From: Naegleria gruberi
Taxonomy: Eukaryota
NCBI GenBank assembly: GCA_000004985.1
Contig: GG738878.1
Reading direction: 5' to 3' (one strand)
Length of the DNA: 64,000 nucleotides
Below the pieces are notes generated by a model. The model was not told the DNA's origin. It searched no databases and saw nothing but the letters and a program-made list of their open reading frames with translations. Of this stretch, positions 1 to 64,000 are shown in pieces. How positions within the stretch are numbered: position 1 is the first letter of the stretch; each line of letters opens with the position of its first letter. The translations under genes and the position numbers were made by a program.

Positions 1-307
1 TCTTGCCCTTAATTACGGAAGAAAATTATTGGAAATTTCAAAAGACACTAACTTTAAACATTGTTGTATTGGTACAAGCTCAAGTGCCATCGCTCAAGCA
101 GCCACAATGTTCCTAGACTTTGAAGGATATCCAGAATTTTATGAGTGTATGTCCATTATGGATGAGTTATCAGTGAGGTATGAACTTGCTGGACTCATGA
201 AAAAGGATGTTGAGGAAAGATTTGTACTCATGTCGAATCATCTTTCCTCAGGAGGTAGCAGCAGTGGAAGCTCTCATACCAATAGCCCAAACATGCAATT
301 CTTGTAA
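1..307 (+). CDS. C-terminal fragment of a gene whose 5' part lies upstream of the window (frame open from nt 2; ...LALNYGRKLLEISKDTNFKHCCIG...SPNMQFL*)
   Basis: Frame open from the window edge to TAA at 305-307. The ORF track's start at 29 is a TTG, not an ATG. Serine-rich tail; no recognisable domain. Confidence 0.35.
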   Translation, partial: LALNYGRKLLEISKDTNFKHCCIGTSSSAIAQAATMFLDFEGYPEFYECMSIMDELSVRYELAGLMKKDVEERFVLMSNHLSSGGSSSGSSHTNSPNMQFL

Positions 308-686
308 ATATTAAACAATAGGAGTCCAATCTAGATTTGTAGTGTGAATCAAAGTATTGTAAATTGAATAGTGCTTATTCCAAACAATCCAAATTCGAAT
401 TTAGTGGTTGACTAGTCTGCAATGTTGTTCAACATGATCAACTAATGGGCGTTAATAAAAGAGGGAATATTCATCAACAAATTAAACCAGATATCAATAA
501 TCAAAGTTCTAACTCACCAAAAACAAAAATTATTCAACACATTCCTGTCAAGTATTTTGAAGATTCCTTTTTAGAACCACTTACCATAAAGATATGGGTT
601 TCTTGCCAATTTAACATAGTGACAATACAACACGAATACACAATCAAAAAAAATCAAACAACAACCAAAACCTCACAACCACAAAC

Positions 687-1088
687 ATGTTTATTTCAAC
701 ATCAACTGAAAACGACTTTGTCCCTCAAACTGAAAGAAGAAAATCCCTCAGAAAATCATTGAGACTCTCAGTCAACCTTTCGAATAGTGGCTCTGCTTTC
801 GAAGATAAACTTTTAATATTCATCAGAGGAAAACAACAACGAAATATTTCACTAGGCGTCTACCCAAAGCAAGGTCTCTTACTTCAAGTATTGAGAGAGG
901 AATTTTCTGATAATAGACTTTCGTATTTTTATGATCCAGTGGAAAGGAAAGAATTGGACTATAACGGACTATGGGAAACTACAACTAAAACTATTCTAGT
1001 ACTAGAGGATGGTGATGATGTAAATGCTCATGTCTATGCTTTCCAAAAAGGTGATTCAACATTTGGCATTCATCACACAAATCAATAA
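687..1088 (+). CDS. hypothetical small protein (133 aa)
   Basis: ATG-initiated ORF with protein-like composition. Overlaps a weaker alternative ORF at 445-762. No recognised domain. Confidence 0.35.
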   Translation: MFISTSTENDFVPQTERRKSLRKSLRLSVNLSNSGSAFEDKLLIFIRGKQQRNISLGVYPKQGLLLQVLREEFSDNRLSYFYDPVERKELDYNGLWETTTKTILVLEDGDDVNAHVYAFQKGDSTFGIHHTNQ

Positions 1089-1575
1089 GAACAACAATTC
1101 TTACACTTTATTCGAAACTAATCATATATAAACAAAATACATTCCTTGCACAAAACATTCACAATACATATTACTATCGTTTACTTGCATGTTCATCACC
1201 CTTTCGAATAGATAACAACAACTATTTCTAATAACCCAGGAATGGAACATTCAACTCGTTCCCTCTCTTTTCTCAAGAGTTGACTGAAAACTCAAAAAAA
1301 AAAGCCTTTTTCGTCTGATTTTCCGACATCCATCACAACAACACAGCGAATTTATTAATAATCATCATCAACACAATATTGAAATTCCATAGCCATTATC
1401 CATCATCATCATCATACAATTAAAACAATCATTAACATCATCAATTAAATTGTTTTTATTGTTGTTGTATTATATTGGAAAAATAGAAGAATTTTAAACT
1501 TCATCATCATCACCATCATTATCTTTATAAAATTCATTCTAAATTTTGAAAAGATTGAAGAATCAATTGGATCCA

Positions 1576-4500
1576 ATGGCAGCTCTTGGACTCATCTATT
1601 TTGTATGTACACTCTTTATTGGAGTGGCTGCTTTTGTTTGGAGAAAATTCTTTTCTTCGAATGCTAATAATACGACAACAACGACTACAACTTCTTCATC
1701 ATCGACATCGACATTGGGTGATGAGTTGGTTCAGAAAGATGTTTCTTCTAAAGTTTCACCTAGAGTATTGGAAACTGGAAGAAAGGAAGAGGAAATATTG
1801 GATGAAACATTGAAATCTGTATTGGAGGAATCTGGTATATTTATTGAAACTAATGATGTGAAGGAGGAACCAATTAGTGTGGAAGAATCATCAGACGAAA
1901 CCTTGTCGGAAGTAAAGACAGACGAAATTCAAGAAGAATTGGAAGAAGTTTCTACACCACAACAAGAAGAAGAATATCAAGAAACATTTACTGAAGAAAA
2001 ACAAATTTCCATACCAGAAGAGTTATCGGAAACTTGTCAAGAGGAAATTCTGTCCCAAACCAAAGATATTACCGACATGAAAGAGGAAGAACATTTGACT
2101 GATATCACAGAAAGTCAGCAAAAGGACATCACAGAAGAAGAAATAGTGGAAGATTCTACTACAGCAGTGGAGGACAATGCTAAGGAGAGCATTGTTGTTC
2201 CAACAATTGTTACAGAAGTAAAAGAGGAGAAATCAGAACCTAGTGAATTGTACATAACTTGCCTGATTGTATTGCAGGCAATTATTCGAGGATACTTACA
2301 AAGACATTCAATGGGACAAGTGAAAGAAACTCTCTCAATGATAACACAAGGACTGTTAAACTCTTTCAATATCAGAAGTGAACTTGAAGAAGAAAAGAAC
2401 AGTTTGACAACAATGCAATCAATTGTGAGAAATTCCAACTCTGTTAGGAAATTTATGGATGAAAAACAAAAAGTACAACTCATTCAAGCTTTTATTCAAT
2501 CCAAGTTGGAATTTGTGAAATCTTCGGAACAAAAAGACAAGGTAATAGAATTGCAATCCATACTCAAATCAAAGCTCTTAATGAAGAATCTAAAGAGTTT
2601 ATTAGAAAGTGTATCTACATTACAGAGCTTTTTGCATTCTAAAATAGTAGAGGAGAATTATGTGAGTACTGTATCAACAATCCAATCTCTGCAAGCAAGA
2701 GTTCGATCAAACTATGAATCCAAACAAGTGGAAGAAGGTTTAAAGAGCTTGGAGATTTTGCAATCCAGATGCTTGAAATCTATAGTAGAAAAGGATTTAA
2801 GGAATCAATTAGAAAAAATCACCATCCTACAATCAAAGGCACGCACATTTATTATTGGTAAAAAGTTAAGAAATGAAATTGAGAATTGTAAATTAATTCA
2901 AAGTGCTTGCACAGCATACTTGAAGCAAAAACAAATTCTCCATTTAGAAAACTTATCATCAATGATTCATTCATTTGCTGCTAGTAAGCAAGATAGACTC
3001 AACTATAGAAATAATGTGGATAATGTCAAAACTTTGGAATCCGTTATGAGAGGATACTCCCAAAGAAACAGTATGACAAATGTATTGCACGCCATTACAG
3101 ACCTGCAATCTCATTTAATTGGACAAAATTCAAGAAAGTCGTTGCATAAGAGTATTGACAGAGCCAACACACTATTGGCTCTTTCTAAGGCAAAATGCTA
3201 CAAGAAATCATTAATGGTTGACAAGTCACGACTCGTAATATTACAAGCACTTGCTAGATCGAGCATTACCAATAGAAAACTGAATGCCAAACAAGCAAGC
3301 GAAGAGGACTTGGCATTATTAGTCCAATCTCTACATAATGGTTCAAAGTTGAGATCAGAACATTCCGAGAAAGTGAGGAGTGTAAACCTCATTAATAGTT
3401 TACTCTCAGCAACTAAATCAAGAAATACTTTCAACAAAGAAAAGCTCTCAATTCAAACCATTCAAGCAGCTCTCAACAGCCACAAAGTCCAACATTTACA
3501 CTCGAACGACATGTCCAACATTGGCCTTATTCAATCTGTGATAATTGCAAAAAAGGCAAATGATGTCAAAACTACAGCAACCAACAATATAATTCTCCTA
3601 CAATCATTAATAAGAGGAAGGCAAATTCAAAAAGAAAAGTCTCACAACCTTGATCATGCACATGTTTTGACAGCTTTCAGCAAAGGAAGATTGATGTTAC
3701 ACCTTTTCGAGTCACAAGTAGCTACCACCACCAAAATCCAAAGTTTTACTAGACAATACACATCCCGAAAACAAATGATGAAAGAGATTGATAATGTTTG
3801 TCTCTTGGAATCTTTGTGCACTGGGTTTGTGGAAAGAAGAAATCTTTCAACAGAAATTTCTAATATTTTGCAATGTCAAAGTTTGATTAGAGGATTTATG
3901 ACAAGAAAAGTCAGAGTTTCGGATGATCAAATTGATCAATTAGAGAAGAAAACACATTTCGTCTCCATGATACAATCATCTATGGATGGTAGAAATATTC
4001 GAAAGATTAGAGAACAAGCAGCTGCTCATGTGAAACTTTTCCAAGCTGTTTCTAGGGCCTTTTTAACACTAGACAGCTATCAACAACAACAAATCATCTC
4101 CTTGCACTTGCAATCTATTTGTAGGAGTGTTATGGAAAGGAAAGCACTTTCAACTGACTTGAATAATCTTCTTGGGTTGCAAGCTCTGTGCAGGAGTAGA
4201 TTAATTACTAACAGGTCCAAAGTTGACAAAAATAGAGTTCAAATAGTGCAATCAAATATTAGAAGATATTTGGCACACAAACACTTGGATCAAGAAAAAT
4301 TGAGAGTAGCCAATTTACAAAGTTTGATTCGTGGATTTGCTAACAAACAATTTGTCAAGGATCAAATTGCTAGAGTGACAGTTATGCAATCCATGACTAG
4401 GGCATACTCTTACAGAAAACAAATGAAAAATTCACAATCTAGAATCAATATATTACAAGCTAAGATAAGAGGATATTTAGAAAAAACAAGAATTGAAGGA

Positions 4501-7500
4501 CAAAACTCTCTTTCTAACAATCTAGGATCTGTCATGAAAGGATTTGCCCAAAGAGTCAAGCTATTCAAGGCAATAACCAGCACTATACCAACTATTCAAT
4601 CCTCTGTAAGACAATTTGCATTGCGTAAAGGAATTAGTGAATCATTGGGTGCTATCATAAATATTCAATCACTGTGCAGAAAACACTTGCAAAGTGAAAG
4701 CAAGCCCCTCTCTTTGAATAGAATATTATCCCTTCAAGCACTAATTAGAACATACTCTAAGGGAAAACACACAAATCAACAGTTGGGCAAGATTCCATAT
4801 ATTCAAGCTCTTTTCAGAGGAAAGCAGGCAAGAAAAACCATTGTCAAATCCTCAGATGTTTCACCTATTCAAGCAGTTGCTAGATCACTCAAACAGAGAC
4901 GTGTTATGGAACAATCCGAACAAGGTATTACCAAAATTAGTGCAGCTCTTCTTGGTTATTCCAAGAGAAGAGAACTATTCCAAAGTATGAAGAACATAAC
5001 TCACTGTCAAACTATTCTTAAAACAGTGCTTTCATCCAATGATTTGAGAAGCCAAACGAAACAGTCTCTTGATTTGATATCTAATTTGCAACAAAAGCTT
5101 AAAACTAGATTGGAATTGGAACGTTTTGAAAAGAAAAAGAAAAGTAGCCTACTTTTACAATCTTTGGCTAGAGGCTGCACTATACGAAAGTTTATTAGAA
5201 ACTCTGTCAAACCTTCAGTTGAACTTATTGATTCACTCTGTATTGGTCACATAGAAAGAGAAAACCACAGAGACAAAGTTGAAAAAGCAACATTATTACA
5301 AAGCATCAGCAGAAGAGCCCAAGCATGCAACCAAATTTCTGAACAAAGACAAAAGTTATTACTTCTTCAAGCAGCTTTCAAATCATGGAAAACTCGAGAT
5401 ACTTTCAAGAAGGAACTAGAGGATAAAATTATTCACGAGCTTGAAGATAAAATTAAGAGAGTTGTTGTCATTCAAGGCTTTGTAAGAGGTTACCTCTTCA
5501 GAAGAGATAACTTACTCTACACAAAGAGGAGACAGGAATCCCCAACTCAACAAATTAGTGAACTACCTTCCACTGCTGAAATTTTACGTCAACTCTATCA
5601 AAATGATGAGTTTGGAGACAATGAAGATAGTGAGGAAGAAGTACAACTGGAATATCCAGAAGAAGCTGATGACATTCCAGAGCCAGTTATAATTGAGGAG
5701 CCACATGTTGAAGTAACTGTTAATAGTTTCCTGGATACTCCATCTTCTCCTGAGGAGCTACCAAGTATTATTCCAATTCCTCTTCACAGAAGGACTTCCA
5801 ATGCACCACTTCCTGCTATCAATATTACAGCATCCACCCCAACACCAACAACAACCGTAACTCCTTCTGTATTCTCTAAAGAACCAGTTGGTATTACCTC
5901 CTCAACTAAAAATACTCGTCTTCCAAGTCAAAAACCTCCAACCAGAAGACAACTCATTCAAAATATTATTGAGGAATGTAAAAGAACAAAGAATCCAGTC
6001 TTGAATCTGTCTGGTTATGATTTGGAAACTTTACCATACTCTGCCATTGATTGCAAACATGTCACAGAACTCATTTTGTCTCAAAATAATCTTGTCACTT
6101 TACCTTCATGGTTTGTTGATACATTTAGTGATTTGAAAGTGTTAGACTTGAGTGGAAATCAACTTTATGAGCTTCCAATTGATTTGGCAAGGCTTTCATT
6201 GACAAGTATTAATTTGAGTAATAACAAGTTGGAATTTTTACCTCAAGCATTGAACGAAATGAACACATTGACCAAGATTGATATTAGCGAAAACGTGCTT
6301 CTCAGTTTACCAAGTACTATTAGTCATTTGGTTAATGTTGAAGAGTTGGATATTTCCAACAATTACCTAATGACATTGCCTGATGATATCAAAAAATTGA
6401 AAAAGCTCAAGAACTTCCAATATTATAATAATGAATATCTTCAATCTGAAATTTCTAAAATTGCAGAGGTCATTAGCGCAGTATCTGGAGAAAAAGCAAA
6501 GACCATTATTCAAAAATTGAGAAATGAAGACAGCATGGGATATAAGGAAATTGGCTTATCCAACAAACATAAGGAAAACAACTTATTCTTGGATCCTTAT
6601 GATCTGACAGATATGTCAGAGGCAACTGAAATGTATAATGGTGAAGATGGTGAATCAGATTATAGTATGACAGATGATGTTGTACTGTCTCCAAGATTAA
6701 TGAGAAATAATTCCTCTGCCACTATGGTAGAAACAGACACCACTTCAACTCCAATGACACCAATATCTGGAAGAAATAATGACTATCTGGATACACCTCC
6801 TACTCATACACTTTCTGTAACAACAGAAGAATATGGAACACCATGTATCACCCCACCAGCAATTTCAGATTCAGATTCTGAATCTGATGTCACCCCACCA
6901 AAATACAATCCACCTGTCACTATTCCTCAAATCAAATTAGAAGTTATTGAAAATTTGGATTCACCTTCATCATCTCCTGCTGAACATTCTCCAATTTCTA
7001 TGCATCCTCCAAAAGTAATCATGACTGAAGAGGATAAGAAGGTCAACTTTGGACAACTCAACAAGGAAGGAAATGAAAAATCCTTGACAGATGTTGTTCA
7101 CATGGAGCATCCACTATTTGCTACTCCAAAGATTAGACCAGTTAGTGCCTCCTACAAGAAGGTAGCACTTGAAGAGTCTGAAGAAGAAAGAAAAGAAAGA
7201 GAAGCAAAAGAAAACAAAAAATCAAAGGAAAGAATTAACATGGTTCTTGAAATTCTTGAAAGTGAAAGAAAATATGTCAAATATCTGGATGTTTTGTGGG
7301 ATTTATTCTATGAACCAATTGTAAATAACTACTTCCCAGCTGATAAAAATAAGAATCCAGAAGAAAGTGAACGATTGGTACCTAAAATGATTGCCAAGAA
7401 TTTCTTCCCTAATGACTTGCTTACCATCAAGACTTTCAACAAGAACTTCCTTGTCAAACTTGAAGACAGATTTAAGATTTACAAAGGTGATCCAACAAAG

Positions 7501-8604
7501 ATTTATGACATGTTGATTGGAGACTTGTTTGAAAAGATTGCTCCATTCTTTAAAATTTACACTTCCTATCTGAGTTCATACGAATCTACAATGAATAAGA
7601 TTAGAGAATACAGAGCTGAAGACAAGATTTTTGACAAGTGGCTTGACAAGAGGAAAACCCATCCAAGATGTGCAGGTTTGGAAATTGGTAGCTTTTTAAT
7701 TATGCCAGTCCAAAGAATTCCAAGATACAAGTTGCTATTGGAAAATTTGTGCAAGAATACACCCCCAGATCATGCCGATTACTCCAACTTGATATCAGCC
7801 ATTGAGAAAATTACAGAATCTGCCACTACTCAAAATGCTAAAATTAAGGAAACCAACAATCGTATCAAAGTTTATCAATTATCCAGACTAATGAAATTGA
7901 GTGATTTAGTCCAACCACACAGAAGATTGATCAGAGAGGGTGAAATTGTTTTTGGAGATCAACCAAAGATTGAATATAAGGCCTATCTCTTCAATGACAT
8001 TTTCGTATTCAGAGAAAAGAAGAGACAAAAGACCAAAGTTGCCAAATCAGTGAAAGCTTACTCACTTCTCGATGCATTCATTAGTGGAGGTGGTCAGAAT
8101 AGACTCTCCATGATTCTACTCAACGCAGAAAAGAACAAGACAGTAGAAAAGGAAATCCTATTCCCTTCACATGAGGTTAAAATGGAGTGGGTATTGGAAA
8201 TTGAGAAGGCACTCGAAGAGGTCAGAGAAAAACGTGAACTCATCTCGAAAGGAACAAAGGCCATCGTGAGAACTAGTAGTAGAGCTGGTAGATTTTTCAG
8301 AGCTCTCAAATCACCAGGTAGAAAGGGTGATCTCTCTCCAACCTCTTCAAATCTTTCCTCCACCACTATTGGTCAACCTTCAACTCCATCAACATCTGCT
8401 CCTGAGCTAAGAGGCGTTACCAGAACCAATTCCACTGTTTCAGATCAATCCACAACAAGTGTTGTCTCCAATTTGTCGGTCATTTCATCAACCTCTAATG
8501 TTGCCTCTTCCTCAACTTCCTCTCTCAGCAGTAGTAGTGATGGAAAGAAAAAGTCAATCCTCGGTAAAATCATGATGGGATTTGCCACCAACAAGAAAAA
8601 GTAA
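1576..8604 (+). CDS. Membrane-anchored IQ-motif / leucine-rich-repeat / RhoGEF (DH-PH) protein, about 2340 aa, single exon
   Basis: First ATG at 1576 (the ORF-track start at 1546 is TTG). N-terminal hydrophobic segment MAALGLIYFVCTLFIGVAAFVW. An acidic S/E-rich region follows. About 35 tandem IQ-like motifs (LQSxIRGxxxRK...) span roughly 2250-5500. LRR repeats (LxxLPxxxxxLxxLxxLDLSxNxL) lie around 5990-6420. A DH domain carries the QRIPRYKLLLENL motif (around 7230-7880) and is followed by a PH-like region and an S/T-rich tail. Confidence 0.75.
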   Translation: MAALGLIYFVCTLFIGVAAFVWRKFFSSNANNTTTTTTTSSSSTSTLGDELVQKDVSSKVSPRVLETGRKEEEILDETLKSVLEESGIFIETNDVKEEPISVEESSDETLSEVKTDEIQEELEEVSTPQQEEEYQETFTEEKQISIPEELSETCQEEILSQTKDITDMKEEEHLTDITESQQKDITEEEIVEDSTTAVEDNAKESIVVPTIVTEVKEEKSEPSELYITCLIVLQAIIRGYLQRHSMGQVKETLSMITQGLLNSFNIRSELEEEKNSLTTMQSIVRNSNSVRKFMDEKQKVQLIQAFIQSKLEFVKSSEQKDKVIELQSILKSKLLMKNLKSLLESVSTLQSFLHSKIVEENYVSTVSTIQSLQARVRSNYESKQVEEGLKSLEILQSRCLKSIVEKDLRNQLEKITILQSKARTFIIGKKLRNEIENCKLIQSACTAYLKQKQILHLENLSSMIHSFAASKQDRLNYRNNVDNVKTLESVMRGYSQRNSMTNVLHAITDLQSHLIGQNSRKSLHKSIDRANTLLALSKAKCYKKSLMVDKSRLVILQALARSSITNRKLNAKQASEEDLALLVQSLHNGSKLRSEHSEKVRSVNLINSLLSATKSRNTFNKEKLSIQTIQAALNSHKVQHLHSNDMSNIGLIQSVIIAKKANDVKTTATNNIILLQSLIRGRQIQKEKSHNLDHAHVLTAFSKGRLMLHLFESQVATTTKIQSFTRQYTSRKQMMKEIDNVCLLESLCTGFVERRNLSTEISNILQCQSLIRGFMTRKVRVSDDQIDQLEKKTHFVSMIQSSMDGRNIRKIREQAAAHVKLFQAVSRAFLTLDSYQQQQIISLHLQSICRSVMERKALSTDLNNLLGLQALCRSRLITNRSKVDKNRVQIVQSNIRRYLAHKHLDQEKLRVANLQSLIRGFANKQFVKDQIARVTVMQSMTRAYSYRKQMKNSQSRINILQAKIRGYLEKTRIEGQNSLSNNLGSVMKGFAQRVKLFKAITSTIPTIQSSVRQFALRKGISESLGAIINIQSLCRKHLQSESKPLSLNRILSLQALIRTYSKGKHTNQQLGKIPYIQALFRGKQARKTIVKSSDVSPIQAVARSLKQRRVMEQSEQGITKISAALLGYSKRRELFQSMKNITHCQTILKTVLSSNDLRSQTKQSLDLISNLQQKLKTRLELERFEKKKKSSLLLQSLARGCTIRKFIRNSVKPSVELIDSLCIGHIERENHRDKVEKATLLQSISRRAQACNQISEQRQKLLLLQAAFKSWKTRDTFKKELEDKIIHELEDKIKRVVVIQGFVRGYLFRRDNLLYTKRRQESPTQQISELPSTAEILRQLYQNDEFGDNEDSEEEVQLEYPEEADDIPEPVIIEEPHVEVTVNSFLDTPSSPEELPSIIPIPLHRRTSNAPLPAINITASTPTPTTTVTPSVFSKEPVGITSSTKNTRLPSQKPPTRRQLIQNIIEECKRTKNPVLNLSGYDLETLPYSAIDCKHVTELILSQNNLVTLPSWFVDTFSDLKVLDLSGNQLYELPIDLARLSLTSINLSNNKLEFLPQALNEMNTLTKIDISENVLLSLPSTISHLVNVEELDISNNYLMTLPDDIKKLKKLKNFQYYNNEYLQSEISKIAEVISAVSGEKAKTIIQKLRNEDSMGYKEIGLSNKHKENNLFLDPYDLTDMSEATEMYNGEDGESDYSMTDDVVLSPRLMRNNSSATMVETDTTSTPMTPISGRNNDYLDTPPTHTLSVTTEEYGTPCITPPAISDSDSESDVTPPKYNPPVTIPQIKLEVIENLDSPSSSPAEHSPISMHPPKVIMTEEDKKVNFGQLNKEGNEKSLTDVVHMEHPLFATPKIRPVSASYKKVALEESEEERKEREAKENKKSKERINMVLEILESERKYVKYLDVLWDLFYEPIVNNYFPADKNKNPEESERLVPKMIAKNFFPNDLLTIKTFNKNFLVKLEDRFKIYKGDPTKIYDMLIGDLFEKIAPFFKIYTSYLSSYESTMNKIREYRAEDKIFDKWLDKRKTHPRCAGLEIGSFLIMPVQRIPRYKLLLENLCKNTPPDHADYSNLISAIEKITESATTQNAKIKETNNRIKVYQLSRLMKLSDLVQPHRRLIREGEIVFGDQPKIEYKAYLFNDIFVFREKKRQKTKVAKSVKAYSLLDAFISGGGQNRLSMILLNAEKNKTVEKEILFPSHEVKMEWVLEIEKALEEVREKRELISKGTKAIVRTSSRAGRFFRALKSPGRKGDLSPTSSNLSSTTIGQPSTPSTSAPELRGVTRTNSTVSDQSTTSVVSNLSVISSTSNVASSSTSSLSSSSDGKKKSILGKIMMGFATNKKK

Positions 8605-8779
8605 CAAGATCACAACATTCCCAAAAATGTAAGGGTTTTGAAGGTTTTGCTTCTAATTGACAATTCCAAATCAAAACAGAGAAAAGGAATTGCACCTTAT
8701 GACGACTGTAAAGTCAAAGTCCATGGTCGTCCACGGAGTTGAAAAATTCAATGTTGTGAAGAAGAAAAAAAAACAAAAT

Positions 8780-9631
8780 ATGAACATTTACATTGTCTCA
8801 CTACTTGTTGCCATGATATTGGGAGCTGGGTGTTTGGTGGAAGGAAATAAACCATTTTTATTGGGTTTCTATGAGGAGAATTATGAGAGATTCGTTGGCA
8901 AGTTTGACGTGTTGGATTTTGATAAACTAAGAATTTCACAAATGAAGGTACCTTCATTCTTGGATTTCAAGTGGTCAATTGGTGTTACTAACACAACGGC
9001 AGCTCCATTGTGGCATTTGATTGATGTTGGCGAAGTTGATTATGGACAAACTGTTGTTTTCAACAGCAAGTTGAATATTGTTGAAAAGCAAAAAAGCCAC
9101 TTTCCACCACATGACACAATTATTGATACTGCATTCGAGGTTCCTTCTTTTGAAGGAGTAGGATACATGCTTATTAGAAATGCCTCATCTAATAGCATGA
9201 GAGTAGACAGAGTCAATTTGAAGTTGAAAACACATACAGTGGCGAATGTAATTCCAACACTAAATGCAACTCATATATCAATTATTTATATGAATAGAGA
9301 ACGTTATCTTATCACCTCAAATCTCAAACAATTGTCCTTTTATCACATTGAAAAGCAATTCCAAAAGATTGCTGACATTGTCACTGATTATCCAGTGCAA
9401 GGAAAGTTTTTCTATAATGCTAATGATGATGCAATCTATGGTGGTTTGTTTAGAAATGAGTTGTTTTGGGTTGTTAGGTTTACCCTGGACTTGGTTAAGA
9501 AAACTTCAAACTTTGATCCTTACTATGTTTGGAAAACTCAATCCAACAATGTTAATTTATTGGGAATTGTAGAGGAAGTTGATCACATTTATTATACTCC
9601 ATTAATGTTGAAATGTTTACAAGTACACTAA
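8780..9631 (+). CDS. hypothetical secreted protein (signal peptide MNIYIVSLLVAMILGAGCLVEG; N-glycosylation sequons)
   Basis: In-frame ATG at about 8780 directly precedes a hydrophobic signal-like segment; the ORF-track start at 8657 lies upstream. No known domain recognised. Confidence 0.45.
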   Translation: MNIYIVSLLVAMILGAGCLVEGNKPFLLGFYEENYERFVGKFDVLDFDKLRISQMKVPSFLDFKWSIGVTNTTAAPLWHLIDVGEVDYGQTVVFNSKLNIVEKQKSHFPPHDTIIDTAFEVPSFEGVGYMLIRNASSNSMRVDRVNLKLKTHTVANVIPTLNATHISIIYMNRERYLITSNLKQLSFYHIEKQFQKIADIVTDYPVQGKFFYNANDDAIYGGLFRNELFWVVRFTLDLVKKTSNFDPYYVWKTQSNNVNLLGIVEEVDHIYYTPLMLKCLQVH

Positions 9632-9667
9632 TTTCAAATCCACAACAATAAACATTTGAAAACTATT

Positions 9668-12600
9668 TTACTTGGCTGATTGACTTTGTTTTTGAGAGCC
9701 TCCTTGTTGAGTGGAATTGGAAGATTCCTCTCTCAATCTAGCTCTATATTCTACATTTTCCAAAGTAATGGAACGAAGAATAGGGAAGAAGGAAACATCT
9801 TGCTCATGAACACAATTACTCACATATTGTTCAGAACCTGTATATTCTGTCTTTGGTTTTCTATTCAAGTGAATGAGGAAGAAGAGATAGTTCCACATGT
9901 TGTGTTCCTTTCTGACGTGATTGTTAAAAGTAATACCTTCGTTGGCCTTTTGGTCAAATCTAGCCCTCTCAATATCGCAAATGAAACACTTATTCTTGAG
10001 ACGATCTTCAGTCTTTTCACGATTTTCTCTCAACTCGGCAAATGATTCCAAAATAATACCGAAAACTACTTCAAACAATACGACAATAACAACCAAGATG
10101 AAGAGCATGTTGATAATTTCTCTTGTCCAGATTCCCCAACTTGGTGTGAACTGATCTTCGAAGAAACCACCTGTTCTCAAACCATAATTCAACGTATTTA
10201 GCATACAGTCAGCTGCTGAATCACATAAGAATTGCTTATCAGAGTTATCACTCTTGAGATAGAATGTTTCTGGTACAAAGGCGAATATCATGAGGGAGAA
10301 GAACCAAATTGCCACAATCATGAGCATGCTTGTTAAAACGAAACGTTCTGCTGTTGTTTGAATACTGAGCACAATATCATACAGTGTATCAAAACGAACT
10401 ACAACTTCAAACAAGTGAATGGCATAGACAATAGGATTAACTGTCAGACCCAATACTGAAACTACCCAATAGACCACAAGGAAGGAAACGTAAAAGTCTT
10501 TGGCTAGATATTTGAGGTAATTCTTATAGAATTGTCTATCTCTTGGTAAATCTTCCCACTTCTCTCCCATTTTCAACTTGAATTTCTTCTTAACTTCCAA
10601 AGTTGCAAAGAAGTATAAATAGGTACCAAAAAGCAAGGACGTAGTTACTAATTGAATGACACCGAGAACTGTCTGAACGTAATCTAGCCAATCTGTTTTC
10701 CAATCACCTTGATATTGGAAACTACCAGTAGTGGAATCATCTGGATCGGAATAACCAGGAAGTGGAATATCTCCAGGAGTGACGGCATACATTTTCTTAA
10801 AACCAAACAATACGAAACAGTTAATAATGAGAGAAAGTAAGAAACTCAAAAGCTTGATCTTACTCCAATTGTCCTCTCTCAAAAACCTCCACAAGAAGGA
10901 AACTATGAAATTACTACTTAAAACCTTTTGATTTCTATCAGATTCAAATTGTTTGTAGTGAACAATTTCTGTATAGAAGGTATCAGTTTGATCGAAAAAG
11001 TTACGAATCTTTTCTTGTGCTGTGTACTCCTCAGAGTTGACAGAGGTGAGGAAATTCTTACGGGATTTTTCTGAGAGGAAGCTACTTTCATTTGGAATTC
11101 GGTAGTAAACATTTTCTATAGTATTATTTCTAACAATTTCCATTCTTCCTGTTTCTTTTTCAACTGGTACCAGGTATCTGGAATATTCTGGAACTTCCAA
11201 CAAGTGTGAAATTTTCTTGTTACTATTTTCAGAGAATGTACTCTTTGAGCTACTTTGGCTGTCATTAACAAATATATTCTCACCATCAGATAGGGTATTC
11301 AATAGGAAGTAAATTTGGAAAGCAATCTCTTCGTATTGTTCGGTAGCCTCACAAATTCTCTTTTGCTTTTCTTTGGTGAGCTGTTTATCTCTAAAGCTGT
11401 CTCTGAATCCATCTTGGGTAACTTCAGCCTGTATTCTTGAAGTCATTTCTTCCTTTGCACCAATATTCAGGTCAATCTTGGGCAAGCCTTTACCTCTACT
11501 TTCATCAATGAATTGGGTTGGTGTGAAAGAAATAACGCAACACTTCTTTAAAAATTCCATAATGTCTGGGAAATTCAAACTGTCTCTCATGATCATTGCA
11601 ATCTTGTGATTGTTGCTTCCTTCCAACAAAGAAGTCAAACAAATAAACATGGCTCCCTTCAATTCCAAGCACTTGTCCAACTTGAAAACACCCTTATAGT
11701 CCTTTGACATAATTTCATTACAAACAAAGTAGAATTTTGGAGACATGCCAATAACTTGTTGAGTGGTTAGGCAGGGGCCTTGTACAAATTCAGTGAGTGA
11801 ATCAAAACATTGGATAGCTGTTTCAATATTATCAGCTGTAATGTCTTTTTCTAGAGCTACAATAAAATTCAGGCACTCTTCAACAATATTGAAACTTTGA
11901 GTATTGTACTTTTGTTCTGCCAAATAGTGCTGCAAGTCATTGTTGTGACCTTCTGTCATCAATTGGAGGAAACGTAGAATTTCTTCAATATGTCCCTTTT
12001 CTTCAAACTCTTCTTGGAATGTTTCTTCATTTTCTTTTTCATTATCATCTGTTTGATTACTACTAGATGATTGAGCAGTTGGGGTAGCAGGAACAGTTCC
12101 AGGATTGTCTCCTCTTCTCAACTTTTTGGCTCTGTACTGTTTGAAATCTTGCTTCTTTTCCTGTTGTCTCTTGTAGTAGGCTTTTCTTTCCTTAATTTCA
12201 TCAATAGATAATCTGATTCTGTCACGAATGGACAAGAAGAATCTTTCCGTGCTTCCCTTCTTGAAGAGGGAGTAAATATAGCCCTGAACAATATTGTTAC
12301 CTTCAAAGAGCATGGAAACACCAAGCTCAATGGAAGACTTCATAATTTTGTGATCTTCACTGCAAACCATTTCCAAAACCAGTTCTGGTATTTTGGCCTT
12401 TGCCAAGTCATGGTGGAACTTGTTTAATTTTCTTTGTCTCTGCTCAGCATTCAACTTTTCCAAAACAGATTCATCTTGTTGAGTATTCATAATTTGCTTT
12501 AACATTTCAATGGAATAGAGGGCTAAATTACTAATACTGCCTGCCTTTCCAATAATTTCTCCGTCTTTACTTGAAGGAGCTAATTCTGATATTCTTCTAA

Positions 12601-15600
12601 TAACATTTACAATCATATCAAGATAGCCTCTATATTGTTCATAGAGCAGAATACCCAAATTGGCAAAGTTAGATTCTTGGGTTAGGATTGTAGTAAATCC
12701 ACTCACATAGACCTTGTATTGTTTCATGTACTTTTCGTCTTCATCCTCTTTCTTTTGAGCAAGAACTAATTGCTTGTTTTGTTGTTTTTGCATGTGTTGC
12801 TTGAATTGAGTTGCTTTGGTGGAAGAAGCTTCCTTCAAGAATTTGAATATTTCTTGAGTAAATTCTTGTGGCATTGATTTGGATTGATTTCCACTCTTGC
12901 TAACTTTACACATGGCTTGCAAGCATTTTATAACAGCCTCCTTGTGTGCAGCTTCTGCAACTGTTTGATAGAGATTGAACAGATTTTCAATAACAGCCTT
13001 GATTACTTCTAATTGTTGAGGTTCTCCAGTAAAATCGTTAGGAGGGAACTTCAAGTGGAAGTAATGGTGAATGAATGGAATCATAAGTTGGAAGATGTAC
13101 TTGATTTCTACATAAAGCTTTTCCTCTGGATCGTGTCCCATTAATGAATCATCCCCTTGACCCTCCAATGGCTTCTTCAATCTCAATACGAAAGAAGTTT
13201 TGGCCAACTCTAATGGGTTAGAATCTTGAGAACTGGTATTTCTTGGATGCACACCAACCCCTATTGGAGTGGCTACAGATCTGGCATCAAGTGGATCAGT
13301 TAGAATAATTTCGGTACTTCTTCTATTGTTGGAATTACCACCACTATTAACAAACATATCGAGCTCTCTTGCCATCTTGGCCAATAAACGGAATATTGGA
13401 GAGCTACTAGACATTTGCTTTTCATCTTGAACCTTATCTGCGTTGATGTAAACTTCATCCAAAAAACGGAGGAGTGGATTTCTCAACTCTGGGATTGTAT
13501 TAGGACTCAGCAATTGTTTCAAAATATCTTCAATAGATAATAAGGATTGAAGTTTAACTTCAGCAACATGATTTCTTCCATCACCACACTCTGCCAACAA
13601 ACTTAAAAGCTCAATATGGTAACAAAGGATACCATCAGGTTGTGTTTCGTGTTCCTTATTCTTGATTCTTCTATCTCTTTCCTTGATTCCTTCTTCATCG
13701 TTAAAAAGAACAATAACATCCTTCTTACGATCCAGTAAATTTTGAGTGACCAGTGTTTGGTTTCTCTTGATTGGATTTCCATCAGTACCCATGAGAATAA
13801 TCTTCAAAAAGTTGAGATAGCGAGCCTTTAAACCATGTTCTGCAATAAGATCGATAAGGTATCTAATGTGTCTTTCTTCCAACATACTACACAAGCCTCT
13901 GTTATTTCTAACAACTTCACAGATGAGTGTTGACATGCCCAAATCTTGACCAATCTTTGACATGAAGAATTCAAGATAAGGGAAGAGGATAGTTTGGTTT
14001 TCTGCATTCTTTCTCACAAAATCTGAAAGGAAGCGAACACATGCCTTGTGAATTCTTTGTTGGGATCTATTATCATCGAATGACATGGTAAGAGTTTCAA
14101 TAGCCAATTCGTGAGCACTCAAGTTTCTTAGGATTCTCTGGGTTCTTGAGCCATTCTTTTCATAATCGTCTTCAACTCGTTTGAAACTTTGTTGAATACT
14201 CTTTGAGTATTGCTCCAATGATGTTCCTGATGAAGAGTTAGCAGCATTGATAAAATTTTTAAGATCTTTCAAAATTTCGAGAATGTTATCATAACTTTTC
14301 ATGACGGCACTGGAAACTAATAATTCGATTCGTGGCAACAAGTCTTTAAGCTCTTCCTTCTCTCTATGAATACGAATCAATAAGTTAAGTGCCTTTACGG
14401 CCAATGAAGCATTTTTACACTTGGTCAAATCAATAAGAATTTTTGTAAGGTTTTGAACGGATGCAGATTCGTTAAATATGGAATCTTTGAAAAGTGAATT
14501 TTTAACAAAATCTTGACGCTTGTCTTCTGATTTGTCACTAACAGTGAAACTGTACTTGAAATTAATCAAGAAAAAGTCCACTCTAACGTTCAGTTGTTGA
14601 GATTTGATAATATCGAAAATTTCACAAACTTCTTGCTTGATTCTTGTAGTAATCATAGTTTGCTCATTCTCCTCATAAATTGCATCAAGTGCTGGTTTTC
14701 CATTAAGCTTGTCATTTGTACAATCCAAAAGCTTTAGCAATTCAACGACAACTCTGTGGGTTGGATAAATATTTGACAAATCAAACATGCCCAATTCAAA
14801 CATCTTTTTGGTCATGAAAACAAGGTTATAAATGAATAAATTCTTTTGAACACTTGTAATATCATTACCACAATCTAATTGATAGTTTTCCTTGTAAAAG
14901 TCTGTCAAGAAGGTACGAAGCTCTTTGATCTTTTTGTCGTCTTGAGTCTTTTTCATCTTTTCAATTTCTGTCCACTTTCTTGTGAAGGAAATTGTTGGAT
15001 TGGCTTCATAAGGATCAACATCCAAGAAACAATTCAAAAGAAGTGTACAAAAGCTGGATCTAATTTCAAATGGTAAATTCTTCTCCTTGATGCATGCCAA
15101 AATAAGCTCATAGCTGAACTTATTCTGAATGTATTGGATAGCTTCCTTATTTCTTCCTAAACACAAGAGAGACAAGAGTTCAATTTGTTTTTGGAAAAAG
15201 TTGAGCAAAATTAAAAAATCATCCTGTCCATCAAAGTTTGCAGTATTCGCAGAAAGTGCCTGAGACATTGCCTTTGACACAAATTCCAACAAACCATATT
15301 CAGTTCCATTAACCTTGATGCAAAGTTTGTTCTTTGGATCATTATCTACAAAGTAAGGGAACATGAGAGAGTTTGTAACCTTTTCGTCTTCGAAAAGCAA
15401 CTCGGTAATGTAGCTTTGGTTCTTCTTGATTGGTCTATTACCACAAGCACACAATGCACTAAGGAAGGAAAGATAGATTGAATTTTTAGCACTCAAATAC
15501 TCAGTGGCTGTTTCTTCTGATGATTCTTCTTTCTTTGGTGTCATTTTCTTTGCTGGAGAAGAGGAAAAACCTCTTGGGGTAACCATAAGTTTCCGTGGAG

Positions 15601-18600
15601 ATGTTAAATTTTCATCAAATCCGCCACTTTCCTCATCTACCAACAATCTTACAAAGTATCTTATTTGCTCTTTTGGCATTCTGTTCAATAGTCCATAGTT
15701 ATTTGTTAAAATTTCAATTAGGGCAACACTGGCTCCAACATCCATTTTGATATGTTGCTGAATTTCGGTAATATATTTTGACATGTACAATCCATTGTCA
15801 CTGTTCAATTTGACAGATTGTTTGATCACTCTGTACAAGTTACGGAGCAAGTAGTGATAAGATGCCAGATCTGACTCTGTCCATGTATTTTCATCTCCCA
15901 ATTTAGCAGGACTTTCTCCAAAAACTGAAAGTGAAACAATATCTGGAACATTATCAACTAACTCTTCTATAAGTCTCATTACTAAATCAATTACACCTCT
16001 TTCTCTGAGAATATTTTGTCTGCTCTTGAATGGAATACCTTCTCTCTTGAGTGGATCCTCTTCATCAGAGTCAGTCAAAAAACAAACCAATTGTGCAAGG
16101 GCAGGCAAGAGTGTTTGAAGTAACACTTTGAAATCGTCTGGTCTCTTGATAGATCTGGATTGAACTCTCCTCATAAAACTTTCAATTAATGGATAAATAC
16201 TTTGAACAAGAAGTAAGTCTTCGAGCTCCTGTTGAGGAACCTTGTAAACGGAGAATACATCCTGTTCATATAATACATTGGTAGCATAGAGTCTGAATTT
16301 CTTACGAGAGGACTTCTTTTCTGGTTTAATCATTCCAGCATTGGCAGCATTGTTTTGAGTGAGAGCTTGTTTTCTAAGATTGAGAGTTGGTTTGTTGGTG
16401 GTTGTACTACTTGGAGTTGATGGAGTTGTTTCATTCTTTCCCTTGAGTGGCGTATCATCTGCCTTCATAAGACTTGAACCAATACCAGAATCACTACTCA
16501 CACCATGAACCCAAGTCTGACTGTGGGCATGTTTCAAACGGAAATAGCTTTGCAAAGGTATTGGAGCAGTATTATGATGATTATCATGTCTCGATTGTAC
16601 ATCATGTTGACAAATAATGAAAGTGGTATCATCACTTCCCAATCCATCTTTTACAGCCAATTCAAGAGAGACACCAATTTGCTCCTTCTTTACAGCAGCC
16701 AATAGCTTTCGCTTCAACAATTTCCAATATTGATCTGTTGCTGAATTACCTGGAGATGATGTTGTTGATGAAAGTGAAATACTACTCTCATTGAATACTG
16801 AAATATTGACTTGGGATGCACTGGCAACAGATGATCTATCAAAGTCTTCAGTGTTGGCTGTAGTTCTTCTGGAAAGTTTAGAGAAGAAGGAATTTGTAAT
16901 TCCAAATTCATCATCTGAATCACTGGAGAAATCATCAAAAATATCTTCATTCTCCTCTACAAAATGACTATCCTTTGAGGCATACAGATATTTTCCACTG
17001 GAAACATGTTTAAATCTATACTTCTTATTCCACATCAAGGCACCACCTCTAGTAGGGTCAACCATTTCTACTTCCCACAAACTATCTGTGAATGCGTACA
17101 TTTTATCATTCTTTGATTGGCTCGTATCGTCATCTGTTGACTTTTTGTTGGATTTGATTGGGAGAAGAGCCTTATCGGCTGTTGAGGAAGAGGTCTTGTT
17201 GGCACTGCCAACACATTCTACTCTACCAGTTTTAGAGTTGACCGATAAAAAACTATTCAATTCTGTATGGAAAAGCCTAATAACATCACCAGCCTTTAAC
17301 ATGTTACCTGAATGAATACTTAAATAGGGAGAAAATAGACGAATTCTCCAATTGGTATATGAAAAAGATGAGGTAAATGTTGTACCTGGTATCATGTTGA
17401 TTTCTCTTCTGTCATCTTCATCAAGGGAAACCTGAGTTGATGTTGAGATGAGTTGATTATTCGAGGACAAAACCGTTGAGTAAGTAAATTGACCCAAATG
17501 AAGGAAGGTGTTACTCTTCCTGTTAAAAAATCTGACTTGATCACTCAATTTTACAGCATCACCCTCCGATCTGAATTTGTAATAAGGTAATACAATAACA
17601 TGAGATGTCGAATCTATAGCTTCTTCTGAAACAAGTGTTAGCTTGAGACAATCTTTTTGCTTTTCTGCTTTTTCTCTTGGATTTACACACAAGTATTTCT
17701 TAGTTTTCAAATGCATGAGTTGGATTGGTTGACCATATAATATTTCTTTACCAATATTTCTTTCATATTCAATATTGTTTTGTTGTTTTTCTCTTTCCAT
17801 TTTTCTTTCCAATTCTTCAATTTGAGCTCTTTGTTCCTCAGTCAAATCTAGAAAATGATATTGATGAGATTTGATGAAAGTTTTTACAGAAGGAGCTTGA
17901 ACATATTGTGTTCGAGTGGCTGCACTTGTGGAAACAGCTCCTTCTTCGTTATTTACGGCTAATTGTCCACTACTGGTATTCATGTCATTGGTGCTTTTTG
18001 ATGTTAAAATTCCACTCATGTTTGCACTTGATGATATTGTCATGGCAATAGAGCTGTTGGCAAGATTGACCGTGGTAGTAGAAGCATTGGCAGCATTTGT
18101 TGTGCTAACGGCAGCTGTTGCAGTTTTTGTAACTTTGGCCGACTGATTCATGGTCCTCAATTTTACATTTAATTGTTCCAATTTTTTGTAGAATTCTTTG
18201 TGGGCATTATAGGAAAATGCTTGTTGAACAACAAATACACATGACTTGAAATTGGATGGCAGATTCTCATCGGAAATACTTTCTAATCCACATCTAGCAT
18301 TAGCAGTAAATCTATTATTTTACATGATCACAACATAAAACAATTAAATACAATGTTCAAAAACTCTGAGAGATGAATATTTAAAACCTACCCTTTCACA
18401 CTCATGAATCCAATTTCCTCACCATTTTCATCAGTTGCCTGTTCATCATCATTTTGATAATAGACCGAAATTAAATCACCCACACAAAGCGACCTCTGAT
18501 TGAGTTGAGGTTGTTGCAACAGAAGGCTCTGAGAGGGAAGCGCTGATGATGTTCCGTTGTTTTTATTTGTTGTGTTTCCTGCCGAAACTGAGAAGAGAGA

Positions 18601-18639
18601 ACGAAGTGATTTTTTAGAGTGATTGGATGGTGGTAACAT
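9668..18639 (-). CDS. iplA: inositol 1,4,5-trisphosphate receptor-like Ca2+ channel (IplA-like), 2 exons: 18639..18392 and 18311..9668; intron 18391..18312 (80 nt, GTAGGT...AG)
   Basis: Exon 1 is the ORF-track call 18388-18639. It encodes ...SLCVGDLISVYYQ...GFMSVKG, matching the IP3R N-terminal suppressor region (LHIGDIVSLYAEGS...GFISTLG). It splices in frame (phase 2) to the large ORF. Downstream MIR/RIH-like regions follow. The C-terminus carries six TM segments, a pore region ...GLRTGGFFED..., and the conserved tail CFICDIERARFD...HNMWNYLFFL typical of IP3R/RyR channels. Confidence 0.85.
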
Positions 18640-18961
18640 CCCGAGATGAGAAAGATGATGCTATGGGTTGTTATGAGGTTGTTGTGAGTTTACGTTGTTT
18701 TCTGAAACTTGTCCAAGTGGCAGTGATGAATTTTTTTTTTAAATCTGTTCTTGACGTTTGACTGTGGATGGCTTTATGATTAGACAATCCTTCTGGTTAG
18801 TTGAAACTTGTTATCATTTTGTTAGTATTGAATTTTAAAATAAAGAAATTAAAGATTTGGTTATTTGAATGCGATAATTCATGTTAAAGAATAAATTGAT
18901 TAACATAGTGTTATCAAAGGTTTGATTATTTGGATTTATTTGACTGCTGTCTCCAAAAACT

Positions 18962-18970
18962 GGCGCCAAA
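18962..18970 (-). promoter_or_regulatory. E2F-type site TTTGGCGCC (plus strand aaaaacTGGCGCCAAAAtc) in the divergent promoter between the IP3R-like gene and the Mps1 kinase gene
   Basis: Match to the TTTSSCGC consensus, about 150 nt upstream of the Mps1-like ATG. Confidence 0.4.
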
Positions 18971-19114
18971 ATCTTCCGTTAAATCAATAAATTCACTCAA
19001 AAAAAACAACAAAAAACACAAACAGGTAGGCGCTGCCTGCAATCGCTACAATTTCATCAAGAATATTCACAACAATTTAAACAAACAACAATATAGTACT
19101 AAGAGGCGAGCAAT

Positions 19115-21424
19115 ATGAACCTATCCAACAAATTATATGTTGGAAAGGAAAATCTAACACCCAGCCATATGAATATTCTTTCTCCCCAAACAATTCCCTC
19201 ATCAAGAACATCAGCAACACAACAACCATTTAGCAAATCGATATCATCATCTAGTCTCTCGAAACCAACTATTGGAACTTATTCGAGAAGCAAGGCACTC
19301 ATTCAAATTCCAAGTTTTGAAGAATTAAAAAGCAATCAACAACCATTCCATACATTGTCCGAACTCTTCTCCAAGCTTGATACATTTCCAAATCTGCACA
19401 ATGATCAGAAAATTGAATTTATCAAATTATGTATTACTTGTATTGATAAGAGTTTTCTTAAAGTTCACGAGAGGGATATCTACATGTTTTGGATAATATT
19501 GGCCATTCAATTTGTTGGTAATAAGGATATTCCTAACTGGGATGAGGAAGTTAGAAAACGACTCGCCGAACATTTTGAATTCTTATCAAACTATAATCAT
19601 CCTGTTAAAGATGAGGAAAATTTCTACATTTTGAACGCCTTATTCGAGTGGAAAACCAATGAACAACCTGACAAAATATTCAGAAGTATTTCTAAGGTAC
19701 AACAGGGTATTAACCGATTGGGTGAAACTCCAATTTTGGCTGAAATCAAAGGTTCTCTTTTACAGAAATCAATATTTCCACAAGTTGAAATTTCTTACAA
19801 ACCAACCACAATGATTCCATCTTTTCAAAATTTACAAGTACCATCTAGCACACCAACAACTAAATCTACCTCTCCTCAAGATGTTAGTAATTCAGGTGCA
19901 GGATTATTTACTGGAAATAGAAGAAGAAGATCAAATTCAAATAATGACTTCCAACTCATACAACAAAATTCAACAAGGCAGTCAAGTCGTTCCAATCTCT
20001 TTGCCGGTAGTAAGCAATCATCGATCAATATTAATGCTGAAATGCCAAGCATTTCCTCTAGTCCATTTATTTCCTCTACTTCCCTTTCTTCCAACTCGGT
20101 TAGTGCAACACCAACTACTGCACTTTCCATCAAAACTACTAGTGTGCCCCCAACACAAAGCACACCTCAACCACTCCCAACACTCACTTTTCCAACTCCT
20201 ACTTCCATTAACACAGAGAATGTAAATAAGAGACCTAGAGAAGAAGTTGTCTCTACACCATCTGCAACTCCAAATACCAGTACTGCACCAAACAGTACTT
20301 CAACATCTGCTGTCTCTGAGGATGGCAGTGCCAAAAGGTCTAAGCCTACAGTATTTGTACCAATTAACAATAGAGAATACCAAGTATTAAAAAGGATTGG
20401 ATCAGGTGGAAGTTGCACTGTTTACAAGTGTGTTGATACCAATACCAAAGAAGAGGTTGCTATAAAACATATCAAGATTGACAGGACTAAAAACGATAAA
20501 ACTGTCCTTGATGGGTTTCTAGCTGAAGCTACTCTTTTAGAACAATTAAGAGCTGATGATATTGGAGAGAATATTATTAAATTAATTGATTACGAATATA
20601 GACCTCATAACAAGAGGGATGAAATCCTTCTTGTTATGGAGCTAGGTACCACTGATTTTAATAATATTATCAAGAAGAAGAGTGCCAACCAATCATTTAC
20701 TACAGATGAATTGAGAGTTTACTGGAGACAAATGCTTGAAGCAGTTTCCTTTATCCATTCGAAAAAGATTGTCCACACAGACATTAAGCCTGCCAACTTT
20801 TTACTTGTCAATGGTAAATTGAAACTTATCGACTTTGGTATTGCTAAAGTTCCAGATCATGAACAAACTCTAAGCATTTGTAGAAATTCTATTGTTGGTA
20901 CTCTTAACTTTATGCCACCTGAGAGTTTTATTAATCACAATGCCAATGATCCAAAATATAAGTTTGGTCCTCCTGGAGATATTTGGAGTCTTGGAATTAT
21001 CTTTTATCAGACAATTTACCAAAAGACACCATTCTCTGATTTTGAAGATCACCTCACCAAGATTGCACAAATTACAGATAGGAATAAGGAACCATATTTC
21101 CCACCATGTGAAGAGCAATACCAAGAGGCAGTTGACTTGCTGAAAACCATCTTGGTTAAAGATCCAAGTCAAAGACCTTCTATCCGAACAATTTTAGAAC
21201 ATCCATTTTTTGCTCAACCTTTACAACTTTCTATTAATACCAACGAAGAACAAGAAGCATTTTGTAAGAATGTGTTGAAAACTTTTGAATTCTTACTTGA
21301 AAACCTTCCATCTCAATCCGTTCCTCCCCAAAAAGCAGCTTTTAGATTATTAAAGCTTTGTCACGATAATAAGAATGGCGAAGAAATGTCAGAAGATGAC
21401 ATTACTAATTGCCTTTCACAATAA
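19115..21424 (+). CDS. Mps1/TTK-family dual-specificity protein kinase (769 aa); S/T/N-rich N-terminus, C-terminal kinase domain
   Basis: ATG start. Kinase motifs present: [12 protein letters not shown]...[32 protein letters not shown] (cf. TTK [26 protein letters not shown]), TLNFMPPE. Confidence 0.8.
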   Translation: [769 protein letters not shown]

Positions 21425-21533
21425 ATCTTATTAATTTATTACTACTAGGAAATTTATTCACCAATCCCATCACAAAATCAACTTTATTCCCGCCCATTTA
21501 TCTTGTTTTAAATATTTAAAAAAATTAAAAAAA

Positions 21534-23767
21534 ATGAATCCACTGGCCGAAAAGCACAAAAACGAAGGAAACGAATTTTTCAAGAAGAAGGACTTTGATA
21601 GTGCTGCCACATGTTATCAAAAGGCAATCGATTTGGATCCTAACAATGCAATTTACCACTCTAATTTAGCTGCTTGCAGTCTTGCCGTTAATGACTATGA
21701 AGATGCCATCGAACACTCCGAGAGGGCTGTTAAACTCTCACCACAATATGAAAAGGCACATTTTAGATTGATTCAAGCCTATTCAGAATATTATAATATA
21801 AACAAGGCTTTAGAAGCACTGAGGAATTGTCATCAAATGTTGGTGGAAAAATATAACAATTCAATTCCTGCTGATATGCAAAAAATTATGGAACAAAGAA
21901 GTATGGAAGTTAGGAAACGAATTATTGAGAATAACAACTCAAAGAAGGTTAAGAAAATTATTTTACGTGATGGTAAATTCAATGCAGATAATGTAGAATC
22001 AATTGCTCAATTGATTGACAGGGCTGCTCTCAAAATGAATAGTAAAACTCTGAACATGGAGGAAATATTTGATTTGATTTCTGATTTTGAATTGGAAGAT
22101 TTGACTGAAGTTGACTCATATTGTACTGCAAAAGAAATTGTGACAGCTTGTTTGAAACCTGGAAAGCAAAATGACACAAATATTGGTTTGGAAAGAGTTG
22201 TGGATGACAAGTATATTAAGAAGGGGCTTATATGGCATTTATTATATGTTCCTACACATGGTACGTATCTTTAATATTCATAATATTTATTAGAAATGAA
22301 ACCTTTTCCATAATTATCATATTATAACCTTTAGGAGTTAGAGATGCTTCAGATTGTAAAAAGCTAAAATATTGTCCAAGTCCAGAACTCAGAGATTATG
22401 CTATTCATGTTTATGAAGTATTTGATTCATGTAGTCCAATTGTAATTGAACGAGCCACCTACAAACAGAAACATGAAAAGTTTGGATTCGGTCTTGAACT
22501 TTTACGTGGATTATGTGTGGCCATTATCCAGGCAAAATCCAACACTACTCCACAAAGACCACAATTTTTACCTGACAAGCTAATGATTTATGGTGTGGAT
22601 TACTTCCGTAGTAAGGCCGAAGCTGTTTTAAACTATGGATTGATAACTAAATTACCTGCTTTTAACAATGTCATGCTTCTCTCCAGAGATGAGATTCCTG
22701 GAATGATTACCATGAGTTTAGAGTTAGCTAATTCAATGGCTTCACCAGAACATCCATTTATCAAGTCCCCAGGATTGAGATCTGCTCTCATCTCAAGAGG
22801 TGAAAACTTTTCATTGGAATTTGGAAGAAATTTGTTTGAAGCTATGGCTGAATTAGCATCACTGGAACCATGGAAATACATTTCCATCATTTATCCACTT
22901 CATGTTTCAATTACTCATTCAAAATTCTCTAATAATATGGAAGTAAATCCAAGTGAAACCTTGAAACGTTTGTTAAAGAACGACGATTTAAGTTTAGAAG
23001 GTTTAGAGTATATGAATGGAAAGGAGAGAGTAGTGTGTGTGATGGGTTGTACAGATCCGAATGCAACAGGATTCTCCATTCTCAAGAATATGAGTGAATT
23101 TTCAAAGTTTGTAAGAAATCCAAATTTGATTTCTGAAATTCCATCCGTACAGTATGGTCCAATTACAAATATCAGTTTCCAAGATTTGGATGATATTAAG
23201 GCTTATTCTTGGCCTATTCATAAGGGAAGAACCTATAGCTATTATCCATTTGTTGTTACAATTCTGAAGAATTTCTTCATTACTATGGATAGAACTCTTT
23301 TGAGAAGAACAGAGTTGAAGGACTTGAAATGGATTGAAGCATTCTGTAGAGGTTTATCACAATTTATTAGAAAATGTGTCAAGCATCCACCTCTCAGTGG
23401 TTTGGAAGACAAAACCAACTTTTTGGTTACTGATGAATTTTCAAAAACTGGAATCAAAATCCAAACAACTGATGGAGAAGCTTTTGTAAAAATTATTGTT
23501 GGAAGAGATAAGGATGATGTGGTAAAGAAGTATCAATTCCATGCTGAGGATGAAGAAGAAGCAGAACAAAAGATGGTTGAAATTACCAAAGAATGGAAGA
23601 GGGAAGCTGAAAATGAAAAACCAAAAGTATGTGCTGTTTGTGGAGCTACCCAGGCTGAAGGTTCAAAGAAACTCCTCGTTTGTGGCAAATGCAAGAAGGT
23701 TCACTATTGTTCACGTGAATGTCAAGAGAAGGATTGGAAAACTCACAAGAAGGAATGTCAAAAGTAA
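21534..23767 (+). CDS. TPR-repeat and MYND zinc-finger protein, 2 exons: 21534..22260 and 22335..23767; intron 22261..22334 (74 nt, GTACGT...TTTAG)
   Basis: Exon 1 holds TPR-like repeats (AEKHKNEGNEFFKKKDFDSAATCYQKAIDLDPNNAIYHSNLAACS...). Splicing in phase 1 removes the in-frame stop. The C-terminus ends in a MYND finger CAVCG...LLVCGKCKKVHYCSRECQEKDWKTHKKEC. Confidence 0.75.
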
Positions 23768-23914
23768 TGAATTCAATAAACCAGATCAAATTCAATATTC
23801 TTCTTGGTTGGCTTTACATTGAAAAATAGCTCATAAAAAGAAACCATAGTTGTTTTGAAGTTTTGTATTTTTTATGGAGCTTTTTTAGTTTTTTCTTGTA
23901 AGTTTAATCAACCT

Positions 23915-24334
23915 TTAGTATCTAGTCTTTTTACGATCATCCTCAAAATCATCCTCCGAATAGTAATCATCATATTCACATCTATTTCTTTTACCATAAA
24001 ATGAACTATCCAAGAGGAATAGTGGACATTCTTCTTCAGCATCAGAATCTTCATCTTCTGTTTCATCTTCACTGCTACTTTCACAGCTATAATCAGCATC
24101 GGAATCTTCTTCCGAGATGAATTGCTCATCAAATTCAAGACCCTTTCTAATGACTTCATAGATCTTATCATCTGAGCAGCAGTCATTGAAAGTTTGCTTT
24201 GCTAACATTGACTCACAATTCATCAAAGCAGTCAATGGAGAAAAGGCTTCACCATCATTGGTCGTACGAACACAATTACTAGTATCAATAATTCTTCCAT
24301 CATCGACTTCATCAACCATAATAAGAGTCAACAT
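23915..24334 (-). CDS. hypothetical acidic protein (about 139 aa, D/E/S-rich)
   Basis: ORF 23915-24382 in the track. Its first ATG (24382) is immediately followed by GTAAGT, so the second ATG (24334) was chosen. Protein-like but no known domain. Confidence 0.4.
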   Translation of the reverse strand: MLTLIMVDEVDDGRIIDTSNCVRTTNDGEAFSPLTALMNCESMLAKQTFNDCCSDDKIYEVIRKGLEFDEQFISEEDSDADYSCESSSEDETEDEDSDAEEECPLFLLDSSFYGKRNRCEYDDYYSEDDFEDDRKKTRY

Positions 24335-24375
24335 GTTGGCGATATATATTGTTAGATAAAAACTTACCCAAAATT

Positions 24376-24660
24376 TTAACATTGAAAATTATCATCTTCA
24401 GATTTAAAATTAATTAAATTAATTTCATCTGATAAATTTGTTTCATCAATATGTTCTCTAAAATTTTCATTTGTTGTAAAAATTAAAAATGAATTTGAAT
24501 TATGAATTATATCTTCTCCTAATTCATCTGAAATTTCACTAATTCTAATTATTTGTAAATTTTTAATTATTGAATATAATCTTCCAAAATTAATACAAAT
24601 TGGTGAATGTTTACAATTTGATTTAATTATAAATGTATCATTATCTTTTAAATAATAAAA
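24376..24660 (-). pseudogene. Met-less open frame of about 94 codons in about 85% AT DNA, thioredoxin-fold-like (possible YtxJ/DUF2847-type KHSxxCxI motif): relic or unannotated exon
   Basis: Not in the ORF track because it has no in-frame ATG, GTG or TTG. Translation: FYYLKDNDTFIIKSNCKHSPICINFGRLYSIIKNLQIIRISEISDELGEDIIHNSNSFLIFTTNENFREHIDETNLSDEINLINFKSEDDNFQC*. An open frame this long is improbable by chance at this AT content. It is bounded 5' by TAA and lies 7 nt from the tRNA-like fragment. Confidence 0.3.
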
Positions 24661-24666
24661 TTAGGT

Positions 24667-24724
24667 AGGGTTGCGCGTAGGTCTCATAATCCTAAGGTCG
24701 TGAGTTCGATCCTCACTGACCCCA
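24667..24724 (+). tRNA. 5'-truncated tRNA-Met(CAU)-like fragment / tRNA pseudogene followed by a TTTTT Pol III terminator (24727..24731)
   Basis: Anticodon stem TAGGT/TCCTA with loop CTCATAA, variable loop AGGTC, T-arm GTGAG-TTCGATC-CTCAC, 3' acceptor strand TGACCCC and discriminator A. The 5' acceptor strand (expected GGGGTCA) and a complementary D-stem are absent upstream. Confidence 0.45.
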
Positions 24725-24787
24725 ACTTTTTATCTTGTTGCAGTTATTTCAATTTACATTGTAAAACTTAAAATTTTAAATTAAAAA

Positions 24788-26440
24788 ATGCCTGAAATTG
24801 CACTTCAGGAGGAGGTGGTTATTATTTATGATTCTGGATTCAGAAATTATTCAAATATTCAAAATGATGCCTCAACTGATCTTTCTCCCATCAATCTTCC
24901 AAGAGAAATAATTTCATCAATTTTTGAATATTTAGACGAAACAACACTAATGCACTCAATCCGATTAGTTTCTACGGGTTGGAATGCCATACTCGAAGAT
25001 GATCTCATGATCGGACCAGTTTCTTTATTTTCCAACCATCAAATTATTCAACATCAACAATTGACTGATCTTTCGAATAGAAACACATGTATTGATCATC
25101 AAATAATTTCAATATTCAAGAACTTCGTTAGATATCACAAATCATACATTTTGGAATTTAAAAAATTCACTCTAGATTCGTATTTGACTTTCACAATTGA
25201 CCGAAAACAACGTGAAAAGTTTTTTTCTGTAAAATCGACTCCAGATGTGGAATGGCACAATTTGGATTTCACAGACGATACCAATGATTCAGATTATTTA
25301 AAATCATTAGTTTTGGAAAATATTGGAAATTGTAATTCGAATGACAAGATTAATTGGTTTACCATATTTAGAAATGCCAAGAATGATTGTATTTCTTTCC
25401 ATACTTTTTTGGAAAAGAGAAAACAATCAATGGATAGAACGAATTTATTATATAGAAAATTGTACTTTCCATTAATGATATTTTTATTTATTATTTTTGG
25501 AATTTTACTTTTATGTAATTTTAACTATTTCCAAAAAGGGGAATTTAATTATTTTCTACTAATTTGCTTTTCTCCCTTATTCATGATACTAGTTCTATTA
25601 ACTAATATTCCATTCACTTTAATTGGAATATTAATTAAGGATTACAATGTACTTCAAAAAGAATTACAAAAGAGAGATTTCTATTTTAGGACATCTCCTT
25701 CCAGTGAAACTTACAAAGAATTAAGAATTAGAATACTCACTCGATTATTTTCCAAAATTGCGATTCAAATTTCCTTATTCTCACTCTTACTTTCCATTTT
25801 AGCATTTGCCATTTTACAATGCTTTGCACTGGTATTTCCATTAAAAATCGAACCATACGAATATGCAAGCATTTACAATTTTAGAGCTTTACTTTCACAT
25901 GGAATATTCGTAACTGCTCCGTTTTTCATAGCCTCACCAATTACCTCCCTATTCTTTGTGGCAACAGATTCGGTTTTCATTCAATACGTTATTCTAAACA
26001 AACACTATATTACTTTGTTAGTGGATTATGTTGTACATCTGGGAGCAGGTTTGCTTCCAGTTGGAATTCTCATTACTGACATTTATGTAACAGGGTATTT
26101 GATTTCTTTCGTATTGTTGAGTTGTTTCTTTGGAGCAATGGACATGTTTCTTTTTGTTGGGCTTGTGGATTATTTCAAAAGGAAGAGATTAAGTTTATTG
26201 ACATTTATTAGATCTGAATATTTGCTTTTATTGGATAGATTATGCTTGATGGTTGCTTTCTTAATACTAATTGGATTTCCAATTGGTTGTTTTGTAATGG
26301 CATTTGACGTCTATCAAAATGGAGTGATTTATGCAAGCTTTTTGATTGGTGGCATGTCAATACTGTTATGTTACATTGGATTCTCATTTTGCTTGAAAGA
26401 ATCAGTTTACCTAATGGCCAAACCTACAGCATTACTTTAA
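24788..26440 (+). CDS. F-box-like protein with C-terminal polytopic membrane domain (550 aa)
   Basis: ATG start. The motif LPREIISSIFEYLDETTLMHSIRLVSTGWNAIL fits an F-box. The C-terminal half has at least 8 hydrophobic helices. Confidence 0.5.
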   Translation: MPEIALQEEVVIIYDSGFRNYSNIQNDASTDLSPINLPREIISSIFEYLDETTLMHSIRLVSTGWNAILEDDLMIGPVSLFSNHQIIQHQQLTDLSNRNTCIDHQIISIFKNFVRYHKSYILEFKKFTLDSYLTFTIDRKQREKFFSVKSTPDVEWHNLDFTDDTNDSDYLKSLVLENIGNCNSNDKINWFTIFRNAKNDCISFHTFLEKRKQSMDRTNLLYRKLYFPLMIFLFIIFGILLLCNFNYFQKGEFNYFLLICFSPLFMILVLLTNIPFTLIGILIKDYNVLQKELQKRDFYFRTSPSSETYKELRIRILTRLFSKIAIQISLFSLLLSILAFAILQCFALVFPLKIEPYEYASIYNFRALLSHGIFVTAPFFIASPITSLFFVATDSVFIQYVILNKHYITLLVDYVVHLGAGLLPVGILITDIYVTGYLISFVLLSCFFGAMDMFLFVGLVDYFKRKRLSLLTFIRSEYLLLLDRLCLMVAFLILIGFPIGCFVMAFDVYQNGVIYASFLIGGMSILLCYIGFSFCLKESVYLMAKPTALL

Positions 26441-26929
26441 TTTATTTTGTAATCGAAAACTTATTTTTTCGTCAAATAATCCCGTACAAGGTATAACAGT
26501 GTTATAGATCTATTTCCATTGTGATTATTATTTCCATAATGTTGATAAAGTTCACATTCAATGATTTGATTCCAACATTATTTTGAAGACAAACATCTTT
26601 ACATTTTCTTGTTTCAAGGATTGTTTTTAGTTTGGGTATTCTCTTGTTGATGATTGTGAATAATGTGTTTATGTTGGCTTTTGAACTCTTTGATTCAGCA
26701 AAGTATTTGGTTGGATATGTCTGTGCAGGTATGTTCTGATCCTTTGAAGAGAGGTTTGACAATGAAGTGAGTCTCTAGCCTTCTTTGTTCGAGCAAAGAC
26801 ATAATCTATGGAGAGAGTAGATAGTCCACTTGTGTTGAATTGGAAATGGAAAGAAATTAGCCATTTCTCTTCGGCTCCAAGAATCTAGGTCGTGAAGTGG
26901 CCACACAGAAAATCAACAAGAAAAAAAAA

Positions 26930-27881
26930 ATGGATGAAGTTACAACTCTCTACCCTCATGTTGAAAAGTGGCTGAAATCAATAGTGCACAATTTCCAAGA
27001 TTTCAAAGAGGCCATGTCGGCACTAACCACTATTAAAAGTATTTGTCAAAATATAATTTTACAACCTTCAGATGAAAAAGTTAAAAAGATACGATTGACC
27101 AATCCACGCTTTGTTGCGAGTGTAGGAAAATTGCCAGGTGCCATCAATCTTCTTTGTTTAATAGGATTTGATAAAGTTATACAAGACAAGGAAGAATATT
27201 TAATATTTGGTTCAAATGATTTGACACCCCTCAAGACCATGCAATCAGTAATTTCTGCCATAATCAAAAGTAACGATCTCAACACTGAATCTACCAATCC
27301 AATTATTGAGCAAGTGTTAACCATGGCAAACAAGAGTATCGAAGAGCAAAAATTATTCTTACTGAAACGTACAGTAACTGATCGTTGCAATATGACAGGA
27401 ATGTTTTTTCTTGGGTATGCTTCTGGGTGTTTTGCTGATGGTAGAAATCTAGAATGGAAGAAAGAAGTTATACGAATTGCCATCAACTGTTTCAAATTTG
27501 ATTGGTTGCAACCAGTTATGAAAGATATCGAGTTCTTTCCGTGCTTGTCTTCTGAATTGGAGAAGAGTAAATATTTGGTGACATGGCTCTGTATTGGTAG
27601 ACTATTCGAATGCTATGAGTCTGTAGTGGTAAGGATACAACAGCTGCACAGTATTGCTGGAAGCATGGCAATGTTTTTGAAAAATAGGAATGATGAATAT
27701 TTTTCTTCTTGGGGTCCTAAATGGATAGATCATTTATTGGAATGCATTGATGATGCTGGCATTTGTAAAAACTTTTTATTGACACTCACATGTTTGATTG
27801 AGGATTTCAATGTCATTGACAACTTCTTGCATGGTACTAAGAAAGTTTTTGTTAGAACAGAAGAAATAGGGACAAATATCT
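26930..27881 (+). CDS. PUB (PNGase/UBA-UBX)-domain protein, 3' end truncated by an assembly gap
   Basis: First ATG at about 26930 (the ORF-track start is GTG). PUB-like core ...IKSICQNIILQPSDEKVKKIRLTNPRFVASVGKLPGAINLLCLIGFDKV...EEYLIF. The ORF runs into the N-run. Confidence 0.5.
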
Positions 27882-27931
27882 NNNNNNNNNNNNNNNNNNN
27901 NNNNNNNNNNNNNNNNNNNNNNNNNNNNNNN
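27882..27931. other. assembly gap (50 N)
   Basis: Run of 50 N; flanking sequence is discontinuous (PUB gene 3' end versus mid-kinase-domain). Confidence 0.99.
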
Positions 27932-28488
27932 GGATATTATTGAACAGATCATTGAACAAGTTGGAATTGGAATTCATTCTTTGCATTCAAAGGAATTAGC
28001 TCATCGTGATAGCAAATATTTTGGTCAGTGGTTCAAACAAGCTCTTCATTTGCTTGTGTGATTTTGATTTTGTCAATGATAACCTCACAACATCCTTATC
28101 TATTGTGGGGACTCCAAAATATCTTCCTCCTGAAATGATTAGTCAGGGGATCCTTTTAAAGAAGAATAGTACAAAGATTGACATTTGGTGCTTTGGAATA
28201 ATCATTTTTAGAATATTGTGTGAATTACTTGGTATTGATTGTTTTTCAGATTGTCCTGAAGAGATACTCGTAGAAGATGATATAAGATTAGGAAGAGCAA
28301 AGGATAGCGAACAATTGAGACAATATCTGGATAAGAAACTTTCAACATCAGAGCTATTGATCAATTATACTTTGGGAGAAGGAAGAAGAATCACCCGATT
28401 TATTGAACTTACGAGGCAATTACTCGAATACCAATATGAGAAGAGGCCAAATGCTTCCACATTAATTGAACTCATTCAGACTCCTTGA
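27932..28488 (+). pseudogene. protein-kinase C-terminal fragment, copy A of the duplicated unit, carrying an 8-nt deletion that destroys the HRDLKEAN catalytic-loop reading frame
   Basis: About 98% identical to 30366-30930. Copy A reads catcgtgat|agcaaat where copy B reads catcgtgatttgaaggaagcaaat. It begins immediately after the gap. Confidence 0.6.
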
Positions 28489-28948
28489 TAAAAATTCGAA
28501 TTAGTAATTTTTCCATTAGCTCTTTTGAGAGCTTTGAAAATTCTCACTGGACACAATTCAAGATTGAAAGTGGTTGTCTCACTCCATCCCTATGTTTTGG
28601 ATCTGACTTTGTAAAACAAATTGATTCATGTAATGTTGAAATTCCTATTATTCTAAGGTTTGAAAATCATTAATAAGCTCAAATAGTTGAGTGCTTTGAA
28701 CTCTTTTTGAAAGTTCTCATGCTGGTTATTTTGTAAAACTACTTGGTCGGGATTCATTTCCGACACAGAGCAACATATGTGTCTGTTTTGCTGTTAAAAA
28801 AGGACGCACAAATATCATCATCACTTGTGTCTATTGCCAAACTATACTGACACAGTATTTAAGGAAGAGATTTTGAAACCATGATCCAAAAAACAACAAC
28901 AAAAAAACAACTGAATATCTCTTGTAATTTACCTAGAATTCTATAATA

Positions 28949-29851
28949 ATGTCTTCTAATCAACAAAATCAATACACTTCTGTAATTGTTATTGGAGCTG
29001 GTGGAAATTGTGGTCTCGAAATTGCCAAAGCAATCTTGGAACATTACCCACAAGTCAAGTTGACCTTGCATGTTAGAAATGAGGAAAAGGTTGCCTCTTT
29101 GAAAGAAAAGGGAGGTAATGTAATTGTTGGGGATATTCTCTCAACAAGTGAAGAGGAGCTCGTAAATGCATTGTCTGGTAAAGAGGTAGTCATTACTGCT
29201 CTTGCAGCTAATCCTGAGCTATTGCTTAAAGGTCAATTGAAACTCATTGAAGCTTCCAAGAAGGCAGGTGTTAAAAAGTACCTTCCAACAACCTATGGTT
29301 TGAATTTAAATCTTTTCAAACCCGAGGAAAGTATGTTAAATGATGCCAAGTTCAAAATTACTGAAACTATCAAACAAAGTGGTTTAGAATGGACTCAAGT
29401 GAATGTAGGAATCTTTGCTCATATGGCTTCCTTCTTATTATTCACCAAGTTTGATGCAGAAACCAAGACAGTTCATTACAATGGTGATTTGAGTGAAAAG
29501 GTTGATGTTAGCTTTTTAGAAGATATTGGAAAGTTTGTAGCTAAATCTGCTATCAGAAAGGATATTGTTGGTGATATTAATGTTGCTTCTGACACTTTGA
29601 CAGTTAAGGAAATTGCTCATTTCATTCATGGTGAAAATATTGAATTCAAACAAGATCAAACAGCAGCTGATTGGATTAAATCCATCCAAGAAAGAATTGC
29701 CGAAAAGTTAAATTCTCCAAGTGAATTATTTCCAATTCTTTTGGAGCAATTAAGATGGACAATTATTTCAGGAAGAAGAGTTGAAAGCTCCAATAATAAT
29801 CTCTTCCAAGATATCAAGCCAAGATTATTCAAAACAATCAATCAACAATAA
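28949..29851 (+). CDS. NmrA-like / isoflavone-reductase-like NAD(P)-binding protein, copy A (300 aa, intact)
   Basis: ATG start. Rossmann motif VIVIGAGGNCGLEIAKAIL, NmrA/PCBER-like length and layout. Confidence 0.7.
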   Translation: MSSNQQNQYTSVIVIGAGGNCGLEIAKAILEHYPQVKLTLHVRNEEKVASLKEKGGNVIVGDILSTSEEELVNALSGKEVVITALAANPELLLKGQLKLIEASKKAGVKKYLPTTYGLNLNLFKPEESMLNDAKFKITETIKQSGLEWTQVNVGIFAHMASFLLFTKFDAETKTVHYNGDLSEKVDVSFLEDIGKFVAKSAIRKDIVGDINVASDTLTVKEIAHFIHGENIEFKQDQTAADWIKSIQERIAEKLNSPSELFPILLEQLRWTIISGRRVESSNNNLFQDIKPRLFKTINQQ

Positions 29852-29923
29852 TATTGTTTCACATTAATATCTATTAATAAAAGATGCTAGAATAATATCT
29901 TCTTCTTCATCATCATCGTCATG

Positions 29924-29973
29924 NNNNNNNNNNNNNNNNNNNNNNNNNNNNNNNNNNNNNNNNNNNNNNNNNN
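29924..29973. other. assembly gap (50 N)
   Basis: Run of 50 N. Confidence 0.99.
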
Positions 29974-29993
29974 TATTTTCCTGTCTTTCTTAG

Positions 29994-30930
29994 TCAATAC
30001 TTGCGTGACAATTACAAAGATCCAAGATATATAGGAAATGGTAACTTTGGAACTGTTTATTTGGTAACTCATCAATATTTCGATGAAAGAAAAGCAATCA
30101 AACAGTTTTCATTGAGGCAAGAGATAGAAATTGATGAACTAATGAAATGTGTAAGTGTCTTGTCATTTTGATAGTGCTAAAAAGCAAAGTATGAATTGAT
30201 TGGCAAAGATTCTCCTCATGTTCTTCCTGTGGAAGGAGTTTTTAAAACTAAAATTAAGGATGACCTTTTTGGCCTGGAAGTTTTGACACCAAAAATGGAA
30301 ATGTCATTAGATGTTTATTTACGAAAGCACTTGTTTGCAAATTCAAAACCACTGTCAACAAAATTGGATATTATTGAACAGATCATTGAACAAGTTGGAA
30401 TTGGAATTCATTCTTTGCATTCAAAGGAATTAGCTCATCGTGATTTGAAGGAAGCAAATATTTTGGTCAGTGGTTCAAACAAGCTCTTCATTTGCTTGTG
30501 TGATTTTGATTTTGTCAATGATAACCTCACAACATCCTTATCTATTGTGGGGACTCCAAAATATCTTCCTCCTGAAATGATTAGTCAGGGGATCCTTTTA
30601 AAGAAGAATAGTACAAAGATTGACATTTGGTGCTTTGGAATAATCATTTTTAGAATATTGTGTGAATTACTTGGTATTGATTGTTTTTCAGATTGTCCTG
30701 AAGAGATACTCGTAGAAGATGATATAAGATTAGGAAGAGCAAAGGATAGCGAACAATTGAGACAATATCTGGATAAGAAACTTTCAACATCAGAGCTATT
30801 GATCAATTATACTTTGGGAGAAGGAAGAAGAATCACCCGATTTATTGAACTTACGAGGCAATTACTCGAATACCAATATGAGAAGAGGCCAAATGCTTCC
30901 ACATTAATTGAACTCATTCAGACTCCTTGA
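29994..30930 (+). CDS. protein kinase, copy B, 5'-partial (N-terminus lost in the gap); exons 29994..30150 and 30190..30930, intron 30151..30189 (39 nt, GTAAGT...AAG)
   Basis: Exon after acceptor ttcttag encodes ...YIGNGNFGTVYLVTHQYFDERKAIKQFS...ELMKC (glycine loop, beta-3 lysine). Exon 2 encodes HRDLKEANILV, DFDF (DFG-like) and GTPKYLPPE. Confidence 0.6.
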
Positions 30931-31261
30931 TAAAAATTTGAATTAGTAATTTTTCCATTAGCTCTTTTGAGAGCTTTGAAAATTCTCACTGGACACAATT
31001 CAAGATTGAAAGTGGTTGTCTCACTCCATCCCTCTGTTTTGGATCTGACTTGTAAAACAAATTGATTCATGTAATGTTGAAATTTTATAAATAATTTCCA
31101 TATTTTCGAAAATTCCTAAAATTCTAAGGTTTGAAAATCATTAATAAGCTCAAATCGTTGAGTGCTTTGAAAGTTCTCACTGGAAAATCTTGTATTTTGT
31201 CCAAACAACAACAACAAAAAAACAACTGAATATCTTATAATTTATTACCTAGAATTCTAAA

Positions 31262-32163
31262 ATGTCTTCTAATCAACAAAATCAATACACTTCTGTAATT
31301 GTTATTGGAGCTGGTGGAAATTGTGGTCTCGAAATTGCCAAAGCAATCTTGGAACATTACCCACAAGTCAAGTTGACCTTGCATGTTAGAAATGAGGAAA
31401 AGGTTGCCTCTTTGAAAGAAAAGGGAGCTAATGTAATTGTTGGGGATATTCTCTCAACAAGTGAAGAGGAGCTCGTAAATGCATTGTCTGGTAAAGAGGT
31501 AGTCATCACTGCTCTTGCAGCTAATCCTGAGCTATTGCTTCAAGGTCAATTGAAACTCATTGAAGCTTCCAAGAAGGCAGGTGTAAAAAAGTACCTTCCA
31601 ACAACCTATGGTTTGAATTTAAATCTTTTCAAACCTGAGGAAAGTATGTTAAATGATGCCAAGTTCAAATTACTGAAACTATCAAACAAAGTGGTTTAGA
31701 ATGGACTCAAGTGAATGTTGGAATCTTTGCTCATATGGCTTCCTTCTTATTATTCAACAAGTTTGATGCAGAAACCAAGACAGTTCATTACAATGGTGAT
31801 TTGAGTGAAAAGGTTGATGTTAGCTTTTTAGAAGATATTGGAAAGTTTGTAGCTAAAGCTGCTATCAGAAAGGATATTGTTGGTGATATTAATGTTGCTT
31901 CTGACACTTTGACAGTTAAGGAAATTGCTCATTTCATTCATGGTGAAAATATTGAATTCAAACAAGATCAAACAGCAGCTGATTGGATTAAATCCATCCA
32001 AGAAAGAATTGCCGAAAAGTTAAATTCTCCAAGTGAATTATTTCCAATTCTTTTGGAGCAATTAAGATGGACAATTATTTCAGGAAGAAGAGTTGAAAGC
32101 TCCAATAGTAATCTCTTCCAAGATATCAAACCAAGATTATTCAAAACAATCAATCAACAATAA
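31262..32163 (+). pseudogene. NmrA-like NAD(P)-binding gene, copy B, with a 1-nt deletion (aagttcaaaTT versus aagttcaaaaTT) causing a frameshift near 31670; otherwise about 98% identical to copy A
   Basis: The ORF track splits it into 31262-31699 and 31711-32163. The homopolymer difference could be a sequencing error. Confidence 0.55.
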
Positions 32164-32185
32164 TATTGTTTCACATTAATATCTA

Positions 32186-32467
32186 TTAATAAAAGATGCT
32201 AGAATAATATTCTTCTTCTTCATCATCATCGTCATTGTTTTGAGTTGGTGGAGGTGGACAAGGATCAACACCCTTATATTTAGTTTCCTTAATGTCTATA
32301 TCTCGTCCTGTAATGAGAGTGTGAATGTTTCGTTCAGAAAACTCAAATAGACCACATTTGACATGTTTCAGGAATGGAATTGGTGATTTTGGGAAGTTTT
32401 TCAAATCCTCTATCACAAACCAAATTCTTTTTCCAGTTTCAGCCAAATGTTTCAACACTTTAAACAC
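32186..32467 (-). CDS. hypothetical protein, 5' end unresolved (no in-frame ATG; the ORF-track start is GTG), acidic C-terminus
   Basis: Protein-like frame ...YAYPYGVFKVLKHLAETGKRIWFVIEDLKNFPKSPIPFLKHVKCGLFEF...DDDDEEEE. An upstream ATGAAGAGGATGATGGAATGG|GTAAAT... could be a first exon, but no canonical acceptor gives the right phase. Confidence 0.3.
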   Translation of the reverse strand: MFKVLKHLAETGKRIWFVIEDLKNFPKSPIPFLKHVKCGLFEFSERNIHTLITGRDIDIKETKYKGVDPCPPPPTQNNDDDDEEEEYYSSIFY

Positions 32468-32918
32468 TCCGTATGGGTATGCATAAGATCAACCTAATAG
32501 AAAGTTTCTGAATTAATTTTAGCCGAAACTACCTTGGCACTCTTTACAAGCTCAAAAATTTACCCATTCCATCATCCTCTTCATGCTAGGGAATCATTTC
32601 ATCATTCAATATTTTCTTCCCGATCATAGAAAATTATTTCCGATCATGATCACTCACGATCGTTCGGAACAATTATTTGAATTTGATTTTGTAGGTAAAA
32701 TTCATAATCTACACAACTCATTTCAATCCAATTAAAAGGTCCACAAGATCAAAAATATGAGGTGAAAAATAGGAAAAGATCAATTCCAAGCATTATTTTT
32801 TAGTTAAATTTAAAATCAAATTTCATAAGAGATTAGTGAAAGATGATACATAACAACCAACAAGAGAATTTATTGATCAAGTTTTCATATATCAGATTAA
32901 CAAGATTATTTGAAAAAA

Positions 32919-33856
32919 ATGGAATCAACATCAATGAATGAAATTGCACTTCTAGGAGGTTAGTAAGAATAAAAATTAGCATACTTTAATAAAACACGCA
33001 CAACAAAAAAGGTACTCAAGGAATTGGCAAGCAATGTCTCTTGTTTCTACTAATGAAGGGAGTGAGAGTGAGAGTTCTTGCTCGTAATCCATCAATGCTC
33101 TCTCCTCTCGATAGTAAATATTCCGATCGATTAAGCATTGTGAAGGGAGATGCTACCAAGGCAGAGGATGTTGCCCAATTAATTTCCAACTCTCAGGTCT
33201 CTCATGTTATTTGTGCTCTTGGAGTGAGAATGAATGAGCCAACCACTGTGGTTGAAAATGGAGTGATCAATGCAATTAGTGTAATGAAGAAACTTGATAG
33301 GGAAATGAGATTTGTGTTGGTTACTTCGTCAGCTCTTGTAAAATCGAATTCTAATTGGTTTTTTGATAATATTGTAAAGAAACACTTGTTGAATCATATT
33401 TACGATGATTTGGAAAGAGCTGAGAAGGCTTTGGTTGAATTGACCAAAGATTCAAAAATCAGTTATGCAATTGTTCGACCACCTCAACTTGTTGATGCAC
33501 CTGCTACTCTCGATTTGATCTACAAGGAAGGAGATGAACAACCAAAAGGAACACATCTCGTCACGAGAGAAGATGTTGCCTCTGTTTTATTAGAATGTAT
33601 CTTTGACAAACAGTTCAATACTGGCAATAGAATATTTAATGTTGATACTACTCGAAAGTTGGATGTCAAAGTGGATGTAATTAAGATTTTGAGATCTGTA
33701 ACACCATACCCAAAGTATTTAATGATTAGATCATTCATGTTTTCAATTCAGGCTGCAATTGGATTCTTGATTGGCTTTTCTCTCTTCAAACTCAAATCAT
33801 TGCTATTCCCTCAACTTGAAGAACACATTATAAAGTATCTCAGTAAACATAAATAA
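32919..33856 (+). CDS. NAD(P)H-binding atypical SDR (NmrA / flavin-reductase BLVRB-like), exons 32919..32958 and 33012..33856; intron 32959..33011 (53 nt, GTTAGT...AAAAG)
   Basis: The spliced N-terminus MESTSMNEIALLGGTQGIGKQ... recreates a GxxGxxG dinucleotide-binding motif. The ORF-track call 33041-33856 is the downstream part with a TTG start. Confidence 0.6.
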
Positions 33857-33864
33857 ATCAAAGA

Positions 33865-34912
33865 TTAAACTTCAAATCTAATAATTTTTCCATTAGTAGT
33901 TCCAATGATAAGAACCTCATCAGTGTAAAGGATACTAGCAATTCTTTCATTAATTTCAATGAGGGGAGCATTATCATTGGGAATGGTTTTGAATGGATGT
34001 TTTGCACTGTTGGAATCAAAGACGTACACCCAAATATAACCTTTGGAATCTGTTGCAGAATTATTTCCCAACACAATCTTGCTTTCATCCATTTGATAAT
34101 AGGCCAATTGTTGGGAACTTGTCTGAATTGTTTTTAAATGTTTTACCTGTTGTTGTATTAAATCCTTTGCTGATTCAATTTTGTACAATGAAATTCTATT
34201 ATGAAAATCAACAAATAAAATGTTTCTAAAAAAAGACAAATTATCAATTGTTTGATTGTAAAAATCGCCCATTTCCAATTGTTCCTCTTCAAATGTATTC
34301 AATTCATAACACTTTAAATCGTGTCCAATTCCAGCAGCTATTATTTTCTTAATCTCATTATTGATAGCAAATGTTTTTAATCCATAATCCAATCCCAAGT
34401 TTCCACTAATTTCTGCATTAAACTTGAAATTTTCAATATTGAATAAATATACTTCTCCACTCAAATCACAAATCATTAAATCCACCTCTGAATACCATTC
34501 CATTTTAATAAATTCCTTTCTTTCTTTCTTCTTACTTGTTATTTGTCCAAGTTTAAGATCATCACCTAATTGATAAACAATAAAAGAGCCTTTGCAAAGT
34601 ACGAATAATAAACCAGATTTAGCACTATACGAATATAATTATAATAATTAAATTAAGCTACAACAACAATACATACATCATTTGAATGGGTGCATCTTCC
34701 AATTCTATAACAGAAAAAACTTTCTGTGTATTGGGCACATTCCTCAATCCGATCACTTTCTTATTCGTTGCTGCAAAAACAAATTGTTTTAAAATTGCTA
34801 GACACGAAATTGGATATTCGGAAATTTGCATGGTGGAGCCTATCTGCTGCTTCCATAAAGAATTATTCTGGTTCTGAAGAAGCATCTGTTGTGGCTGGTA
34901 ATGTTTGCTCAT
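33865..34912 (-). CDS. beta-propeller-like (WD40-like) hypothetical protein, exons 34912..34677 and 34624..33865; intron 34676..34625 (52 nt, GTATGT...TATAG)
   Basis: ORF-track pieces 34658-34912 and 33865-34503 join in phase 2 across a canonical intron. The downstream frame is open back to the acceptor. Confidence 0.55.
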
Positions 34913-35184
34913 TTTTTTTATTTGAATTTTTTGAGTTTTTTAAGTTTTTTGGAATTCAATTTTGGGATTTGTGAAGCATTGGTGAAAATTAATCCAAACA
35001 TTGAGGAATGGAATTTAATGTTGCTTAATTCTGAACCACCAATTATTTAGCAAAAATATTTTGATTCGGAATTAATAATGTAAAAGTTTACAAAAACTGA
35101 AACGTGATTTAAAAAAAATGCATGAAGAGAATTACTACGGAATGGATCACTCGTTGATTCAATTATTAAAACAACAAATCATGG

Positions 35185-36972
35185 ATGGAAAAGAATGGAA
35201 AATATGATCAAGAAAATAGGCTTTCACTTTTAAAGAAAATTGAAAAGACAACACTTGATTATTTTCTATTGATTTTTAATAATCATCAAGATCATGGAAA
35301 GGAATTAAAAGAATTAGGCTTTGATGTGGGAATATTGAGTAAATTGGTGGAGAATGAAAAATCAAAGAAATTCCGAAATGATTTTGATGAAATTAAAAAA
35401 GAATTGAAGGATCAGATTAATAATGAAGGAGTTGATATTGGAGAGGTGATTGTTCAATGTGTTTTACATCAGAATTTTGAACATGTGGAGGAGTTTTCTT
35501 CTGCTTTCTATTCAATTCTTGAACTTTCGAATGCAAGACAAACATTGACTAGAGGAATTATTTACTCAATATTGGTGGGTGAGAATTCCACTACGATTCA
35601 ACATGGTTTTGATGAGATGGAAAGAGTTTTACTACTGAGAGGTTGTAATATTTCATCATTGTACCGTCCATTGTTTGTCAAATTTACAAAAGCAGTGAAA
35701 GGAAATCCAGTTGCAGATGAATTAGAATCCATTGACGAATCAAAAATTAATCCTAAACTCAAGAATAATTATACCATTATTCTGAAAGATCAAGATGATT
35801 TTTATGATGTGCCATTTGCAGAATATTTTCAAAAAGAGTATGAACCAATCATTAACGAGTTCTATCAATTAATCAATGATTTAACACTTCTCAAAGATCA
35901 TAATTATCCATACTTGAATGAATATATTGCATATATTCAAAAATATATTGAATGTTTACAAGAAAGAGACAGCTCAAAATTAGAAGATGTATACAGAGAA
36001 TTGGATGAATTGTGGATGGATATCAAATATCACATTCAATATGTACATGATATTGAGTATGGATATTGTGATTCTTTGAGATGTAAAGTAACACCTGATT
36101 TCAGTGTTAGATTGGTTGATGAGGAATACCAAGATGTAAATAATTTTATCAAGGAAAAGATTACAAAACGATTATTGGATTACTTCTCCAATAGAAATAC
36201 AAATCTCGGAAAGAAAGGAGTAAGCACTATAGAAAAGTCATCCTGTTTTATTTATTACTTTCCATTCTTGTGTGGAAGCAGCTTGAATTTCAGATTTTCT
36301 GGTCAATCAATCCCAAACAGACCAGAAGTCTCTTCCAGTAAAGGTGTAAAAATATTTTTTGATCCAGTGGCAAGTGACATGTACAATTCACAAACAAGAC
36401 AAACAGCTAGAAAGTTATTTGAACAATGTGATGATATTGAGAATAACATGACAGCATCAGAGGCCATTCGATTCCATATTGCATCACATGAGCTAGGTCA
36501 TGCCTCCTATAACTTGTCGAGTATTAAGGAATCTATTACAACATCCACTAAAACTCTATTGGAAGAACCAAGAGCTCAATTGACTGCATGCTTTGCCATC
36601 AAATTACTCTATGATCATGGTGATATCACCAAAGAGGAGATGGACAGAGGATTACTATTTTTTGCTGCTGAGGATTTGAGTAATTTTGTAATGGCTGGAA
36701 AAGTTGCATTCGAACCTTACATTATTTCTGGAATTAATTGCTATGGAATTTACGAAACTGTTGGATATATGTCTATTGTAAATGACAGGATTCATATCAA
36801 TAATGAAAAATCCTATGAAGCACTCTGTAAACTTGAAGAATTATTCGAAACAATTTTACAAGCCGAAGACGAAAATGATGGAAACAAACTTGAAACCATT
36901 TTACAACAAATGCAAAACAAACCTCCAATCATTACCTGGATGTATAAGAAACTTAACCTTGACCTTGCCTAA
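35185..36972 (+). CDS. hypothetical protein (595 aa) containing an HExxH motif (IASHELGHASYNL), possible zinc metallopeptidase-like
   Basis: ATG start, single long ORF. Only the HELGH motif is suggestive; no family confidently recognised. Confidence 0.4.
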   Translation: MEKNGKYDQENRLSLLKKIEKTTLDYFLLIFNNHQDHGKELKELGFDVGILSKLVENEKSKKFRNDFDEIKKELKDQINNEGVDIGEVIVQCVLHQNFEHVEEFSSAFYSILELSNARQTLTRGIIYSILVGENSTTIQHGFDEMERVLLLRGCNISSLYRPLFVKFTKAVKGNPVADELESIDESKINPKLKNNYTIILKDQDDFYDVPFAEYFQKEYEPIINEFYQLINDLTLLKDHNYPYLNEYIAYIQKYIECLQERDSSKLEDVYRELDELWMDIKYHIQYVHDIEYGYCDSLRCKVTPDFSVRLVDEEYQDVNNFIKEKITKRLLDYFSNRNTNLGKKGVSTIEKSSCFIYYFPFLCGSSLNFRFSGQSIPNRPEVSSSKGVKIFFDPVASDMYNSQTRQTARKLFEQCDDIENNMTASEAIRFHIASHELGHASYNLSSIKESITTSTKTLLEEPRAQLTACFAIKLLYDHGDITKEEMDRGLLFFAAEDLSNFVMAGKVAFEPYIISGINCYGIYETVGYMSIVNDRIHINNEKSYEALCKLEELFETILQAEDENDGNKLETILQQMQNKPPIITWMYKKLNLDLA

Positions 36973-37312
36973 TTCCCTTAATGACCTCGACCACATTTTC
37001 ATTATTTACTCTCCCTATAATACCCATCATTCTGCATCAACTTCAAAACAATAGAAAAACTAATCATCACTAGTCCATTAGAGAATTTCATCATTCCAAT
37101 TTCATTTCCTTACTTGCAATTTTCCAATCCGCGTTTACTGTAAATTTTTGGGTTTTTAGCGAATTTAAAAAAATAGTCACAAACCTCTCCGCGCAACAGA
37201 GATTTGATTTTCCCTTAAATTAAGTAAATTTTAAGAGAGGGTGGAAATATAAATTGGAGGATGATGGTAGGTTATTGTTAGTGGTAGAGAATAATGTTGG
37301 TGTTTTTAAAGA

Positions 37313-38224
37313 ATGGAAATCATGATTAATAAATCTAATATTCGGGAAGGAAAAAAACAAAAAGGTGATGATGAGGAACAAACAAGTTTCAATGATGAGA
37401 AGAGTAGGAAAGATACAGCAAAACATCAGGTACAATCGCCTCTTATCACTAAATTAAAGATACAATCTTTGGAAAAGGAAATTAAATTGCAAAATGAATT
37501 AATCGAACAATCAGAGGAGGATTATTCAATGAGGGTGACTTACCTTCAGAGTATGCTTGAGTCCGTATGTAAGGACATTATTAATATTGGAAATCAATCC
37601 TTAGTAGAAGGAGAACAAGAAGAAACAATATGTTTGGAAGGAGATTCTACTTTGGAAGTGTCAATGATTCCCAACCAAACAGAAATATCTCCAATTAAAA
37701 AGAGCTCTATGGAATTTGATTCGCCCATGTTGGAAGACCTTATTTTTGTGGAAGGATTTGGAGAAGGAGATGCAGAACAATCAACAACTATGAAAGAACA
37801 AGAAAATCAAACCGAGAAGTATTTATTGGAAAGTAATACTTCAAATCTAAGTGTTATCAATGAAAGTGAGATTGATAACCAACTAAAGGATCTCAATAGA
37901 AAATTGAGAGACGTTGAAGGACAATTAGCAATGAATAATCACAGTTCCAAGCTTGATATTTCAAATTTGGAAAAGGATTTATCAGATAAAATTGAAGGCA
38001 TTGACAAGAAGATTGATTCCTTAGACTCTAAAGAAGAGACAGTGCTTTATTCTATCAAGAGACTCTCAATGGATTTGAGAAAACCTGAACAATCACAAGT
38101 TAAAATTACGGAAATTGTTCATCACAATTATCTGAACTTTAAGGTCTTGGCAGCAATTTTAATATTTGCTGTTGCCATCTACTTTGGGCTCCAATTAACA
38201 AGCTATGACACACCAACATTTTAA
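37313..38224 (+). CDS. coiled-coil tail-anchored membrane protein (303 aa)
   Basis: ATG start. Heptad-rich acidic sequence with a single C-terminal TM segment, VLAAILIFAVAIYFGLQL. Confidence 0.45.
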   Translation: MEIMINKSNIREGKKQKGDDEEQTSFNDEKSRKDTAKHQVQSPLITKLKIQSLEKEIKLQNELIEQSEEDYSMRVTYLQSMLESVCKDIINIGNQSLVEGEQEETICLEGDSTLEVSMIPNQTEISPIKKSSMEFDSPMLEDLIFVEGFGEGDAEQSTTMKEQENQTEKYLLESNTSNLSVINESEIDNQLKDLNRKLRDVEGQLAMNNHSSKLDISNLEKDLSDKIEGIDKKIDSLDSKEETVLYSIKRLSMDLRKPEQSQVKITEIVHHNYLNFKVLAAILIFAVAIYFGLQLTSYDTPTF

Positions 38225-38251
38225 AACCACATGTGATTATACATCAGGACT

Positions 38252-41200
38252 TTATAGCAAATTAATCTTGAACTCGTTTTTAACAGTCTCTCTCACATTG
38301 GTTTCGAGTTTTGACAAGGCAAAATAGGCAGCTGTCTTTTGAGATTGCTCAGGTTGTTGCTGCTGCTTGTAATAGTAGATTTGACTTCCAAATAATTGTT
38401 TGGAATAAATGAAACCATCTCTGTCATTTTTGAGGAAGAGTTTTGTAACGGCCTTTCCAGTCTTTGGTTGTTGGGCCTCTTCATTCCACCATTCTACTTG
38501 TTGATTTTCTGTAGAGTTGAGATAAGTATTTCTGGCCTTTGCTACATTAACAAAGAAGGTCTTGCTTGAAATATTGGTTGTTGTTGCCATACTATTAAAT
38601 TCATCATACATTAGACAGAATGAGTTGGTATCTGTTGTTTGTTCTCCATTATTATTAGTAGCTGGTGCTCTCTTATATCTGACATTACCATTAAGCTTGT
38701 ATGGTGCTGACTCCTCTCTAGCAAGAATCATGTTGGTATAACTTGATCTATCCATTTTTCTGGATATTTGTCTCAAAATTGGTTTCATCTCAGTTCGAAT
38801 CTTGATGATACAATCATTGAGATCGCATCTCCAATTGAAGGACTCCTTAAATTCCCATAATAAGCATAGTGATAGATCTCTATATCTATATGTTATTAAT
38901 GCATGCTTCTTCATTGATGTAGTGTTAGAATCATTTGAATTAAGATAGACTTGCAAATAGTCAATTTGATCTTCCTCGCTGAGAACTATAAATTCTGATT
39001 CCTTATCTCCAGAAATAATAAACATGTTGTAATCCAAATTGATACGAGAAATTTTTTCCTTTGATTCGCTATTGGTTGGATTTTCTTCATCCTCAGAATA
39101 TTGTAAATCCTGAACAGCTGTTGTTTCATACATGGACCAGTCATCAATCATGTATGCGTTAATACCAAAAGCACTATTTTCATTTGGTAATGGGCTTGGA
39201 GCATAGGTTGTGCTTGCATTTGATTGGACGGAGGCATTACTCAAACCACCAGGTGAAGATTCGTGGAAACTACTTCTCGATCTATTCTCTGGTGTCAGAG
39301 TTCTTTCTCTGGCAGATCCAATACTAGACTTGGAGAGTGATTTTACCAATGGGCTCACTGTTGCTCCCGAAGTCAATAAATTACTGGTGCTATTTGATTT
39401 GGCATTTGATCGGTAAGGGCTTTGAGTATTTACAGGTGTGCCAGGAGTTTTGAACTTTCTCAGTGGAATTGGTGTAATATGGCTCGAGTCTGGTGTGGAT
39501 ACGAATGGGTTATCACTTTGTGGTGTACCAACAACACTTCTTGCTTTAACCCCGTTTAATGGTGTAAATTTGGTCATTGGACTTGAAACAATCTCTGCAT
39601 CGAATGATTCATCATATCTGTCCTGATATTCACACAAATTCTTTTCAATACATTTTAGTCTGAATAAAATAAATTGAACAACCTTTTCATCCAAATTATT
39701 GAGAGCTACTAGACCCTTACTTTCGAAAAACATTGCCGAGCCGATAAGGGATCCCCGTTCCTCAGTGATTTGAGTATCCTCATTAATTGATAAATTTTCC
39801 AATTGTTTCTGTACCATTCTTGAGAGTGAGACTCCAAGGGTATTAAAGTTATAATTTGGCTTGACTCGTGGCATTGTTGATCCATAAGAATCCTGCAATT
39901 GATTCAATATGGTCATGGCTTTGATAAATATATTCTTTTCAGGAACTTCTGCATAGGGAATGGCATGTGGGAATATTCTTTGAGTCATGGCCTTAATTGG
40001 CAGATCATCTGGAATTTTTTGACTTACAGTATACATTTTGATGAGGACATTTAAATCGTCAAGAACCATCTCCTGATCAGAATTCCATCTCCGTTCAGTA
40101 TTAGGTCTCTTCTTGTAGATATTGGAGACGATTGGGTTATATGGTGATGCAATCCATGGTGTTCGATGATTATCATTTGGAACTATTGACCTCACTGGGA
40201 ATGGCCCTTCAATAATATCCTCAAAAACATCCAAACTACTCTCAAACTCATTGGTATGAGAGGTGTAAAATTCAGTTTTGGCAGCTTCAATTTCCTTCTC
40301 TCTCTTATTTAGTGAGCTTCTATCTGAAAGTACTTGCTTAATATTGTAGGTTCCATAAATAAAGGCAAAGGAATCGAGAATGTGACGTAAATTTTCGTGT
40401 AAAATATAATTTGGAGTACTTATTGGAGCACATAGACAGTAGATCAAGTTGTAATATCTCACAATTGCCATTTTAGAGTGATTGAATTGTACCATATTGA
40501 CAGGATGGTTACTTTCTTTAGATTGAACTCGAGGTACAGCTGTTGCTTCAGCCTTGAGTGAAGATGTGAGAAGTGATTTGGTATTGTCAGCTGAAGTTGG
40601 TGGAGAAATTGAGTTGTTATCAAAGCCGTTTTCTTCTGGAGAAAGTGTTTCAAAAACGAGAGGGTGGAAAGAATCAGTAAAAATCAAATATGATTGAATA
40701 TAACCAATAATATGGAGTTGTGATGTTTTTGAGACTGTACTTGGATAGAAATAAATTAATTGTTCCTCCAATAAATCAGTTTCATTATCTGTGACCTGAT
40801 CATCTTGTCTATATTCATCATACATGTCGAATTGTTCTTCTTCTTGATCATCATGTGAAGAGAATGTATGTCTTCCTCTCTCGCTTCCTTCATCCAACTC
40901 AGTTTCACTACTGTTTGTGAAAACCATAAAACCATTTCTAAAGAATGACAATCCTTCATTCTTTAACTTTTTCTCCATTTCATCTTCATCCCTCATCACA
41001 TTTGTTTTCCTTTGTTCCATGAGTTTTTTCATACGATTGACCTCTCTTTCTCTTTCCTTCTCTCGAGCCTTTTTTTCCTCCTTGTGAGTTAATTGATATC
41101 CTGTAATATTGATCGAGAGAGGAATATCGAATTGAGATAAAGCTCCAATCGATCCAAAACCATCCAGATCCACAAAAGTGTTATCTCCACCATTATTTTG

Positions 41201-41485
41201 CTGTTGTTGCATGGCAATTTGTGCCAATGATGATGATGGAGTTTCATTATTCGGAATGATGACTTGTTGCTGAGAATTATTTGTAGTAGAGGTGGTAGGA
41301 CCAGTATAGGCACTCATTGGTGTTTCGTCCTCTTCTAATAATGTTAAATTCTGATGCATATGAGAAAAGTAAATACTATGAAGAAGATTTGAATCGGTAG
41401 AAAAGACTGTTGTTGTGGGTGTTGCATTTGATGAATTTTTGTCCTTGTTAGGATCATTCTTTGTCATGGTGAATGTTCTCATCAT
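38252..41485 (-). CDS. large hypothetical protein (1077 aa), weak resemblance to longin-domain trafficking proteins (Mon1/Ccz1/HPS-type); low-complexity S/T/N linkers
   Basis: ATG ATG start. Globular blocks (LHIIGYIQSYLIFTDSFHPLVFETL...MAIVRYYNLIYCLCAPIS; C-terminal ...ITYRYRDLSLCLLWEFKESFNW...) separated by low-complexity regions. Family not established. Confidence 0.35.
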   Translation of the reverse strand: MMRTFTMTKNDPNKDKNSSNATPTTTVFSTDSNLLHSIYFSHMHQNLTLLEEDETPMSAYTGPTTSTTNNSQQQVIIPNNETPSSSLAQIAMQQQQNNGGDNTFVDLDGFGSIGALSQFDIPLSINITGYQLTHKEEKKAREKEREREVNRMKKLMEQRKTNVMRDEDEMEKKLKNEGLSFFRNGFMVFTNSSETELDEGSERGRHTFSSHDDQEEEQFDMYDEYRQDDQVTDNETDLLEEQLIYFYPSTVSKTSQLHIIGYIQSYLIFTDSFHPLVFETLSPEENGFDNNSISPPTSADNTKSLLTSSLKAEATAVPRVQSKESNHPVNMVQFNHSKMAIVRYYNLIYCLCAPISTPNYILHENLRHILDSFAFIYGTYNIKQVLSDRSSLNKREKEIEAAKTEFYTSHTNEFESSLDVFEDIIEGPFPVRSIVPNDNHRTPWIASPYNPIVSNIYKKRPNTERRWNSDQEMVLDDLNVLIKMYTVSQKIPDDLPIKAMTQRIFPHAIPYAEVPEKNIFIKAMTILNQLQDSYGSTMPRVKPNYNFNTLGVSLSRMVQKQLENLSINEDTQITEERGSLIGSAMFFESKGLVALNNLDEKVVQFILFRLKCIEKNLCEYQDRYDESFDAEIVSSPMTKFTPLNGVKARSVVGTPQSDNPFVSTPDSSHITPIPLRKFKTPGTPVNTQSPYRSNAKSNSTSNLLTSGATVSPLVKSLSKSSIGSARERTLTPENRSRSSFHESSPGGLSNASVQSNASTTYAPSPLPNENSAFGINAYMIDDWSMYETTAVQDLQYSEDEENPTNSESKEKISRINLDYNMFIISGDKESEFIVLSEEDQIDYLQVYLNSNDSNTTSMKKHALITYRYRDLSLCLLWEFKESFNWRCDLNDCIIKIRTEMKPILRQISRKMDRSSYTNMILAREESAPYKLNGNVRYKRAPATNNNGEQTTDTNSFCLMYDEFNSMATTTNISSKTFFVNVAKARNTYLNSTENQQVEWWNEEAQQPKTGKAVTKLFLKNDRDGFIYSKQLFGSQIYYYKQQQQPEQSQKTAAYFALSKLETNVRETVKNEFKINLL

Positions 41486-42191
41486 GATTATCAGATTGTT
41501 GTTGAAGAAGAATTAAAACAATTAAAGACTTTGAAAATCGATCCTCTGTATGATGATGTTATTGAACAATTAATGACTGTTATTCATGAATCCGTTTTAA
41601 TGTATCCACTTCAAATTATTAAATAATCGTATGATCAACGAGTTGTTAATATCAGTGCAAAAGCTAACACTCAATGGAAAGAAGATTTTTTTCAAGTCTG
41701 CTTTCATTTATTATTATTTGATGATGGTTGTCGGTTACGATATGAAGAAAAAAGACTTGATTGCATGACTAACTTTTATGACTGGTTGAAGGTGTTTCTT
41801 GTCTTGTTTATTGATAATTTGGAATTGATACCAAACCATTCGTTCTAAAACAATGAAGTCATTATAGAGGTATTGCTTCGATGTTGTATGAACCTTCCTT
41901 GTTGATGTTTCCTTTTCTGTCACATAAGAGCAGGTGCCTAGAGGAGGAGAATATAAAATCTGTATTACAAATATAAATTATATTCGTTGGTTAGTTTGTT
42001 GGAGGGGCCAATATCATGATGATCATGAAAGTCATTGCATTTACATTGACAATACTCATGTTTTGCATTCTATCATCATCAACTTATTCCGTTCCTCTTC
42101 TTTCCTCAACTTTGGGCATCATGATGAAGAAGTGTTGCTGCGTTGTGTAAGGCCCTTACGTGTTCATTCAACAGTTTGTTTGCTCCAAATT

Positions 42192-42199
42192 TTTGGCGC
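42192..42199 (+). promoter_or_regulatory. E2F-type site TTTGGCGC in the divergent promoter upstream of the BET bromodomain gene
   Basis: aaatTTTTGGCGCtatttt, about 300 nt upstream of the ATG at 42496. Confidence 0.35.
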
Positions 42200-42495
42200 T
42201 ATTTTATTGATTGGACGTTGAAAAACAAAAGAAAAAAAAACATAAACGCTAGGCCAGCTCTGAGCGCTTTAACAACATACTCTTGTTGCAAAGCACTTTT
42301 TTAACCACACACATCAGCTTTCCATCAACGGTTTTTTTGCGTTGCGTTCAAATTGTAAGACCACGTTTTTTAACAAGGCTTCGAACTCTGAAATTGCCAG
42401 CAAAACTTCTGTTTTTTAACGGAACGCGCGTAAATTCAATCTCACAAACAACCGCTATTCAATCTACAGCTTAGCAATTTACACCAACAGCAACA

Positions 42496-44696
42496 ATGTC
42501 CATCGAACAAGAAAAACCAACCTCATCATCCACAACATCAACTACATCAACAACAGATGAGAAGGACACCAATATGATGATGATCACGAGTACTACTAAC
42601 AGTGATGGTGGAGCAGCCTCTACAATAGCTTCTAATACTCCAGTCAAGGCTGAGTCATCATCAGCTGCTCCACAAACAAAGAAGAAGGCTTTGATTGAAA
42701 AGCTTAGAAAGACAGTAAGCAATACTGAAAATATTGTTGCTGCTGCTTCTACACCAACTTCATCCAAGAAAGCCCCTTCCACAACCATCTTTACTCCAAC
42801 TGTGGAACCACCTTCTCTCTCTATTAATACCAACACTGCTACTACTGGTGTAGCTGCAACAACAATTGGTGCCTCTTCTTCCACATCCAACAACACCACT
42901 CCTACCCAAAATTCTACAACCAATACTACTCATCCAAACACTACATCAACTACAGAACCAATCACTCCAACAAGATCCAAGAGAACTCGTAGACCAAACA
43001 AACTGTTAAATGATGAAGAAATTCCAAGCCTTCCAGAAAGTATACAGAAAAAGCTCCAAAAGCTAATGGGTATTGTTAAGAAACACAAATGGTCTTGGCC
43101 ATTCAATAATCCTGTTGATCCTGTACAATTGCAAATTCCTGATTACTTTGATGTAATTAAAAATCCAATGGATTTGGGAACTGTTGAAAAGAAGGTTAAC
43201 AATAATGAATATATGGATGTCTACCAATTCTTGGACGATGTTAGAGTTATTTGGTCGAACTGCTACTTGTACAACCCTGTTGATAGTGACATTTACAAGA
43301 TGGCCAAGGAAGTGGAAAAGTATTTCAATGAAAAGTATGTCAAAACTGTTGGTGAAGTTAGTTATGATACAACAACAACTGTTCAAGAAGAGGTTACATC
43401 ACCATCAGCCCAATCCAGTACCATTACAACCCCAGCAAGCACACCATCAACAAGTAAGAATAAGAAATCGAACGGAACAACATCATCAACTAAAGGAAGA
43501 AAGAAAAAGACATCCGAAACTGAAACCAATCTAGACTTAATGATTGAGACACCAATTAAGGAACAAGTAACAACACCATCAACCACCTCAAAATCTAAAG
43601 CATCATCAACCAAAAAAACTACAACAAACAAGAAAACAAAACCTAAGACAATGTCCTATAATCAAAAGAAGGAACTCAGTACAAATATTGGTTCTTTGGA
43701 AGGTGACAAATTAGCTGAAGTGGTTCGAATTATTCAAAGTAAAGCACCATCAGCTTCCAGCAAATCTGAAACTGAAATTGAAATTGATTTAGATAAATTG
43801 GATGATGCTACATTATTTGAATTAGAAGCATTCGTGGAAAAGAATCTTCCTAAAGAGAAGAATAAGAAAAAAACATCTTCAAAGCCTGCACCAAAGAAGA
43901 AGAGAAAGACTTCCCCTGTAAAGGAAAAGAAATCAAACAAGAAACCAAAAAAGGAAGAAAAAGTTAGTGACTCGGAATCTACTGCTACAGATAATAGTGG
44001 ATCAGAATCAAGTGCCACAGAATCAGACTCTTCCGACTCTGACTCTTCAAGTGGATCTGATTCTGATGATGATACTATCATGAAGACCATGACAAATCCT
44101 GTGCCACCAACTGTTCAAGAGATTCCAAAATCAATTCCTGAAGGTAAGTTTAATCTTTATTTTTCACGTTCATAAGGTATAGTTTAGTAGCTCAAAAACC
44201 ATTACTTCCTAACATTCAAACAACCAACATTAATACTCCAAACTCTGTGAATAATAACACTATTAATACCCCAACCAATTTATTACCACCAACTCCTACT
44301 TCTTCTAGACCTCCTGCCAATATTATCCCAACAAAGAAACAAGTTGATACAGTAAAAGTTGATGAATTAAGCTGGACAAGTTTATTGGACGATGATGATA
44401 AGAAGAAACAACAATCTTCAACAAGTTCTGGATCTAGTATGGACACATCTGATGATCATACCAGTTCAAAATGGACCATTTTCCAACAGCAACAAAAGAG
44501 ACAAAACGAATTGGAGGAAAAGATGAAACTTATCAGAGAACAAAAAGAAGAAGAACGTAGACAACAATCCATGCATGCCTCTCACATACATATGAATGAA
44601 AGAGAATTGGCAAAGAGACAACGAGAAGAGGAGAGACAACACAAGATGCACGAAGATTTGGATCCAGAGGCCTTTGAAAAGGAGTATTTTAATTAA
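42496..44696 (+). CDS. BET-family bromodomain protein (bromodomain plus ET/NET domain), exons 42496..44143 and 44188..44696; intron 44144..44187 (44 nt, GTAAGT...TTTAG)
   Basis: Bromodomain: WPFNNPVDPVQLQIPDYFDVIKNPMDLGTVEKKVNNNEYMDVYQFLDDVRVIWSNCYLYNPVDSDIYKMA. ET domain: YNQKKELSTNIGSLEGDKLAEVVRIIQ...EIEIDLDKLDDATLFELEAFV. K/S-rich linkers. The second exon is the ORF-track call 44247-44696 (GTG start), joined in phase 1. Confidence 0.8.
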
Positions 44697-44802
44697 ATTT
44701 AATTTTTTTAATGTCAATTCACAAATTTTCATATCTTAGATCAAGTGAAATCACATACTTTTTCATTTATTGACATGTGCTTCTGGCTAGTTAGATATTC
44801 TT

Positions 44803-45134
44803 TTACTCTCCTCTATGGTCATTTTTAATGAACTGGATAAAAGTCATGTTGATCATTGAGGATTGACTAATGTATCCAATCACGTTGTCATTGAGGTACT
44901 TATTTCTAAGGTTAAGTTTTTCCAGTAAACTCAAATCCTTGATTTGATTAGCGTCAATGTCATCAATATTATTGGACTCAAGATGTTTTAATTTTTTCAA
45001 TTGATTAATATGTGGTTTTAAAGAATCTGCGAACTCCTTATATTAAGGAATTGTAAATTGGTGAAATTATAGGCATCTAAACTGATGTTGATGCATCTAA
45101 AGGCTTCCAAACTTTCGTCCAGGATTGTCTTCAT
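44803..45134 (-). pseudogene. LRR-like ORF pair with an internal frame break (MKTILDESLEAFRCINISLDAYNFTNLQFLNIRSSQIL* then ...LKKLKHLESNNIDDIDANQIKDLSLLEKLNLRNKYLNDNVIGYI...)
   Basis: Two adjacent frames both read as leucine-rich-repeat sequence. A frameshift, a sequencing error or a missed micro-intron is implied. May be a 3' exon of the 45222-45866 gene (GTAAGA donor at its last codons). Confidence 0.3.
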
Positions 45135-45221
45135 TGACTTCCTCTAATTCTGGTTTGGGTAGCTCTTATCCATTATTTGTTTTTATATTCCATTGAAAGA
45201 ATTCAAGATGAAGGAAACAAT

Positions 45222-45866
45222 TCAATAATCTTTAATATTTTTACTCTTTCTTACAAAATGAAAAAATTCTATTGAAAATATCGAAATTCTCCAAGCATGC
45301 ATTTTGAAAAACTTGCTCAAATGCTTATTTTCCTTAAATAATTTCTTATAGTCATCTCTCTCTAAAACTAGTCGGTATACCTTTTCTGGATATTTACTTT
45401 CGAATAATGGACAATAATAGTTGAATATTTCATCTCGATTGTTGAATGCGTTCAGAATAACATAGTTTTGGGATTCCCACTCGACTTTGTATTCTTCAAG
45501 ACTGCCAGTGATAATATCCAGATACTTTTCAGAGATATCATTTTCCAAGATTAGGTTAAATGTTGAAATGTTATTCGAAACCTGTGGCACAGTGTATTTC
45601 TTTTTGGATGCAACAGCAACACTGATCCCTACCACCTCCAATTTTCGTTTCTTCTTCAATGTTTCATTTTCCTGCAATAATCGACATATTTCCCTTTCTT
45701 GCATGTTTAGTTGACTTTCCAATGACATAATTTTTGAACTCAGCATTCCAGCTTGATTAATGGAATTGTAAACATTCCCACTCTCCATTGTTGATCTGCT
45801 CCAATTTGACATTTCTTCTACCACACATGCGTTTACTCTTCTTTCTTCTATTGTATTACTTGTCAT
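45222..45866 (-). CDS. hypothetical coiled-coil protein (214 aa); 5' extent uncertain (frame open about 70 codons upstream without ATG)
   Basis: ATG at 45866. The upstream in-frame T/S/N/H-rich stretch suggests a possible further 5' exon. Confidence 0.4.
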   Translation of the reverse strand: MTSNTIEERRVNACVVEEMSNWSRSTMESGNVYNSINQAGMLSSKIMSLESQLNMQEREICRLLQENETLKKKRKLEVVGISVAVASKKKYTVPQVSNNISTFNLILENDISEKYLDIITGSLEEYKVEWESQNYVILNAFNNRDEIFNYYCPLFESKYPEKVYRLVLERDDYKKLFKENKHLSKFFKMHAWRISIFSIEFFHFVRKSKNIKDY

Positions 45867-46447
45867 ACATGAATTGTTAGGATGTAATACAGTAATTCTC
45901 GTTGTTGCATTGATTGTTGTTGCATGTGGTGAAGGTGTTGGTGTTGTAGATGAATGTTGTACTGTTGTAGTTGTGACATTCGAATGATTATTAGAAATAT
46001 TCGAAATGTGTTGATGAGAAGAGAGTGTCCCATCAACAAACTCTTGAAAACTGGGAAGAGCAAAGATTTTCTCTGCATGTTTTCAAATTTGTTGTTGATA
46101 CAGCATGTTGTTATCTTTTGATTTTTTTGACTTGGACATTGTTGCATTTCGACCAAAAGAGAAACCAACAACCAGAAACCAGAATGTATTCGAAATTGCA
46201 CGGAGATTGATAACAATTATGTCGGGTGGATTAATATTTCGGCTTTTACCAATCCGATATTCCAAATTAAAAAGACCTCTCTAAAATATTTCCAAAACCT
46301 CAATGAAATATAGTTGTGATGATTATAGTAGGCACGGTCTGTTACAAAGCTCATTGATACCTTCCTTTTCTTGACAAGTTGTTGACAATGTTTATTAATC
46401 CGCATTGTGTTGTGTTGATTTTCATGAACATTGTGGGATTACATGGA

Positions 46448-48097
46448 TTATTTAAGAAGCTTTTGAGTTTCGAAAAAGTTACCATGGAAACCAAAAGGTA
46501 CTCTTCTTGGTAGCTCAATATTCACTAATGGTGTGTTATTCATTGTCTTTCCATCGAATACAAACACTGTGGAAGAATTGGAATGTTCATGGTAGGCATA
46601 ACATACAATGTAGACATCATCCTCTTCTTCAGATCTTGGTATGATTGAAACTTCTCCAATCATTCCATTGTTTGGAATGGTAATTGTTTGGAATGCATTT
46701 CCTTTTTCCAAATCAACTTTGGCAATTGAATTGGCAACGAATAGTTCTGATTTTTCAACTACTAAACTGTAGTAGAAAAATCTATTCTTTTGACCAGTGA
46801 TTTCTCCTCTTACGACAGGGAACTCTCCAGAGGGTAATTGATTTCCGTCGAGGGTTTTTAAGAAACCTTCTGAAATTAACTTGCCACTTGTTAAGTTCAG
46901 AGTGTATTCATATGGGAATGGTTGCCCTTTTGAAAAATCAGTCATTGAGAATGATTTTTGAACGTGAACCAATATCTTAATCAATAAATCATCACCCTCT
47001 CTTTCTTCATAAGCATTAATATAGTGAAAGGCAACACCAGTTTCAGCTTCAAAGAATTGTATCTTGCTCGACTTGCCATCGTACAATCTTGGGAAGACAG
47101 CAATCTTGGTTGGTTTGGTATCATCGAATACGATTGGATTTTCACCAGTTAGAACCTTCTTGACATCCAAAATCAATGGATAAAATCCAACAATTGAATA
47201 ATTTTCAGTAATGACCATATCATGAATCATGCAAACGTATGGAGTTTCTTCCTTGGTGAACTCATGTGAATGAATAATATCAAGATTCTTATCAGTGACA
47301 CCATATCTGAAAGAGGTTCCTCTAGGATTCAATTCATATCCAAAGAAAATCATCTCTCCATTTCTTGGATCAATTTTTGGATGAGCAGTGAAATTATGTT
47401 TCAATTTTCCTTTAAAATCAAACTCTCCAACTGTTTTCAAATCTGGGAATGTAACTTCCATTGGTTTGTGTCCTTCTTCGAGTGCCAGGAATTTACCACC
47501 ATGATAAATGATATTAGTATTTGCAGCACCACCTCCCTTCTTAAGTGGTCCATTCAATCCTCTATACATTCTCTCGTACAAGTAATGATAGGTATATTTG
47601 AGAAGTGGATTAATGCCACCATCCATGATCATACTATGAGCGAGAGGTCTTCCATTCTCCTTCTCTTGCAAGTACTTTTCAGTTTGGACGAATCTATTTC
47701 GATACGAACAATTTCCATCCTTGAATTCAAGTGCATGAATATGACCATCACCTTCAAACCAATGCAAATTATAGAGTGGATTAAATTGTGGATTTGGTCC
47801 AATTCTTGCATAAATTCCATTCAAATCCTTTGGAATTTCACCACTAATAATCGGAAGCTTTGTGATGGTCAATTCATCATGAATCGGAGCAAAATTACCA
47901 TTCATTATTGGATTGTTTTTAATACCGCTCTCATAGGCTTGATTCTTATAATTGGAGAAGAGGAAATACTTGAAAACTCCCTTGATCCACAATAGGACGC
48001 CATTTAAAACTGTCCAGCAGAGGATTAACAAGTATCGTAGTTGATCAATTAGAGAATTTTTGGCGGGAGAAGTTGGTTGATCATTGGATGAAGCCAT
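46448..48097 (-). CDS. carotenoid cleavage oxygenase (RPE65/CCD family) with N-terminal membrane anchor (549 aa)
   Basis: ATG in A-rich context. Family landmarks: GNFAPIHDE, HWFEGDGHIHALEF, FTAHPKIDPRNGE, MIHDMVITENYSIV, FHYINAYEE, FGFHGNFF (all four iron-ligand His contexts). A hydrophobic helix LILCWTVLNGVLLWIKGVF sits near the N-terminus. Confidence 0.85.
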   Translation of the reverse strand: MASSNDQPTSPAKNSLIDQLRYLLILCWTVLNGVLLWIKGVFKYFLFSNYKNQAYESGIKNNPIMNGNFAPIHDELTITKLPIISGEIPKDLNGIYARIGPNPQFNPLYNLHWFEGDGHIHALEFKDGNCSYRNRFVQTEKYLQEKENGRPLAHSMIMDGGINPLLKYTYHYLYERMYRGLNGPLKKGGGAANTNIIYHGGKFLALEEGHKPMEVTFPDLKTVGEFDFKGKLKHNFTAHPKIDPRNGEMIFFGYELNPRGTSFRYGVTDKNLDIIHSHEFTKEETPYVCMIHDMVITENYSIVGFYPLILDVKKVLTGENPIVFDDTKPTKIAVFPRLYDGKSSKIQFFEAETGVAFHYINAYEEREGDDLLIKILVHVQKSFSMTDFSKGQPFPYEYTLNLTSGKLISEGFLKTLDGNQLPSGEFPVVRGEITGQKNRFFYYSLVVEKSELFVANSIAKVDLEKGNAFQTITIPNNGMIGEVSIIPRSEEEDDVYIVCYAYHEHSNSSTVFVFDGKTMNNTPLVNIELPRRVPFGFHGNFFETQKLLK

Positions 48098-48123
48098 TTT
48101 TTTTCAAGATGAAAAATTGATTT

Positions 48124-48191
48124 TTACAATGACATTTCAAATTAGGAGAATTTGAGTTCAATTTAATTGAGAATAGTTAAGAATCGAATAG
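48124..48191. repeat. bipartite repeated motif, copy 1 (ttacaatgacatttcaaattaggagaattt ... ttaagaatcgaatag); copy 2 at about 49004..49061
   Basis: Copy 2 reads ttacaatgaattttcaaataggagattttt ... ttaagaatcgaatag: about 30/33 identity in block 1 and 14/14 in block 2, with a variable 15-24 nt spacer. Both copies are intergenic. Confidence 0.55.
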
Positions 48192-48316
48192 AATATTAAA
48201 TTGCAAAATATTAAATTTTGTGATAGTATTTACTACAAGTATTCTATTGTAAAAGTTGGAATGCATAAATTCAGAAGATGTCAGCAGTCACAATGCTTTA
48301 TTAAAAAATTAAAAAT

Positions 48317-48877
48317 ATGACAAGAACCACTGAGGAGGACTGTGAATCCCAACAGCCAATCCAACAAAACACCACCACTCCAAGAAAAACACCTCTCTTC
48401 GATTTATTATATCCCATTCTCTTACAATTGTGGAATTCCTTCCATTCGGCCAATCAAAGCATCTCTGAATTTAACATTAATGCATGGACACAGGGATACA
48501 TTGATAAATTCGACTCTCTTGTGGGTATTGATAACGTTACCAACATGTTCAATTTGAGAATAATCTGCATGATTTTCTTATTGTTCTGTGCAAGTCTTTC
48601 TGATAATGCATCGTCATCACTCTCCACAGAGCTCATTGTTGGATTCTTGACTGCTGGTTTGGGATTTTATGCGAGAATTTTCTCAGATCCACTTGGAATG
48701 TTAATGTTCAGCATTTTGAATTTGTGTCTCTTTTTGCGTTGCACTTCTTGGATTGAAGATAAGCAGACTGCTCTGATTTTAATGACTCCCTTCTTGTTTA
48801 TGAATCAAATTCGTTCGGTAGTTTGTGTGTTTAAATATGGAAAGGAAAAGATCAATAGTGGTTTAAAGGAAAATTAG
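48317..48877 (+). CDS. hypothetical small membrane protein (186 aa, 3-4 TM)
   Basis: ATG start, hydrophobic segments. Flanked by two copies of a bipartite repeat motif. Confidence 0.4.
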   Translation: MTRTTEEDCESQQPIQQNTTTPRKTPLFDLLYPILLQLWNSFHSANQSISEFNINAWTQGYIDKFDSLVGIDNVTNMFNLRIICMIFLLFCASLSDNASSSLSTELIVGFLTAGLGFYARIFSDPLGMLMFSILNLCLFLRCTSWIEDKQTALILMTPFLFMNQIRSVVCVFKYGKEKINSGLKEN

Positions 48878-49382
48878 AATATTTTGAGTTAAATGTTGTG
48901 TAATTAGTATGAGAATATTTAGGTGAAACGAAAGTAAACTATTCCTATTCCTCACTTGATACGCGTTTCGAATATTGTTTTTTTGTAAATGATGAAATAT
49001 TTGTTACAATGAATTTTCAAATAGGAGATTTTTCTTGGAATAATCTTTAAGAATCGAATAGTTTATAAATAACCAATTTTAAATTGGTAGAAACCTTATT
49101 GGATATTGGAAAACATCTGAAATAATATCTTTAAAGAATGGGTAATACACTTGATTGAAATTCCTTTCTTCATTCCTTCTCTAATTAATTCCTTCCATTA
49201 GAGTGCTGTGAATATTGGATTTTCCTCACAAATTGATGACTTTGAGTATTATTAGATATGTGGCCAACAGCCTACTACTTATTGAAGAAGTTGTTTAGTA
49301 TTTAAATTCTGCATTTCTTCCACTTTCGAATAAAAACAAATAAACCGTTACGAAAGTAACTATCACAGACACATTAAAAAAA

Positions 49383-51544
49383 ATGCCCTTCGCATGGCTC
49401 AAACGAGGTAGCGGCCAAGAGGAAATAGATTTGGAAGATGTTCCTCTGAATCAGTGGTCTTCCAAACAGTTGACCAAATTTCTCAAGCAACACAAAAAGA
49501 AGATTGAATTGGAAAATAAGGATATTACCAGTATGTTTCAACAATAGCGAAATATCTAAATAGTAACAATTTTTTATTCACCATAATATTATAATGTCAT
49601 CATGATGATGAATTTTTATTATTATGTTCCGTGATGACGACAATGATGATGCTAACCACACCACGAACAACAATAACAAAAAAACGCGCCAATTCTATAT
49701 CTACTACTAACTACGATAATGATGATGATCAAACTCTAATTATTGCAAATTAACCGATTAATAATAATAACAATAACAAATATGATAATAATAACAATAC
49801 TATATGATAATAACAAAATAACAAAAAAGAATTGAGAGAAGAAAGATGGAATGGTTTATCCATGTTAAGTGCCAAAGTTGAAGATTTGGAAAAGTTGGGT
49901 CTTGCAAGTGGATCCGCGCATGCACTCTATACAACAATTCATGAAGTTATCAATAGTCAAGTACAACGAAATCTTCTCAACTTGAGTAATAATAGAATTT
50001 CCGTTAATATCAATACAGCATCATCGGATATATCAACAAGTGATTCTAATATTGGTTCATCATCATCAGCTGGTCATTCTCTAACGATAATTTCAAATGG
50101 AGGAGGTAGTGGAGAGGGAAAACATAGTTCTCTAGAATTTTCAAGTTCATCACCTGGAACATCAGTCAACCAACACCAACTCAATTATATTCAAACTATT
50201 ATTCAAAAACAACAGGGTAAATTGTCTGTACCAAACTTGAAAGATGAACAAATTGAAACATCTGGTGCAGTCACAACAAAAACTGGAGCAGATTTGGCTG
50301 CTATTCCTGCAGAAGATGATATTCGATTGGCACACGATTTGAATAATCCAGGAGAACTTGTTGAAGTTTCTCATGGTAGAAAGTCAGCAGGTGGTGGATT
50401 ACAAATTCTCACCCTTGCTTCATCTTCTACAAGTAATGCCAGTTCTCTTGAATCTGCTGTGAAGGATTGCCCTGCTTGGAAAGTTGATCAACTAACAGCT
50501 CAGCAAACTCAAGCTTTTGAAAATGCTGTTGAAAAGGTACAGAGCTTGAAGTATCCAATCAAACCTGAACTTATTGATGTTTTAGCTCAAGACTTGGTTA
50601 TTGTTGATAGATTCAAGTATAAATTCTTGAACCCAGACCGTTTAAAGCAAAGAGGAGATGGTGGTAGACATGATACTTTCCTCAAGATTAAACTTGTCAT
50701 TACCGAAATGGATACAGAAGTTTTCCACAGAATTTGCAGACGTTTTGCTAATACCTTCTCTACAACTGTTAGAAATAGTAGATGGGGTATGTTCCACACT
50801 GCCTTGATCATTGGTCCATGGTATTTGGAATGGAATGACAGTTCTCTTTCAACTGTTAGAAAGAAGAGTAGTAGTAAGGCAGTTTTTGCTGTTGATATTG
50901 CTAAAATTGAAGGACAAAGAGAAGTTAACGAAGTTATTGATTCTGTTGCTCAATTATGTACAGTATGGAACGGATACAAGCTTTATGAAAATGACTCATG
51001 TAACTGTCAACATTTTGTTATTGACATGTTAGAATATTTGGGATTGGGTGATTCTTTTGAAAATGTTTTGGAAAGATTCCCACCACTCAAGGAATACATT
51101 AACAAACTTAAGAAACGAGGTGTTTGCGATATGGCTTACTATGTAGATGATAGAATTGCTAAAGCCATCAAGGAATCTACACAAACAAGTAGAGCTTTGA
51201 AAGAACTTGTCAAGAATAAGAAGGTTACCTTTGCATCTCACAAACTTTTGGATGAATTTGTGAGTTTTATCATGCAAAACTTCCCACTCTTCATAACGAA
51301 TCGTCAACAAGAGTATGAACTTTTGAAAGCCTTTGATCGTGCTTTTTGGTTGAGAAGTCAATCTTCACAAACTGAAGATGATGAAACTGTGCAACCTATG
51401 GTTGATATGCACACTCAAGAATGCAAATGTCCTTTCAATAAGAATAATCAACCAATAACTGAAGTTAACAATTCTATTGTTGGTATTGACTATGATGTTG
51501 GTAATTATACAACTCATTTCCCTAAGCCTAGTGTTAACGCTTAA
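49383..51544 (+). CDS. SAM-domain plus LRAT/NlpC-P60-like (H-rev107-type) domain protein, exons 49383..49530 and 49830..51544; intron 49531..49829 (299 nt, GTATGT...AAAAAG, microsatellite-rich)
   Basis: The SAM fold is split by the intron (WSSKQLTKFLKQHKKKIELENKDIT|KLREERWNGLSMLSAKVEDLEKLGLASGSAHALYTTI). C-terminal region carries FHTALIIGPWYLEW and CNCQHFVIDMLEYLG, matching the LRAT-family His box and NCEHF Cys box. The ORF-track call 49832-51544 starts at TTG. Confidence 0.55.
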
Positions 51545-51608
51545 TTGTAAATAATTTTCTAAATTTAATTTATTTTGTTAATAAATGTGATGTTACTGAT
51601 CTAACCTT

Positions 51609-53114
51609 TTAATAGAAACAATCATATACATCTGAAAGGGCATTAACTTTAACATCTTTCCAATGTTGAACAAAATCCTCGATACACATGTAAAAGATAC
51701 CATCATCTCTGAATTCAACATTCAAACGCTTAATGAGGTATGGTGTCCAATCCGAAGAATTGTCTGAATATCTTCCCTTCCACTCTAACGATGCCATAGA
51801 GCTTTGAATTTGTTGTTTTGTCATGTCGCTGCCAGCAAATCCCCTATTGAATTGTAAATAAAGTTATCAAAATTAAGATGAACAAACTTACCAAGGATTC
51901 ATAATTTTAACAAGACGGTGAACCTTTTGCTCATCCTCAACCTTTACAACCTCCAGTACAGCATATGCATGGTATTCCTTGATTCCACTTGTTTTCTCAG
52001 TTTCTGCATAGTTCTGAGGAGAGTAAACAAAGATTGTGTTGCCTGCCTTGTTGAAGTCGACCAGTTTTTTCCAAATTTCTAACGGGTTACTTGTTGGTGT
52101 AACAACTAGGCCTGGTAAAGGTCTAGCTCCACAAAGAGTTGCTGTTGCAAAATCCGATTGACCTCCATGCCCAATAGCTTTGTATCCTCCATATAATTTG
52201 GCAAATGCTTTCTCCAAAAGTGGAACCCAAAATTCATTAACTGTTGATGACCTAGAACATAATAACTTTCCATTTCCTCCAAATGGGAGTCTATCGTCGA
52301 TAGTAACCAGTGTTTCCTTTCCATCCTTATAGAGACGTAAAACATGTTTTCCCTTCTTCATATCACTCTCCACAAAAATATTCTTAATAATTCTTGGGCA
52401 TTTGTAGGCCAAATTAATGACAGCTGCCAAAAAGTAGCACGTTCCAATAGAAGACTGCCTAATATCAAGAACATCAATGCCATCGAAAAACAATTGAGGA
52501 TCGTCAGCAATTTCGCACGGACGTAACCATGCAGAAATCTTTTCACTGAAATCCCAATCTTGTTTGAATTCAGTGTCGAAAAACATTGTGCTTGTATTTG
52601 CTCTCTTTTGTCTTTCAACCATTTCCTTACTTGGATTGAAAATTCCATGCAATGCACAGTAATAATCCTTCAAGAGTTTTAAATATTGGTACAATTTTCC
52701 ATATTTCTGGAAGCAATCAATAAGGGTTTTAACTGGAGTTTCATAACTTGGCGTCACTGGCAAATTTTTGCATTCCTGAATCAGTTGATCAACAGTCAAA
52801 TTCAAAAAGTCTGGTACATTTGGTGTATTCACCCATTCGGATCTGACTTTTAATTCCTTATCTAAAATATCGCAGTGACTTGGATACCAACCACTTAATC
52901 CACTCTGAAAATCCGAATCTGTCTTCTTTACATAATTCATATAAAAATCAACATGTGGTGGTTTTGCCAAACCAATACCATTATCCAAAGCCTTTTCCCA
53001 CTTTACTATTGTATCTAATGTTTTTGTAAATTGAGGAGAGACTCCATCTAATTTCCCATACTTTTCCTTAAACTCTTGTAGTGTTTTCTTAATACTATAT
53101 TCCGAGACAGACAT
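51609..53114 (-). CDS. calpain-like cysteine protease (peptidase C2), exons 53114..51892 and 51843..51609; intron 51891..51844 (48 nt, GTAAGT...CAATAG)
   Basis: Catalytic Cys in QSSIGTCYFLAAVINLA, His in EYHAYAVL, Asn in IMNPW|G. The junction is phase 2 and joins to GFAGSD...LEWKGRYSDNSSDW...DGIFYMCIEDF (domain IIb). The ORF-track call 51609-51824 is the second exon. Confidence 0.85.
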
Positions 53115-53216
53115 GATGATTTTTGATTTTAATAAAAATACAAAACAGAAGTAAAGTTCAAGCCTTTTTTTTTTAATTTTTTCAAGTTCAATTCGTTAAT
53201 TACAGTTATTATTCAA

Positions 53217-53230
53217 TTTTTGGCGCCAAA
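53217..53230. promoter_or_regulatory. perfect palindromic E2F-type site TTTTGGCGCCAAAA in the divergent promoter between the calpain-like gene and the amino-acid transporter gene; a second weaker cTTCGCGC at about 53334-53341
   Basis: Exact 14-nt palindrome; matches TTTSSCGC on both strands. Confidence 0.4.
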
Positions 53231-53500
53231 ACCACCCAAGTTACTTTTATCCAACCGTAAATTACTATAAATTATTAATACAATACCAATACTTTACAAT
53301 AAATTATTGATCGGGATTATAATACTGATAAATCTTCGCGCATTTTTCAAAAAGGAAACCAAAAACGAATCCAAAAAAAACAAAAACACAATACTTTCCT
53401 TTCACCATATCATCATCCACAACAAACTCAATCATCATTAAATAATATTATTTATCTATTTAATAATAATAACAAATGAGAAGGGGAAGTATTCATTCTG

Positions 53501-55177
53501 ATGATGATGATTTTTCCATTCCATTCGATTGATTATCATCATGCAACAACAATAACAATGAATGAAATTCCACTTTCTTCATCATCCATGTCTCATCATC
53601 AATATATGCCTCCACCTCCTGTATTATCATCTACTACTCCATCGTCACCATCTGGAGTAGCAGCAACACATCATCATCCTACTAGTACATTATCTTCCTT
53701 GTTTAGAAAGTATACTTCATCACCCAGTAGTAGTCGACAAAAGCAACATTCGGATATGAATGATTTACAACAGGATTTGTTGGAAAATGATTTTCAGGAA
53801 GAGTTGCAGACGAGAAATAAGAGTATTGATGGGTATAATGGGGTAGTGGACGATGATGCATACTATACGAAAGAAAATAAGGTGAAATTTTACATTCCTG
53901 AGAAGAAGTTTAATTTCTATCCGAATGTGGTGTTTAATTTGAGTAATTCGACTATTGGAGCTGGAATATTGACACTGCCATATGCTTTTAAAAGTTGTGG
54001 ACTAATTATGGGAATTGTCATTTTGGTTTTGGTTGGATTGATTGCTGTCCTTTCACTTCATTATTTATTGAATGCATCAGAGATTACAAAAGGGAGAACA
54101 TATAGAGAGGTAGCTATCAAAGCATTTAGAGGGAAAAAATTCATTGGTGTGATAATTGACATTGTGACGATCGTGTTTTGTTTTGGAGTCATGGTTGGAT
54201 ATGCAAATATTGTTGGAGATTATATGAAAACTATTTATGTTGGAATGTTAGAATCGGATTTGTTTGGAGGAAGTGAAGGAGCTTCAAAGGGACATATTAT
54301 GGCTACCAGAAGTTTCAATAGTTTTATTGCAATGGTTTTGGTAATGCTTCCTTTGAGTTTACTTCGAAAGATTAGTTTCCTTTCGTTTACTTCGTATATT
54401 TCAATGATTTGCATGTTCTTTACAATGGTTGTTTTGTTTATTAGATTCTGCCAAAAGGCACCAACTCTTCCAAAAAGATATGGCTACGATCTGACTCTAG
54501 TTCAAGAAAGTGGAAAATTCATGGAAGTTTTCTTAGCATTTCCAGTTTTATTCTTTGCATTTGGTTCACATTTTACCTTACTTCCACTCTATTATGAAAT
54601 TAAGGCCAAAATACGATCAAGAAGAAATATGGCTTGGGCCATCAACAATTCATCCATCATTTGTATGATTTGCTACTTGTTTGTTGGTATATTTGGTTAT
54701 GTACAGTTTGGAGACAAGTCAGTTAAGGAAAATATTCTCAACTCTTTCAAAGCCAATGACTTGTTGGTACTCGTTTGTAAAATATGTATGATATTTGTGG
54801 TTGGGTTGTCCTATCCACTCATTAACTTTGTTGCTAGAGTTCATGTTGAATCTTTATTATTTTCCAAGAGAAAATTCTCCTATTTCAGATGGGTTTTTGA
54901 AACATGCATAATTTCAGCATTGGTTTTATTGGTAATTTTGATTCCTTTGGATATTGTTACAATTTTTGGATTGACTGGAGCCAGTTTTGGAATGATTTTA
55001 ATGTTTATATTACCTTGTGTGTTTTATGGAATGGTAGAAACTCACAAAGTGAAAAGAGGATTTGCATTCTTTGTTGCATTTATTTGTTGCCTTCTTGGAT
55101 TAATATCGACAGGAAGTGTCATTTTGGACTTTGTGAGAAAAATTATGAATAATCAAATAACACTGCAAGATTTCTAA
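53501..55177 (+). CDS. amino acid transporter (Aa_trans / SLC32-36-38-like), 11 TM (558 aa)
   Basis: N-terminal S/P-rich tail, then FNLSNSTIGAGILTLPYAFKSCGLIMGIVILVLVGLIAVLS and multiple hydrophobic helices typical of the AAAP family. Confidence 0.75.
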   Translation: MMMIFPFHSIDYHHATTITMNEIPLSSSSMSHHQYMPPPPVLSSTTPSSPSGVAATHHHPTSTLSSLFRKYTSSPSSSRQKQHSDMNDLQQDLLENDFQEELQTRNKSIDGYNGVVDDDAYYTKENKVKFYIPEKKFNFYPNVVFNLSNSTIGAGILTLPYAFKSCGLIMGIVILVLVGLIAVLSLHYLLNASEITKGRTYREVAIKAFRGKKFIGVIIDIVTIVFCFGVMVGYANIVGDYMKTIYVGMLESDLFGGSEGASKGHIMATRSFNSFIAMVLVMLPLSLLRKISFLSFTSYISMICMFFTMVVLFIRFCQKAPTLPKRYGYDLTLVQESGKFMEVFLAFPVLFFAFGSHFTLLPLYYEIKAKIRSRRNMAWAINNSSIICMICYLFVGIFGYVQFGDKSVKENILNSFKANDLLVLVCKICMIFVVGLSYPLINFVARVHVESLLFSKRKFSYFRWVFETCIISALVLLVILIPLDIVTIFGLTGASFGMILMFILPCVFYGMVETHKVKRGFAFFVAFICCLLGLISTGSVILDFVRKIMNNQITLQDF

Positions 55178-55242
55178 TTTATTTATACAAATTTGGAGTT
55201 TATTTTCTTTTTGGAATATAGTTGGATTGTTGTAGATATTGA

Positions 55243-56769
55243 TTATTTAAGTTTGTTCGGAAATCTGAAATTCATTCTATCAACATAGGTCCATAACTTC
55301 CTTGGATCCAACTGCTTCTCAATTGGACACTGATATTTCCATTTAGGAATGGATCCTTCTTGGAACTGAGTAGAAACTTCTAAATTACAACACCAAGTAT
55401 TGGCCAACAACTTTACAGTAGCACAATACAGAGCTTCATTCATTCTCAATCGTTGCTGAGTGGGAAGATAAAAGTACTCAATCATTGATCCAAATGGTCC
55501 AGAGATATTTCTAAATTCCTCCTTACTCGGTCTTGCTGAAAGCTTTTGCTTTTTAATGATTGACTCAACTGGTAAACCACATCCTGCCTTCTTTGAATAT
55601 TCTCCCAGCTCGTTCAGTAATTGATTGCAAACATCTTTTGAAATTGCATTCTCAATCACAACATATCCATATCTGTGAAAGAATTCCAAATGTCTTTGAG
55701 TGACAAGTTGCGAATGCTTGTTATACATTTCATCAAATTGAGATGATGGATCTTCATTAGTATTCTTTGAGAATAAGGTCTGAGAATGATTCTTCTCCCT
55801 GAATAGACATTCTCCGAGTGGAGTGAGCGGAATTAAATGTTCTGGATTGTTTGGATCCATGAATTTCTTTTCTAATTGGAATTCTGAACTGAAATCGTTT
55901 GGAGTTTCAAAGGTTTTTCTCTTCACACGTAAAGATTCGACTGTTTTCATATTGATTGGATGAGCCATTTCGAATGCATGATAGAAAACACATCTGGGAT
56001 AGCTCATATAGTTGAATTTTGAATTCTGATGTGGCATTCGAATATCAAAAAAGATGTAATCACCTCTTTGAATGGGTTCGTATGGAATCTTATCGTGTTC
56101 CTTGGCTATCTCTTTCAAATACTTGATATATTGGTCGACTTGATCTTGATCTGAATCAATTTCTAATCTAGTCACTTCCTTAGATGGTGGAGACCAATTT
56201 TTAGGTACTCGCTTGACCTTTCGTATTAATTCGAATAATGGACTATCCTCTTTATCATTCTCAACAAATTTCACATGATACGGACTCACCCAAGGTGATT
56301 TCTTCCTCATCGACTCTCCTTCCCTAAACTTTTCATCACAAGCTTCAAAATAACCATCAGCCGAAACTGTTGGAAATCCAGGAATAATCTCCAAACTACC
56401 TTCCTCCTTACTCTTATCCAAATCTCCATCCGAAAGACACAACATGGACTGGAAAGGTCTAAATCTATCCAATTTCTCATACTCATACTTTCTATTCAAT
56501 TTACCCCAGAGATTATACGGCCACGAGTCGAGATGAAGACCAGTTCCAGTTTGCCTCAAAGGAGTTGTGCTGGTTGTTGAAGACTTTTCGGATTCAACAA
56601 TTGCTGAGCTGGATGAGGTGAGAGTAGATTGTTTTAATTTACGTTTCTTTGTGGCTGTTGCATTATCTTGGTTTGGTTGTGATTTCATTTTTTTTGGTTT
56701 TAGTTTTTTTGTTTTTGCGAGTTCTAGTAAAAACTGGAAGTGATATTTCACCAACTTCATAAAATTCAT
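55243..56769 (-). CDS. hypothetical protein (508 aa); C-terminal region weakly PhyH/2OG-oxygenase-like (HRYGYVVIENAISKDVCNQLLNEL)
   Basis: ATG start, K-rich N-terminus. Family not established. Confidence 0.35.
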   Translation of the reverse strand: MNFMKLVKYHFQFLLELAKTKKLKPKKMKSQPNQDNATATKKRKLKQSTLTSSSSAIVESEKSSTTSTTPLRQTGTGLHLDSWPYNLWGKLNRKYEYEKLDRFRPFQSMLCLSDGDLDKSKEEGSLEIIPGFPTVSADGYFEACDEKFREGESMRKKSPWVSPYHVKFVENDKEDSPLFELIRKVKRVPKNWSPPSKEVTRLEIDSDQDQVDQYIKYLKEIAKEHDKIPYEPIQRGDYIFFDIRMPHQNSKFNYMSYPRCVFYHAFEMAHPINMKTVESLRVKRKTFETPNDFSSEFQLEKKFMDPNNPEHLIPLTPLGECLFREKNHSQTLFSKNTNEDPSSQFDEMYNKHSQLVTQRHLEFFHRYGYVVIENAISKDVCNQLLNELGEYSKKAGCGLPVESIIKKQKLSARPSKEEFRNISGPFGSMIEYFYLPTQQRLRMNEALYCATVKLLANTWCCNLEVSTQFQEGSIPKWKYQCPIEKQLDPRKLWTYVDRMNFRFPNKLK

Positions 56770-56847
56770 TAAACATATTCGATGAAAATTCGATAGAAAA
56801 TGGTAAATGGAAGAAAATGGTTAAAAAGGTATTTTACTTTCGAATAT

Positions 56848-57153
56848 TTATTTAGTCAACTTGGCATTATTAATAACAGATAATGGTTCATTTACATCGA
56901 AAACCTTTGCTTCTACATGATCCACTCCAAAATTCTTCAATCTTGCAGTATGCATTTCAAGATAGGCACGTGCAGTTTCTTCACTTTCGAATAAATAAAT
57001 TCCACCAGCTTCTTGGTTCTCCTTACTTTCGGTCCAAACTTTCCACAAAAATCCAGGTTCCCTATTGATCGATTCTGCTAATCCTTTCAACTGCTCCGAC
57101 ATTTCCTCACCGAAAGGTCCATTAAATTTAAAGTGCACTTGCAAGAGTTTCAT
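56848..57153 (-). CDS. YdhR-like dimeric alpha+beta-barrel protein (putative monooxygenase family, 101 aa)
   Basis: Compact intronless ORF with ATG start: [71 protein letters not shown]. This pattern is characteristic of the mostly bacterial YdhR (PF08803) family. Confidence 0.5.
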
Positions 57154-57321
57154 TTTGTTTTGTTTTTTTTGTTTTTTCTGCTTTTTATTTTCAAGATCTT
57201 TTGATTTGGTAATGGTGTTTGAGTGGAGGAAAATTATTTATCCATTGTGAATGGATATTAGAATTTGTACGTGCGTGTTATTTATTGTTAAGAATTCGGC
57301 GAAATAGTTTTACAATTTTCA

Positions 57322-58296
57322 TTATTTGCTTGCAGAATTCTGTGCAACAGATTTGAATGAATCGAGCTCAAGTAATTCTGGATATTCATACTCAATTCTC
57401 AAATCTCTGTAATTGGCTGAGTAGTCTGTTTGTGAAAGGAAGCCGTGTAAGGAGAGTGCTTGCAATTTCAAATGTTCATCAAAACGATAGGATAATGGAG
57501 TACCTTCTAGAGCTTGTCCATTTTGTTTGATACATTCAAAAATAAAATTCCAATCACTTGTAATGTCGTTGTCAGCATAGCTGAGAATATTTCCTTGATT
57601 CTTGACACATTTCAATACAAATTCTCGATCCTTCTTGAGCTCATCTGATGCAAACAAGAAAGCTCTTTCATCATTTAGAGTAGCTCTATAGACAATCTCC
57701 TTATCATTTCGAAACTCCTCACAAACATGTTCCAATAGGGAGCCACATCTTCCAATTGATTTCAAAACAAAATCTCGATCACTTCCTAATTCAGGAACAT
57801 AACCCATTGCAAATCCAATGACATATTCGACATGGTTTCCTCCTTGATCAACAGCTTTCAGTAACAATTCCCTTGTTCTGACTCTTGGTGGAGTCAACTT
57901 GATAACATAACCATTCACCTTTAAACATTTCAACACAAATTCAGCATTCATTTTCAAATCTAAAGAAGCAAATTCAAATCCCTTTCCATCAGGCGTTTTG
58001 CTAATTAATTCCAAGATGAATTCCTGATCTTCTTTCAAATCAGATGAAATACGATGCATTATCCATGGCGAATCAAGGACTGCAATGGTTACAATTTCCC
58101 TGTTATTTCTCAATTCTAGAGAAGCAAATCTCAGTAATTCTCCTTTTTTGGAAACTGATTTTTTAACATAATCATAATCATTGGAAAATTCTATTGGTAT
58201 AAATTGTGTATTGATGATTTCCTTGTTGTAAATCCATCGGATTGTTGACTTGGAAATGGTTTCAAATTTTTTCTTTAAATATGTATTAGAAAACAT
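57322..58296 (-). CDS. DUF4116 repeat protein (324 aa)
   Basis: Repeated units (FASLELRNNREIVTIAV..., FASLDLKMNAEFVLKCLKVNG..., LFASDELKKDREFVLKCVKNQGNIL...) typical of DUF4116. Confidence 0.55.
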   Translation of the reverse strand: MFSNTYLKKKFETISKSTIRWIYNKEIINTQFIPIEFSNDYDYVKKSVSKKGELLRFASLELRNNREIVTIAVLDSPWIMHRISSDLKEDQEFILELISKTPDGKGFEFASLDLKMNAEFVLKCLKVNGYVIKLTPPRVRTRELLLKAVDQGGNHVEYVIGFAMGYVPELGSDRDFVLKSIGRCGSLLEHVCEEFRNDKEIVYRATLNDERAFLFASDELKKDREFVLKCVKNQGNILSYADNDITSDWNFIFECIKQNGQALEGTPLSYRFDEHLKLQALSLHGFLSQTDYSANYRDLRIEYEYPELLELDSFKSVAQNSASK

Positions 58297-58471
58297 CTAA
58301 AATAATAGTGGCAATTTCATCATCATCATATTCATCTTCTGATGATGATCGTTTGATTTTTTTATTTTCTCCGAAGTAAAAACTGTCATCGATCTGCTTT
58401 CTCTTGTTTGACATTTTTTTTAAAGAATTTTTATTGTAAACTTTTATTCCACAACATGTCAGAAAAGCAAA

Positions 58472-60177
58472 CTATTCTTCTTCCTCCTCATATGTTTCTT
58501 CTTCTTCAGCAACAACTTCTTCCTCATTCAAAGTTAATTGAGCCTTTCTATTTTCCCAAACAAGAGTAACTTCAACATCTGAGAATTCTTCATCTCTACA
58601 TTCAGATTTAACATAGAATGTGTAATCTCCTTTTGGAACTCTTCTTCTTGTACCAGTAAATACATAGAGACCATCGCATTTGATTTCCAATTCTTCACAA
58701 CTTAATTCAAGATAACTGTTGAATTTGTCCATATCATCGTGAATCATTCTCAATGCAATGAGAACGTCACAAGTTCTGTCGACTGAAAGTGTGAATTGTT
58801 GAGTGAGAATGCATTCACCTTCCTCATTTTCACAAGTTTCGTCCTTTTCATCATGTTTGAGAATTTGTCTATAGGTAGGGAAATAGGACGATTGGTGAAC
58901 GTTGTGCAAGAGTTTTGGACTGAATTGATATCCGAATGAATTCTCGTCCTTATAGAAACATTCAATATCCACAATGTGGCCAACTGTCATTCTGGAGAAA
59001 CAATTAATAACATCATCAAAATGCATCCAAAAGACACCGTCATCCTTTTCTGCCTTATTTCTCTTTCTTCTTGATTTTGCATCAGTTGCTGTATCCACAA
59101 CAGGCAAAAGAACTGTATCTTTACACAACTCCTCAATGAGTTTTGATTGTCTAGTTACTCTCAGATTGAGTTCTCTCTTAACTTTTGTTGTCATCTCCTT
59201 AGAAGTATCAGACCAAGCTCCTTTCCATTCAGTACAACCCCAAGGATTTCTCAATCTAACCAATTGATTTCCATTGTAATCACAGGCATCAATGAGCGCA
59301 TAGTAATGTCCATCAACAATACCACTCTCTGTGGTGTTGGTATCACCGAGTCCAGATTCATTTTCTGAAGCAAAACCAATTGCATTACCATTCTTTACTC
59401 CTTTAAGAATTGATTTCCAAATGTCTTCTTTACACAATCCACCAAAAGGTTCTTCTTCTACACCTTCTTCTTCTTCCTCAGCAGTTTCCTCTTCTTCCTC
59501 TTCAACATACTCGTATTCACCTTCTTCCTCTTCTTCGTATTCTTCAGTTTCTTCTTCTTCTTAGCTTCCTCTTCACAATCACATTCCTCTTGGGTACAGG
59601 AAACGTGATTCTTCAAATATTCGAATTGAGGAAGGCAACCTGTGAAAATTTGAATTCCCAAAGTACCATCTCCACCATCAGTTTTATAATAACTTCCAAA
59701 AATTTTGGCAATCGCCTTCTCAACAATGGTAGGCCACAACTCATTTGGATTCTTTGATCTAACACCCAACAAGGATCCATCAGAAGAGACTGGAACATAA
59801 TCATCAATAGTGACATATCTCCACTCGTTTCTCCAGAACAATCTCAATGTATATTGTCCCATCTCAACATTTGCCTTAACAAACAAGTGAGCAATAATGT
59901 GTGGATATCTGGCAACAGCTGCTAACGAACTCAAAATCCAACAATTTCCAAAGCTTCCCTGAGCGATATCATTCACATCAATGCCATCACAAATAATCTG
60001 TGGATCATCACAAAGTTCGGAGAGTCTCATAAATCCATTATAATTCATACCTTCAAGATCTTCGTAGCCAAAAGATGTTTCATCGGCTGGAAAATCCAAA
60101 TCAACATACGGCTCTTCAAGAGGAGCCAAGTCTTTTTGCATTGAATAAAATTCCTCCTTACTTTGATAGGTTGTCAT
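58472..60177 (-). CDS. calpain-like cysteine protease, second paralogue; exons 60177..59511 and 59457..58472; intron 59510..59458 (53 nt, GTATGT...GTGTAG) within a charged low-complexity linker
   Basis: N-terminal exon: QGSFGNCWILSSLAAV (Cys). Second exon: VDGHYYALIDA (His), RLRNPWGCTEWKGAWSD (Asn), DGVFWMHFDDV, then a C2-like C-terminal region and a poly-E tail. The ORF track shows two frames (59458-60177 and 58472-59437). The canonical intron joins them in phase 1, with no frameshift needed. Confidence 0.8.
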
Positions 60178-60331
60178 TGTGTCTTAACGCCAATGAGGAT
60201 GAAATGTTACGGTATTTTTTTGTAATTTTTTATGTAATGTGGTTGTACTTTCAAGTTCATAAGCCAGTATTGCAACACTGAAAGATGGCCACAATGATGC
60301 GCACAAATTAATAAGAAAGTTTCAATAATAT

Positions 60332-63300
60332 TTATTTTTCGTGGAGTTTAGAAGAAACCCAGAATAAGGAATCTTCATTTTCTGGCATATCTTCATTAAT
60401 CTTTTCCAAACACTTCTTTCTGATAAGTTGATAAGAGGCCTTCTCCTTTGATTCTGCCATATAGCTCAATACATCCTCATTCTGATCCATAAATTCTATG
60501 GCTTCCTCAAATCTCAAGCTGAGGAATAATTCTCTCAGAGCTTGATAACCAGAGCACATTTTGATAAGATCTGGATTTGCATGTTCCTTTCTAGAGAGCA
60601 CACTATAAATATTGATTGGAATGGCCTTTCCCTTAACACAAACCACATCAACCCATTTACACAAGAATTTCTTGTGAACCTTTGCATAGACATTCTCACT
60701 GATCATTATTGAGGAACCATACATGGAATTGAGAGATTCGAGACGGGATGTTGTGTTGACTGTATCACCCAGACAAGTATAATTCATTCGGTCAACAGAC
60801 CCAATATTACCTATGAAACATTCTCCTGTATGAAGTCCTATTCTTATTTTCATATTAAAATTGTCAAAGGTTCCAGCATTCTTGTTAACACATATTAATC
60901 TCAACTTTTCCTTCCACTTGTTATTGAATGGAACTAGGCCCTCCTGACAAGCAAAGGCACTTTCAACAGCAGCTAATTCATGATCTCTTATAGGAACAGG
61001 ATCATTCCAAAAGGCCATAATTGAATCCCCAATAAATTTATCTACAGTTCCTTGGGTTTTCATGATAATATCTGTCTGTTGAGTGAAAAAGTCACACATT
61101 AGCTCTACAAGTGTATCAGGCGACATTTTCTCAGTCATGTTTGTAAAACTTGCAATATCAGAAAAGTAGAGTGTGACAGTTTTCCATTGAACACCCAACA
61201 TGGCTGGTTGTTTTGACTTGACAATAGTGGCAACAATATCATATGGCACATACTTGGAGAAACTATTCAAGCCTTTGCTCATTTGATTGACTGAGGAAAT
61301 AATGGAACGCACCTCTGAGAATGTAACAGGTACCTTGTCATCGTAACCTGTTTCTATATTCATCTGAGCAAGGTTGTCTACTCGTTTCTTCAATGAATTC
61401 AATGGACTTGTAATCAGTGCACTGACACAAATAGATATCATAACGGAAACTAAAACCAATACACACGACACGGCAACTACTGTGTAGCTTGTTTCTTGAA
61501 ATAGTGAAATATAACTACGTCTTGATGTTGAGTGGATAAGTAGCCAGTCTAATCCATTTTCAGTAATTGGCTCCACAGATACAAAATGAGCCTCACCACT
61601 AGAATCAACCAGGTAAATATTATTCGGAATGTTTGTCACATTAAGAGTGCCATTGATGCCATAATCTGTAAAAAGTTTTGTTGCAATTGAGGAGATGACA
61701 GTGTCATTTGCATTCTGTGCGAGAAGTAATGTCTGAGAACCTGACGAGTAGACCTGTTTCTGCTCTATTCCTTTACTAGATCCTAAAAGAGCTCCATCTT
61801 GTCTGATAACAAAAACTCTGTGATGATCCTCCTTGGCATATTCAGAATATAATTTCGTAGATAATTCAGAAAGTGAAAATATTACTGTCAAAACTCCTGT
61901 AAATTTGTTGTTGATATAGTAAGGGATAGAACAACCAATAGCCCATTTACCTGTAATAGTAATCTGGAAAATACTTGACCATACTGCAGTGTTGGAAGCA
62001 TCTAATCCTTTGGCCATTCTCTGTTCATCTATTGCTTTTAACTCATTCACACTAGAAAGAAGAACACCAAATCTACTTGATGATAATGGCATATTTCCTT
62101 CATAATATTGAATTTTTCCATTAGTCATCCTCCAAAAGTGCAACTTGTTTGTATTGTTATTTACAATGTACCTTTCTACTAATGAACCAGTTGGTGAATA
62201 GCTAACGTCAACCCCAGAATAATTTCCGTATAAATCTACAGAAAACATTTGATAAAACATTTCAGATTGAGCCACAGTATCTCTGAATAATTTCCTTAAC
62301 ATAGATTGATATCTTTCATTGGTTAGTGTATCTGTCAAGGAGAGGTTGGGCTCCAATTGAGTGAGTACAACTCTTGCCAAGTTTAACACACTCGGAGCAT
62401 AGTTGACCACTGAGGTCATCCAATTAGTTTTCATAAGATCCACTAGCTCTGAATTTGAATCAAATGCAATAGTATTAACTACTTGATACTCAGTGGTTAA
62501 ATACCCTGCGAGCCAAACTGAAATTCCAGTCACTACCACAACAGAAAGAAATACAATGAAAAGTACTATTTTGATGCTACAAACATAGTCGAAGCATTTT
62601 CTCTTGAAAACTTCCTTTTCTTCTCCAATGGATTCACTAACAAATGGCTCGGAAACAGATCTATTGGTAGAAACAACACTATTTCTATGATTATTTACAG
62701 TTCTTATGGATCTGGGTTGATCCTCACTACCTCTGTGGGCCATGTTTCTGTTGATATGATTGACTGTACCAAAAGAAAGTTGTAATGATTGAGGTCTATT
62801 AACAGAATTCCCATTTCTTTTTTTGTTGACTTGACGATTTGGAACCTTCTTTAAAACCTGTACCATAGTTGATGCAGAAGGAAGATCATCAACGATAATT
62901 TCGTTCTCCTCTTTAAAAGAAACTTGAACATTGTTCGCAGTAAGAGGTTCTGACCCTATTTCTTCTCTTGGAGTTCCAGGAGAGACCGCCACAATTGGGG
63001 AATTGGTTAAATTTAGTGCCTCTGACTTTTGTACTGGTTGAGAAGAAGATCTTCTTCTATTAGGATCATATTTTGTGGGTGGAAATGCAAATGACATGTT
63101 TACATCTTCCTCTCCGTCATGTTCCTCCATAGACTTAATTTTCTTTCCCAATTGTTTCTGAATAGTAAGAGGATCTACAACCAAATTATTTCTTGATGGT
63201 GAGGGAATGAGTTTTGGAGCTCTTGGTTGATCTCCTTCTTGACTTTGGCTCTGCCAACTTCCTACAAGCTGTTTTCTTCTAGAAGAATTAGCTCTAAACC

Positions 63301-64000
63301 TGTCATCACCATCGTCTTGTAAGTCGTCGCTCAACTCTCCTTGTTTAAAGAGCTCTACTATTGATTTTGCAGAGCCCATCATACTGGATTTCCTTGAAAT
63401 TCCACTAGTGTTTGACAAGGAGTTTTCATTGCCAAGAGATTTTCCAAAATATGAATTAACTGGAAGAGAATGAGTAATTCTTTCGGATGTGTCTGGTGTT
63501 GCTAAATGTATTGGATTGGTAGAATTAAAAGAAGGAGTAAATGAAGTACCAGTTGAGTGAACATCTGTCATTAGAGAATTGGGAGTGCTACAAGAAGGAA
63601 TGTGTTCCTCTACTAAGGCATTCAAATTAATATTTGTAATGGCCTCATCAGGATTAATATTCTCTGCAAATGAAAATTCATTCTTGAAATTATCCATCTC
63701 CTCATGTACCTCTTGATGATCATCTTGAATGGTAGAGACAGTCAGTATACTATCGAATTGTTGTTTCTCTACCTCATCATGAATATTAGTTTCATTCGAA
63801 TGTTCATTCTCAAGACTCTTCAATTCCGATGATAGAGTGGTATTATTATTACTATTTTCTAAATTAATACTATTACTACTAGTAGTCTCCACAATCGAAA
63901 CATTTACATCTTGCTCATCACCATCACAAACATCTTCAAATCTAGTTTTCTTTTTTATCAAATCATTCAATTCAACCTTGACCGTCGGAGGAGTACTATG
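60332..64000 (-). CDS. acgA: ACG-like receptor adenylyl cyclase, 5' end beyond the window: S/N-rich N-terminus, TM1, extracellular sensor (CHASE-like) domain, TM2, class III cyclase catalytic domain
   Basis: Frame stays open past the window edge (the ORF-track start is TTG, with no upstream stop). TM segments VLFIVFLSVVVVTGISVWLAGYL and VVAVSCVLVLVSVMISICVSALI flank a roughly 330-aa domain. Cyclase motifs: FSDIASFT, KFIGDSIMAFW, GLHTGECFIGNIGS, TVNTTSRLES. Confidence 0.8.
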   Translation of the reverse strand, partial: HSTPPTVKVELNDLIKKKTRFEDVCDGDEQDVNVSIVETTSSNSINLENSNNNTTLSSELKSLENEHSNETNIHDEVEKQQFDSILTVSTIQDDHQEVHEEMDNFKNEFSFAENINPDEAITNINLNALVEEHIPSCSTPNSLMTDVHSTGTSFTPSFNSTNPIHLATPDTSERITHSLPVNSYFGKSLGNENSLSNTSGISRKSSMMGSAKSIVELFKQGELSDDLQDDGDDRFRANSSRRKQLVGSWQSQSQEGDQPRAPKLIPSPSRNNLVVDPLTIQKQLGKKIKSMEEHDGEEDVNMSFAFPPTKYDPNRRRSSSQPVQKSEALNLTNSPIVAVSPGTPREEIGSEPLTANNVQVSFKEENEIIVDDLPSASTMVQVLKKVPNRQVNKKRNGNSVNRPQSLQLSFGTVNHINRNMAHRGSEDQPRSIRTVNNHRNSVVSTNRSVSEPFVSESIGEEKEVFKRKCFDYVCSIKIVLFIVFLSVVVVTGISVWLAGYLTTEYQVVNTIAFDSNSELVDLMKTNWMTSVVNYAPSVLNLARVVLTQLEPNLSLTDTLTNERYQSMLRKLFRDTVAQSEMFYQMFSVDLYGNYSGVDVSYSPTGSLVERYIVNNNTNKLHFWRMTNGKIQYYEGNMPLSSSRFGVLLSSVNELKAIDEQRMAKGLDASNTAVWSSIFQITITGKWAIGCSIPYYINNKFTGVLTVIFSLSELSTKLYSEYAKEDHHRVFVIRQDGALLGSSKGIEQKQVYSSGSQTLLLAQNANDTVISSIATKLFTDYGINGTLNVTNIPNNIYLVDSSGEAHFVSVEPITENGLDWLLIHSTSRRSYISLFQETSYTVVAVSCVLVLVSVMISICVSALITSPLNSLKKRVDNLAQMNIETGYDDKVPVTFSEVRSIISSVNQMSKGLNSFSKYVPYDIVATIVKSKQPAMLGVQWKTVTLYFSDIASFTNMTEKMSPDTLVELMCDFFTQQTDIIMKTQGTVDKFIGDSIMAFWNDPVPIRDHELAAVESAFACQEGLVPFNNKWKEKLRLICVNKNAGTFDNFNMKIRIGLHTGECFIGNIGSVDRMNYTCLGDTVNTTSRLESLNSMYGSSIMISENVYAKVHKKFLCKWVDVVCVKGKAIPINIYSVLSRKEHANPDLIKMCSGYQALRELFLSLRFEEAIEFMDQNEDVLSYMAESKEKASYQLIRKKCLEKINEDMPENEDSLFWVSSKLHEK

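What the first reader, a model, noticed from the sequence alone, without database searches (positions are those of the whole stretch)
18955..18972. E2F-type TTTGGCGC(C) palindromes in three divergent promoters, including the Mps1 mitotic-checkpoint kinase
The exact palindrome TTTTGGCGCCAAAA occurs at 53217-53230 and TGGCGCCAAAA at 18961-18971. The shorter TTTTTGGCGC occurs at 42191-42199. A weaker CGCGCC/TTCGCGC variant occurs at 49684-49690, inside the long SAM-gene intron. All lie in GC-poor intergenic DNA, where GC-rich 8-14-mers are unexpected. The 18961 site is about 150 nt upstream of an Mps1/TTK homologue, a classic E2F cell-cycle target. RblA/E2F-regulated cell-cycle genes with TTTSSCGC motifs are documented in Dictyostelium. 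The BET bromodomain gene (42496) and the calpain/transporter pair may then be co-regulated.
Basis: partly seen in the sequence, partly recalled or inferred. Interest (0 to 1): 0.5.

Follow-up and report, generated by a model that had tools for sequence, protein, structure and literature searches.

The report
Candidate E2F sites in Naegleria promoters
Three gene-control regions of the amoeba Naegleria gruberi carry the exact DNA word (TTTGGCGCC) that the cell-division regulator E2F recognises in animals and plants, one of them just upstream of the mitotic checkpoint kinase Mps1, so this ancient switch probably works the same way in a very distant branch of life – expected rather than surprising, but not previously described.

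Summary
They exceed chance once coding and non-coding DNA are judged separately. TTTGGCGC occurs 4 times at 3 loci, all in the 20% of the window outside long ORFs, against 0.06-0.35 expected. The window is Naegleria gruberi, not Dictyostelium. The downstream kinase is a true Mps1/TTK orthologue (NAEGRDRAFT_69434). N. gruberi encodes E2F, DP, an E2F7/8-like DEL and RB, and the E2F and DP DNA-recognition helices are almost identical to the human ones. In an independent test on contigs of a ~95%-identical strain, two of four cell-cycle gene promoters carry the same 9-mer. These are the E2F7/8-like gene (-48) and a Cdk1-type kinase (-256); none of about 15 neighbouring promoters does (P about 0.04). 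Cyclin B and CDK1 promoters lack it and instead carry a Myb/MSA-like CCGTTA element. Best reading: genuine E2F/DP sites (confidence about 0.65). Cell-cycle control of the bromodomain and calpain/transporter genes is untested. No binding, expression or cross-species conservation data could be obtained. This is a new member of a known kind and of moderate interest.

The parts
18961..18971 (.). Site 1: TGGCGCCAAAA, which reads TTTGGCGCC on the minus strand at 18962-18970. It is a candidate E2F/DP site 145-154 bp upstream of the Mps1 ATG and about 810 bp from the IP3-receptor ATG (18151).
   Evidence: The intergenic status follows from exact matches of both flanking ORFs to annotated proteins.
18976..18981 (+). 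CCGTTA (TAACGG on the minus strand), a Myb/MSA-like core starting five bases after site 1 ends (four bases lie between).
   Evidence: The same pairing is seen in the BET promoter, L010 and L009. It is a post hoc observation.
19115..21424 (+). Mps1/TTK kinase gene (NAEGRDRAFT_69434, XP_002675359.1), 769 aa, single exon.
9668..18151 (-). IP3-receptor-like channel gene (NAEGRDRAFT_80324), the divergent neighbour of Mps1.
42190..42199 (+). Site 2: TTTTTGGCGC, followed by T rather than C. It is a single E2F-type half site 300 bp upstream of the BET ATG.
42417..42434 (+). TAACGGAACGCGCGTAAA: a Myb-like TAACGG abutting a CGCGCG core. The reverse strand reads TTTACGCGC, one mismatch from the E2F consensus. 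It lies 70-80 bp upstream of the BET ATG.
42496..44175 (+). BET-family bromodomain gene (Bromodomain plus ET domain).
53218..53231 (.). Site 3: perfect palindrome TTTTGGCGCCAAAA, i.e. two overlapping E2F half sites. It lies 105 bp from the calpain ATG (53114, minus strand) and about 280 bp from the transporter ATG (53501).
53334..53341 (+). CTTCGCGC, an E2F-like site with one mismatch, 160 bp upstream of the transporter ATG.
51888..53114 (-). First exon/ORF of a calpain-family protease gene.
53501..55177 (+). Amino-acid transporter (Aa_trans) gene.
49685..49693 (-). ATTGGCGCG, one mismatch from the consensus, 177 bp upstream of ORF 49862-51544.
21486..21494 (+). ATTCCCGCC, an E2F7/8- or plant-type variant with one mismatch, 40-48 bp upstream of the ATG of the TPR gene (21534).
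48059..48067 (+). TTTGGCGGG, an E2F-like variant. It lies inside the first codons of the RPE65-like gene on the minus strand and 250 bp upstream of gene 48317-48877.

Best explanation
The TTTGGCGCC elements are binding sites for the Naegleria gruberi E2F-DP heterodimer, and possibly also for the E2F7/8-like DEL protein.

Proposed mechanism:
- E2F (NAEGRDRAFT_54558) and DP (NAEGRDRAFT_50903) each place a winged-helix recognition helix (RRIYD / RRRVYD) on one half of the GGCGCC core.
- The T-run orients the dimer. The full palindrome at 53218 can be bound in either orientation, which suits a bidirectional promoter.
- The RB orthologue docks on the C-terminal SGEGVSDLF-type motif of E2F and represses the promoter outside the proliferative window.
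- CDK phosphorylation of RB releases the repression.

Site 1 would thus tie transcription of the spindle-checkpoint kinase Mps1 to the division cycle.

Shown here: the motif, its excess, its restriction to promoter DNA, the presence and conservation of the trans-factors, and recurrence upstream of two other cell-cycle regulators.

Inferred: actual binding, RB-dependent repression, periodic expression, and any role at the BET and calpain/transporter promoters.
For: 1. Match to the consensus. The sites match the E2F consensus exactly, and five of six strand-specific hits extend to TTTGGCGCC.

2. Excess and position. There is a strong excess in non-coding DNA only. All hits lie 48-300 bp upstream of start codons, and none lies in 51 kb of ORFs.

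3. Not a repeat. The flanks of the sites are unrelated to each other.

4. Trans-factors.
- N. gruberi E2F, DP, DEL and RB sequences are given in the supplement of Medina et al. 2016 (PMC4862756). They were confirmed as N. gruberi RefSeq proteins.
- The E2F DNA-binding domain hits human E2F4 (1cf7_A) at 2.6e-25. The stretch [24 protein letters not shown] is identical.
- DP hits DP2 (1cf7_B) at 1.4e-28, and the stretch KNIRRRVYDALNVLMA is identical.

5. Independent test. Contigs of an environmental strain are about 95% identical to the window in intergenic DNA.
- The E2F7/8-like DEL gene has TTTGGCGCC at -48 and CTTCCCGCC at -163 (L007).
- The Cdk1-type CDKAc gene has TTTTGGCGCCATTTT at -256 and ATTCGCGC at -121 (L010).
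- These are the only TTTSSCGC hits in 32 kb of such contigs.
- Two of 4 target promoters are hit against 0 of about 15 neighbours (my rough count of called genes, not a script tally): Fisher P 0.035. A uniform non-coding null gives 0.043.

6. Precedent. mps1 is RblA-repressed in Dictyostelium (PMC3386910). That E2F7/8 and DEL genes are E2F targets in animals and plants rests on established knowledge, not on a test here.
Against: - Two of the three window loci sit next to genes with no obvious cell-cycle role (calpain and an amino-acid transporter) or only a loose one (BET).
- The independent test is small, with P about 0.04. The target genes were those for which sequence happened to be obtainable.
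- Cyclin A-b has only a one-mismatch site, 603 bp upstream. Cyclin B2b has none.
- CDKAa (cdc2) has none in N. fowleri or N. lovaniensis.
- No orthologous Mps1, DEL or CDKAc promoter from another Naegleria species could be retrieved, so there is no evidence of conservation.
- No expression or binding data could be reached; the supplements of the mitotic RNA-seq papers are not held.
- Transcription start sites are unknown.
- GCGC- and CGCG-containing words are enriched in non-coding DNA generally (13 and 8 occurrences against 2 and 1 in coding DNA). More than one GC-core factor may therefore be at work.
Confidence: 0.65

Rival explanations
1. The element is a functional promoter site, but it is read by a different, possibly lineage-specific, factor that recognises a GGCGCC or GCGC core. 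Its resemblance to the E2F consensus would then be coincidental.
For: - GCGC and CGCG words of several kinds are concentrated in non-coding DNA: 15 loci in 12.9 kb against 3 loci in 51 kb of ORFs.
- These include forms that do not fit E2F orientation, such as GAGCGCTTTAA at 42264, CCGCGTTTAC at 37130 and ACGCGTTTCG at 48962.
- Half of the motif-bearing genes in the window have no cell-cycle link.
Against: - Of the 32 possible TTT+S5 octamers, only the E2F consensus word stands out.
- The E2F and DP recognition helices are almost unchanged from human, so the protein that should bind exactly this word is present.
- The word recurs upstream of DEL and CDKAc.
Confidence: 0.17
2. The sites are bound mainly by the atypical two-domain E2F7/8-like repressor DEL (NAEGRDRAFT_71591) rather than by E2F-DP. 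This would give RB-independent repression, including auto-repression of DEL itself.
For: - DEL has two E2F-type DNA-binding domains (EKRRIYD and TRTRRLND). A tandem pair of domains would be expected to suit a two-half-site palindrome (my expectation, not tested here).
- Its own promoter carries TTTGGCGCC and CTTCCCGCC.
- TTCCCGCC-type variants occur at 21486 and at L007:3610.
Against: - Nothing here distinguishes DEL from E2F-DP.
- From general knowledge, both classes share targets in animals and plants, so this is a refinement rather than an alternative.
- The second DNA-binding domain of DEL has RRLND instead of RRxYD.
Confidence: 0.1
3. The occurrences are chance matches without function.
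For: - Whole-window shuffles give only marginal significance for TTTSSCGC (8 of 100 shuffles reach the observed count).
- The finding was selected post hoc from a 64-kb read.
- The independent test has P of only about 0.04.
Against: - The compartment-specific expectation is 0.06-0.35 against 4 observed.
- Every GGCGCC in the window lies inside a site.
- One site is a 14-nt perfect palindrome.
- The only two further TTTSSCGC hits in 32 kb of independent contigs fall within 260 bp upstream of cell-cycle regulators.
Confidence: 0.08

Closest known systems
E2F/DP-RB cis-elements of animals and plants (TTTSSCGC; for example the overlapping inverted sites of the DHFR promoter and the tandem TTTGGCGC sites of the p107/RBL1 promoter)
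   Same: - The core word is identical, and palindromic double half sites occur.
- The sites lie within a few hundred bp of the start codon.
- The element is present upstream of a mitotic checkpoint kinase, an atypical E2F gene and a Cdk1-type kinase.
- The organism has E2F, DP, DEL and RB with near-identical DNA-recognition helices.
   Different: - The organism is a heterolobosean (Discoba), where no E2F site has been described in the library searched.
- Binding, RB dependence and periodic expression are not shown.
- Only the GG variant (TTTGGCGC) is seen as an exact match. TTTCGCGC and TTTCCCGC occur only as one-mismatch forms.
Dictyostelium RblA/E2F regulon (Strasser et al. 2012, PMC3386910)
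   Same: It is a protist in which the Rb orthologue represses S-phase and mitotic genes, including mps1, cdk1 and DP. This gives precedent for Mps1 as an Rb/E2F-axis target outside animals and plants.
   Different: - It is a different supergroup (Amoebozoa).
- The evidence there is expression in an rblA mutant, not motif analysis.
Plant MSA elements / animal DREAM (E2F-DP-RB-like + MuvB + Myb) promoters
   Same: - A Myb-type core (TAACGG) lies within 15 bp of the GC core in the Mps1, BET and CDKAc promoters, and flanks it within about 25 bp on either side in the CDKAa-like promoter (L009).
- GCCGTTACACA lies about 160-180 bp upstream of cyclin B2b and of CDK1 in three Naegleria species. It matches the plant MSA consensus as I recall it, YCYAACGGYYA, at 10 of 11 positions.
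   Different: - TAACGG is not enriched in non-coding DNA overall (3 occurrences against 8 in coding DNA).
- The pairing was noticed post hoc.
- The presence of Myb3R or MuvB proteins in Naegleria was not tested, and no paper in the library links them.

Membership tests
E2F/DP binding site | The sequence matches the family consensus TTTSSCGC (GCGSSAAA on the other strand). | tested here: met
   There are exact matches at 18963-18970 (minus strand), 42192-42199 and 53219-53226/53223-53230. Five of six pooled hits extend to TTTGGCGCC. The consensus is quoted in PMC4862756.
E2F/DP binding site | The organism encodes E2F and DP with the conserved RRxYD recognition helices. | tested here: met
   NgruE2F, NgruDP and NgruDEL sequences come from the supplement of PMC4862756 and were confirmed as N. 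gruberi RefSeq entries. The E2F domain hits 1cf7_A at 2.6e-25 and the DP domain hits 1cf7_B at 1.4e-28, with recognition helices nearly identical.
E2F/DP binding site | A pocket-protein (RB) partner is available for repression. | tested here: met
   NgruRB equals XP_002673514.1, named 'retinoblastoma protein [Naegleria gruberi]'. The E2F C-terminus ends in SGEGVSDLFL, which resembles the RB-binding motif; this is a reading of the sequence, and the interaction was not tested.
E2F/DP binding site | Promoter-proximal position, close to the transcription start. | tested here: inconclusive
   All sites lie 48-300 bp upstream of start codons in intergenic DNA, and none lies in ORFs. Transcription start sites are unknown.
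E2F/DP binding site | Enrichment upstream of cell-cycle and replication genes relative to other genes. | tested here: inconclusive
   Two of four independently sampled cell-cycle promoters (DEL, CDKAc) carry the exact word, against 0 of about 15 neighbours. P is about 0.035-0.043. The sample is tiny, and no replication genes could be sampled.
E2F/DP binding site | Conservation of the site in orthologous promoters of related species. | not testable with these tools
   No N. fowleri or N. lovaniensis orthologues of Mps1, DEL or CDKAc were returned. The only cross-species loci obtained (CDKAa; L004-L006) have no site. The ERZ929261 strain is too close, at about 95% identity, to be informative.
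E2F/DP binding site | Physical occupancy by E2F/DP and cell-cycle-dependent expression of the target. | not testable with these tools
   RNA-seq of synchronised mitosis exists (10.1101/2024.01.08.573270 and 10.64898/2026.08.18.745565). The per-gene tables are not held. No paper in the library names NAEGRDRAFT_69434.
Mps1/TTK kinase (the proposed target gene) | The kinase domain is closest to TTK/Mps1 rather than to other kinase families. | tested here: met
   PDB TTK chains score 1e-57 against 3.6e-26 for the next family. Database hits named TTK/MPS1 appear at 1e-33 to 1e-49.
Myb3R / MSA element (considered for the adjacent CCGTTA) | Match to YCYAACGGYYA and enrichment in G2/M promoters. | tested here: inconclusive
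   The 18976 element matches only the TAACGG core. GCCGTTACACA upstream of cyclin B2b and of CDK1 in three species matches at 10 of 11 positions. TAACGG is not enriched in non-coding DNA overall.

The most novel reading that the evidence does not exclude
Naegleria cell-cycle promoters may use a two-part code. An E2F word (TTTGGCGCC) would be combined with, or replaced by, a Myb/MSA-like word (TAACGG, or GCCGTTACACA in cyclin B and CDK1 promoters). This would be a DREAM-like E2F-RB plus Myb system of the kind known from animals and plants. [quoted passage not shown]
Probability: 0.3. Interest if true: 0.6.

Novelty: new member of a known kind. Interest (0 to 1): 0.4.

Why it matters
No transcription-factor binding site in Naegleria turned up in the paper library searched, although the organism is a model for de novo centriole assembly, for mitosis with dedicated tubulins, and for a lethal human pathogen (N. 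fowleri).

A validated E2F word would give the first handle on its cell-cycle transcription. It could be tested at once against the published RNA-seq time course of synchronised mitosis.

It would also extend direct cis-element evidence for the E2F-RB switch to Discoba. Presence of the proteins there was already known from comparative genomics. That would strengthen the view that the switch, and not only its proteins, dates from the last common ancestor of eukaryotes. It would not overturn anything.

Tried and rejected
1. Phylogenetic footprinting.
- Two homologue searches with Mps1, full length and kinase domain, returned no N. fowleri or N. lovaniensis orthologue.
- They found only one environmental relative, whose contig has 68 bp of upstream DNA.

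2. Chimeric homologue search.

3. Access to the N. gruberi genome.
- The genome is not in the contig index: P0001 is 'not on record'.
- The window could therefore not be extended, nor N. gruberi loci fetched directly.
- Work-around that succeeded: exact look-up of published N. gruberi sequences, then fetching the contigs of their 90% cluster mates.

4. JGI metagenome scan. A scan with RB+E2F+DP gave only distant DP homologues of other eukaryotes.

5. Expression data.
- No supplements are held for the two Naegleria RNA-seq papers, and two other papers are not held at all.
- No paper cites the gene's identifiers.

6. Repeat or mobile-element origin. Rejected, because the flanks of the sites are unrelated.

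7. Non-coding RNA or tRNA in the intergenic regions. None was found.

8. NFI-type reading of TTGGC/GCCAA half sites. Rejected from general knowledge: NFI sites have a 5-nt spacer and the family is metazoan.

9. 'SAM-gene intron' for the 49685 site. Not supported.

10. One supplement look-up was wasted on a part of the file that held no Naegleria sequences.

Full report
**1. What is in the sequence**

- TGGCGCCAAAA is at 18961-18971.
- TTTTTGGCGC is at 42190-42199.
- A one-mismatch form is at 49685-49693: AAACGCGCCAAT, which reads ATTGGCGCG on the minus strand.

Further E2F-like one-mismatch or variant forms exist.

- ATTCCCGCC at 21486.
- TTTGGCGGG at 48059.
- CTTCGCGC at 53334.
- TTTACGCGC, reading the reverse strand at 42425-42434.

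**2. Is it more than chance?**

Whole-window shuffles make the short consensus look marginal. TTTSSCGC gives 4 hits against 1.36 expected, and 8 of 100 shuffles reach 4. TGGCGCCA gives 2 against 0.10, reached by 1 of 100 shuffles.

The window is 80% long ORFs, and every hit lies in the other 12.9 kb, which is 30.9% GC. Simulating that compartment alone with order-1, -2 and -3 Markov chains gives 0.06, 0.15 and 0.35 expected TTTGGCGC against 4 observed. No simulation out of 400 reached the observed count under any order.

Several further counts point the same way.

- GGCGCC occurs only twice in 64 kb, both times inside a site.
- GCGC occurs 13 times in non-coding DNA and twice in coding DNA, where an order-1 model expects 11.6.
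- CGCG occurs 8 times against 1.
- In 96 kb of pooled N. gruberi-type DNA, TTTGGCGC has 6 hits and each of the other 31 TTT+S5 octamers has 0-2.
- The flanks of the sites are unrelated, so this is not a dispersed repeat.
- No Rfam family or tRNA lies in the window.

**3. Where we are**

The window is Naegleria gruberi, not a dictyostelid.

- The 769-aa ORF at 19115-21424 is 100% identical to XP_002675359.1 / NAEGRDRAFT_69434, on a 395-kb scaffold.
- That protein is a real Mps1/TTK. Human TTK structures score 1e-57 and the next kinase family 3.6e-26. Kinase-domain relatives are named TTK/MPS1.
- The minus-strand neighbour is an IP3-receptor-like channel. Its annotated start is exactly the ATG at 18151.
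- So 18152-19114 is a 963-bp divergent intergenic region. Site 1 lies 145-154 bp from the Mps1 ATG and about 810 bp from the channel gene.
- Site 2 lies 300 bp upstream of a BET bromodomain gene.
- Site 3 lies between a calpain gene (105 bp away) and an amino-acid transporter gene (about 280 bp away).

The upstream ORF 48317-48877 is a complete annotated protein. The downstream ORF has no Pfam match.

**4. Is the trans-factor there?**

The sequence files published with Medina et al. 2016 (PMC4862756) contain N. gruberi E2F, DP, an E2F7/8-type DEL, RB, five cyclins and three Cdk1-type kinases.

I confirmed by exact look-up that these are N. gruberi RefSeq proteins. E2F is NAEGRDRAFT_54558, DP is 50903, DEL is 71591, and RB is XP_002673514.1, named 'retinoblastoma protein'.

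Against solved structures:

- The E2F DNA-binding domain matches human E2F4 in the E2F4-DP2-DNA complex (1cf7_A) at 2.6e-25. The stretch [24 protein letters not shown] is identical.
- DP matches DP2 (1cf7_B) at 1.4e-28. The stretch KNIRRRVYDALNVLMA is identical.

Since the recognition helices are unchanged, the expected specificity is the canonical TTTSSCGC. This is inference from the structure family, not a test. The E2F C-terminus (SGEGVSDLFL) resembles the RB-binding motif.

**5. An independent test**

The N. gruberi assembly itself could not be fetched. Proteins that share a 90% cluster with published N. gruberi sequences could be located, however.

An ENA metagenome (ERZ929261) contains a strain whose intergenic DNA is about 95% identical to the window. 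Its contigs therefore stand in for N. gruberi's own promoters.

Results for cell-cycle genes:

| Gene | Locus | Result |
|---|---|---|
| DEL | L007 (annotated ATG at 3773) | TTTGGCGCC at -48 and CTTCCCGCC at -163 |
| CDKAc | L010 (ATG at 1231) | TTTTGGCGCCATTTTTT at -256 and ATTCGCGC at -121 |
| Cyclin A-b | L011 | only GTTCGCGCC, at -603 |
| Cyclin B2b | L012 | none |
| Cyclin B1 | L008 | only 100 bp of upstream DNA, none |

The two exact hits are the only TTTSSCGC matches in 32.4 kb of these contigs. Two of four target promoters are hit against none of about 15 neighbouring promoters. The neighbour count (and the 3 of 47 below) is my rough tally of called genes with upstream DNA, not a script output. 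This gives Fisher P = 0.035. With the window's genes added as background (3 of 47) it gives 0.043. Placing two loci at random in the non-coding DNA of those contigs puts both in the 300-bp target windows with P = 0.043.

Other loci:

- A CDKAa-like gene from another metagenome has AAAAATGGCGCTGTTTT at -81 (L009).
- CDKAa of N. fowleri and N. lovaniensis has no E2F-like word within 450 bp (L004-L006).

The test is small and modest in significance, but it was made after the hypothesis and it went the right way.

**6. Mechanism proposed**

- E2F-DP binds the GGCGCC core, with the T-run orienting the dimer. The palindrome at 53218 can be read either way.
- RB docks on E2F and represses.
- CDK activity relieves the repression.

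At 18961 this would couple Mps1 transcription to the division cycle. Such coupling is documented by expression in Dictyostelium, where mps1 is among the RblA-repressed genes (PMC3386910). From general knowledge it also holds for human TTK.

The presence of the word in the promoter of the atypical E2F gene itself fits the negative-feedback wiring known in animals and plants (general knowledge).

Nothing here shows binding, RB dependence or periodic expression. Nothing shows that the BET, calpain or transporter genes are cell-cycle regulated. For those two loci the site may serve another purpose or be bound without consequence.

**7. Rivals**

- A different GC-core factor is possible, because GCGC and CGCG words of several shapes are concentrated in promoters. 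The specific excess of the E2F word and the unchanged E2F/DP helices argue against it.
- DEL rather than E2F-DP as the main reader is a refinement that cannot be resolved here.
- Pure chance is unlikely given sections 2 and 5.

**8. Seen in passing: a Myb-like partner**

CCGTTA (TAACGG) lies within 15 bp of the GC core in three promoters.

- Mps1 (18976).
- BET (42417).
- CDKAc (L010:963).

In the CDKAa-like promoter (L009) two copies flank the core within about 25 bp on either side.

An 11-mer, GCCGTTACACA, lies 160-180 bp upstream of cyclin B2b in the N. gruberi-like strain and of CDK1 in N. fowleri and N. lovaniensis. It matches the plant M-phase (MSA) consensus as I recall it, YCYAACGGYYA, at 10 of 11 positions.

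TAACGG is not enriched in non-coding DNA overall, and the pairing was noticed post hoc. If it holds, it suggests a DREAM-like division of labour between E2F and Myb words.

**9. Novelty and verdict**

The presence of E2F, DP and RB in Excavata was already reported (PMC4862756). I found no paper in the library describing an E2F site or any promoter motif in Naegleria.

This is a new member of a known kind. It is an expected but undescribed instance of the canonical E2F element in a deep-branching eukaryote, directly testable against existing RNA-seq data.

- Confidence that these are true E2F-family sites: about 0.65.
- Interest: 0.4.

Noticed in passing
window 18976-18981, 42417-42422; L010:963; L009:258, 323, 375; L012:4258-4268; L004/L005:9819-9829; L006:9831-9841: A Myb/MSA-like CCGTTA (TAACGG) lies within 15 bp of the E2F-like GC core in the Mps1, BET and CDKAc promoters, and within about 25 bp on either side of it in the CDKAa-like promoter (L009). 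The 11-mer GCCGTTACACA lies about 160-180 bp upstream of cyclin B2b (N. gruberi-like strain) and of CDK1 in N. fowleri and N. lovaniensis. It is a candidate G2/M element.
   Followed up: partly
whole window: GCGC and CGCG are strongly avoided in ORFs: 2 and 1 observed against 11.6 and 5.3 expected under an order-1 model. They are concentrated in intergenic DNA (13 and 8). Promoters with more than one GC-core word include Mps1 (18963, 19030), BET (42196, 42264, 42425), calpain/transporter (53223, 53337) and gene 37313 (37130, 37190). The cause of the coding-region avoidance is unexplained.
   Followed up: partly
L002, L003, L007, L008, L010, L011, L012 (ENA ERZ929261, PRJEB11402): A public metagenome assembly contains a Naegleria strain whose proteins are at least 90% identical to N. 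gruberi NEG-M. Its intergenic DNA is about 95% identical over the aligned stretch (the tool reports 88% mean column identity, which counts end gaps), and gene order is the same. Between the two, CCGCGC at window 37190 is CCAAGC in the strain, while the CGCG at 37130 is kept.
   Followed up: partly
window 28949-29851, 33041-33856 and neighbours: There are several NmrA-like / NAD(P)-binding paralogues. The 300-aa product of 28949-29851 (NAEGRDRAFT_69438) shares a 90% cluster with two other proteins of the same scaffold (69440, 69423). This indicates recent local duplication.
   Followed up: no
window 51888-53114 and 58472-60177: Two calpain-family genes lie within 7 kb on the minus strand. The second is split over two ORFs (58472-59437 and 59458-60177), presumably by a short intron or a frame change.
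   Followed up: no
window 53476-53478: An ATG 25 bp upstream of, and out of frame with, the transporter ORF's first ATG (53501). It is either an upstream start codon in the leader or a sign of an unrecognised short intron. The 558-aa ORF product is not identical to any annotated protein.
   Followed up: no
window ~42016-42156: A 46-codon ORF (MMIMKVIAFTLTILMFCILSSSTYS...KKCCCVV), read by eye from the sequence with approximate coordinates, has a signal-peptide-like start. It sits in the divergent region between the longin-like gene and the BET gene, just upstream of site 2. It is not known whether it is expressed.
   Followed up: no
L004 9802 vs L005 9707-equivalent: Two N. fowleri assemblies differ at a CGCG word 200 bp upstream of CDK1: TCGCGAAT against TCGCAAAT. 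One of them also has a retroelement (RVT/RNase H) inserted a few kb upstream.
   Followed up: no

What the first reader, a model, noticed from the sequence alone, without database searches (positions are those of the whole stretch)
24376..24731. Met-less thioredoxin-fold-like ORF abutting a 5'-truncated tRNA-Met-like fragment and a Pol III T-run
About 85% AT DNA holds a 94-codon open frame with no ATG, GTG or TTG, so the ORF track does not show it. The chance of such a frame by accident is on the order of 1e-4. Its sequence (..FIIKSNCKHSPICINF...HNSNSFLIF..) is reminiscent of small thioredoxin-like YtxJ/DUF2847 proteins with a KHSxxCxI motif. Its 5' end is bounded by TAA only 7 nt from a tRNA-like element on the opposite strand. 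That element keeps a CAU anticodon arm, T-arm, 3' acceptor strand, discriminator and a TTTTT terminator, but has lost the 5' acceptor and D arm. The unit sits in the 48-nt-spaced upstream region of the acidic-protein gene. In dictyostelids, tRNA genes are preferred landing sites for TRE/DGLT retroelements, so a disrupted tRNA next to a coding relic could mark an old integration or deletion event. Alternatively it could be a missed spliced gene.
Basis: partly seen in the sequence, partly recalled or inferred. Interest (0 to 1): 0.55.

Follow-up and report, generated by a model that had tools for sequence, protein, structure and literature searches.

The report
Broken tRNA-Met gene beside captured foreign coding DNA
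In this Naegleria gruberi genome, about 730 bases, including the front of a methionine tRNA gene, were replaced by about 306 bases of extremely AT-rich DNA that looks like the tail end of an unknown foreign protein gene; it is a strain-specific scar, not a thioredoxin gene.

Summary
A 94-codon minus-strand frame (24379-24660, TAA at 24376-78) has no ATG, GTG or TTG. It abuts a plus-strand tRNA-Met(CAU) remnant (24669-24724) followed by TTTTT.

The window is Naegleria gruberi, not a dictyostelid. There is no thioredoxin/YtxJ similarity and no credible homologue anywhere.

Two new facts explain the locus:

1. **Coding signature.** All 46 G/C of the frame sit at codon positions 1 and 2, so GC3 is 0/94 (P about 1e-9). 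Host genes have GC3 of about 30%. This is real coding sequence with a foreign composition.
2. **Sister haplotype.** A metagenome contig (L121) is 98.7% identical over the neighbouring 2.8 kb. It carries an intact 5' tRNA-Met half and 715 nt of ordinary spacer where the window has the AT-rich segment.

So roughly 17 nt of tRNA plus 715 nt of spacer were replaced by about 306 nt. That insert is open from its first codon to a stop codon. The best reading is a recent deletion plus capture of a 5'-truncated gene fragment from an unknown, extremely AT-rich donor, probably during break repair. This left a dead tRNA gene. It is a curiosity of modest interest. I could not check whether the insert is present in the reads or the assembly.

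The parts
24358..24663 (-). Strain-specific replacement segment (~306 nt, GC ~17%). Read on the minus strand it is TAA, then 94 open codons, then TAA, then 18 nt (AATTTTGGGTAAGTTTTT). The sister haplotype L121 lacks it and has 715 nt of unrelated spacer there.
   Evidence: Between L121 and the window, homology stops at window 24357 and resumes at 24669. The insert has no other copy in the window.
24376..24660 (-). 94-codon open frame plus its TAA stop. It has no start codon and runs from the very edge of the insert. GC3 is 0/94, with G enriched at codon position 1. Read as the C-terminal part of a foreign protein-coding gene.
   Evidence: No homologue found.
24664..24668 (+). GGTAG, an extra imperfect copy of the tRNA bases 18-22 that follow (GGTTG in the window, GGTAG in L121). 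Looks like a short junctional duplication.
   Evidence: Direct reading. The alignment starts at 24669.
24669..24724 (+). Remnant of a cytosolic elongator tRNA-Met(CAU) gene, from about position 18 to the discriminator. It holds the D-loop end and 3' D stem, the anticodon arm (CAT 24685-24687), the T arm with its B box (GTGAGTTCGATCCTCAC), the 3' acceptor strand and discriminator A. The A-box/5' half is missing.
   Evidence: Rfam tRNA 25.3 bits, below 29. ARAGORN finds nothing. 47 of 48 bases match the L121 tRNA. The 37-nt core is shared with 120 or more eukaryotic tRNA-Met genes in metagenomes.
24727..24731 (+). T5 run, the Pol III terminator of the former tRNA gene.
   Evidence: No CCA is encoded, so this is a genomic gene copy and not a retro-copy of a mature tRNA.
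23915..24334 (-). Neighbouring acidic-protein gene NAEGRDRAFT_80325 (139 aa). Its start codon lies 24 nt inside the region shared with L121. Its whole ancestral upstream spacer was replaced.
   Evidence: Exact match to XP_002675455.1; alignment.

Best explanation
In the lineage of this Naegleria gruberi genome, a break in or next to a tRNA-Met(CAU) gene was repaired with two changes. About 730 bp were lost: tRNA positions 1-17 plus the 715-bp spacer leading to the acidic-protein gene. About 306 bp of foreign DNA were gained.

The captured piece is the 3' end of a protein-coding gene from an extremely AT-rich, so far unsampled donor. It lacks a start codon because it is 5'-truncated at the junction. 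It is still open and unameliorated because the event is recent, later than the split from a 98.7%-identical strain.

What remains of the tRNA gene is a dead stump: no A box, no 5' acceptor strand, no D arm. The ORF is most likely an untranslated passenger.

**Shown:** the replacement, the tRNA truncation point, the coding periodicity and the lack of homologues.
**Inferred:** the foreign origin, the capture by end-joining and the lack of function.
For: **Organism and neighbour.** The kinase ORF and the acidic protein are 100% identical to N. gruberi proteins.

**Sister haplotype L121.**
- It is 98.7% identical over 2.8 kb, up to window 24357.
- It then has 715 nt of 30%-GC spacer unrelated to the window.
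- It then has GGGGTCATGGCGCAGTCGGTAGCGCG..., an intact tRNA-Met 5' half.
- Joined to the window's 3' part, ARAGORN calls this tRNA-Met(cat). The window fragment alone is not called.

**Coding signal.** GC3 is 0/94, while positions 1 and 2 hold 25% and 24% G/C. P = 9.5e-10, and it is unique in the window. Host coding GC3 is about 30%, which gives P(0/94) = 3e-15.

**Frame geometry.** The frame runs from the first codon of the insert to a stop, followed by 18 nt of flank.

**Junction.** It shows a 5-nt imperfect duplication, GGTAG|GGTTG.

**Background knowledge.** DNA capture at double-strand breaks by NHEJ, with or without microhomology, is the established route for numts and other filler DNA (PMC2820518).
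Against: - No donor was found. Peptide and DNA scans of IMG/VR, JGI metagenomes, 185k prokaryote genomes, plasmids and phages gave nothing. Neither did 5.8e9 and 1.84e9 protein sets.
- GC3 of exactly 0 in 94 codons is extreme even for very AT-rich genomes: P is 0.008 at a source GC3 of 5%, and 5e-5 at 10%.
- I could not check that the insert is in the public NEG-M assembly or reads. An assembly or record artefact is therefore not excluded.
- Only one sister haplotype is available, and its contig ends inside the tRNA.
- The end-joining mechanism is inferred from the junction anatomy only.
Confidence: 0.6

Rival explanations
1. The segment is a remnant of a mobile element, either tRNA-targeting or not. 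Its 5'-truncated ORF end faces the tRNA, as with 5'-truncated non-LTR copies or a decayed integrase-type insertion.
For: - It lies directly at a tRNA gene.
- The ORF is 5'-truncated with an intact 3' end.
- A 12-nt imperfect inverted repeat (24354-24365 / 24724-24735) brackets the unit.
- The rest of the genome could not be searched for other copies.
Against: - The ORF has no RT, integrase, transposase or other domain.
- There is no poly(A), LTR or target-site duplication.
- The event is a replacement with a 730-bp deletion, not a clean insertion.
- There is no other copy in 64 kb.
- Inverted repeats of that size are at chance level here: 13 pairs in 1.2 kb.
- There is no intact tRNA elsewhere in the window to act as an att partner.
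Confidence: 0.12
2. The segment is not biological at this locus. It could be an assembly or cloning chimera, or otherwise artificial sequence in the record.
For: - GC3 of exactly 0/94 is what a back-translation with A/T-ending codons would give, and it is rare in nature.
- No donor or homologue was found anywhere.
- The 155-aa ORF that starts inside the insert is not in the protein collection.
- The scaffold has gaps and near-identical duplicated blocks 3.5 kb away.
Against: - The junctions are clean, with no Ns nearby.
- Synonymous codons vary (ATT/ATA; TCA/TCT/AGT), which fits natural usage.
- The junction duplication and the linked deletion look like genuine repair products.
Confidence: 0.12
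3. The frame is a functional, strain-specific orphan gene or exon, either spliced or started at a non-AUG codon. This could include the reader's thioredoxin-like protein.
For: - There is a strong coding periodicity and an intact frame.
- There are splice-like motifs at both ends: an AG-ended AT tract at the 5' end and GGGTAAGT after the stop.
- There is a weak Pfam DUF7583 hit, E 0.006 and 17 bits.
Against: - There is no start codon, and no room for an upstream exon. Only 57 nt separate the tRNA stump from the divergent F-box ORF, and the only ATG there is followed at once by TAA.
- An in-frame TAA precedes the GTAAGT.
- The segment is absent from the sister haplotype.
- There is no DUF2847/thioredoxin hit.
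- The DUF7583 score is below its cutoff of 27.
- The only database hit, P0003, is an artefact of 13 identical repeats. One repeat alone gives 10.7 bits, E about 6e4.
- The AF2 model has pLDDT 44.
Confidence: 0.08
4. The frame is a chance open frame in an AT-rich spacer, or a nuclear copy of N. gruberi mitochondrial DNA (numt).
For: - A long open frame appears in about 1e-3 of shuffles, so a genome would hold some by chance.
- The mitochondrial genome is AT-rich.
Against: - The GC3 = 0 periodicity has P about 1e-9, and TRF finds no simple repeats to explain it.
- The spacer in the sister strain is 30% GC and unrelated.
- There is no hit to any annotated protein, including N. gruberi mitochondrial ones.
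- A published survey found 0 numts in the N. gruberi nuclear genome (PMC2820518).
Confidence: 0.05

Closest known systems
Filler or captured DNA at repaired double-strand breaks (numt/nupt-type insertions, NHEJ with deletion)
   Same: - An insertion of unrelated DNA is coupled to a deletion of host sequence.
- There is a short junctional duplication or microhomology.
- The captured piece is a random fragment of a gene, here 5'-truncated.
- The variant is polymorphic between close strains.
   Different: - The donor is not the organelle genome or any known sequence.
- Its composition is more extreme than any known Naegleria DNA: GC 16%, GC3 0%.
tRNA pseudogenes / truncated tRNA gene remnants
   Same: - It retains the anticodon arm, T arm (B box), 3' acceptor strand and Pol III terminator of a canonical elongator tRNA-Met.
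- It fails tRNA detectors.
   Different: The truncation is dated and explained by a sister haplotype that has the intact gene at the same position. The break lies in the D loop, at position 17/18.
tRNA-targeted retroelements of dictyostelids and yeast (TRE5-A, TRE3, DGLT-A, Ty3)
   Same: Foreign coding DNA lies immediately 5' of a tRNA gene, with the ORF's 5' end facing the tRNA.
   Different: - The organism is different.
- The tRNA is destroyed rather than left intact at a fixed distance.
- There are no RT/IN/gag domains, no LTR or poly(A), no target-site duplication, and no other copies seen.
YtxJ / DUF2847 monothiol thioredoxin-like proteins
   Different: There is no profile, sequence or structural support.

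Membership tests
YtxJ/DUF2847 (thioredoxin-like) | Significant match to the family profile (Pfam DUF2847, or the NCBIfam YtxJ model) | tested here: not met
   Pfam at E <= 10 lists only DUF7583. NCBIfam gives 0 families.
YtxJ/DUF2847 (thioredoxin-like) | Thioredoxin fold, or similarity to a solved family member | tested here: inconclusive
   phmmer against the PDB gives only E of about 1 hits to NCF2 TPR. The AF2 single-sequence model has pLDDT 44 and cannot be used for fold search.
Functional eukaryotic cytosolic tRNA-Met gene | Complete cloverleaf: 7-bp acceptor stem and D arm (A box) | tested here: not met
   ARAGORN finds nothing in standard, intron or relaxed modes. The Rfam tRNA model scores 25.3, below 29, with the D arm deleted. 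The 5' 17 nt present in L121 are absent here.
Functional eukaryotic cytosolic tRNA-Met gene | CAU anticodon arm, T arm/B box, 3' acceptor strand, discriminator, oligo-T terminator | tested here: met
   The 37-nt core is identical to 120 or more eukaryotic tRNA-Met genes.
tRNA-targeted retrotransposons (TRE5/TRE3/DGLT-A/Ty3) | RT/integrase/gag-type ORFs | tested here: not met
   No such domains in Pfam, NCBIfam or PHROGs.
tRNA-targeted retrotransposons (TRE5/TRE3/DGLT-A/Ty3) | Clean insertion at a set distance from an intact tRNA gene, with target-site duplication and element termini (LTR or A-tail) | tested here: not met
   The tRNA is truncated and 715 nt of spacer are deleted. No TSD, LTR or poly(A) is present.
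tRNA-targeted retrotransposons (TRE5/TRE3/DGLT-A/Ty3) | Multiple dispersed copies in the genome | not testable with these tools
   Only this 64 kb window of the genome is available. There is no second copy in it.
Integrase-type island with a 3' tRNA fragment as att repeat | An intact copy of the same tRNA at the other end of an element that encodes an integrase | tested here: not met
   There is no tRNA anywhere in the window. The sister haplotype places the intact tRNA at this very position.
DSB-repair capture of foreign DNA (numt-like filler insertion) | Insertion coupled to a deletion relative to an ancestral allele, with a junctional microhomology or duplication | tested here: met
   Comparison of L121 with the window shows about 730 nt lost and about 306 nt gained, with a GGTAG|GGTTG junction.
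DSB-repair capture of foreign DNA (numt-like filler insertion) | An identifiable donor sequence | tested here: not met
   No donor was found in any collection searched. A published survey reports 0 numts in N. gruberi.
BRC (BRCA2) repeat | Significant match of a single repeat, with the FxxA motif | tested here: not met
   The P0003 hit (E 1.8e-12) comes from summing 13 identical repeats. One repeat alone gives 10.7 bits, E about 6e4. The ORF has FTTN, not FxxA.
Pfam DUF7583 | Score at or above the gathering cutoff (27 bits) | tested here: not met
   17 bits, E 0.0064. No literature was found on the family.

The most novel reading that the evidence does not exclude
The 306-bp insert is a very recent horizontal capture from an unsampled, extremely AT-rich associate of Naegleria, such as a virus, an endosymbiont or an organelle-like replicon. 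It would then be a molecular footprint of an unknown partner, preserved at a broken tRNA gene. The orphan tRNA stump, with its B box and terminator, might still bind TFIIIC between two divergent genes.
Probability: 0.3. Interest if true: 0.55.

Novelty: new member of a known kind. Interest (0 to 1): 0.35.

Why it matters
This is a cleanly resolved, polarised example of how a tRNA gene dies and how foreign coding DNA enters a protist genome. The ancestral allele is in hand.

If the insert is genuine, its composition (GC3 = 0) points to a donor more AT-rich than anything known to live with Naegleria. The insert sequence is therefore a probe for finding that donor.

The case also shows that third-position composition can reveal unannotated, start-less coding fragments that ORF finders miss. 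Otherwise it has no obvious functional consequence, apart from the loss of one tRNA-Met copy and the replacement of the acidic-protein gene's upstream region.

Tried and rejected
- **Thioredoxin/YtxJ:** no profile or PDB support.
- **Structure prediction:** pLDDT 44, so no fold search was run.
- **Homologue searches, all empty:**
  - word-indexed 5.8e9 proteins
  - full phmmer against 1.84e9 representatives, which returned only a repeat artefact, P0003
  - IMG/VR, JGI metagenomes and GTDB genomes by peptide patterns
  - plasmids and phages by tblastn
  - PHROGs, weak hits only
- **Simple-repeat origin of the periodicity:** TRF finds only tiny arrays.
- **TIR/MITE reading:** inverted repeats are at chance density.
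- **Second copy of the insert, or of the L121 spacer, in the window:** none.
- **Permuted, split or intron-containing tRNA:** there is no 5' half anywhere in the window, and ARAGORN with introns finds nothing.
- **Exact-protein look-ups of the F-box, TPR and kinase ORFs to reach the source contig:** these failed. Only the cluster mate of the acidic protein gave a contig.
- **Upstream mini-exon for the ORF:** the single ATG in 24732-24787 (minus strand) is followed directly by TAA, and no GT follows it.
- **Literature on N. gruberi tRNA-linked elements or DUF7583:** nothing relevant.

Full report
**1. The observation**

On the minus strand, 24379-24660 is a 94-codon open frame: FYYLKDNDTFIIKSNCKHSPICINF...SEDDNFQC. 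It is bounded by TAA at 24661-24663 and TAA at 24376-24378. It has no ATG, GTG or TTG and does not appear in the ORF list. Its GC is 16%, against 30-38% in the neighbouring genes.

In 20000 dinucleotide-preserving shuffles of 24340-24663, an open run of 94 or more codons in any of six frames occurred 19 times, or about 1e-3.

On the plus strand, directly adjacent, lies ...GGTAGGGTTGCGCGTAGGTCTCATAATCCTAAGGTCGTGAGTTCGATCCTCACTGACCCCAACTTTTT. This holds the following tRNA parts:
- 3' D-stem strand
- CAU anticodon arm
- T arm
- 3' acceptor strand
- discriminator
- T5 run

ARAGORN finds no tRNA anywhere in the window. Rfam finds nothing at gathering threshold. At relaxed threshold the tRNA model matches 24667-24724 at 25.3 bits (cutoff 29), with the D arm deleted.

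**2. The organism**

The kinase ORF 19115-21421 is 100% identical to a Naegleria gruberi predicted protein. The acidic protein, read from its second Met (23918-24334, minus strand), is exactly NAEGRDRAFT_80325 / XP_002675455.1. The window is N. gruberi nuclear DNA, not dictyostelid. The TRE/DGLT framing does not apply.

**3. The frame is real coding sequence, but not host-like**

All 46 G/C of the frame lie at codon positions 1 or 2. Position 3 is 46% A, 54% T and 0% G/C, while G is enriched at position 1. The hypergeometric probability is 9.5e-10.

No other 60-codon stretch in the window, in any frame, has two or fewer G/C at one codon position. Host ORFs in the window have GC3 of about 30%. 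A host gene would show 0/94 with P of about 3e-15. Even a donor with GC3 of 5% gives only 0.008. TRF finds no repeat structure that could mimic the periodicity.

The sequence therefore evolved as a protein-coding gene under an extreme AT bias that is foreign to this genome.

**4. No identifiable family**

| Search | Result |
|---|---|
| Pfam, E <= 10 | only DUF7583, 17 bits (cutoff 27); no DUF2847 or thioredoxin |
| NCBIfam | nothing |
| PDB | only E of about 1 noise |
| PHROGs | E 0.03 and 0.17 only |
| AF2, single sequence | pLDDT 44 |
| Word-indexed search, 5.8e9 proteins | nothing |
| Full phmmer, 1.84e9 representatives | one hit, P0003 |
| IMG/VR, JGI metagenomes, GTDB genomes (peptide-pattern scans) | nothing |
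| Plasmids and phages (tblastn) | nothing credible |

P0003 is a 1318-aa protein with 13 near-identical BRC-like repeats. Re-scoring shows that one repeat gives 10.7 bits (E about 6e4) and two units give E = 12. The reported 1.8e-12 is a repeat-summation artefact.

**5. The sister haplotype explains the anatomy**

The acidic protein's 90% cluster holds a second member from an ENA metagenome. Its 3579-nt contig was fetched as L121.

- **Shared part.** L121 782-3579 aligns with window 24357-21557 at 98.7% identity. It has the same MYND and TPR neighbours.
- **Different part.** Upstream of the acidic gene, L121 has 715 nt (67-781) of 30%-GC spacer. This has no similarity to the window's 24358-24663, nor to anything else in the window.
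- **tRNA.** L121 then has, in reverse complement, GGGGTCATGGCGCAGTCGGTAGCGCGTAGGTCTCATAATCCTAAGGTCGTGAGTTCGATCCTCAC. This is an intact 5' acceptor strand and D arm, continuing into the same anticodon and T arms as the window (47 of 48 bases). The contig ends there.
- **Reconstruction.** Joining the L121 5' part to the window 3' part gives a sequence that ARAGORN calls tRNA-Met(cat). The window fragment alone is not called, except as a D-armless 'mitochondrial' type.
- **tRNA type.** The 37-nt anticodon/T-arm core is shared exactly with more than 120 metagenomic loci that have canonical elongator tRNA-Met 5' halves.

An intact tRNA cannot be regenerated from a stump, so L121 is the ancestral state.

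In the window's lineage, tRNA positions 1-17 plus 715 nt of spacer were replaced by about 306 nt (24358-24663). The tRNA-side junction lies in the D loop and carries an imperfect 5-nt duplication: GGTAG at 24664-24668, then GGTTG at 24669-24673. L121 has a single GGTAG there.

Read on the minus strand, the insert begins TAA TTT TAT... The open frame therefore runs from the insert's first codon to a stop codon. After that come 18 nt (AATTTTGGGTAAGTTTTT), and homology with L121 resumes at ATCTAACAATATAT, with the acidic gene's ATG a further 21 nt on. This is the geometry of a randomly broken, 5'-truncated piece of a longer gene, and it explains why there is no Met.

**6. Mechanism**

The best-supported reading is a double-strand break in or near the tRNA gene, repaired by end joining with a deletion and the capture of a foreign DNA fragment. 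This is the same process that creates numts (PMC2820518).

The event post-dates a split of about 1.3% divergence. That fits the intact frame and the unameliorated composition.

The donor is unknown. It is unlikely to be the N. gruberi mitochondrion: there is no protein hit, and a published survey reports 0 numts in this genome.

The tRNA stump lacks the A box and cannot give a functional tRNA. Whether its B box still recruits TFIIIC is speculation.

The replacement itself is shown. Capture by NHEJ, foreign origin and non-function are inferences.

**7. Rivals**

- **Mobile-element remnant.** It has no domains, termini, TSD or second copy, but the whole genome could not be searched.
- **Assembly or record artefact.** This cannot be excluded without reads. 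GC3 of exactly 0 and the total lack of a donor keep it alive.
- **Functional orphan or spliced gene.** There is no start codon and no room for an upstream exon. The segment is absent from the sister strain.
- **Chance frame or numt.** Periodicity excludes chance. The protein searches and the literature survey argue against a numt.

**8. Verdict**

The thioredoxin and dictyostelid interpretations are rejected.

The finding is a new instance of a known kind of event, with one odd feature: an orphan coding fragment with GC3 = 0. Interest is modest, at 0.35.

Noticed in passing
window 27932-29922 and 30366-32235; N runs 27882-27931 and 29924-29973: Two direct copies of about 2 kb are about 98% identical, and each is bounded by a 50-N scaffold gap. 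This is either a tandem segmental duplication or uncollapsed haplotypes in the assembly.
   Followed up: no
window 24788-26440 (+): A 550-aa ORF with an N-terminal F-box (Pfam F-box-like, 29 bits) and many hydrophobic segments starts 57 nt downstream of the tRNA stump. It has no relative in the 5.8e9-protein collection, not even a N. gruberi gene model, so it appears to be an unannotated orphan.
   Followed up: partly
window 24362-24369 (minus strand GGGTAAGT) and 24646-24660 (minus strand TTTATTATTTAAAAG): A perfect 5' splice-site-like motif lies in the 18 nt after the ORF's stop codon, and an AG-ended AT tract lies at the ORF's 5' edge. This could mean the captured piece came from an intron-bearing AT-rich eukaryote. 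However, the in-frame TAA 11 nt before GTAAGT does not fit a simple exon.
   Followed up: no
window 24380-24382 (minus-strand ATG) to 24334: The insert supplies a new upstream in-frame ATG. It would extend the acidic protein by 16 residues (MLKFWVSFYLTIYIAN-). The 155-aa form is not in the protein collection. L121 lacks this ATG and has a 1-nt indel in the leader.
   Followed up: partly
L121 1-3579 (ENA ERZ929261, contig k127_565721): An environmental metagenome holds a N. gruberi-like strain that is 98.7% identical to the window over 2.8 kb. Substitutions cluster in the spacer at 23780-23833. It is a useful outgroup for other structural variants in this region.
   Followed up: partly
P0002 (ENA, 497 aa): There is a 60%-identical homologue of the Mps1-like kinase (window 19115-21421) on a 2.1-kb metagenome contig. 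It is presumably from another Naegleria or heterolobosean species.
   Followed up: no

What the first reader, a model, noticed from the sequence alone, without database searches (positions are those of the whole stretch)
27882..32235. Gap-bounded, diverged tandem duplication of a kinase 3' portion plus an NmrA-like gene, with reciprocal inactivating lesions
Unit A (27932-29923) sits exactly between two 50-N gaps. It is about 98% identical to unit B (about 30366-32235) but not identical: scattered substitutions and a roughly 170-nt intergenic indel. In copy A the kinase has an 8-nt deletion that removes the HRDLKEAN catalytic loop, while its NmrA-like gene is intact. In copy B the kinase is intact but the NmrA-like gene has a 1-nt homopolymer deletion. 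The real cause is either a recent segmental duplication undergoing complementary degeneration or a scaffolding artifact. The artifact could be a paralogous or allelic contig inserted between gaps, or homopolymer read error.
Basis: seen in the sequence. Interest (0 to 1): 0.5.

Follow-up and report, generated by a model that had tools for sequence, protein, structure and literature searches.

The report
Probable false duplication in Naegleria assembly
A 2-kb contig sitting between two assembly gaps in the Naegleria gruberi draft genome nearly repeats the sequence right after it; it is most likely the second allele of one locus wrongly placed beside the first, though a real tandem duplication is not excluded, and either way it is ordinary.

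Summary
Unit A (27932-29923) lies exactly between the window's only two N runs (50 N each). It matches 30366-32235 at about 98%, with an 8-nt deletion in its kinase copy. Unit B has a 1-nt deletion in its NmrA-like copy.

New facts:
- The source is Naegleria gruberi NEG-M, a Sanger draft of a heterozygous diploid, not a dictyostelid.
- Unit A interrupts one gene. A PUB-domain ORF runs open into gap 1, and the kinase N-lobe ORF is open from the first base after gap 2. Joined, they give a clean 623-aa PUB-kinase.
- Kinase B alone is not a gene, so "complementary degeneration" does not fit.
- A third, intact NmrA copy and an intact copy of the downstream gene lie elsewhere on the scaffold. The downstream gene in this window is a pseudogene.
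- Unit A fits the published "duplicated contained contig" profile of falsely duplicated haplotypes.

Verdict: allelic contig inserted into a gap, about 0.55. True 2.3-kb tandem duplication, about 0.33. No reads were available to decide, but public Nanopore reads exist. Low interest either way.

The parts
26930..27881 (+). 5' part of the PUB-kinase gene (contig 'X'): PUB domain plus a helical region. The ORF runs open into gap 1 with no stop.
   Evidence: ORF listing; Pfam PUB PF09409 E=7e-21; identical to residues 1-308 of N. gruberi model P0001.
27882..27931 (.). Assembly gap 1, 50 N.
27932..29923 (+). Unit A: a 1,992-nt contig wholly contained, at about 98% identity, in the sequence of the next contig. 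This is the 'duplicated contained contig' pattern.
   Evidence: compared with PMC2864568.
27932..28488 (+). Kinase C-lobe, copy A. It has an 8-nt deletion at 28010/28011 that destroys the catalytic loop and shifts the frame. Otherwise it has no substitutions relative to B.
28489..28948 (+). Intergenic region, copy A. It keeps a ~150-nt segment that B has lost, lacks a 30-nt segment that B keeps, and shares a ~45-nt segment with B that contig L001 lacks.
28949..29851 (+). NmrA-like gene, copy A, intact at 300 aa (= NAEGRDRAFT_69438). It has 8 private substitutions (3 nonsynonymous, 5 synonymous).
29924..29973 (.). Assembly gap 2, 50 N.
29974..30930 (+). Kinase domain (contig 'Y'). The ORF is open from the first base. 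Features: Gly loop GNGNFG, AIK lysine, a 36-nt GT..AG intron at 30149-30184, HRDLKEAN catalytic loop, DFD in place of DFG, TGA stop. It joins contig X in frame to give a 623-aa ORF.
30366..32235 (+). Unit B, the counterpart of unit A inside the long downstream contig.
31262..32163 (+). NmrA-like gene, copy B, with a 1-nt deletion (A4 to A3) at 31666/31667. The published model NAEGRDRAFT_69440 (293 aa) hides the deletion with an invented intron.
32186..32700 (-). Pseudogene of the convergent downstream gene 'R'. It has an 870-nt internal deletion at about 32464, plus in-frame stops and frameshifts, relative to the intact paralogue NAEGRDRAFT_50311 and to L001. Its last 16 codons are also present at the end of unit A (29874-29923).

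Best explanation
Unit A is most likely the second haplotype (allele) of the single-copy segment 30366-32235. The assembler could not merge reads that touch the indel-rich intergenic region, so those reads formed their own small contig. The scaffolder then dropped that contig into the nearest gap, which happens to lie inside the PUB-kinase gene about 390 nt upstream of the contig's true position. The real locus would then be: PUB-kinase (about 623 aa, one 36-nt intron), then one NmrA-like gene, then a convergent pseudogene. The strain would be heterozygous for an 8-nt kinase deletion on one haplotype and a 1-nt NmrA deletion on the other. What is shown: the contig and gap geometry, the in-frame continuity of the flanks, the nature of the lesions, and the Sanger, heterozygous-diploid source. 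What is inferred: that A and B are alleles rather than paralogues.
For: (1) A is a 1,992-nt contig bounded by the window's only two gaps and wholly contained at about 98% in the neighbouring contig. This matches the 'duplicated contained contig' class, whose falsely duplicated members are mostly under 2 kb with median identity 98.1%; 30-52% of such contigs in the cow, chimp and chicken Sanger assemblies were false haplotype duplications (PMC2864568). (2) A interrupts one gene. The PUB ORF is open into gap 1, and the kinase N-lobe ORF is open from base 1 after gap 2. Removing A restores a 623-aa ORF. The window holds only one kinase N-lobe. (3) NEG-M is a Sanger WGS draft (1,977 contigs), and Naegleria is regarded as a heterozygous diploid (PMC9928731). 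(4) A extends 676-707 nt left and 976 nt right of the unalignable intergenic indels, roughly one Sanger read length each way. That is what is expected if A holds only reads that touch those indels (my inference). (5) Both discrepancies in A's last 26 nt are single-T dropouts in TT runs (ATATTC to ATATC; CATTG to CATG). This looks like a low-quality read tail, so A's right end need not be a repeat boundary. (6) Both gaps are exactly 50 N. That fits floor values for gaps whose estimated size was zero or negative; the convention is recalled from memory and was not verified.
Against: (1) An allelic contig gives no reason for a contig break at 27881|29974, whereas a tandem repeat predicts a fork exactly there. 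The two ends abut in frame with a 1-nt overlap. (2) The locus does have a real paralogue nearby (NmrA copy C plus an intact R gene), so real duplication happens in this region. (3) Two loss-of-function alleles in trans within 4 kb is somewhat unusual. (4) No reads, mate pairs or depth data could be examined. The 50-N argument depends on an unverified assembler convention.
Confidence: 0.55

Rival explanations
1. A true tandem duplication of a roughly 2.26-kb unit (kinase domain, intergenic region, NmrA gene and the last 50 nt of the convergent gene; equivalent to 29974-32235). Gap 1 would hide the kinase N-lobe of copy A, which is identical to that of copy B and so collapsed. Gap 2 would hide the junction. 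The full-length PUB-kinase (copy A) would then be dead because of the 8-nt deletion. Copy B would be a promoter-less kinase fragment followed by a frameshifted NmrA gene.
For: All contig ends fall where repeat forks are predicted: X ends and Y starts at the same point and abut in frame with a 1-nt overlap, and A ends near the proposed unit end. The region demonstrably duplicates: there is a third NmrA copy with an intact R gene on the same scaffold, and a decayed R copy lies next to B. A redundant NmrA copy acquiring a frameshift is expected. The NmrA gene in A carries 8 private substitutions with a constrained pattern of 3 nonsynonymous to 5 synonymous.
Against: No junction sequence and no second kinase N-lobe exist in the assembly. 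The identical stretch is only about 470 nt, shorter than a Sanger read, so the structure should have been resolvable. If gap sizes were estimated, gap 1 should be about 390 N rather than 50 N. There are 0 substitutions in 557 nt of kinase against 11 in 903 nt of NmrA within one duplicated unit, which needs an extra gene-conversion event. It would leave the organism with no functional copy of an otherwise perfectly open 623-codon ORF.
Confidence: 0.33
2. Unit A is a real paralogous segment from another place in the genome (a further kinase-fragment plus NmrA locus) that ambiguous mate pairs pulled into this gap.
For: The NmrA family has at least one other locus on this scaffold, so cross-linking of mates between paralogues is possible.
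Against: A is not copy C: they differ at 7 amino-acid positions. A shares features specific to this locus with B that the locus-C-type contig L001 lacks: the ~45-nt intergenic segment, the extra Asp codon at the 3' end of R, and a kinase C-lobe identical apart from the 8-nt deletion. No other kinase relative was found among N. gruberi proteins.
Confidence: 0.07
3. The two 'inactivating lesions' are consensus errors and both genes are intact in every copy. This bears on the lesions only and is compatible with any layout above.
For: A is probably built from very few reads. Its 3' end shows two single-T dropouts typical of poor read tails. The B lesion is a 1-nt change in an A4 run.
Against: A clean 8-nt deletion flanked by 79 nt and 480 nt of perfect identity is not a typical Sanger error. 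The B frameshift lies in the middle of a long contig of an 8x-class Sanger assembly, not in a 454 assembly.
Confidence: 0.1

Closest known systems
Falsely duplicated haplotype contig ('duplicated contained contig', Kelley & Salzberg 2010, Genome Biol 11:R28; PMC2864568)
   Same: A small contig (1,992 nt) aligns over its full length at about 98% to an adjacent contig. It is placed in a scaffold gap next to its counterpart, in a Sanger WGS assembly of a heterozygous diploid. The differences are SNPs and indels concentrated in non-coding DNA.
   Different: The defining mate-pair test could not be run. The gap that received the contig abuts in frame, which a random coverage gap does not predict.
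Recent tandem segmental duplication followed by pseudogenisation of redundant copies (birth-and-death evolution; duplication-degeneration-complementation model)
   Same: Two adjacent copies about 98% identical, each with one disabled gene. A further paralogous locus lies nearby, and a decayed neighbouring gene is present.
   Different: Copy B's kinase lacks its N-terminal 317 codons and any start codon upstream of the catalytic lysine, so the two copies do not complement each other. No junction or second N-lobe is present in the assembly.
Interlocus gene conversion between nearby paralogues (concerted evolution)
   Same: NmrA copy B differs from paralogue C (NAEGRDRAFT_69423) at only 2 residues. 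C differs at 8 residues from NmrA in L001, even though the adjacent gene in L001 is 457/459 identical to the one beside C.
   Different: The DNA of locus C could not be retrieved, so no conversion tract could be mapped. This explains the pattern of differences, not the layout.

Membership tests
False segmental duplication (duplicated contained contig) | The contig aligns over its full length, at high identity, to a nearby contig in the same scaffold | tested here: met
   A positions 1-712 and 954-1991 align to 30366-31084 and 31200-32235 at 98.5% and 97.9%. The remainder is intergenic indels.
False segmental duplication (duplicated contained contig) | Size and identity typical of the class (mostly under 2 kb; median identity 98.1%) | tested here: met
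   1,992 nt at about 98%.
False segmental duplication (duplicated contained contig) | The source is a WGS assembly of a heterozygous diploid | tested here: met
   N. gruberi NEG-M, Sanger, 1,977 contigs; heterozygous diploid according to the literature.
False segmental duplication (duplicated contained contig) | Mate-pair distances become consistent when the contig is overlaid on its counterpart; each copy has about half the depth of the flanks | not testable with these tools
   No reads or mate pairs were available.
True tandem segmental duplication | A junction where the end of the unit joins the start of the unit | tested here: inconclusive
   A ends in gap 2. Its final base can be read as a T dropout rather than a junction base. 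No junction sequence exists in the window.
True tandem segmental duplication | Every part of the unit is present twice | tested here: inconclusive
   Only one kinase N-lobe is present (tblastn). A second would have to be hidden in a 50-N gap.
Protein kinase (Pfam PF00069) | A significant profile match plus the Gly loop, the VAIK lysine, the HRD..N catalytic loop and the DFG motif | tested here: met
   E=4.7e-30. GNGNFG, AIK and HRDLKEAN are present in copy B, with DFD in place of DFG. Copy A loses the catalytic loop.
NmrA-like family (Pfam PF05368) | A significant profile match plus an N-terminal GxxGxxG dinucleotide-binding motif | tested here: met
   E=2.4e-23 against a cutoff of 27 bits (83.6 bits). 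The motif GAGGNCG is at residues 16-22.
PUB domain (Pfam PF09409) | A significant profile match | tested here: met
   E=7.2e-21, residues 27-105. In the exhaustive search only the PUB stretch had relatives.

The most novel reading that the evidence does not exclude
The duplication is real: a young 2.3-kb tandem copy within a three-copy NmrA family that exchanges sequence by gene conversion. In it, the only full-length copy of a lineage-specific PUB-kinase has just been knocked out and one NmrA copy frameshifted. This would be a snapshot of gene birth and death in a free-living amoeba. A second reading, if A and B are alleles, is that two null alleles in trans persist in a long-clonal, possibly polyploid laboratory strain.
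Probability: 0.33. Interest if true: 0.25.

Novelty: not a real feature. Interest (0 to 1): 0.12.

Why it matters
The main value is as a caution. Three published N. gruberi gene models depend on this layout. NAEGRDRAFT_69437 is a chimera that splices the PUB region across a gap onto the frameshifted kinase copy and has no kinase N-lobe. NAEGRDRAFT_69440 hides a frameshift behind an invented intron. The best kinase copy did not turn up as a separate protein model in my search. Counts of kinases and NmrA-like genes, and of 'recent duplicates', in this reference genome would be inflated or distorted by cases like this. If the duplication is real, it is an ordinary example of local gene birth and death. 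Neither outcome touches an open biological question.

Tried and rejected
- Fetching the N. gruberi scaffold around the locus and around the third copy, using exact-protein look-ups of NmrA-A, P0001 and P0005: nothing on record.
- Looking for PUB-kinase orthologues to measure the true distance across 27881|29974: the word-indexed search and the exhaustive HMMER search found only the N. gruberi model itself and unrelated PUB-domain proteins.
- Two scans of JGI metagenome contigs (PUB-kinase, then NmrA) for wild contigs spanning a junction: no confirmed relative.
- The genome paper and a 2011 review were not held, so published heterozygosity figures and the assembler's gap convention could not be checked. 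Table 1 of PMC9928731 gives no gap total.
- A hairpin or 'hard stop' as the cause of the contig break at 27881|29974: the joined ends form an imperfect palindrome with a 9-bp outer stem, but z = -1.68 and 12 of 200 shuffles fold as well, so it is not significant.
- Using the three-way comparison (A, B, L001) to tell alleles from paralogues: uninformative, because both models fit the same singleton pattern.
Full report

Yes. The window has exactly two N runs, 27882-27931 and 29924-29973, each of 50 N. The 1,992-nt stretch between them (unit A) matches the sequence that begins 2.4 kb downstream. A positions 1-712 align to 30366-31084 at 98.5%, and positions 954-1991 align to 31200-32235 at 97.9%. 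This is the only long repeat in the 64 kb.

A base-by-base alignment shows:
- an 8-nt deletion in A at 28010/28011, where B has TTGAAGGA;
- no substitutions at all in the 557 nt of kinase coding sequence;
- a cluster of indels and substitutions in the intergenic region;
- 11 substitutions in the 903-nt NmrA-like coding sequence;
- a 1-nt deletion (A4 to A3) in B at 31666/31667.

The 8-nt deletion changes HRDLKEAN to HRDSKYF... and leads to a stop. The 1-nt deletion splits B's NmrA ORF into 145-aa and 150-aa pieces, while A's 300-aa ORF is intact. Pfam confirms the protein kinase (E=4.7e-30) and NmrA (E=2.4e-23) assignments.

**2. Where does the sequence come from?**

The flanking protein is 99% identical to a "predicted protein [Naegleria gruberi]". 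All related gene models sit on one 395,411-nt N. gruberi scaffold. The reference strain NEG-M was sequenced by Sanger (40.9 Mb, 1,977 contigs), and Naegleria is treated in the literature as a heterozygous diploid (PMC9928731). So this is not a dictyostelid, and 454-type homopolymer error is not the relevant error mode.

**3. Unit A interrupts one gene.**

- Upstream, an ORF starting at 26930 encodes a PUB domain (PF09409, E=7e-21) and runs open into gap 1.
- Downstream, the sequence is in an open frame from its first base after gap 2. It encodes the kinase N-lobe (GNGNFG, AIK), followed by a 36-nt GT..AG intron (30149-30184) and the C-lobe.
- Joining the two flanks with a 1-nt overlap (equivalent to any gap of 3n+2 nt) gives an uninterrupted 623-aa PUB-kinase ORF. 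Overlaps of 0 or 2 nt run into stops within about 20 codons.
- The window has only one kinase N-lobe.
- The kinase after gap 2, taken alone, has its first Met at residue 57, after the Gly loop and the catalytic lysine. It is therefore not a self-sufficient gene.

This undercuts the idea of "complementary degeneration". In a true tandem layout, the only full-length kinase would be the one carrying the 8-nt deletion.

The published models show how the layout confused the annotation. P0001 (NAEGRDRAFT_69437) splices the PUB region across gap 1 onto the post-deletion frame of unit A and has no N-lobe. P0003 (NAEGRDRAFT_69440) skips B's frameshift with an invented intron.

**4. Wider context: a second locus exists.**

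The 90%-identity cluster of the NmrA protein holds three N. gruberi models: A, B and a third intact copy "C" (NAEGRDRAFT_69423, UniProt D2VKK3). C differs from a repaired B at only 2 residues and from A at 7. C is not in this window.

An ENA metagenome contig (L001, 2,756 nt) carries an NmrA gene that is 97% identical, followed by a convergent 459-aa gene "R". R is 457/459 identical to N. gruberi NAEGRDRAFT_50311 (D2VKK2). That accession is adjacent to copy C and sits 13-14 entries before the PUB-kinase and NmrA-A models (D2VKL6, D2VKL7). The GenBank numbering is consistent with locus C being inverted relative to this one; that last point is my inference.

In this window the R copy downstream of B (32186-32700) is a pseudogene, with an 870-nt internal deletion and several in-frame stops and frameshifts. 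So there is a genuine paralogous locus (intact R plus intact NmrA-C) roughly a dozen genes away, and the copy here is decaying.

**5. Three-way comparison of A, B and L001.**

- In the NmrA coding sequence, A has 8 private substitutions (3 nonsynonymous, 5 synonymous). B has 1 plus the frameshift. L001 has 8.
- In the intergenic region, A holds both a ~150-nt segment shared with L001 and a ~45-nt segment shared with B. B is an A-like sequence minus the ~150-nt segment. A alone lacks a 30-nt segment.
- A and B share an extra Asp codon at the 3' end of R that L001 lacks.

A and B are therefore sister sequences belonging to this locus. B's coding sequence looks homogenised with the C type: B and C differ at 2 residues, whereas C and NmrA in L001 differ at 8 even though R is 99.6% identical. 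That suggests interlocus gene conversion (inference). None of this separates alleles from tandem paralogues, because both models fit.

**6. Artefact or real duplication?**

*For an allelic contig wrongly inserted:*
- The geometry matches Kelley & Salzberg's "duplicated contained contig". The falsely duplicated examples are mostly under 2 kb with median identity 98.1%, and 30-52% of such contigs in three Sanger vertebrate assemblies were false haplotype duplications (PMC2864568).
- Removing A restores one complete gene.
- The strain is heterozygous and the assembly is Sanger WGS.
- A reaches about one read length (676-707 nt and 976 nt) either side of the unalignable intergenic indels.
- Both discrepancies in A's last 26 nt are single-T dropouts in TT runs, typical of a poor read tail. 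A's right end therefore need not mark a repeat boundary.
- Two gaps of exactly 50 N fit floor values produced when a 2-kb contig is forced into a small gap. This rests on my unverified recollection that this assembler estimates gap sizes.

*For a real tandem duplication:*
- A repeat fork would explain why the contigs break exactly at 27881|29974 and abut in frame. An allelic contig offers no reason for that break.
- The region demonstrably duplicates (locus C).
- A redundant NmrA copy acquiring a frameshift is expected.

*Against a real duplication:*
- No junction and no second N-lobe exist in the assembly.
- The identical stretch (about 470 nt) is shorter than a Sanger read, so the structure should have been resolvable.
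- Zero substitutions in 557 nt against 11 in 903 nt within one unit needs an extra conversion event.

My estimates are: artefact about 0.55, true tandem duplication about 0.33, a contig from a different paralogous locus about 0.07. The last is disfavoured because A shares features specific to this locus with B. Whether the lesions are sequencing errors is a separate question. The clean 8-nt deletion is very unlikely to be one. The A4-to-A3 change in B might be, but it lies in a deep part of a long Sanger contig.

**7. What would decide it?**

Public NEG-M Nanopore reads exist (BioStudies S-BSST1363, per PMC12344493). Reads of a few kb across 27.5-32.5 kb would settle the layout at once, and outward-facing PCR would do the same. 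I could not access reads, mate pairs, depth or the rest of the scaffold. No orthologue or wild contig spans the junctions.

**8. Novelty and interest.**

Both outcomes are ordinary: a known class of assembly error, or a routine young tandem duplication with pseudogenisation. The useful product is a correction to three gene models and a caution about paralogue counts in this reference genome. Interest is low (0.12).

Noticed in passing
window 32186-32700 (- strand): The convergent gene downstream of unit B is a pseudogene. It has an 870-nt internal deletion at about 32464, plus in-frame stops and frameshifts, relative to an intact 507-aa N. gruberi paralogue (NAEGRDRAFT_50311, no Pfam domain) and to the metagenome contig L001.
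   Followed up: yes
outside the window, same 395-kb scaffold (NAEGRDRAFT_69423 / D2VKK3 next to NAEGRDRAFT_50311 / D2VKK2): A third, intact NmrA-like copy sits beside the intact downstream gene, roughly a dozen genes upstream and apparently inverted. It differs from copy B at only 2 residues but from NmrA in L001 at 8, which suggests gene conversion between the two loci.
   Followed up: partly
window 26930-28488 and 31262-32163 (published gene models): NAEGRDRAFT_69437 (P0001) is a chimera spliced across gap 1 and lacks the kinase N-lobe. NAEGRDRAFT_69440 (P0003) removes 7 residues with an invented intron to hide the frameshift. The intact kinase copy (29974-30930) did not turn up as a separate protein in the homology search.
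   Followed up: yes
L001 (ENA ERZ929261, contig k127_343876, 2,756 nt): A metagenome assembly contains a contig from a Naegleria almost identical to NEG-M. The downstream gene is 457/459 aa identical, yet the adjacent NmrA gene is only 97% identical to any NEG-M copy. The contig ends 5 nt after the position of the kinase stop codon.
   Followed up: partly
window 26930-27881 + 29974-30930: The PUB-domain plus protein-kinase architecture seems lineage-specific. An exhaustive HMMER search of 1.8 billion representative proteins with the N-terminal 317 aa found only the N. gruberi model itself and proteins sharing just the PUB domain. The kinase has DFD in place of DFG.
   Followed up: partly
window 27841-27881 joined to 29974-29995: The two contig ends flanking unit A form an imperfect palindrome when joined (outer 9-bp stem CTAAGAAAG / CTTTCTTAG). 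The fold is not significantly better than shuffles (z = -1.68).
   Followed up: yes
window 30149-30184: A 36-nt GT..AG intron in the kinase N-lobe is needed to keep the reading frame open.
   Followed up: partly
window 20729-21049 and 33041-33856: A second, distant kinase-like segment lies at 20729-21049 (33% identity to the kinase C-lobe). A separate ORF at 33041-33856, which looks NAD(P)-binding by eye (not run through Pfam), lies just downstream. Neither belongs to the repeat.
   Followed up: no
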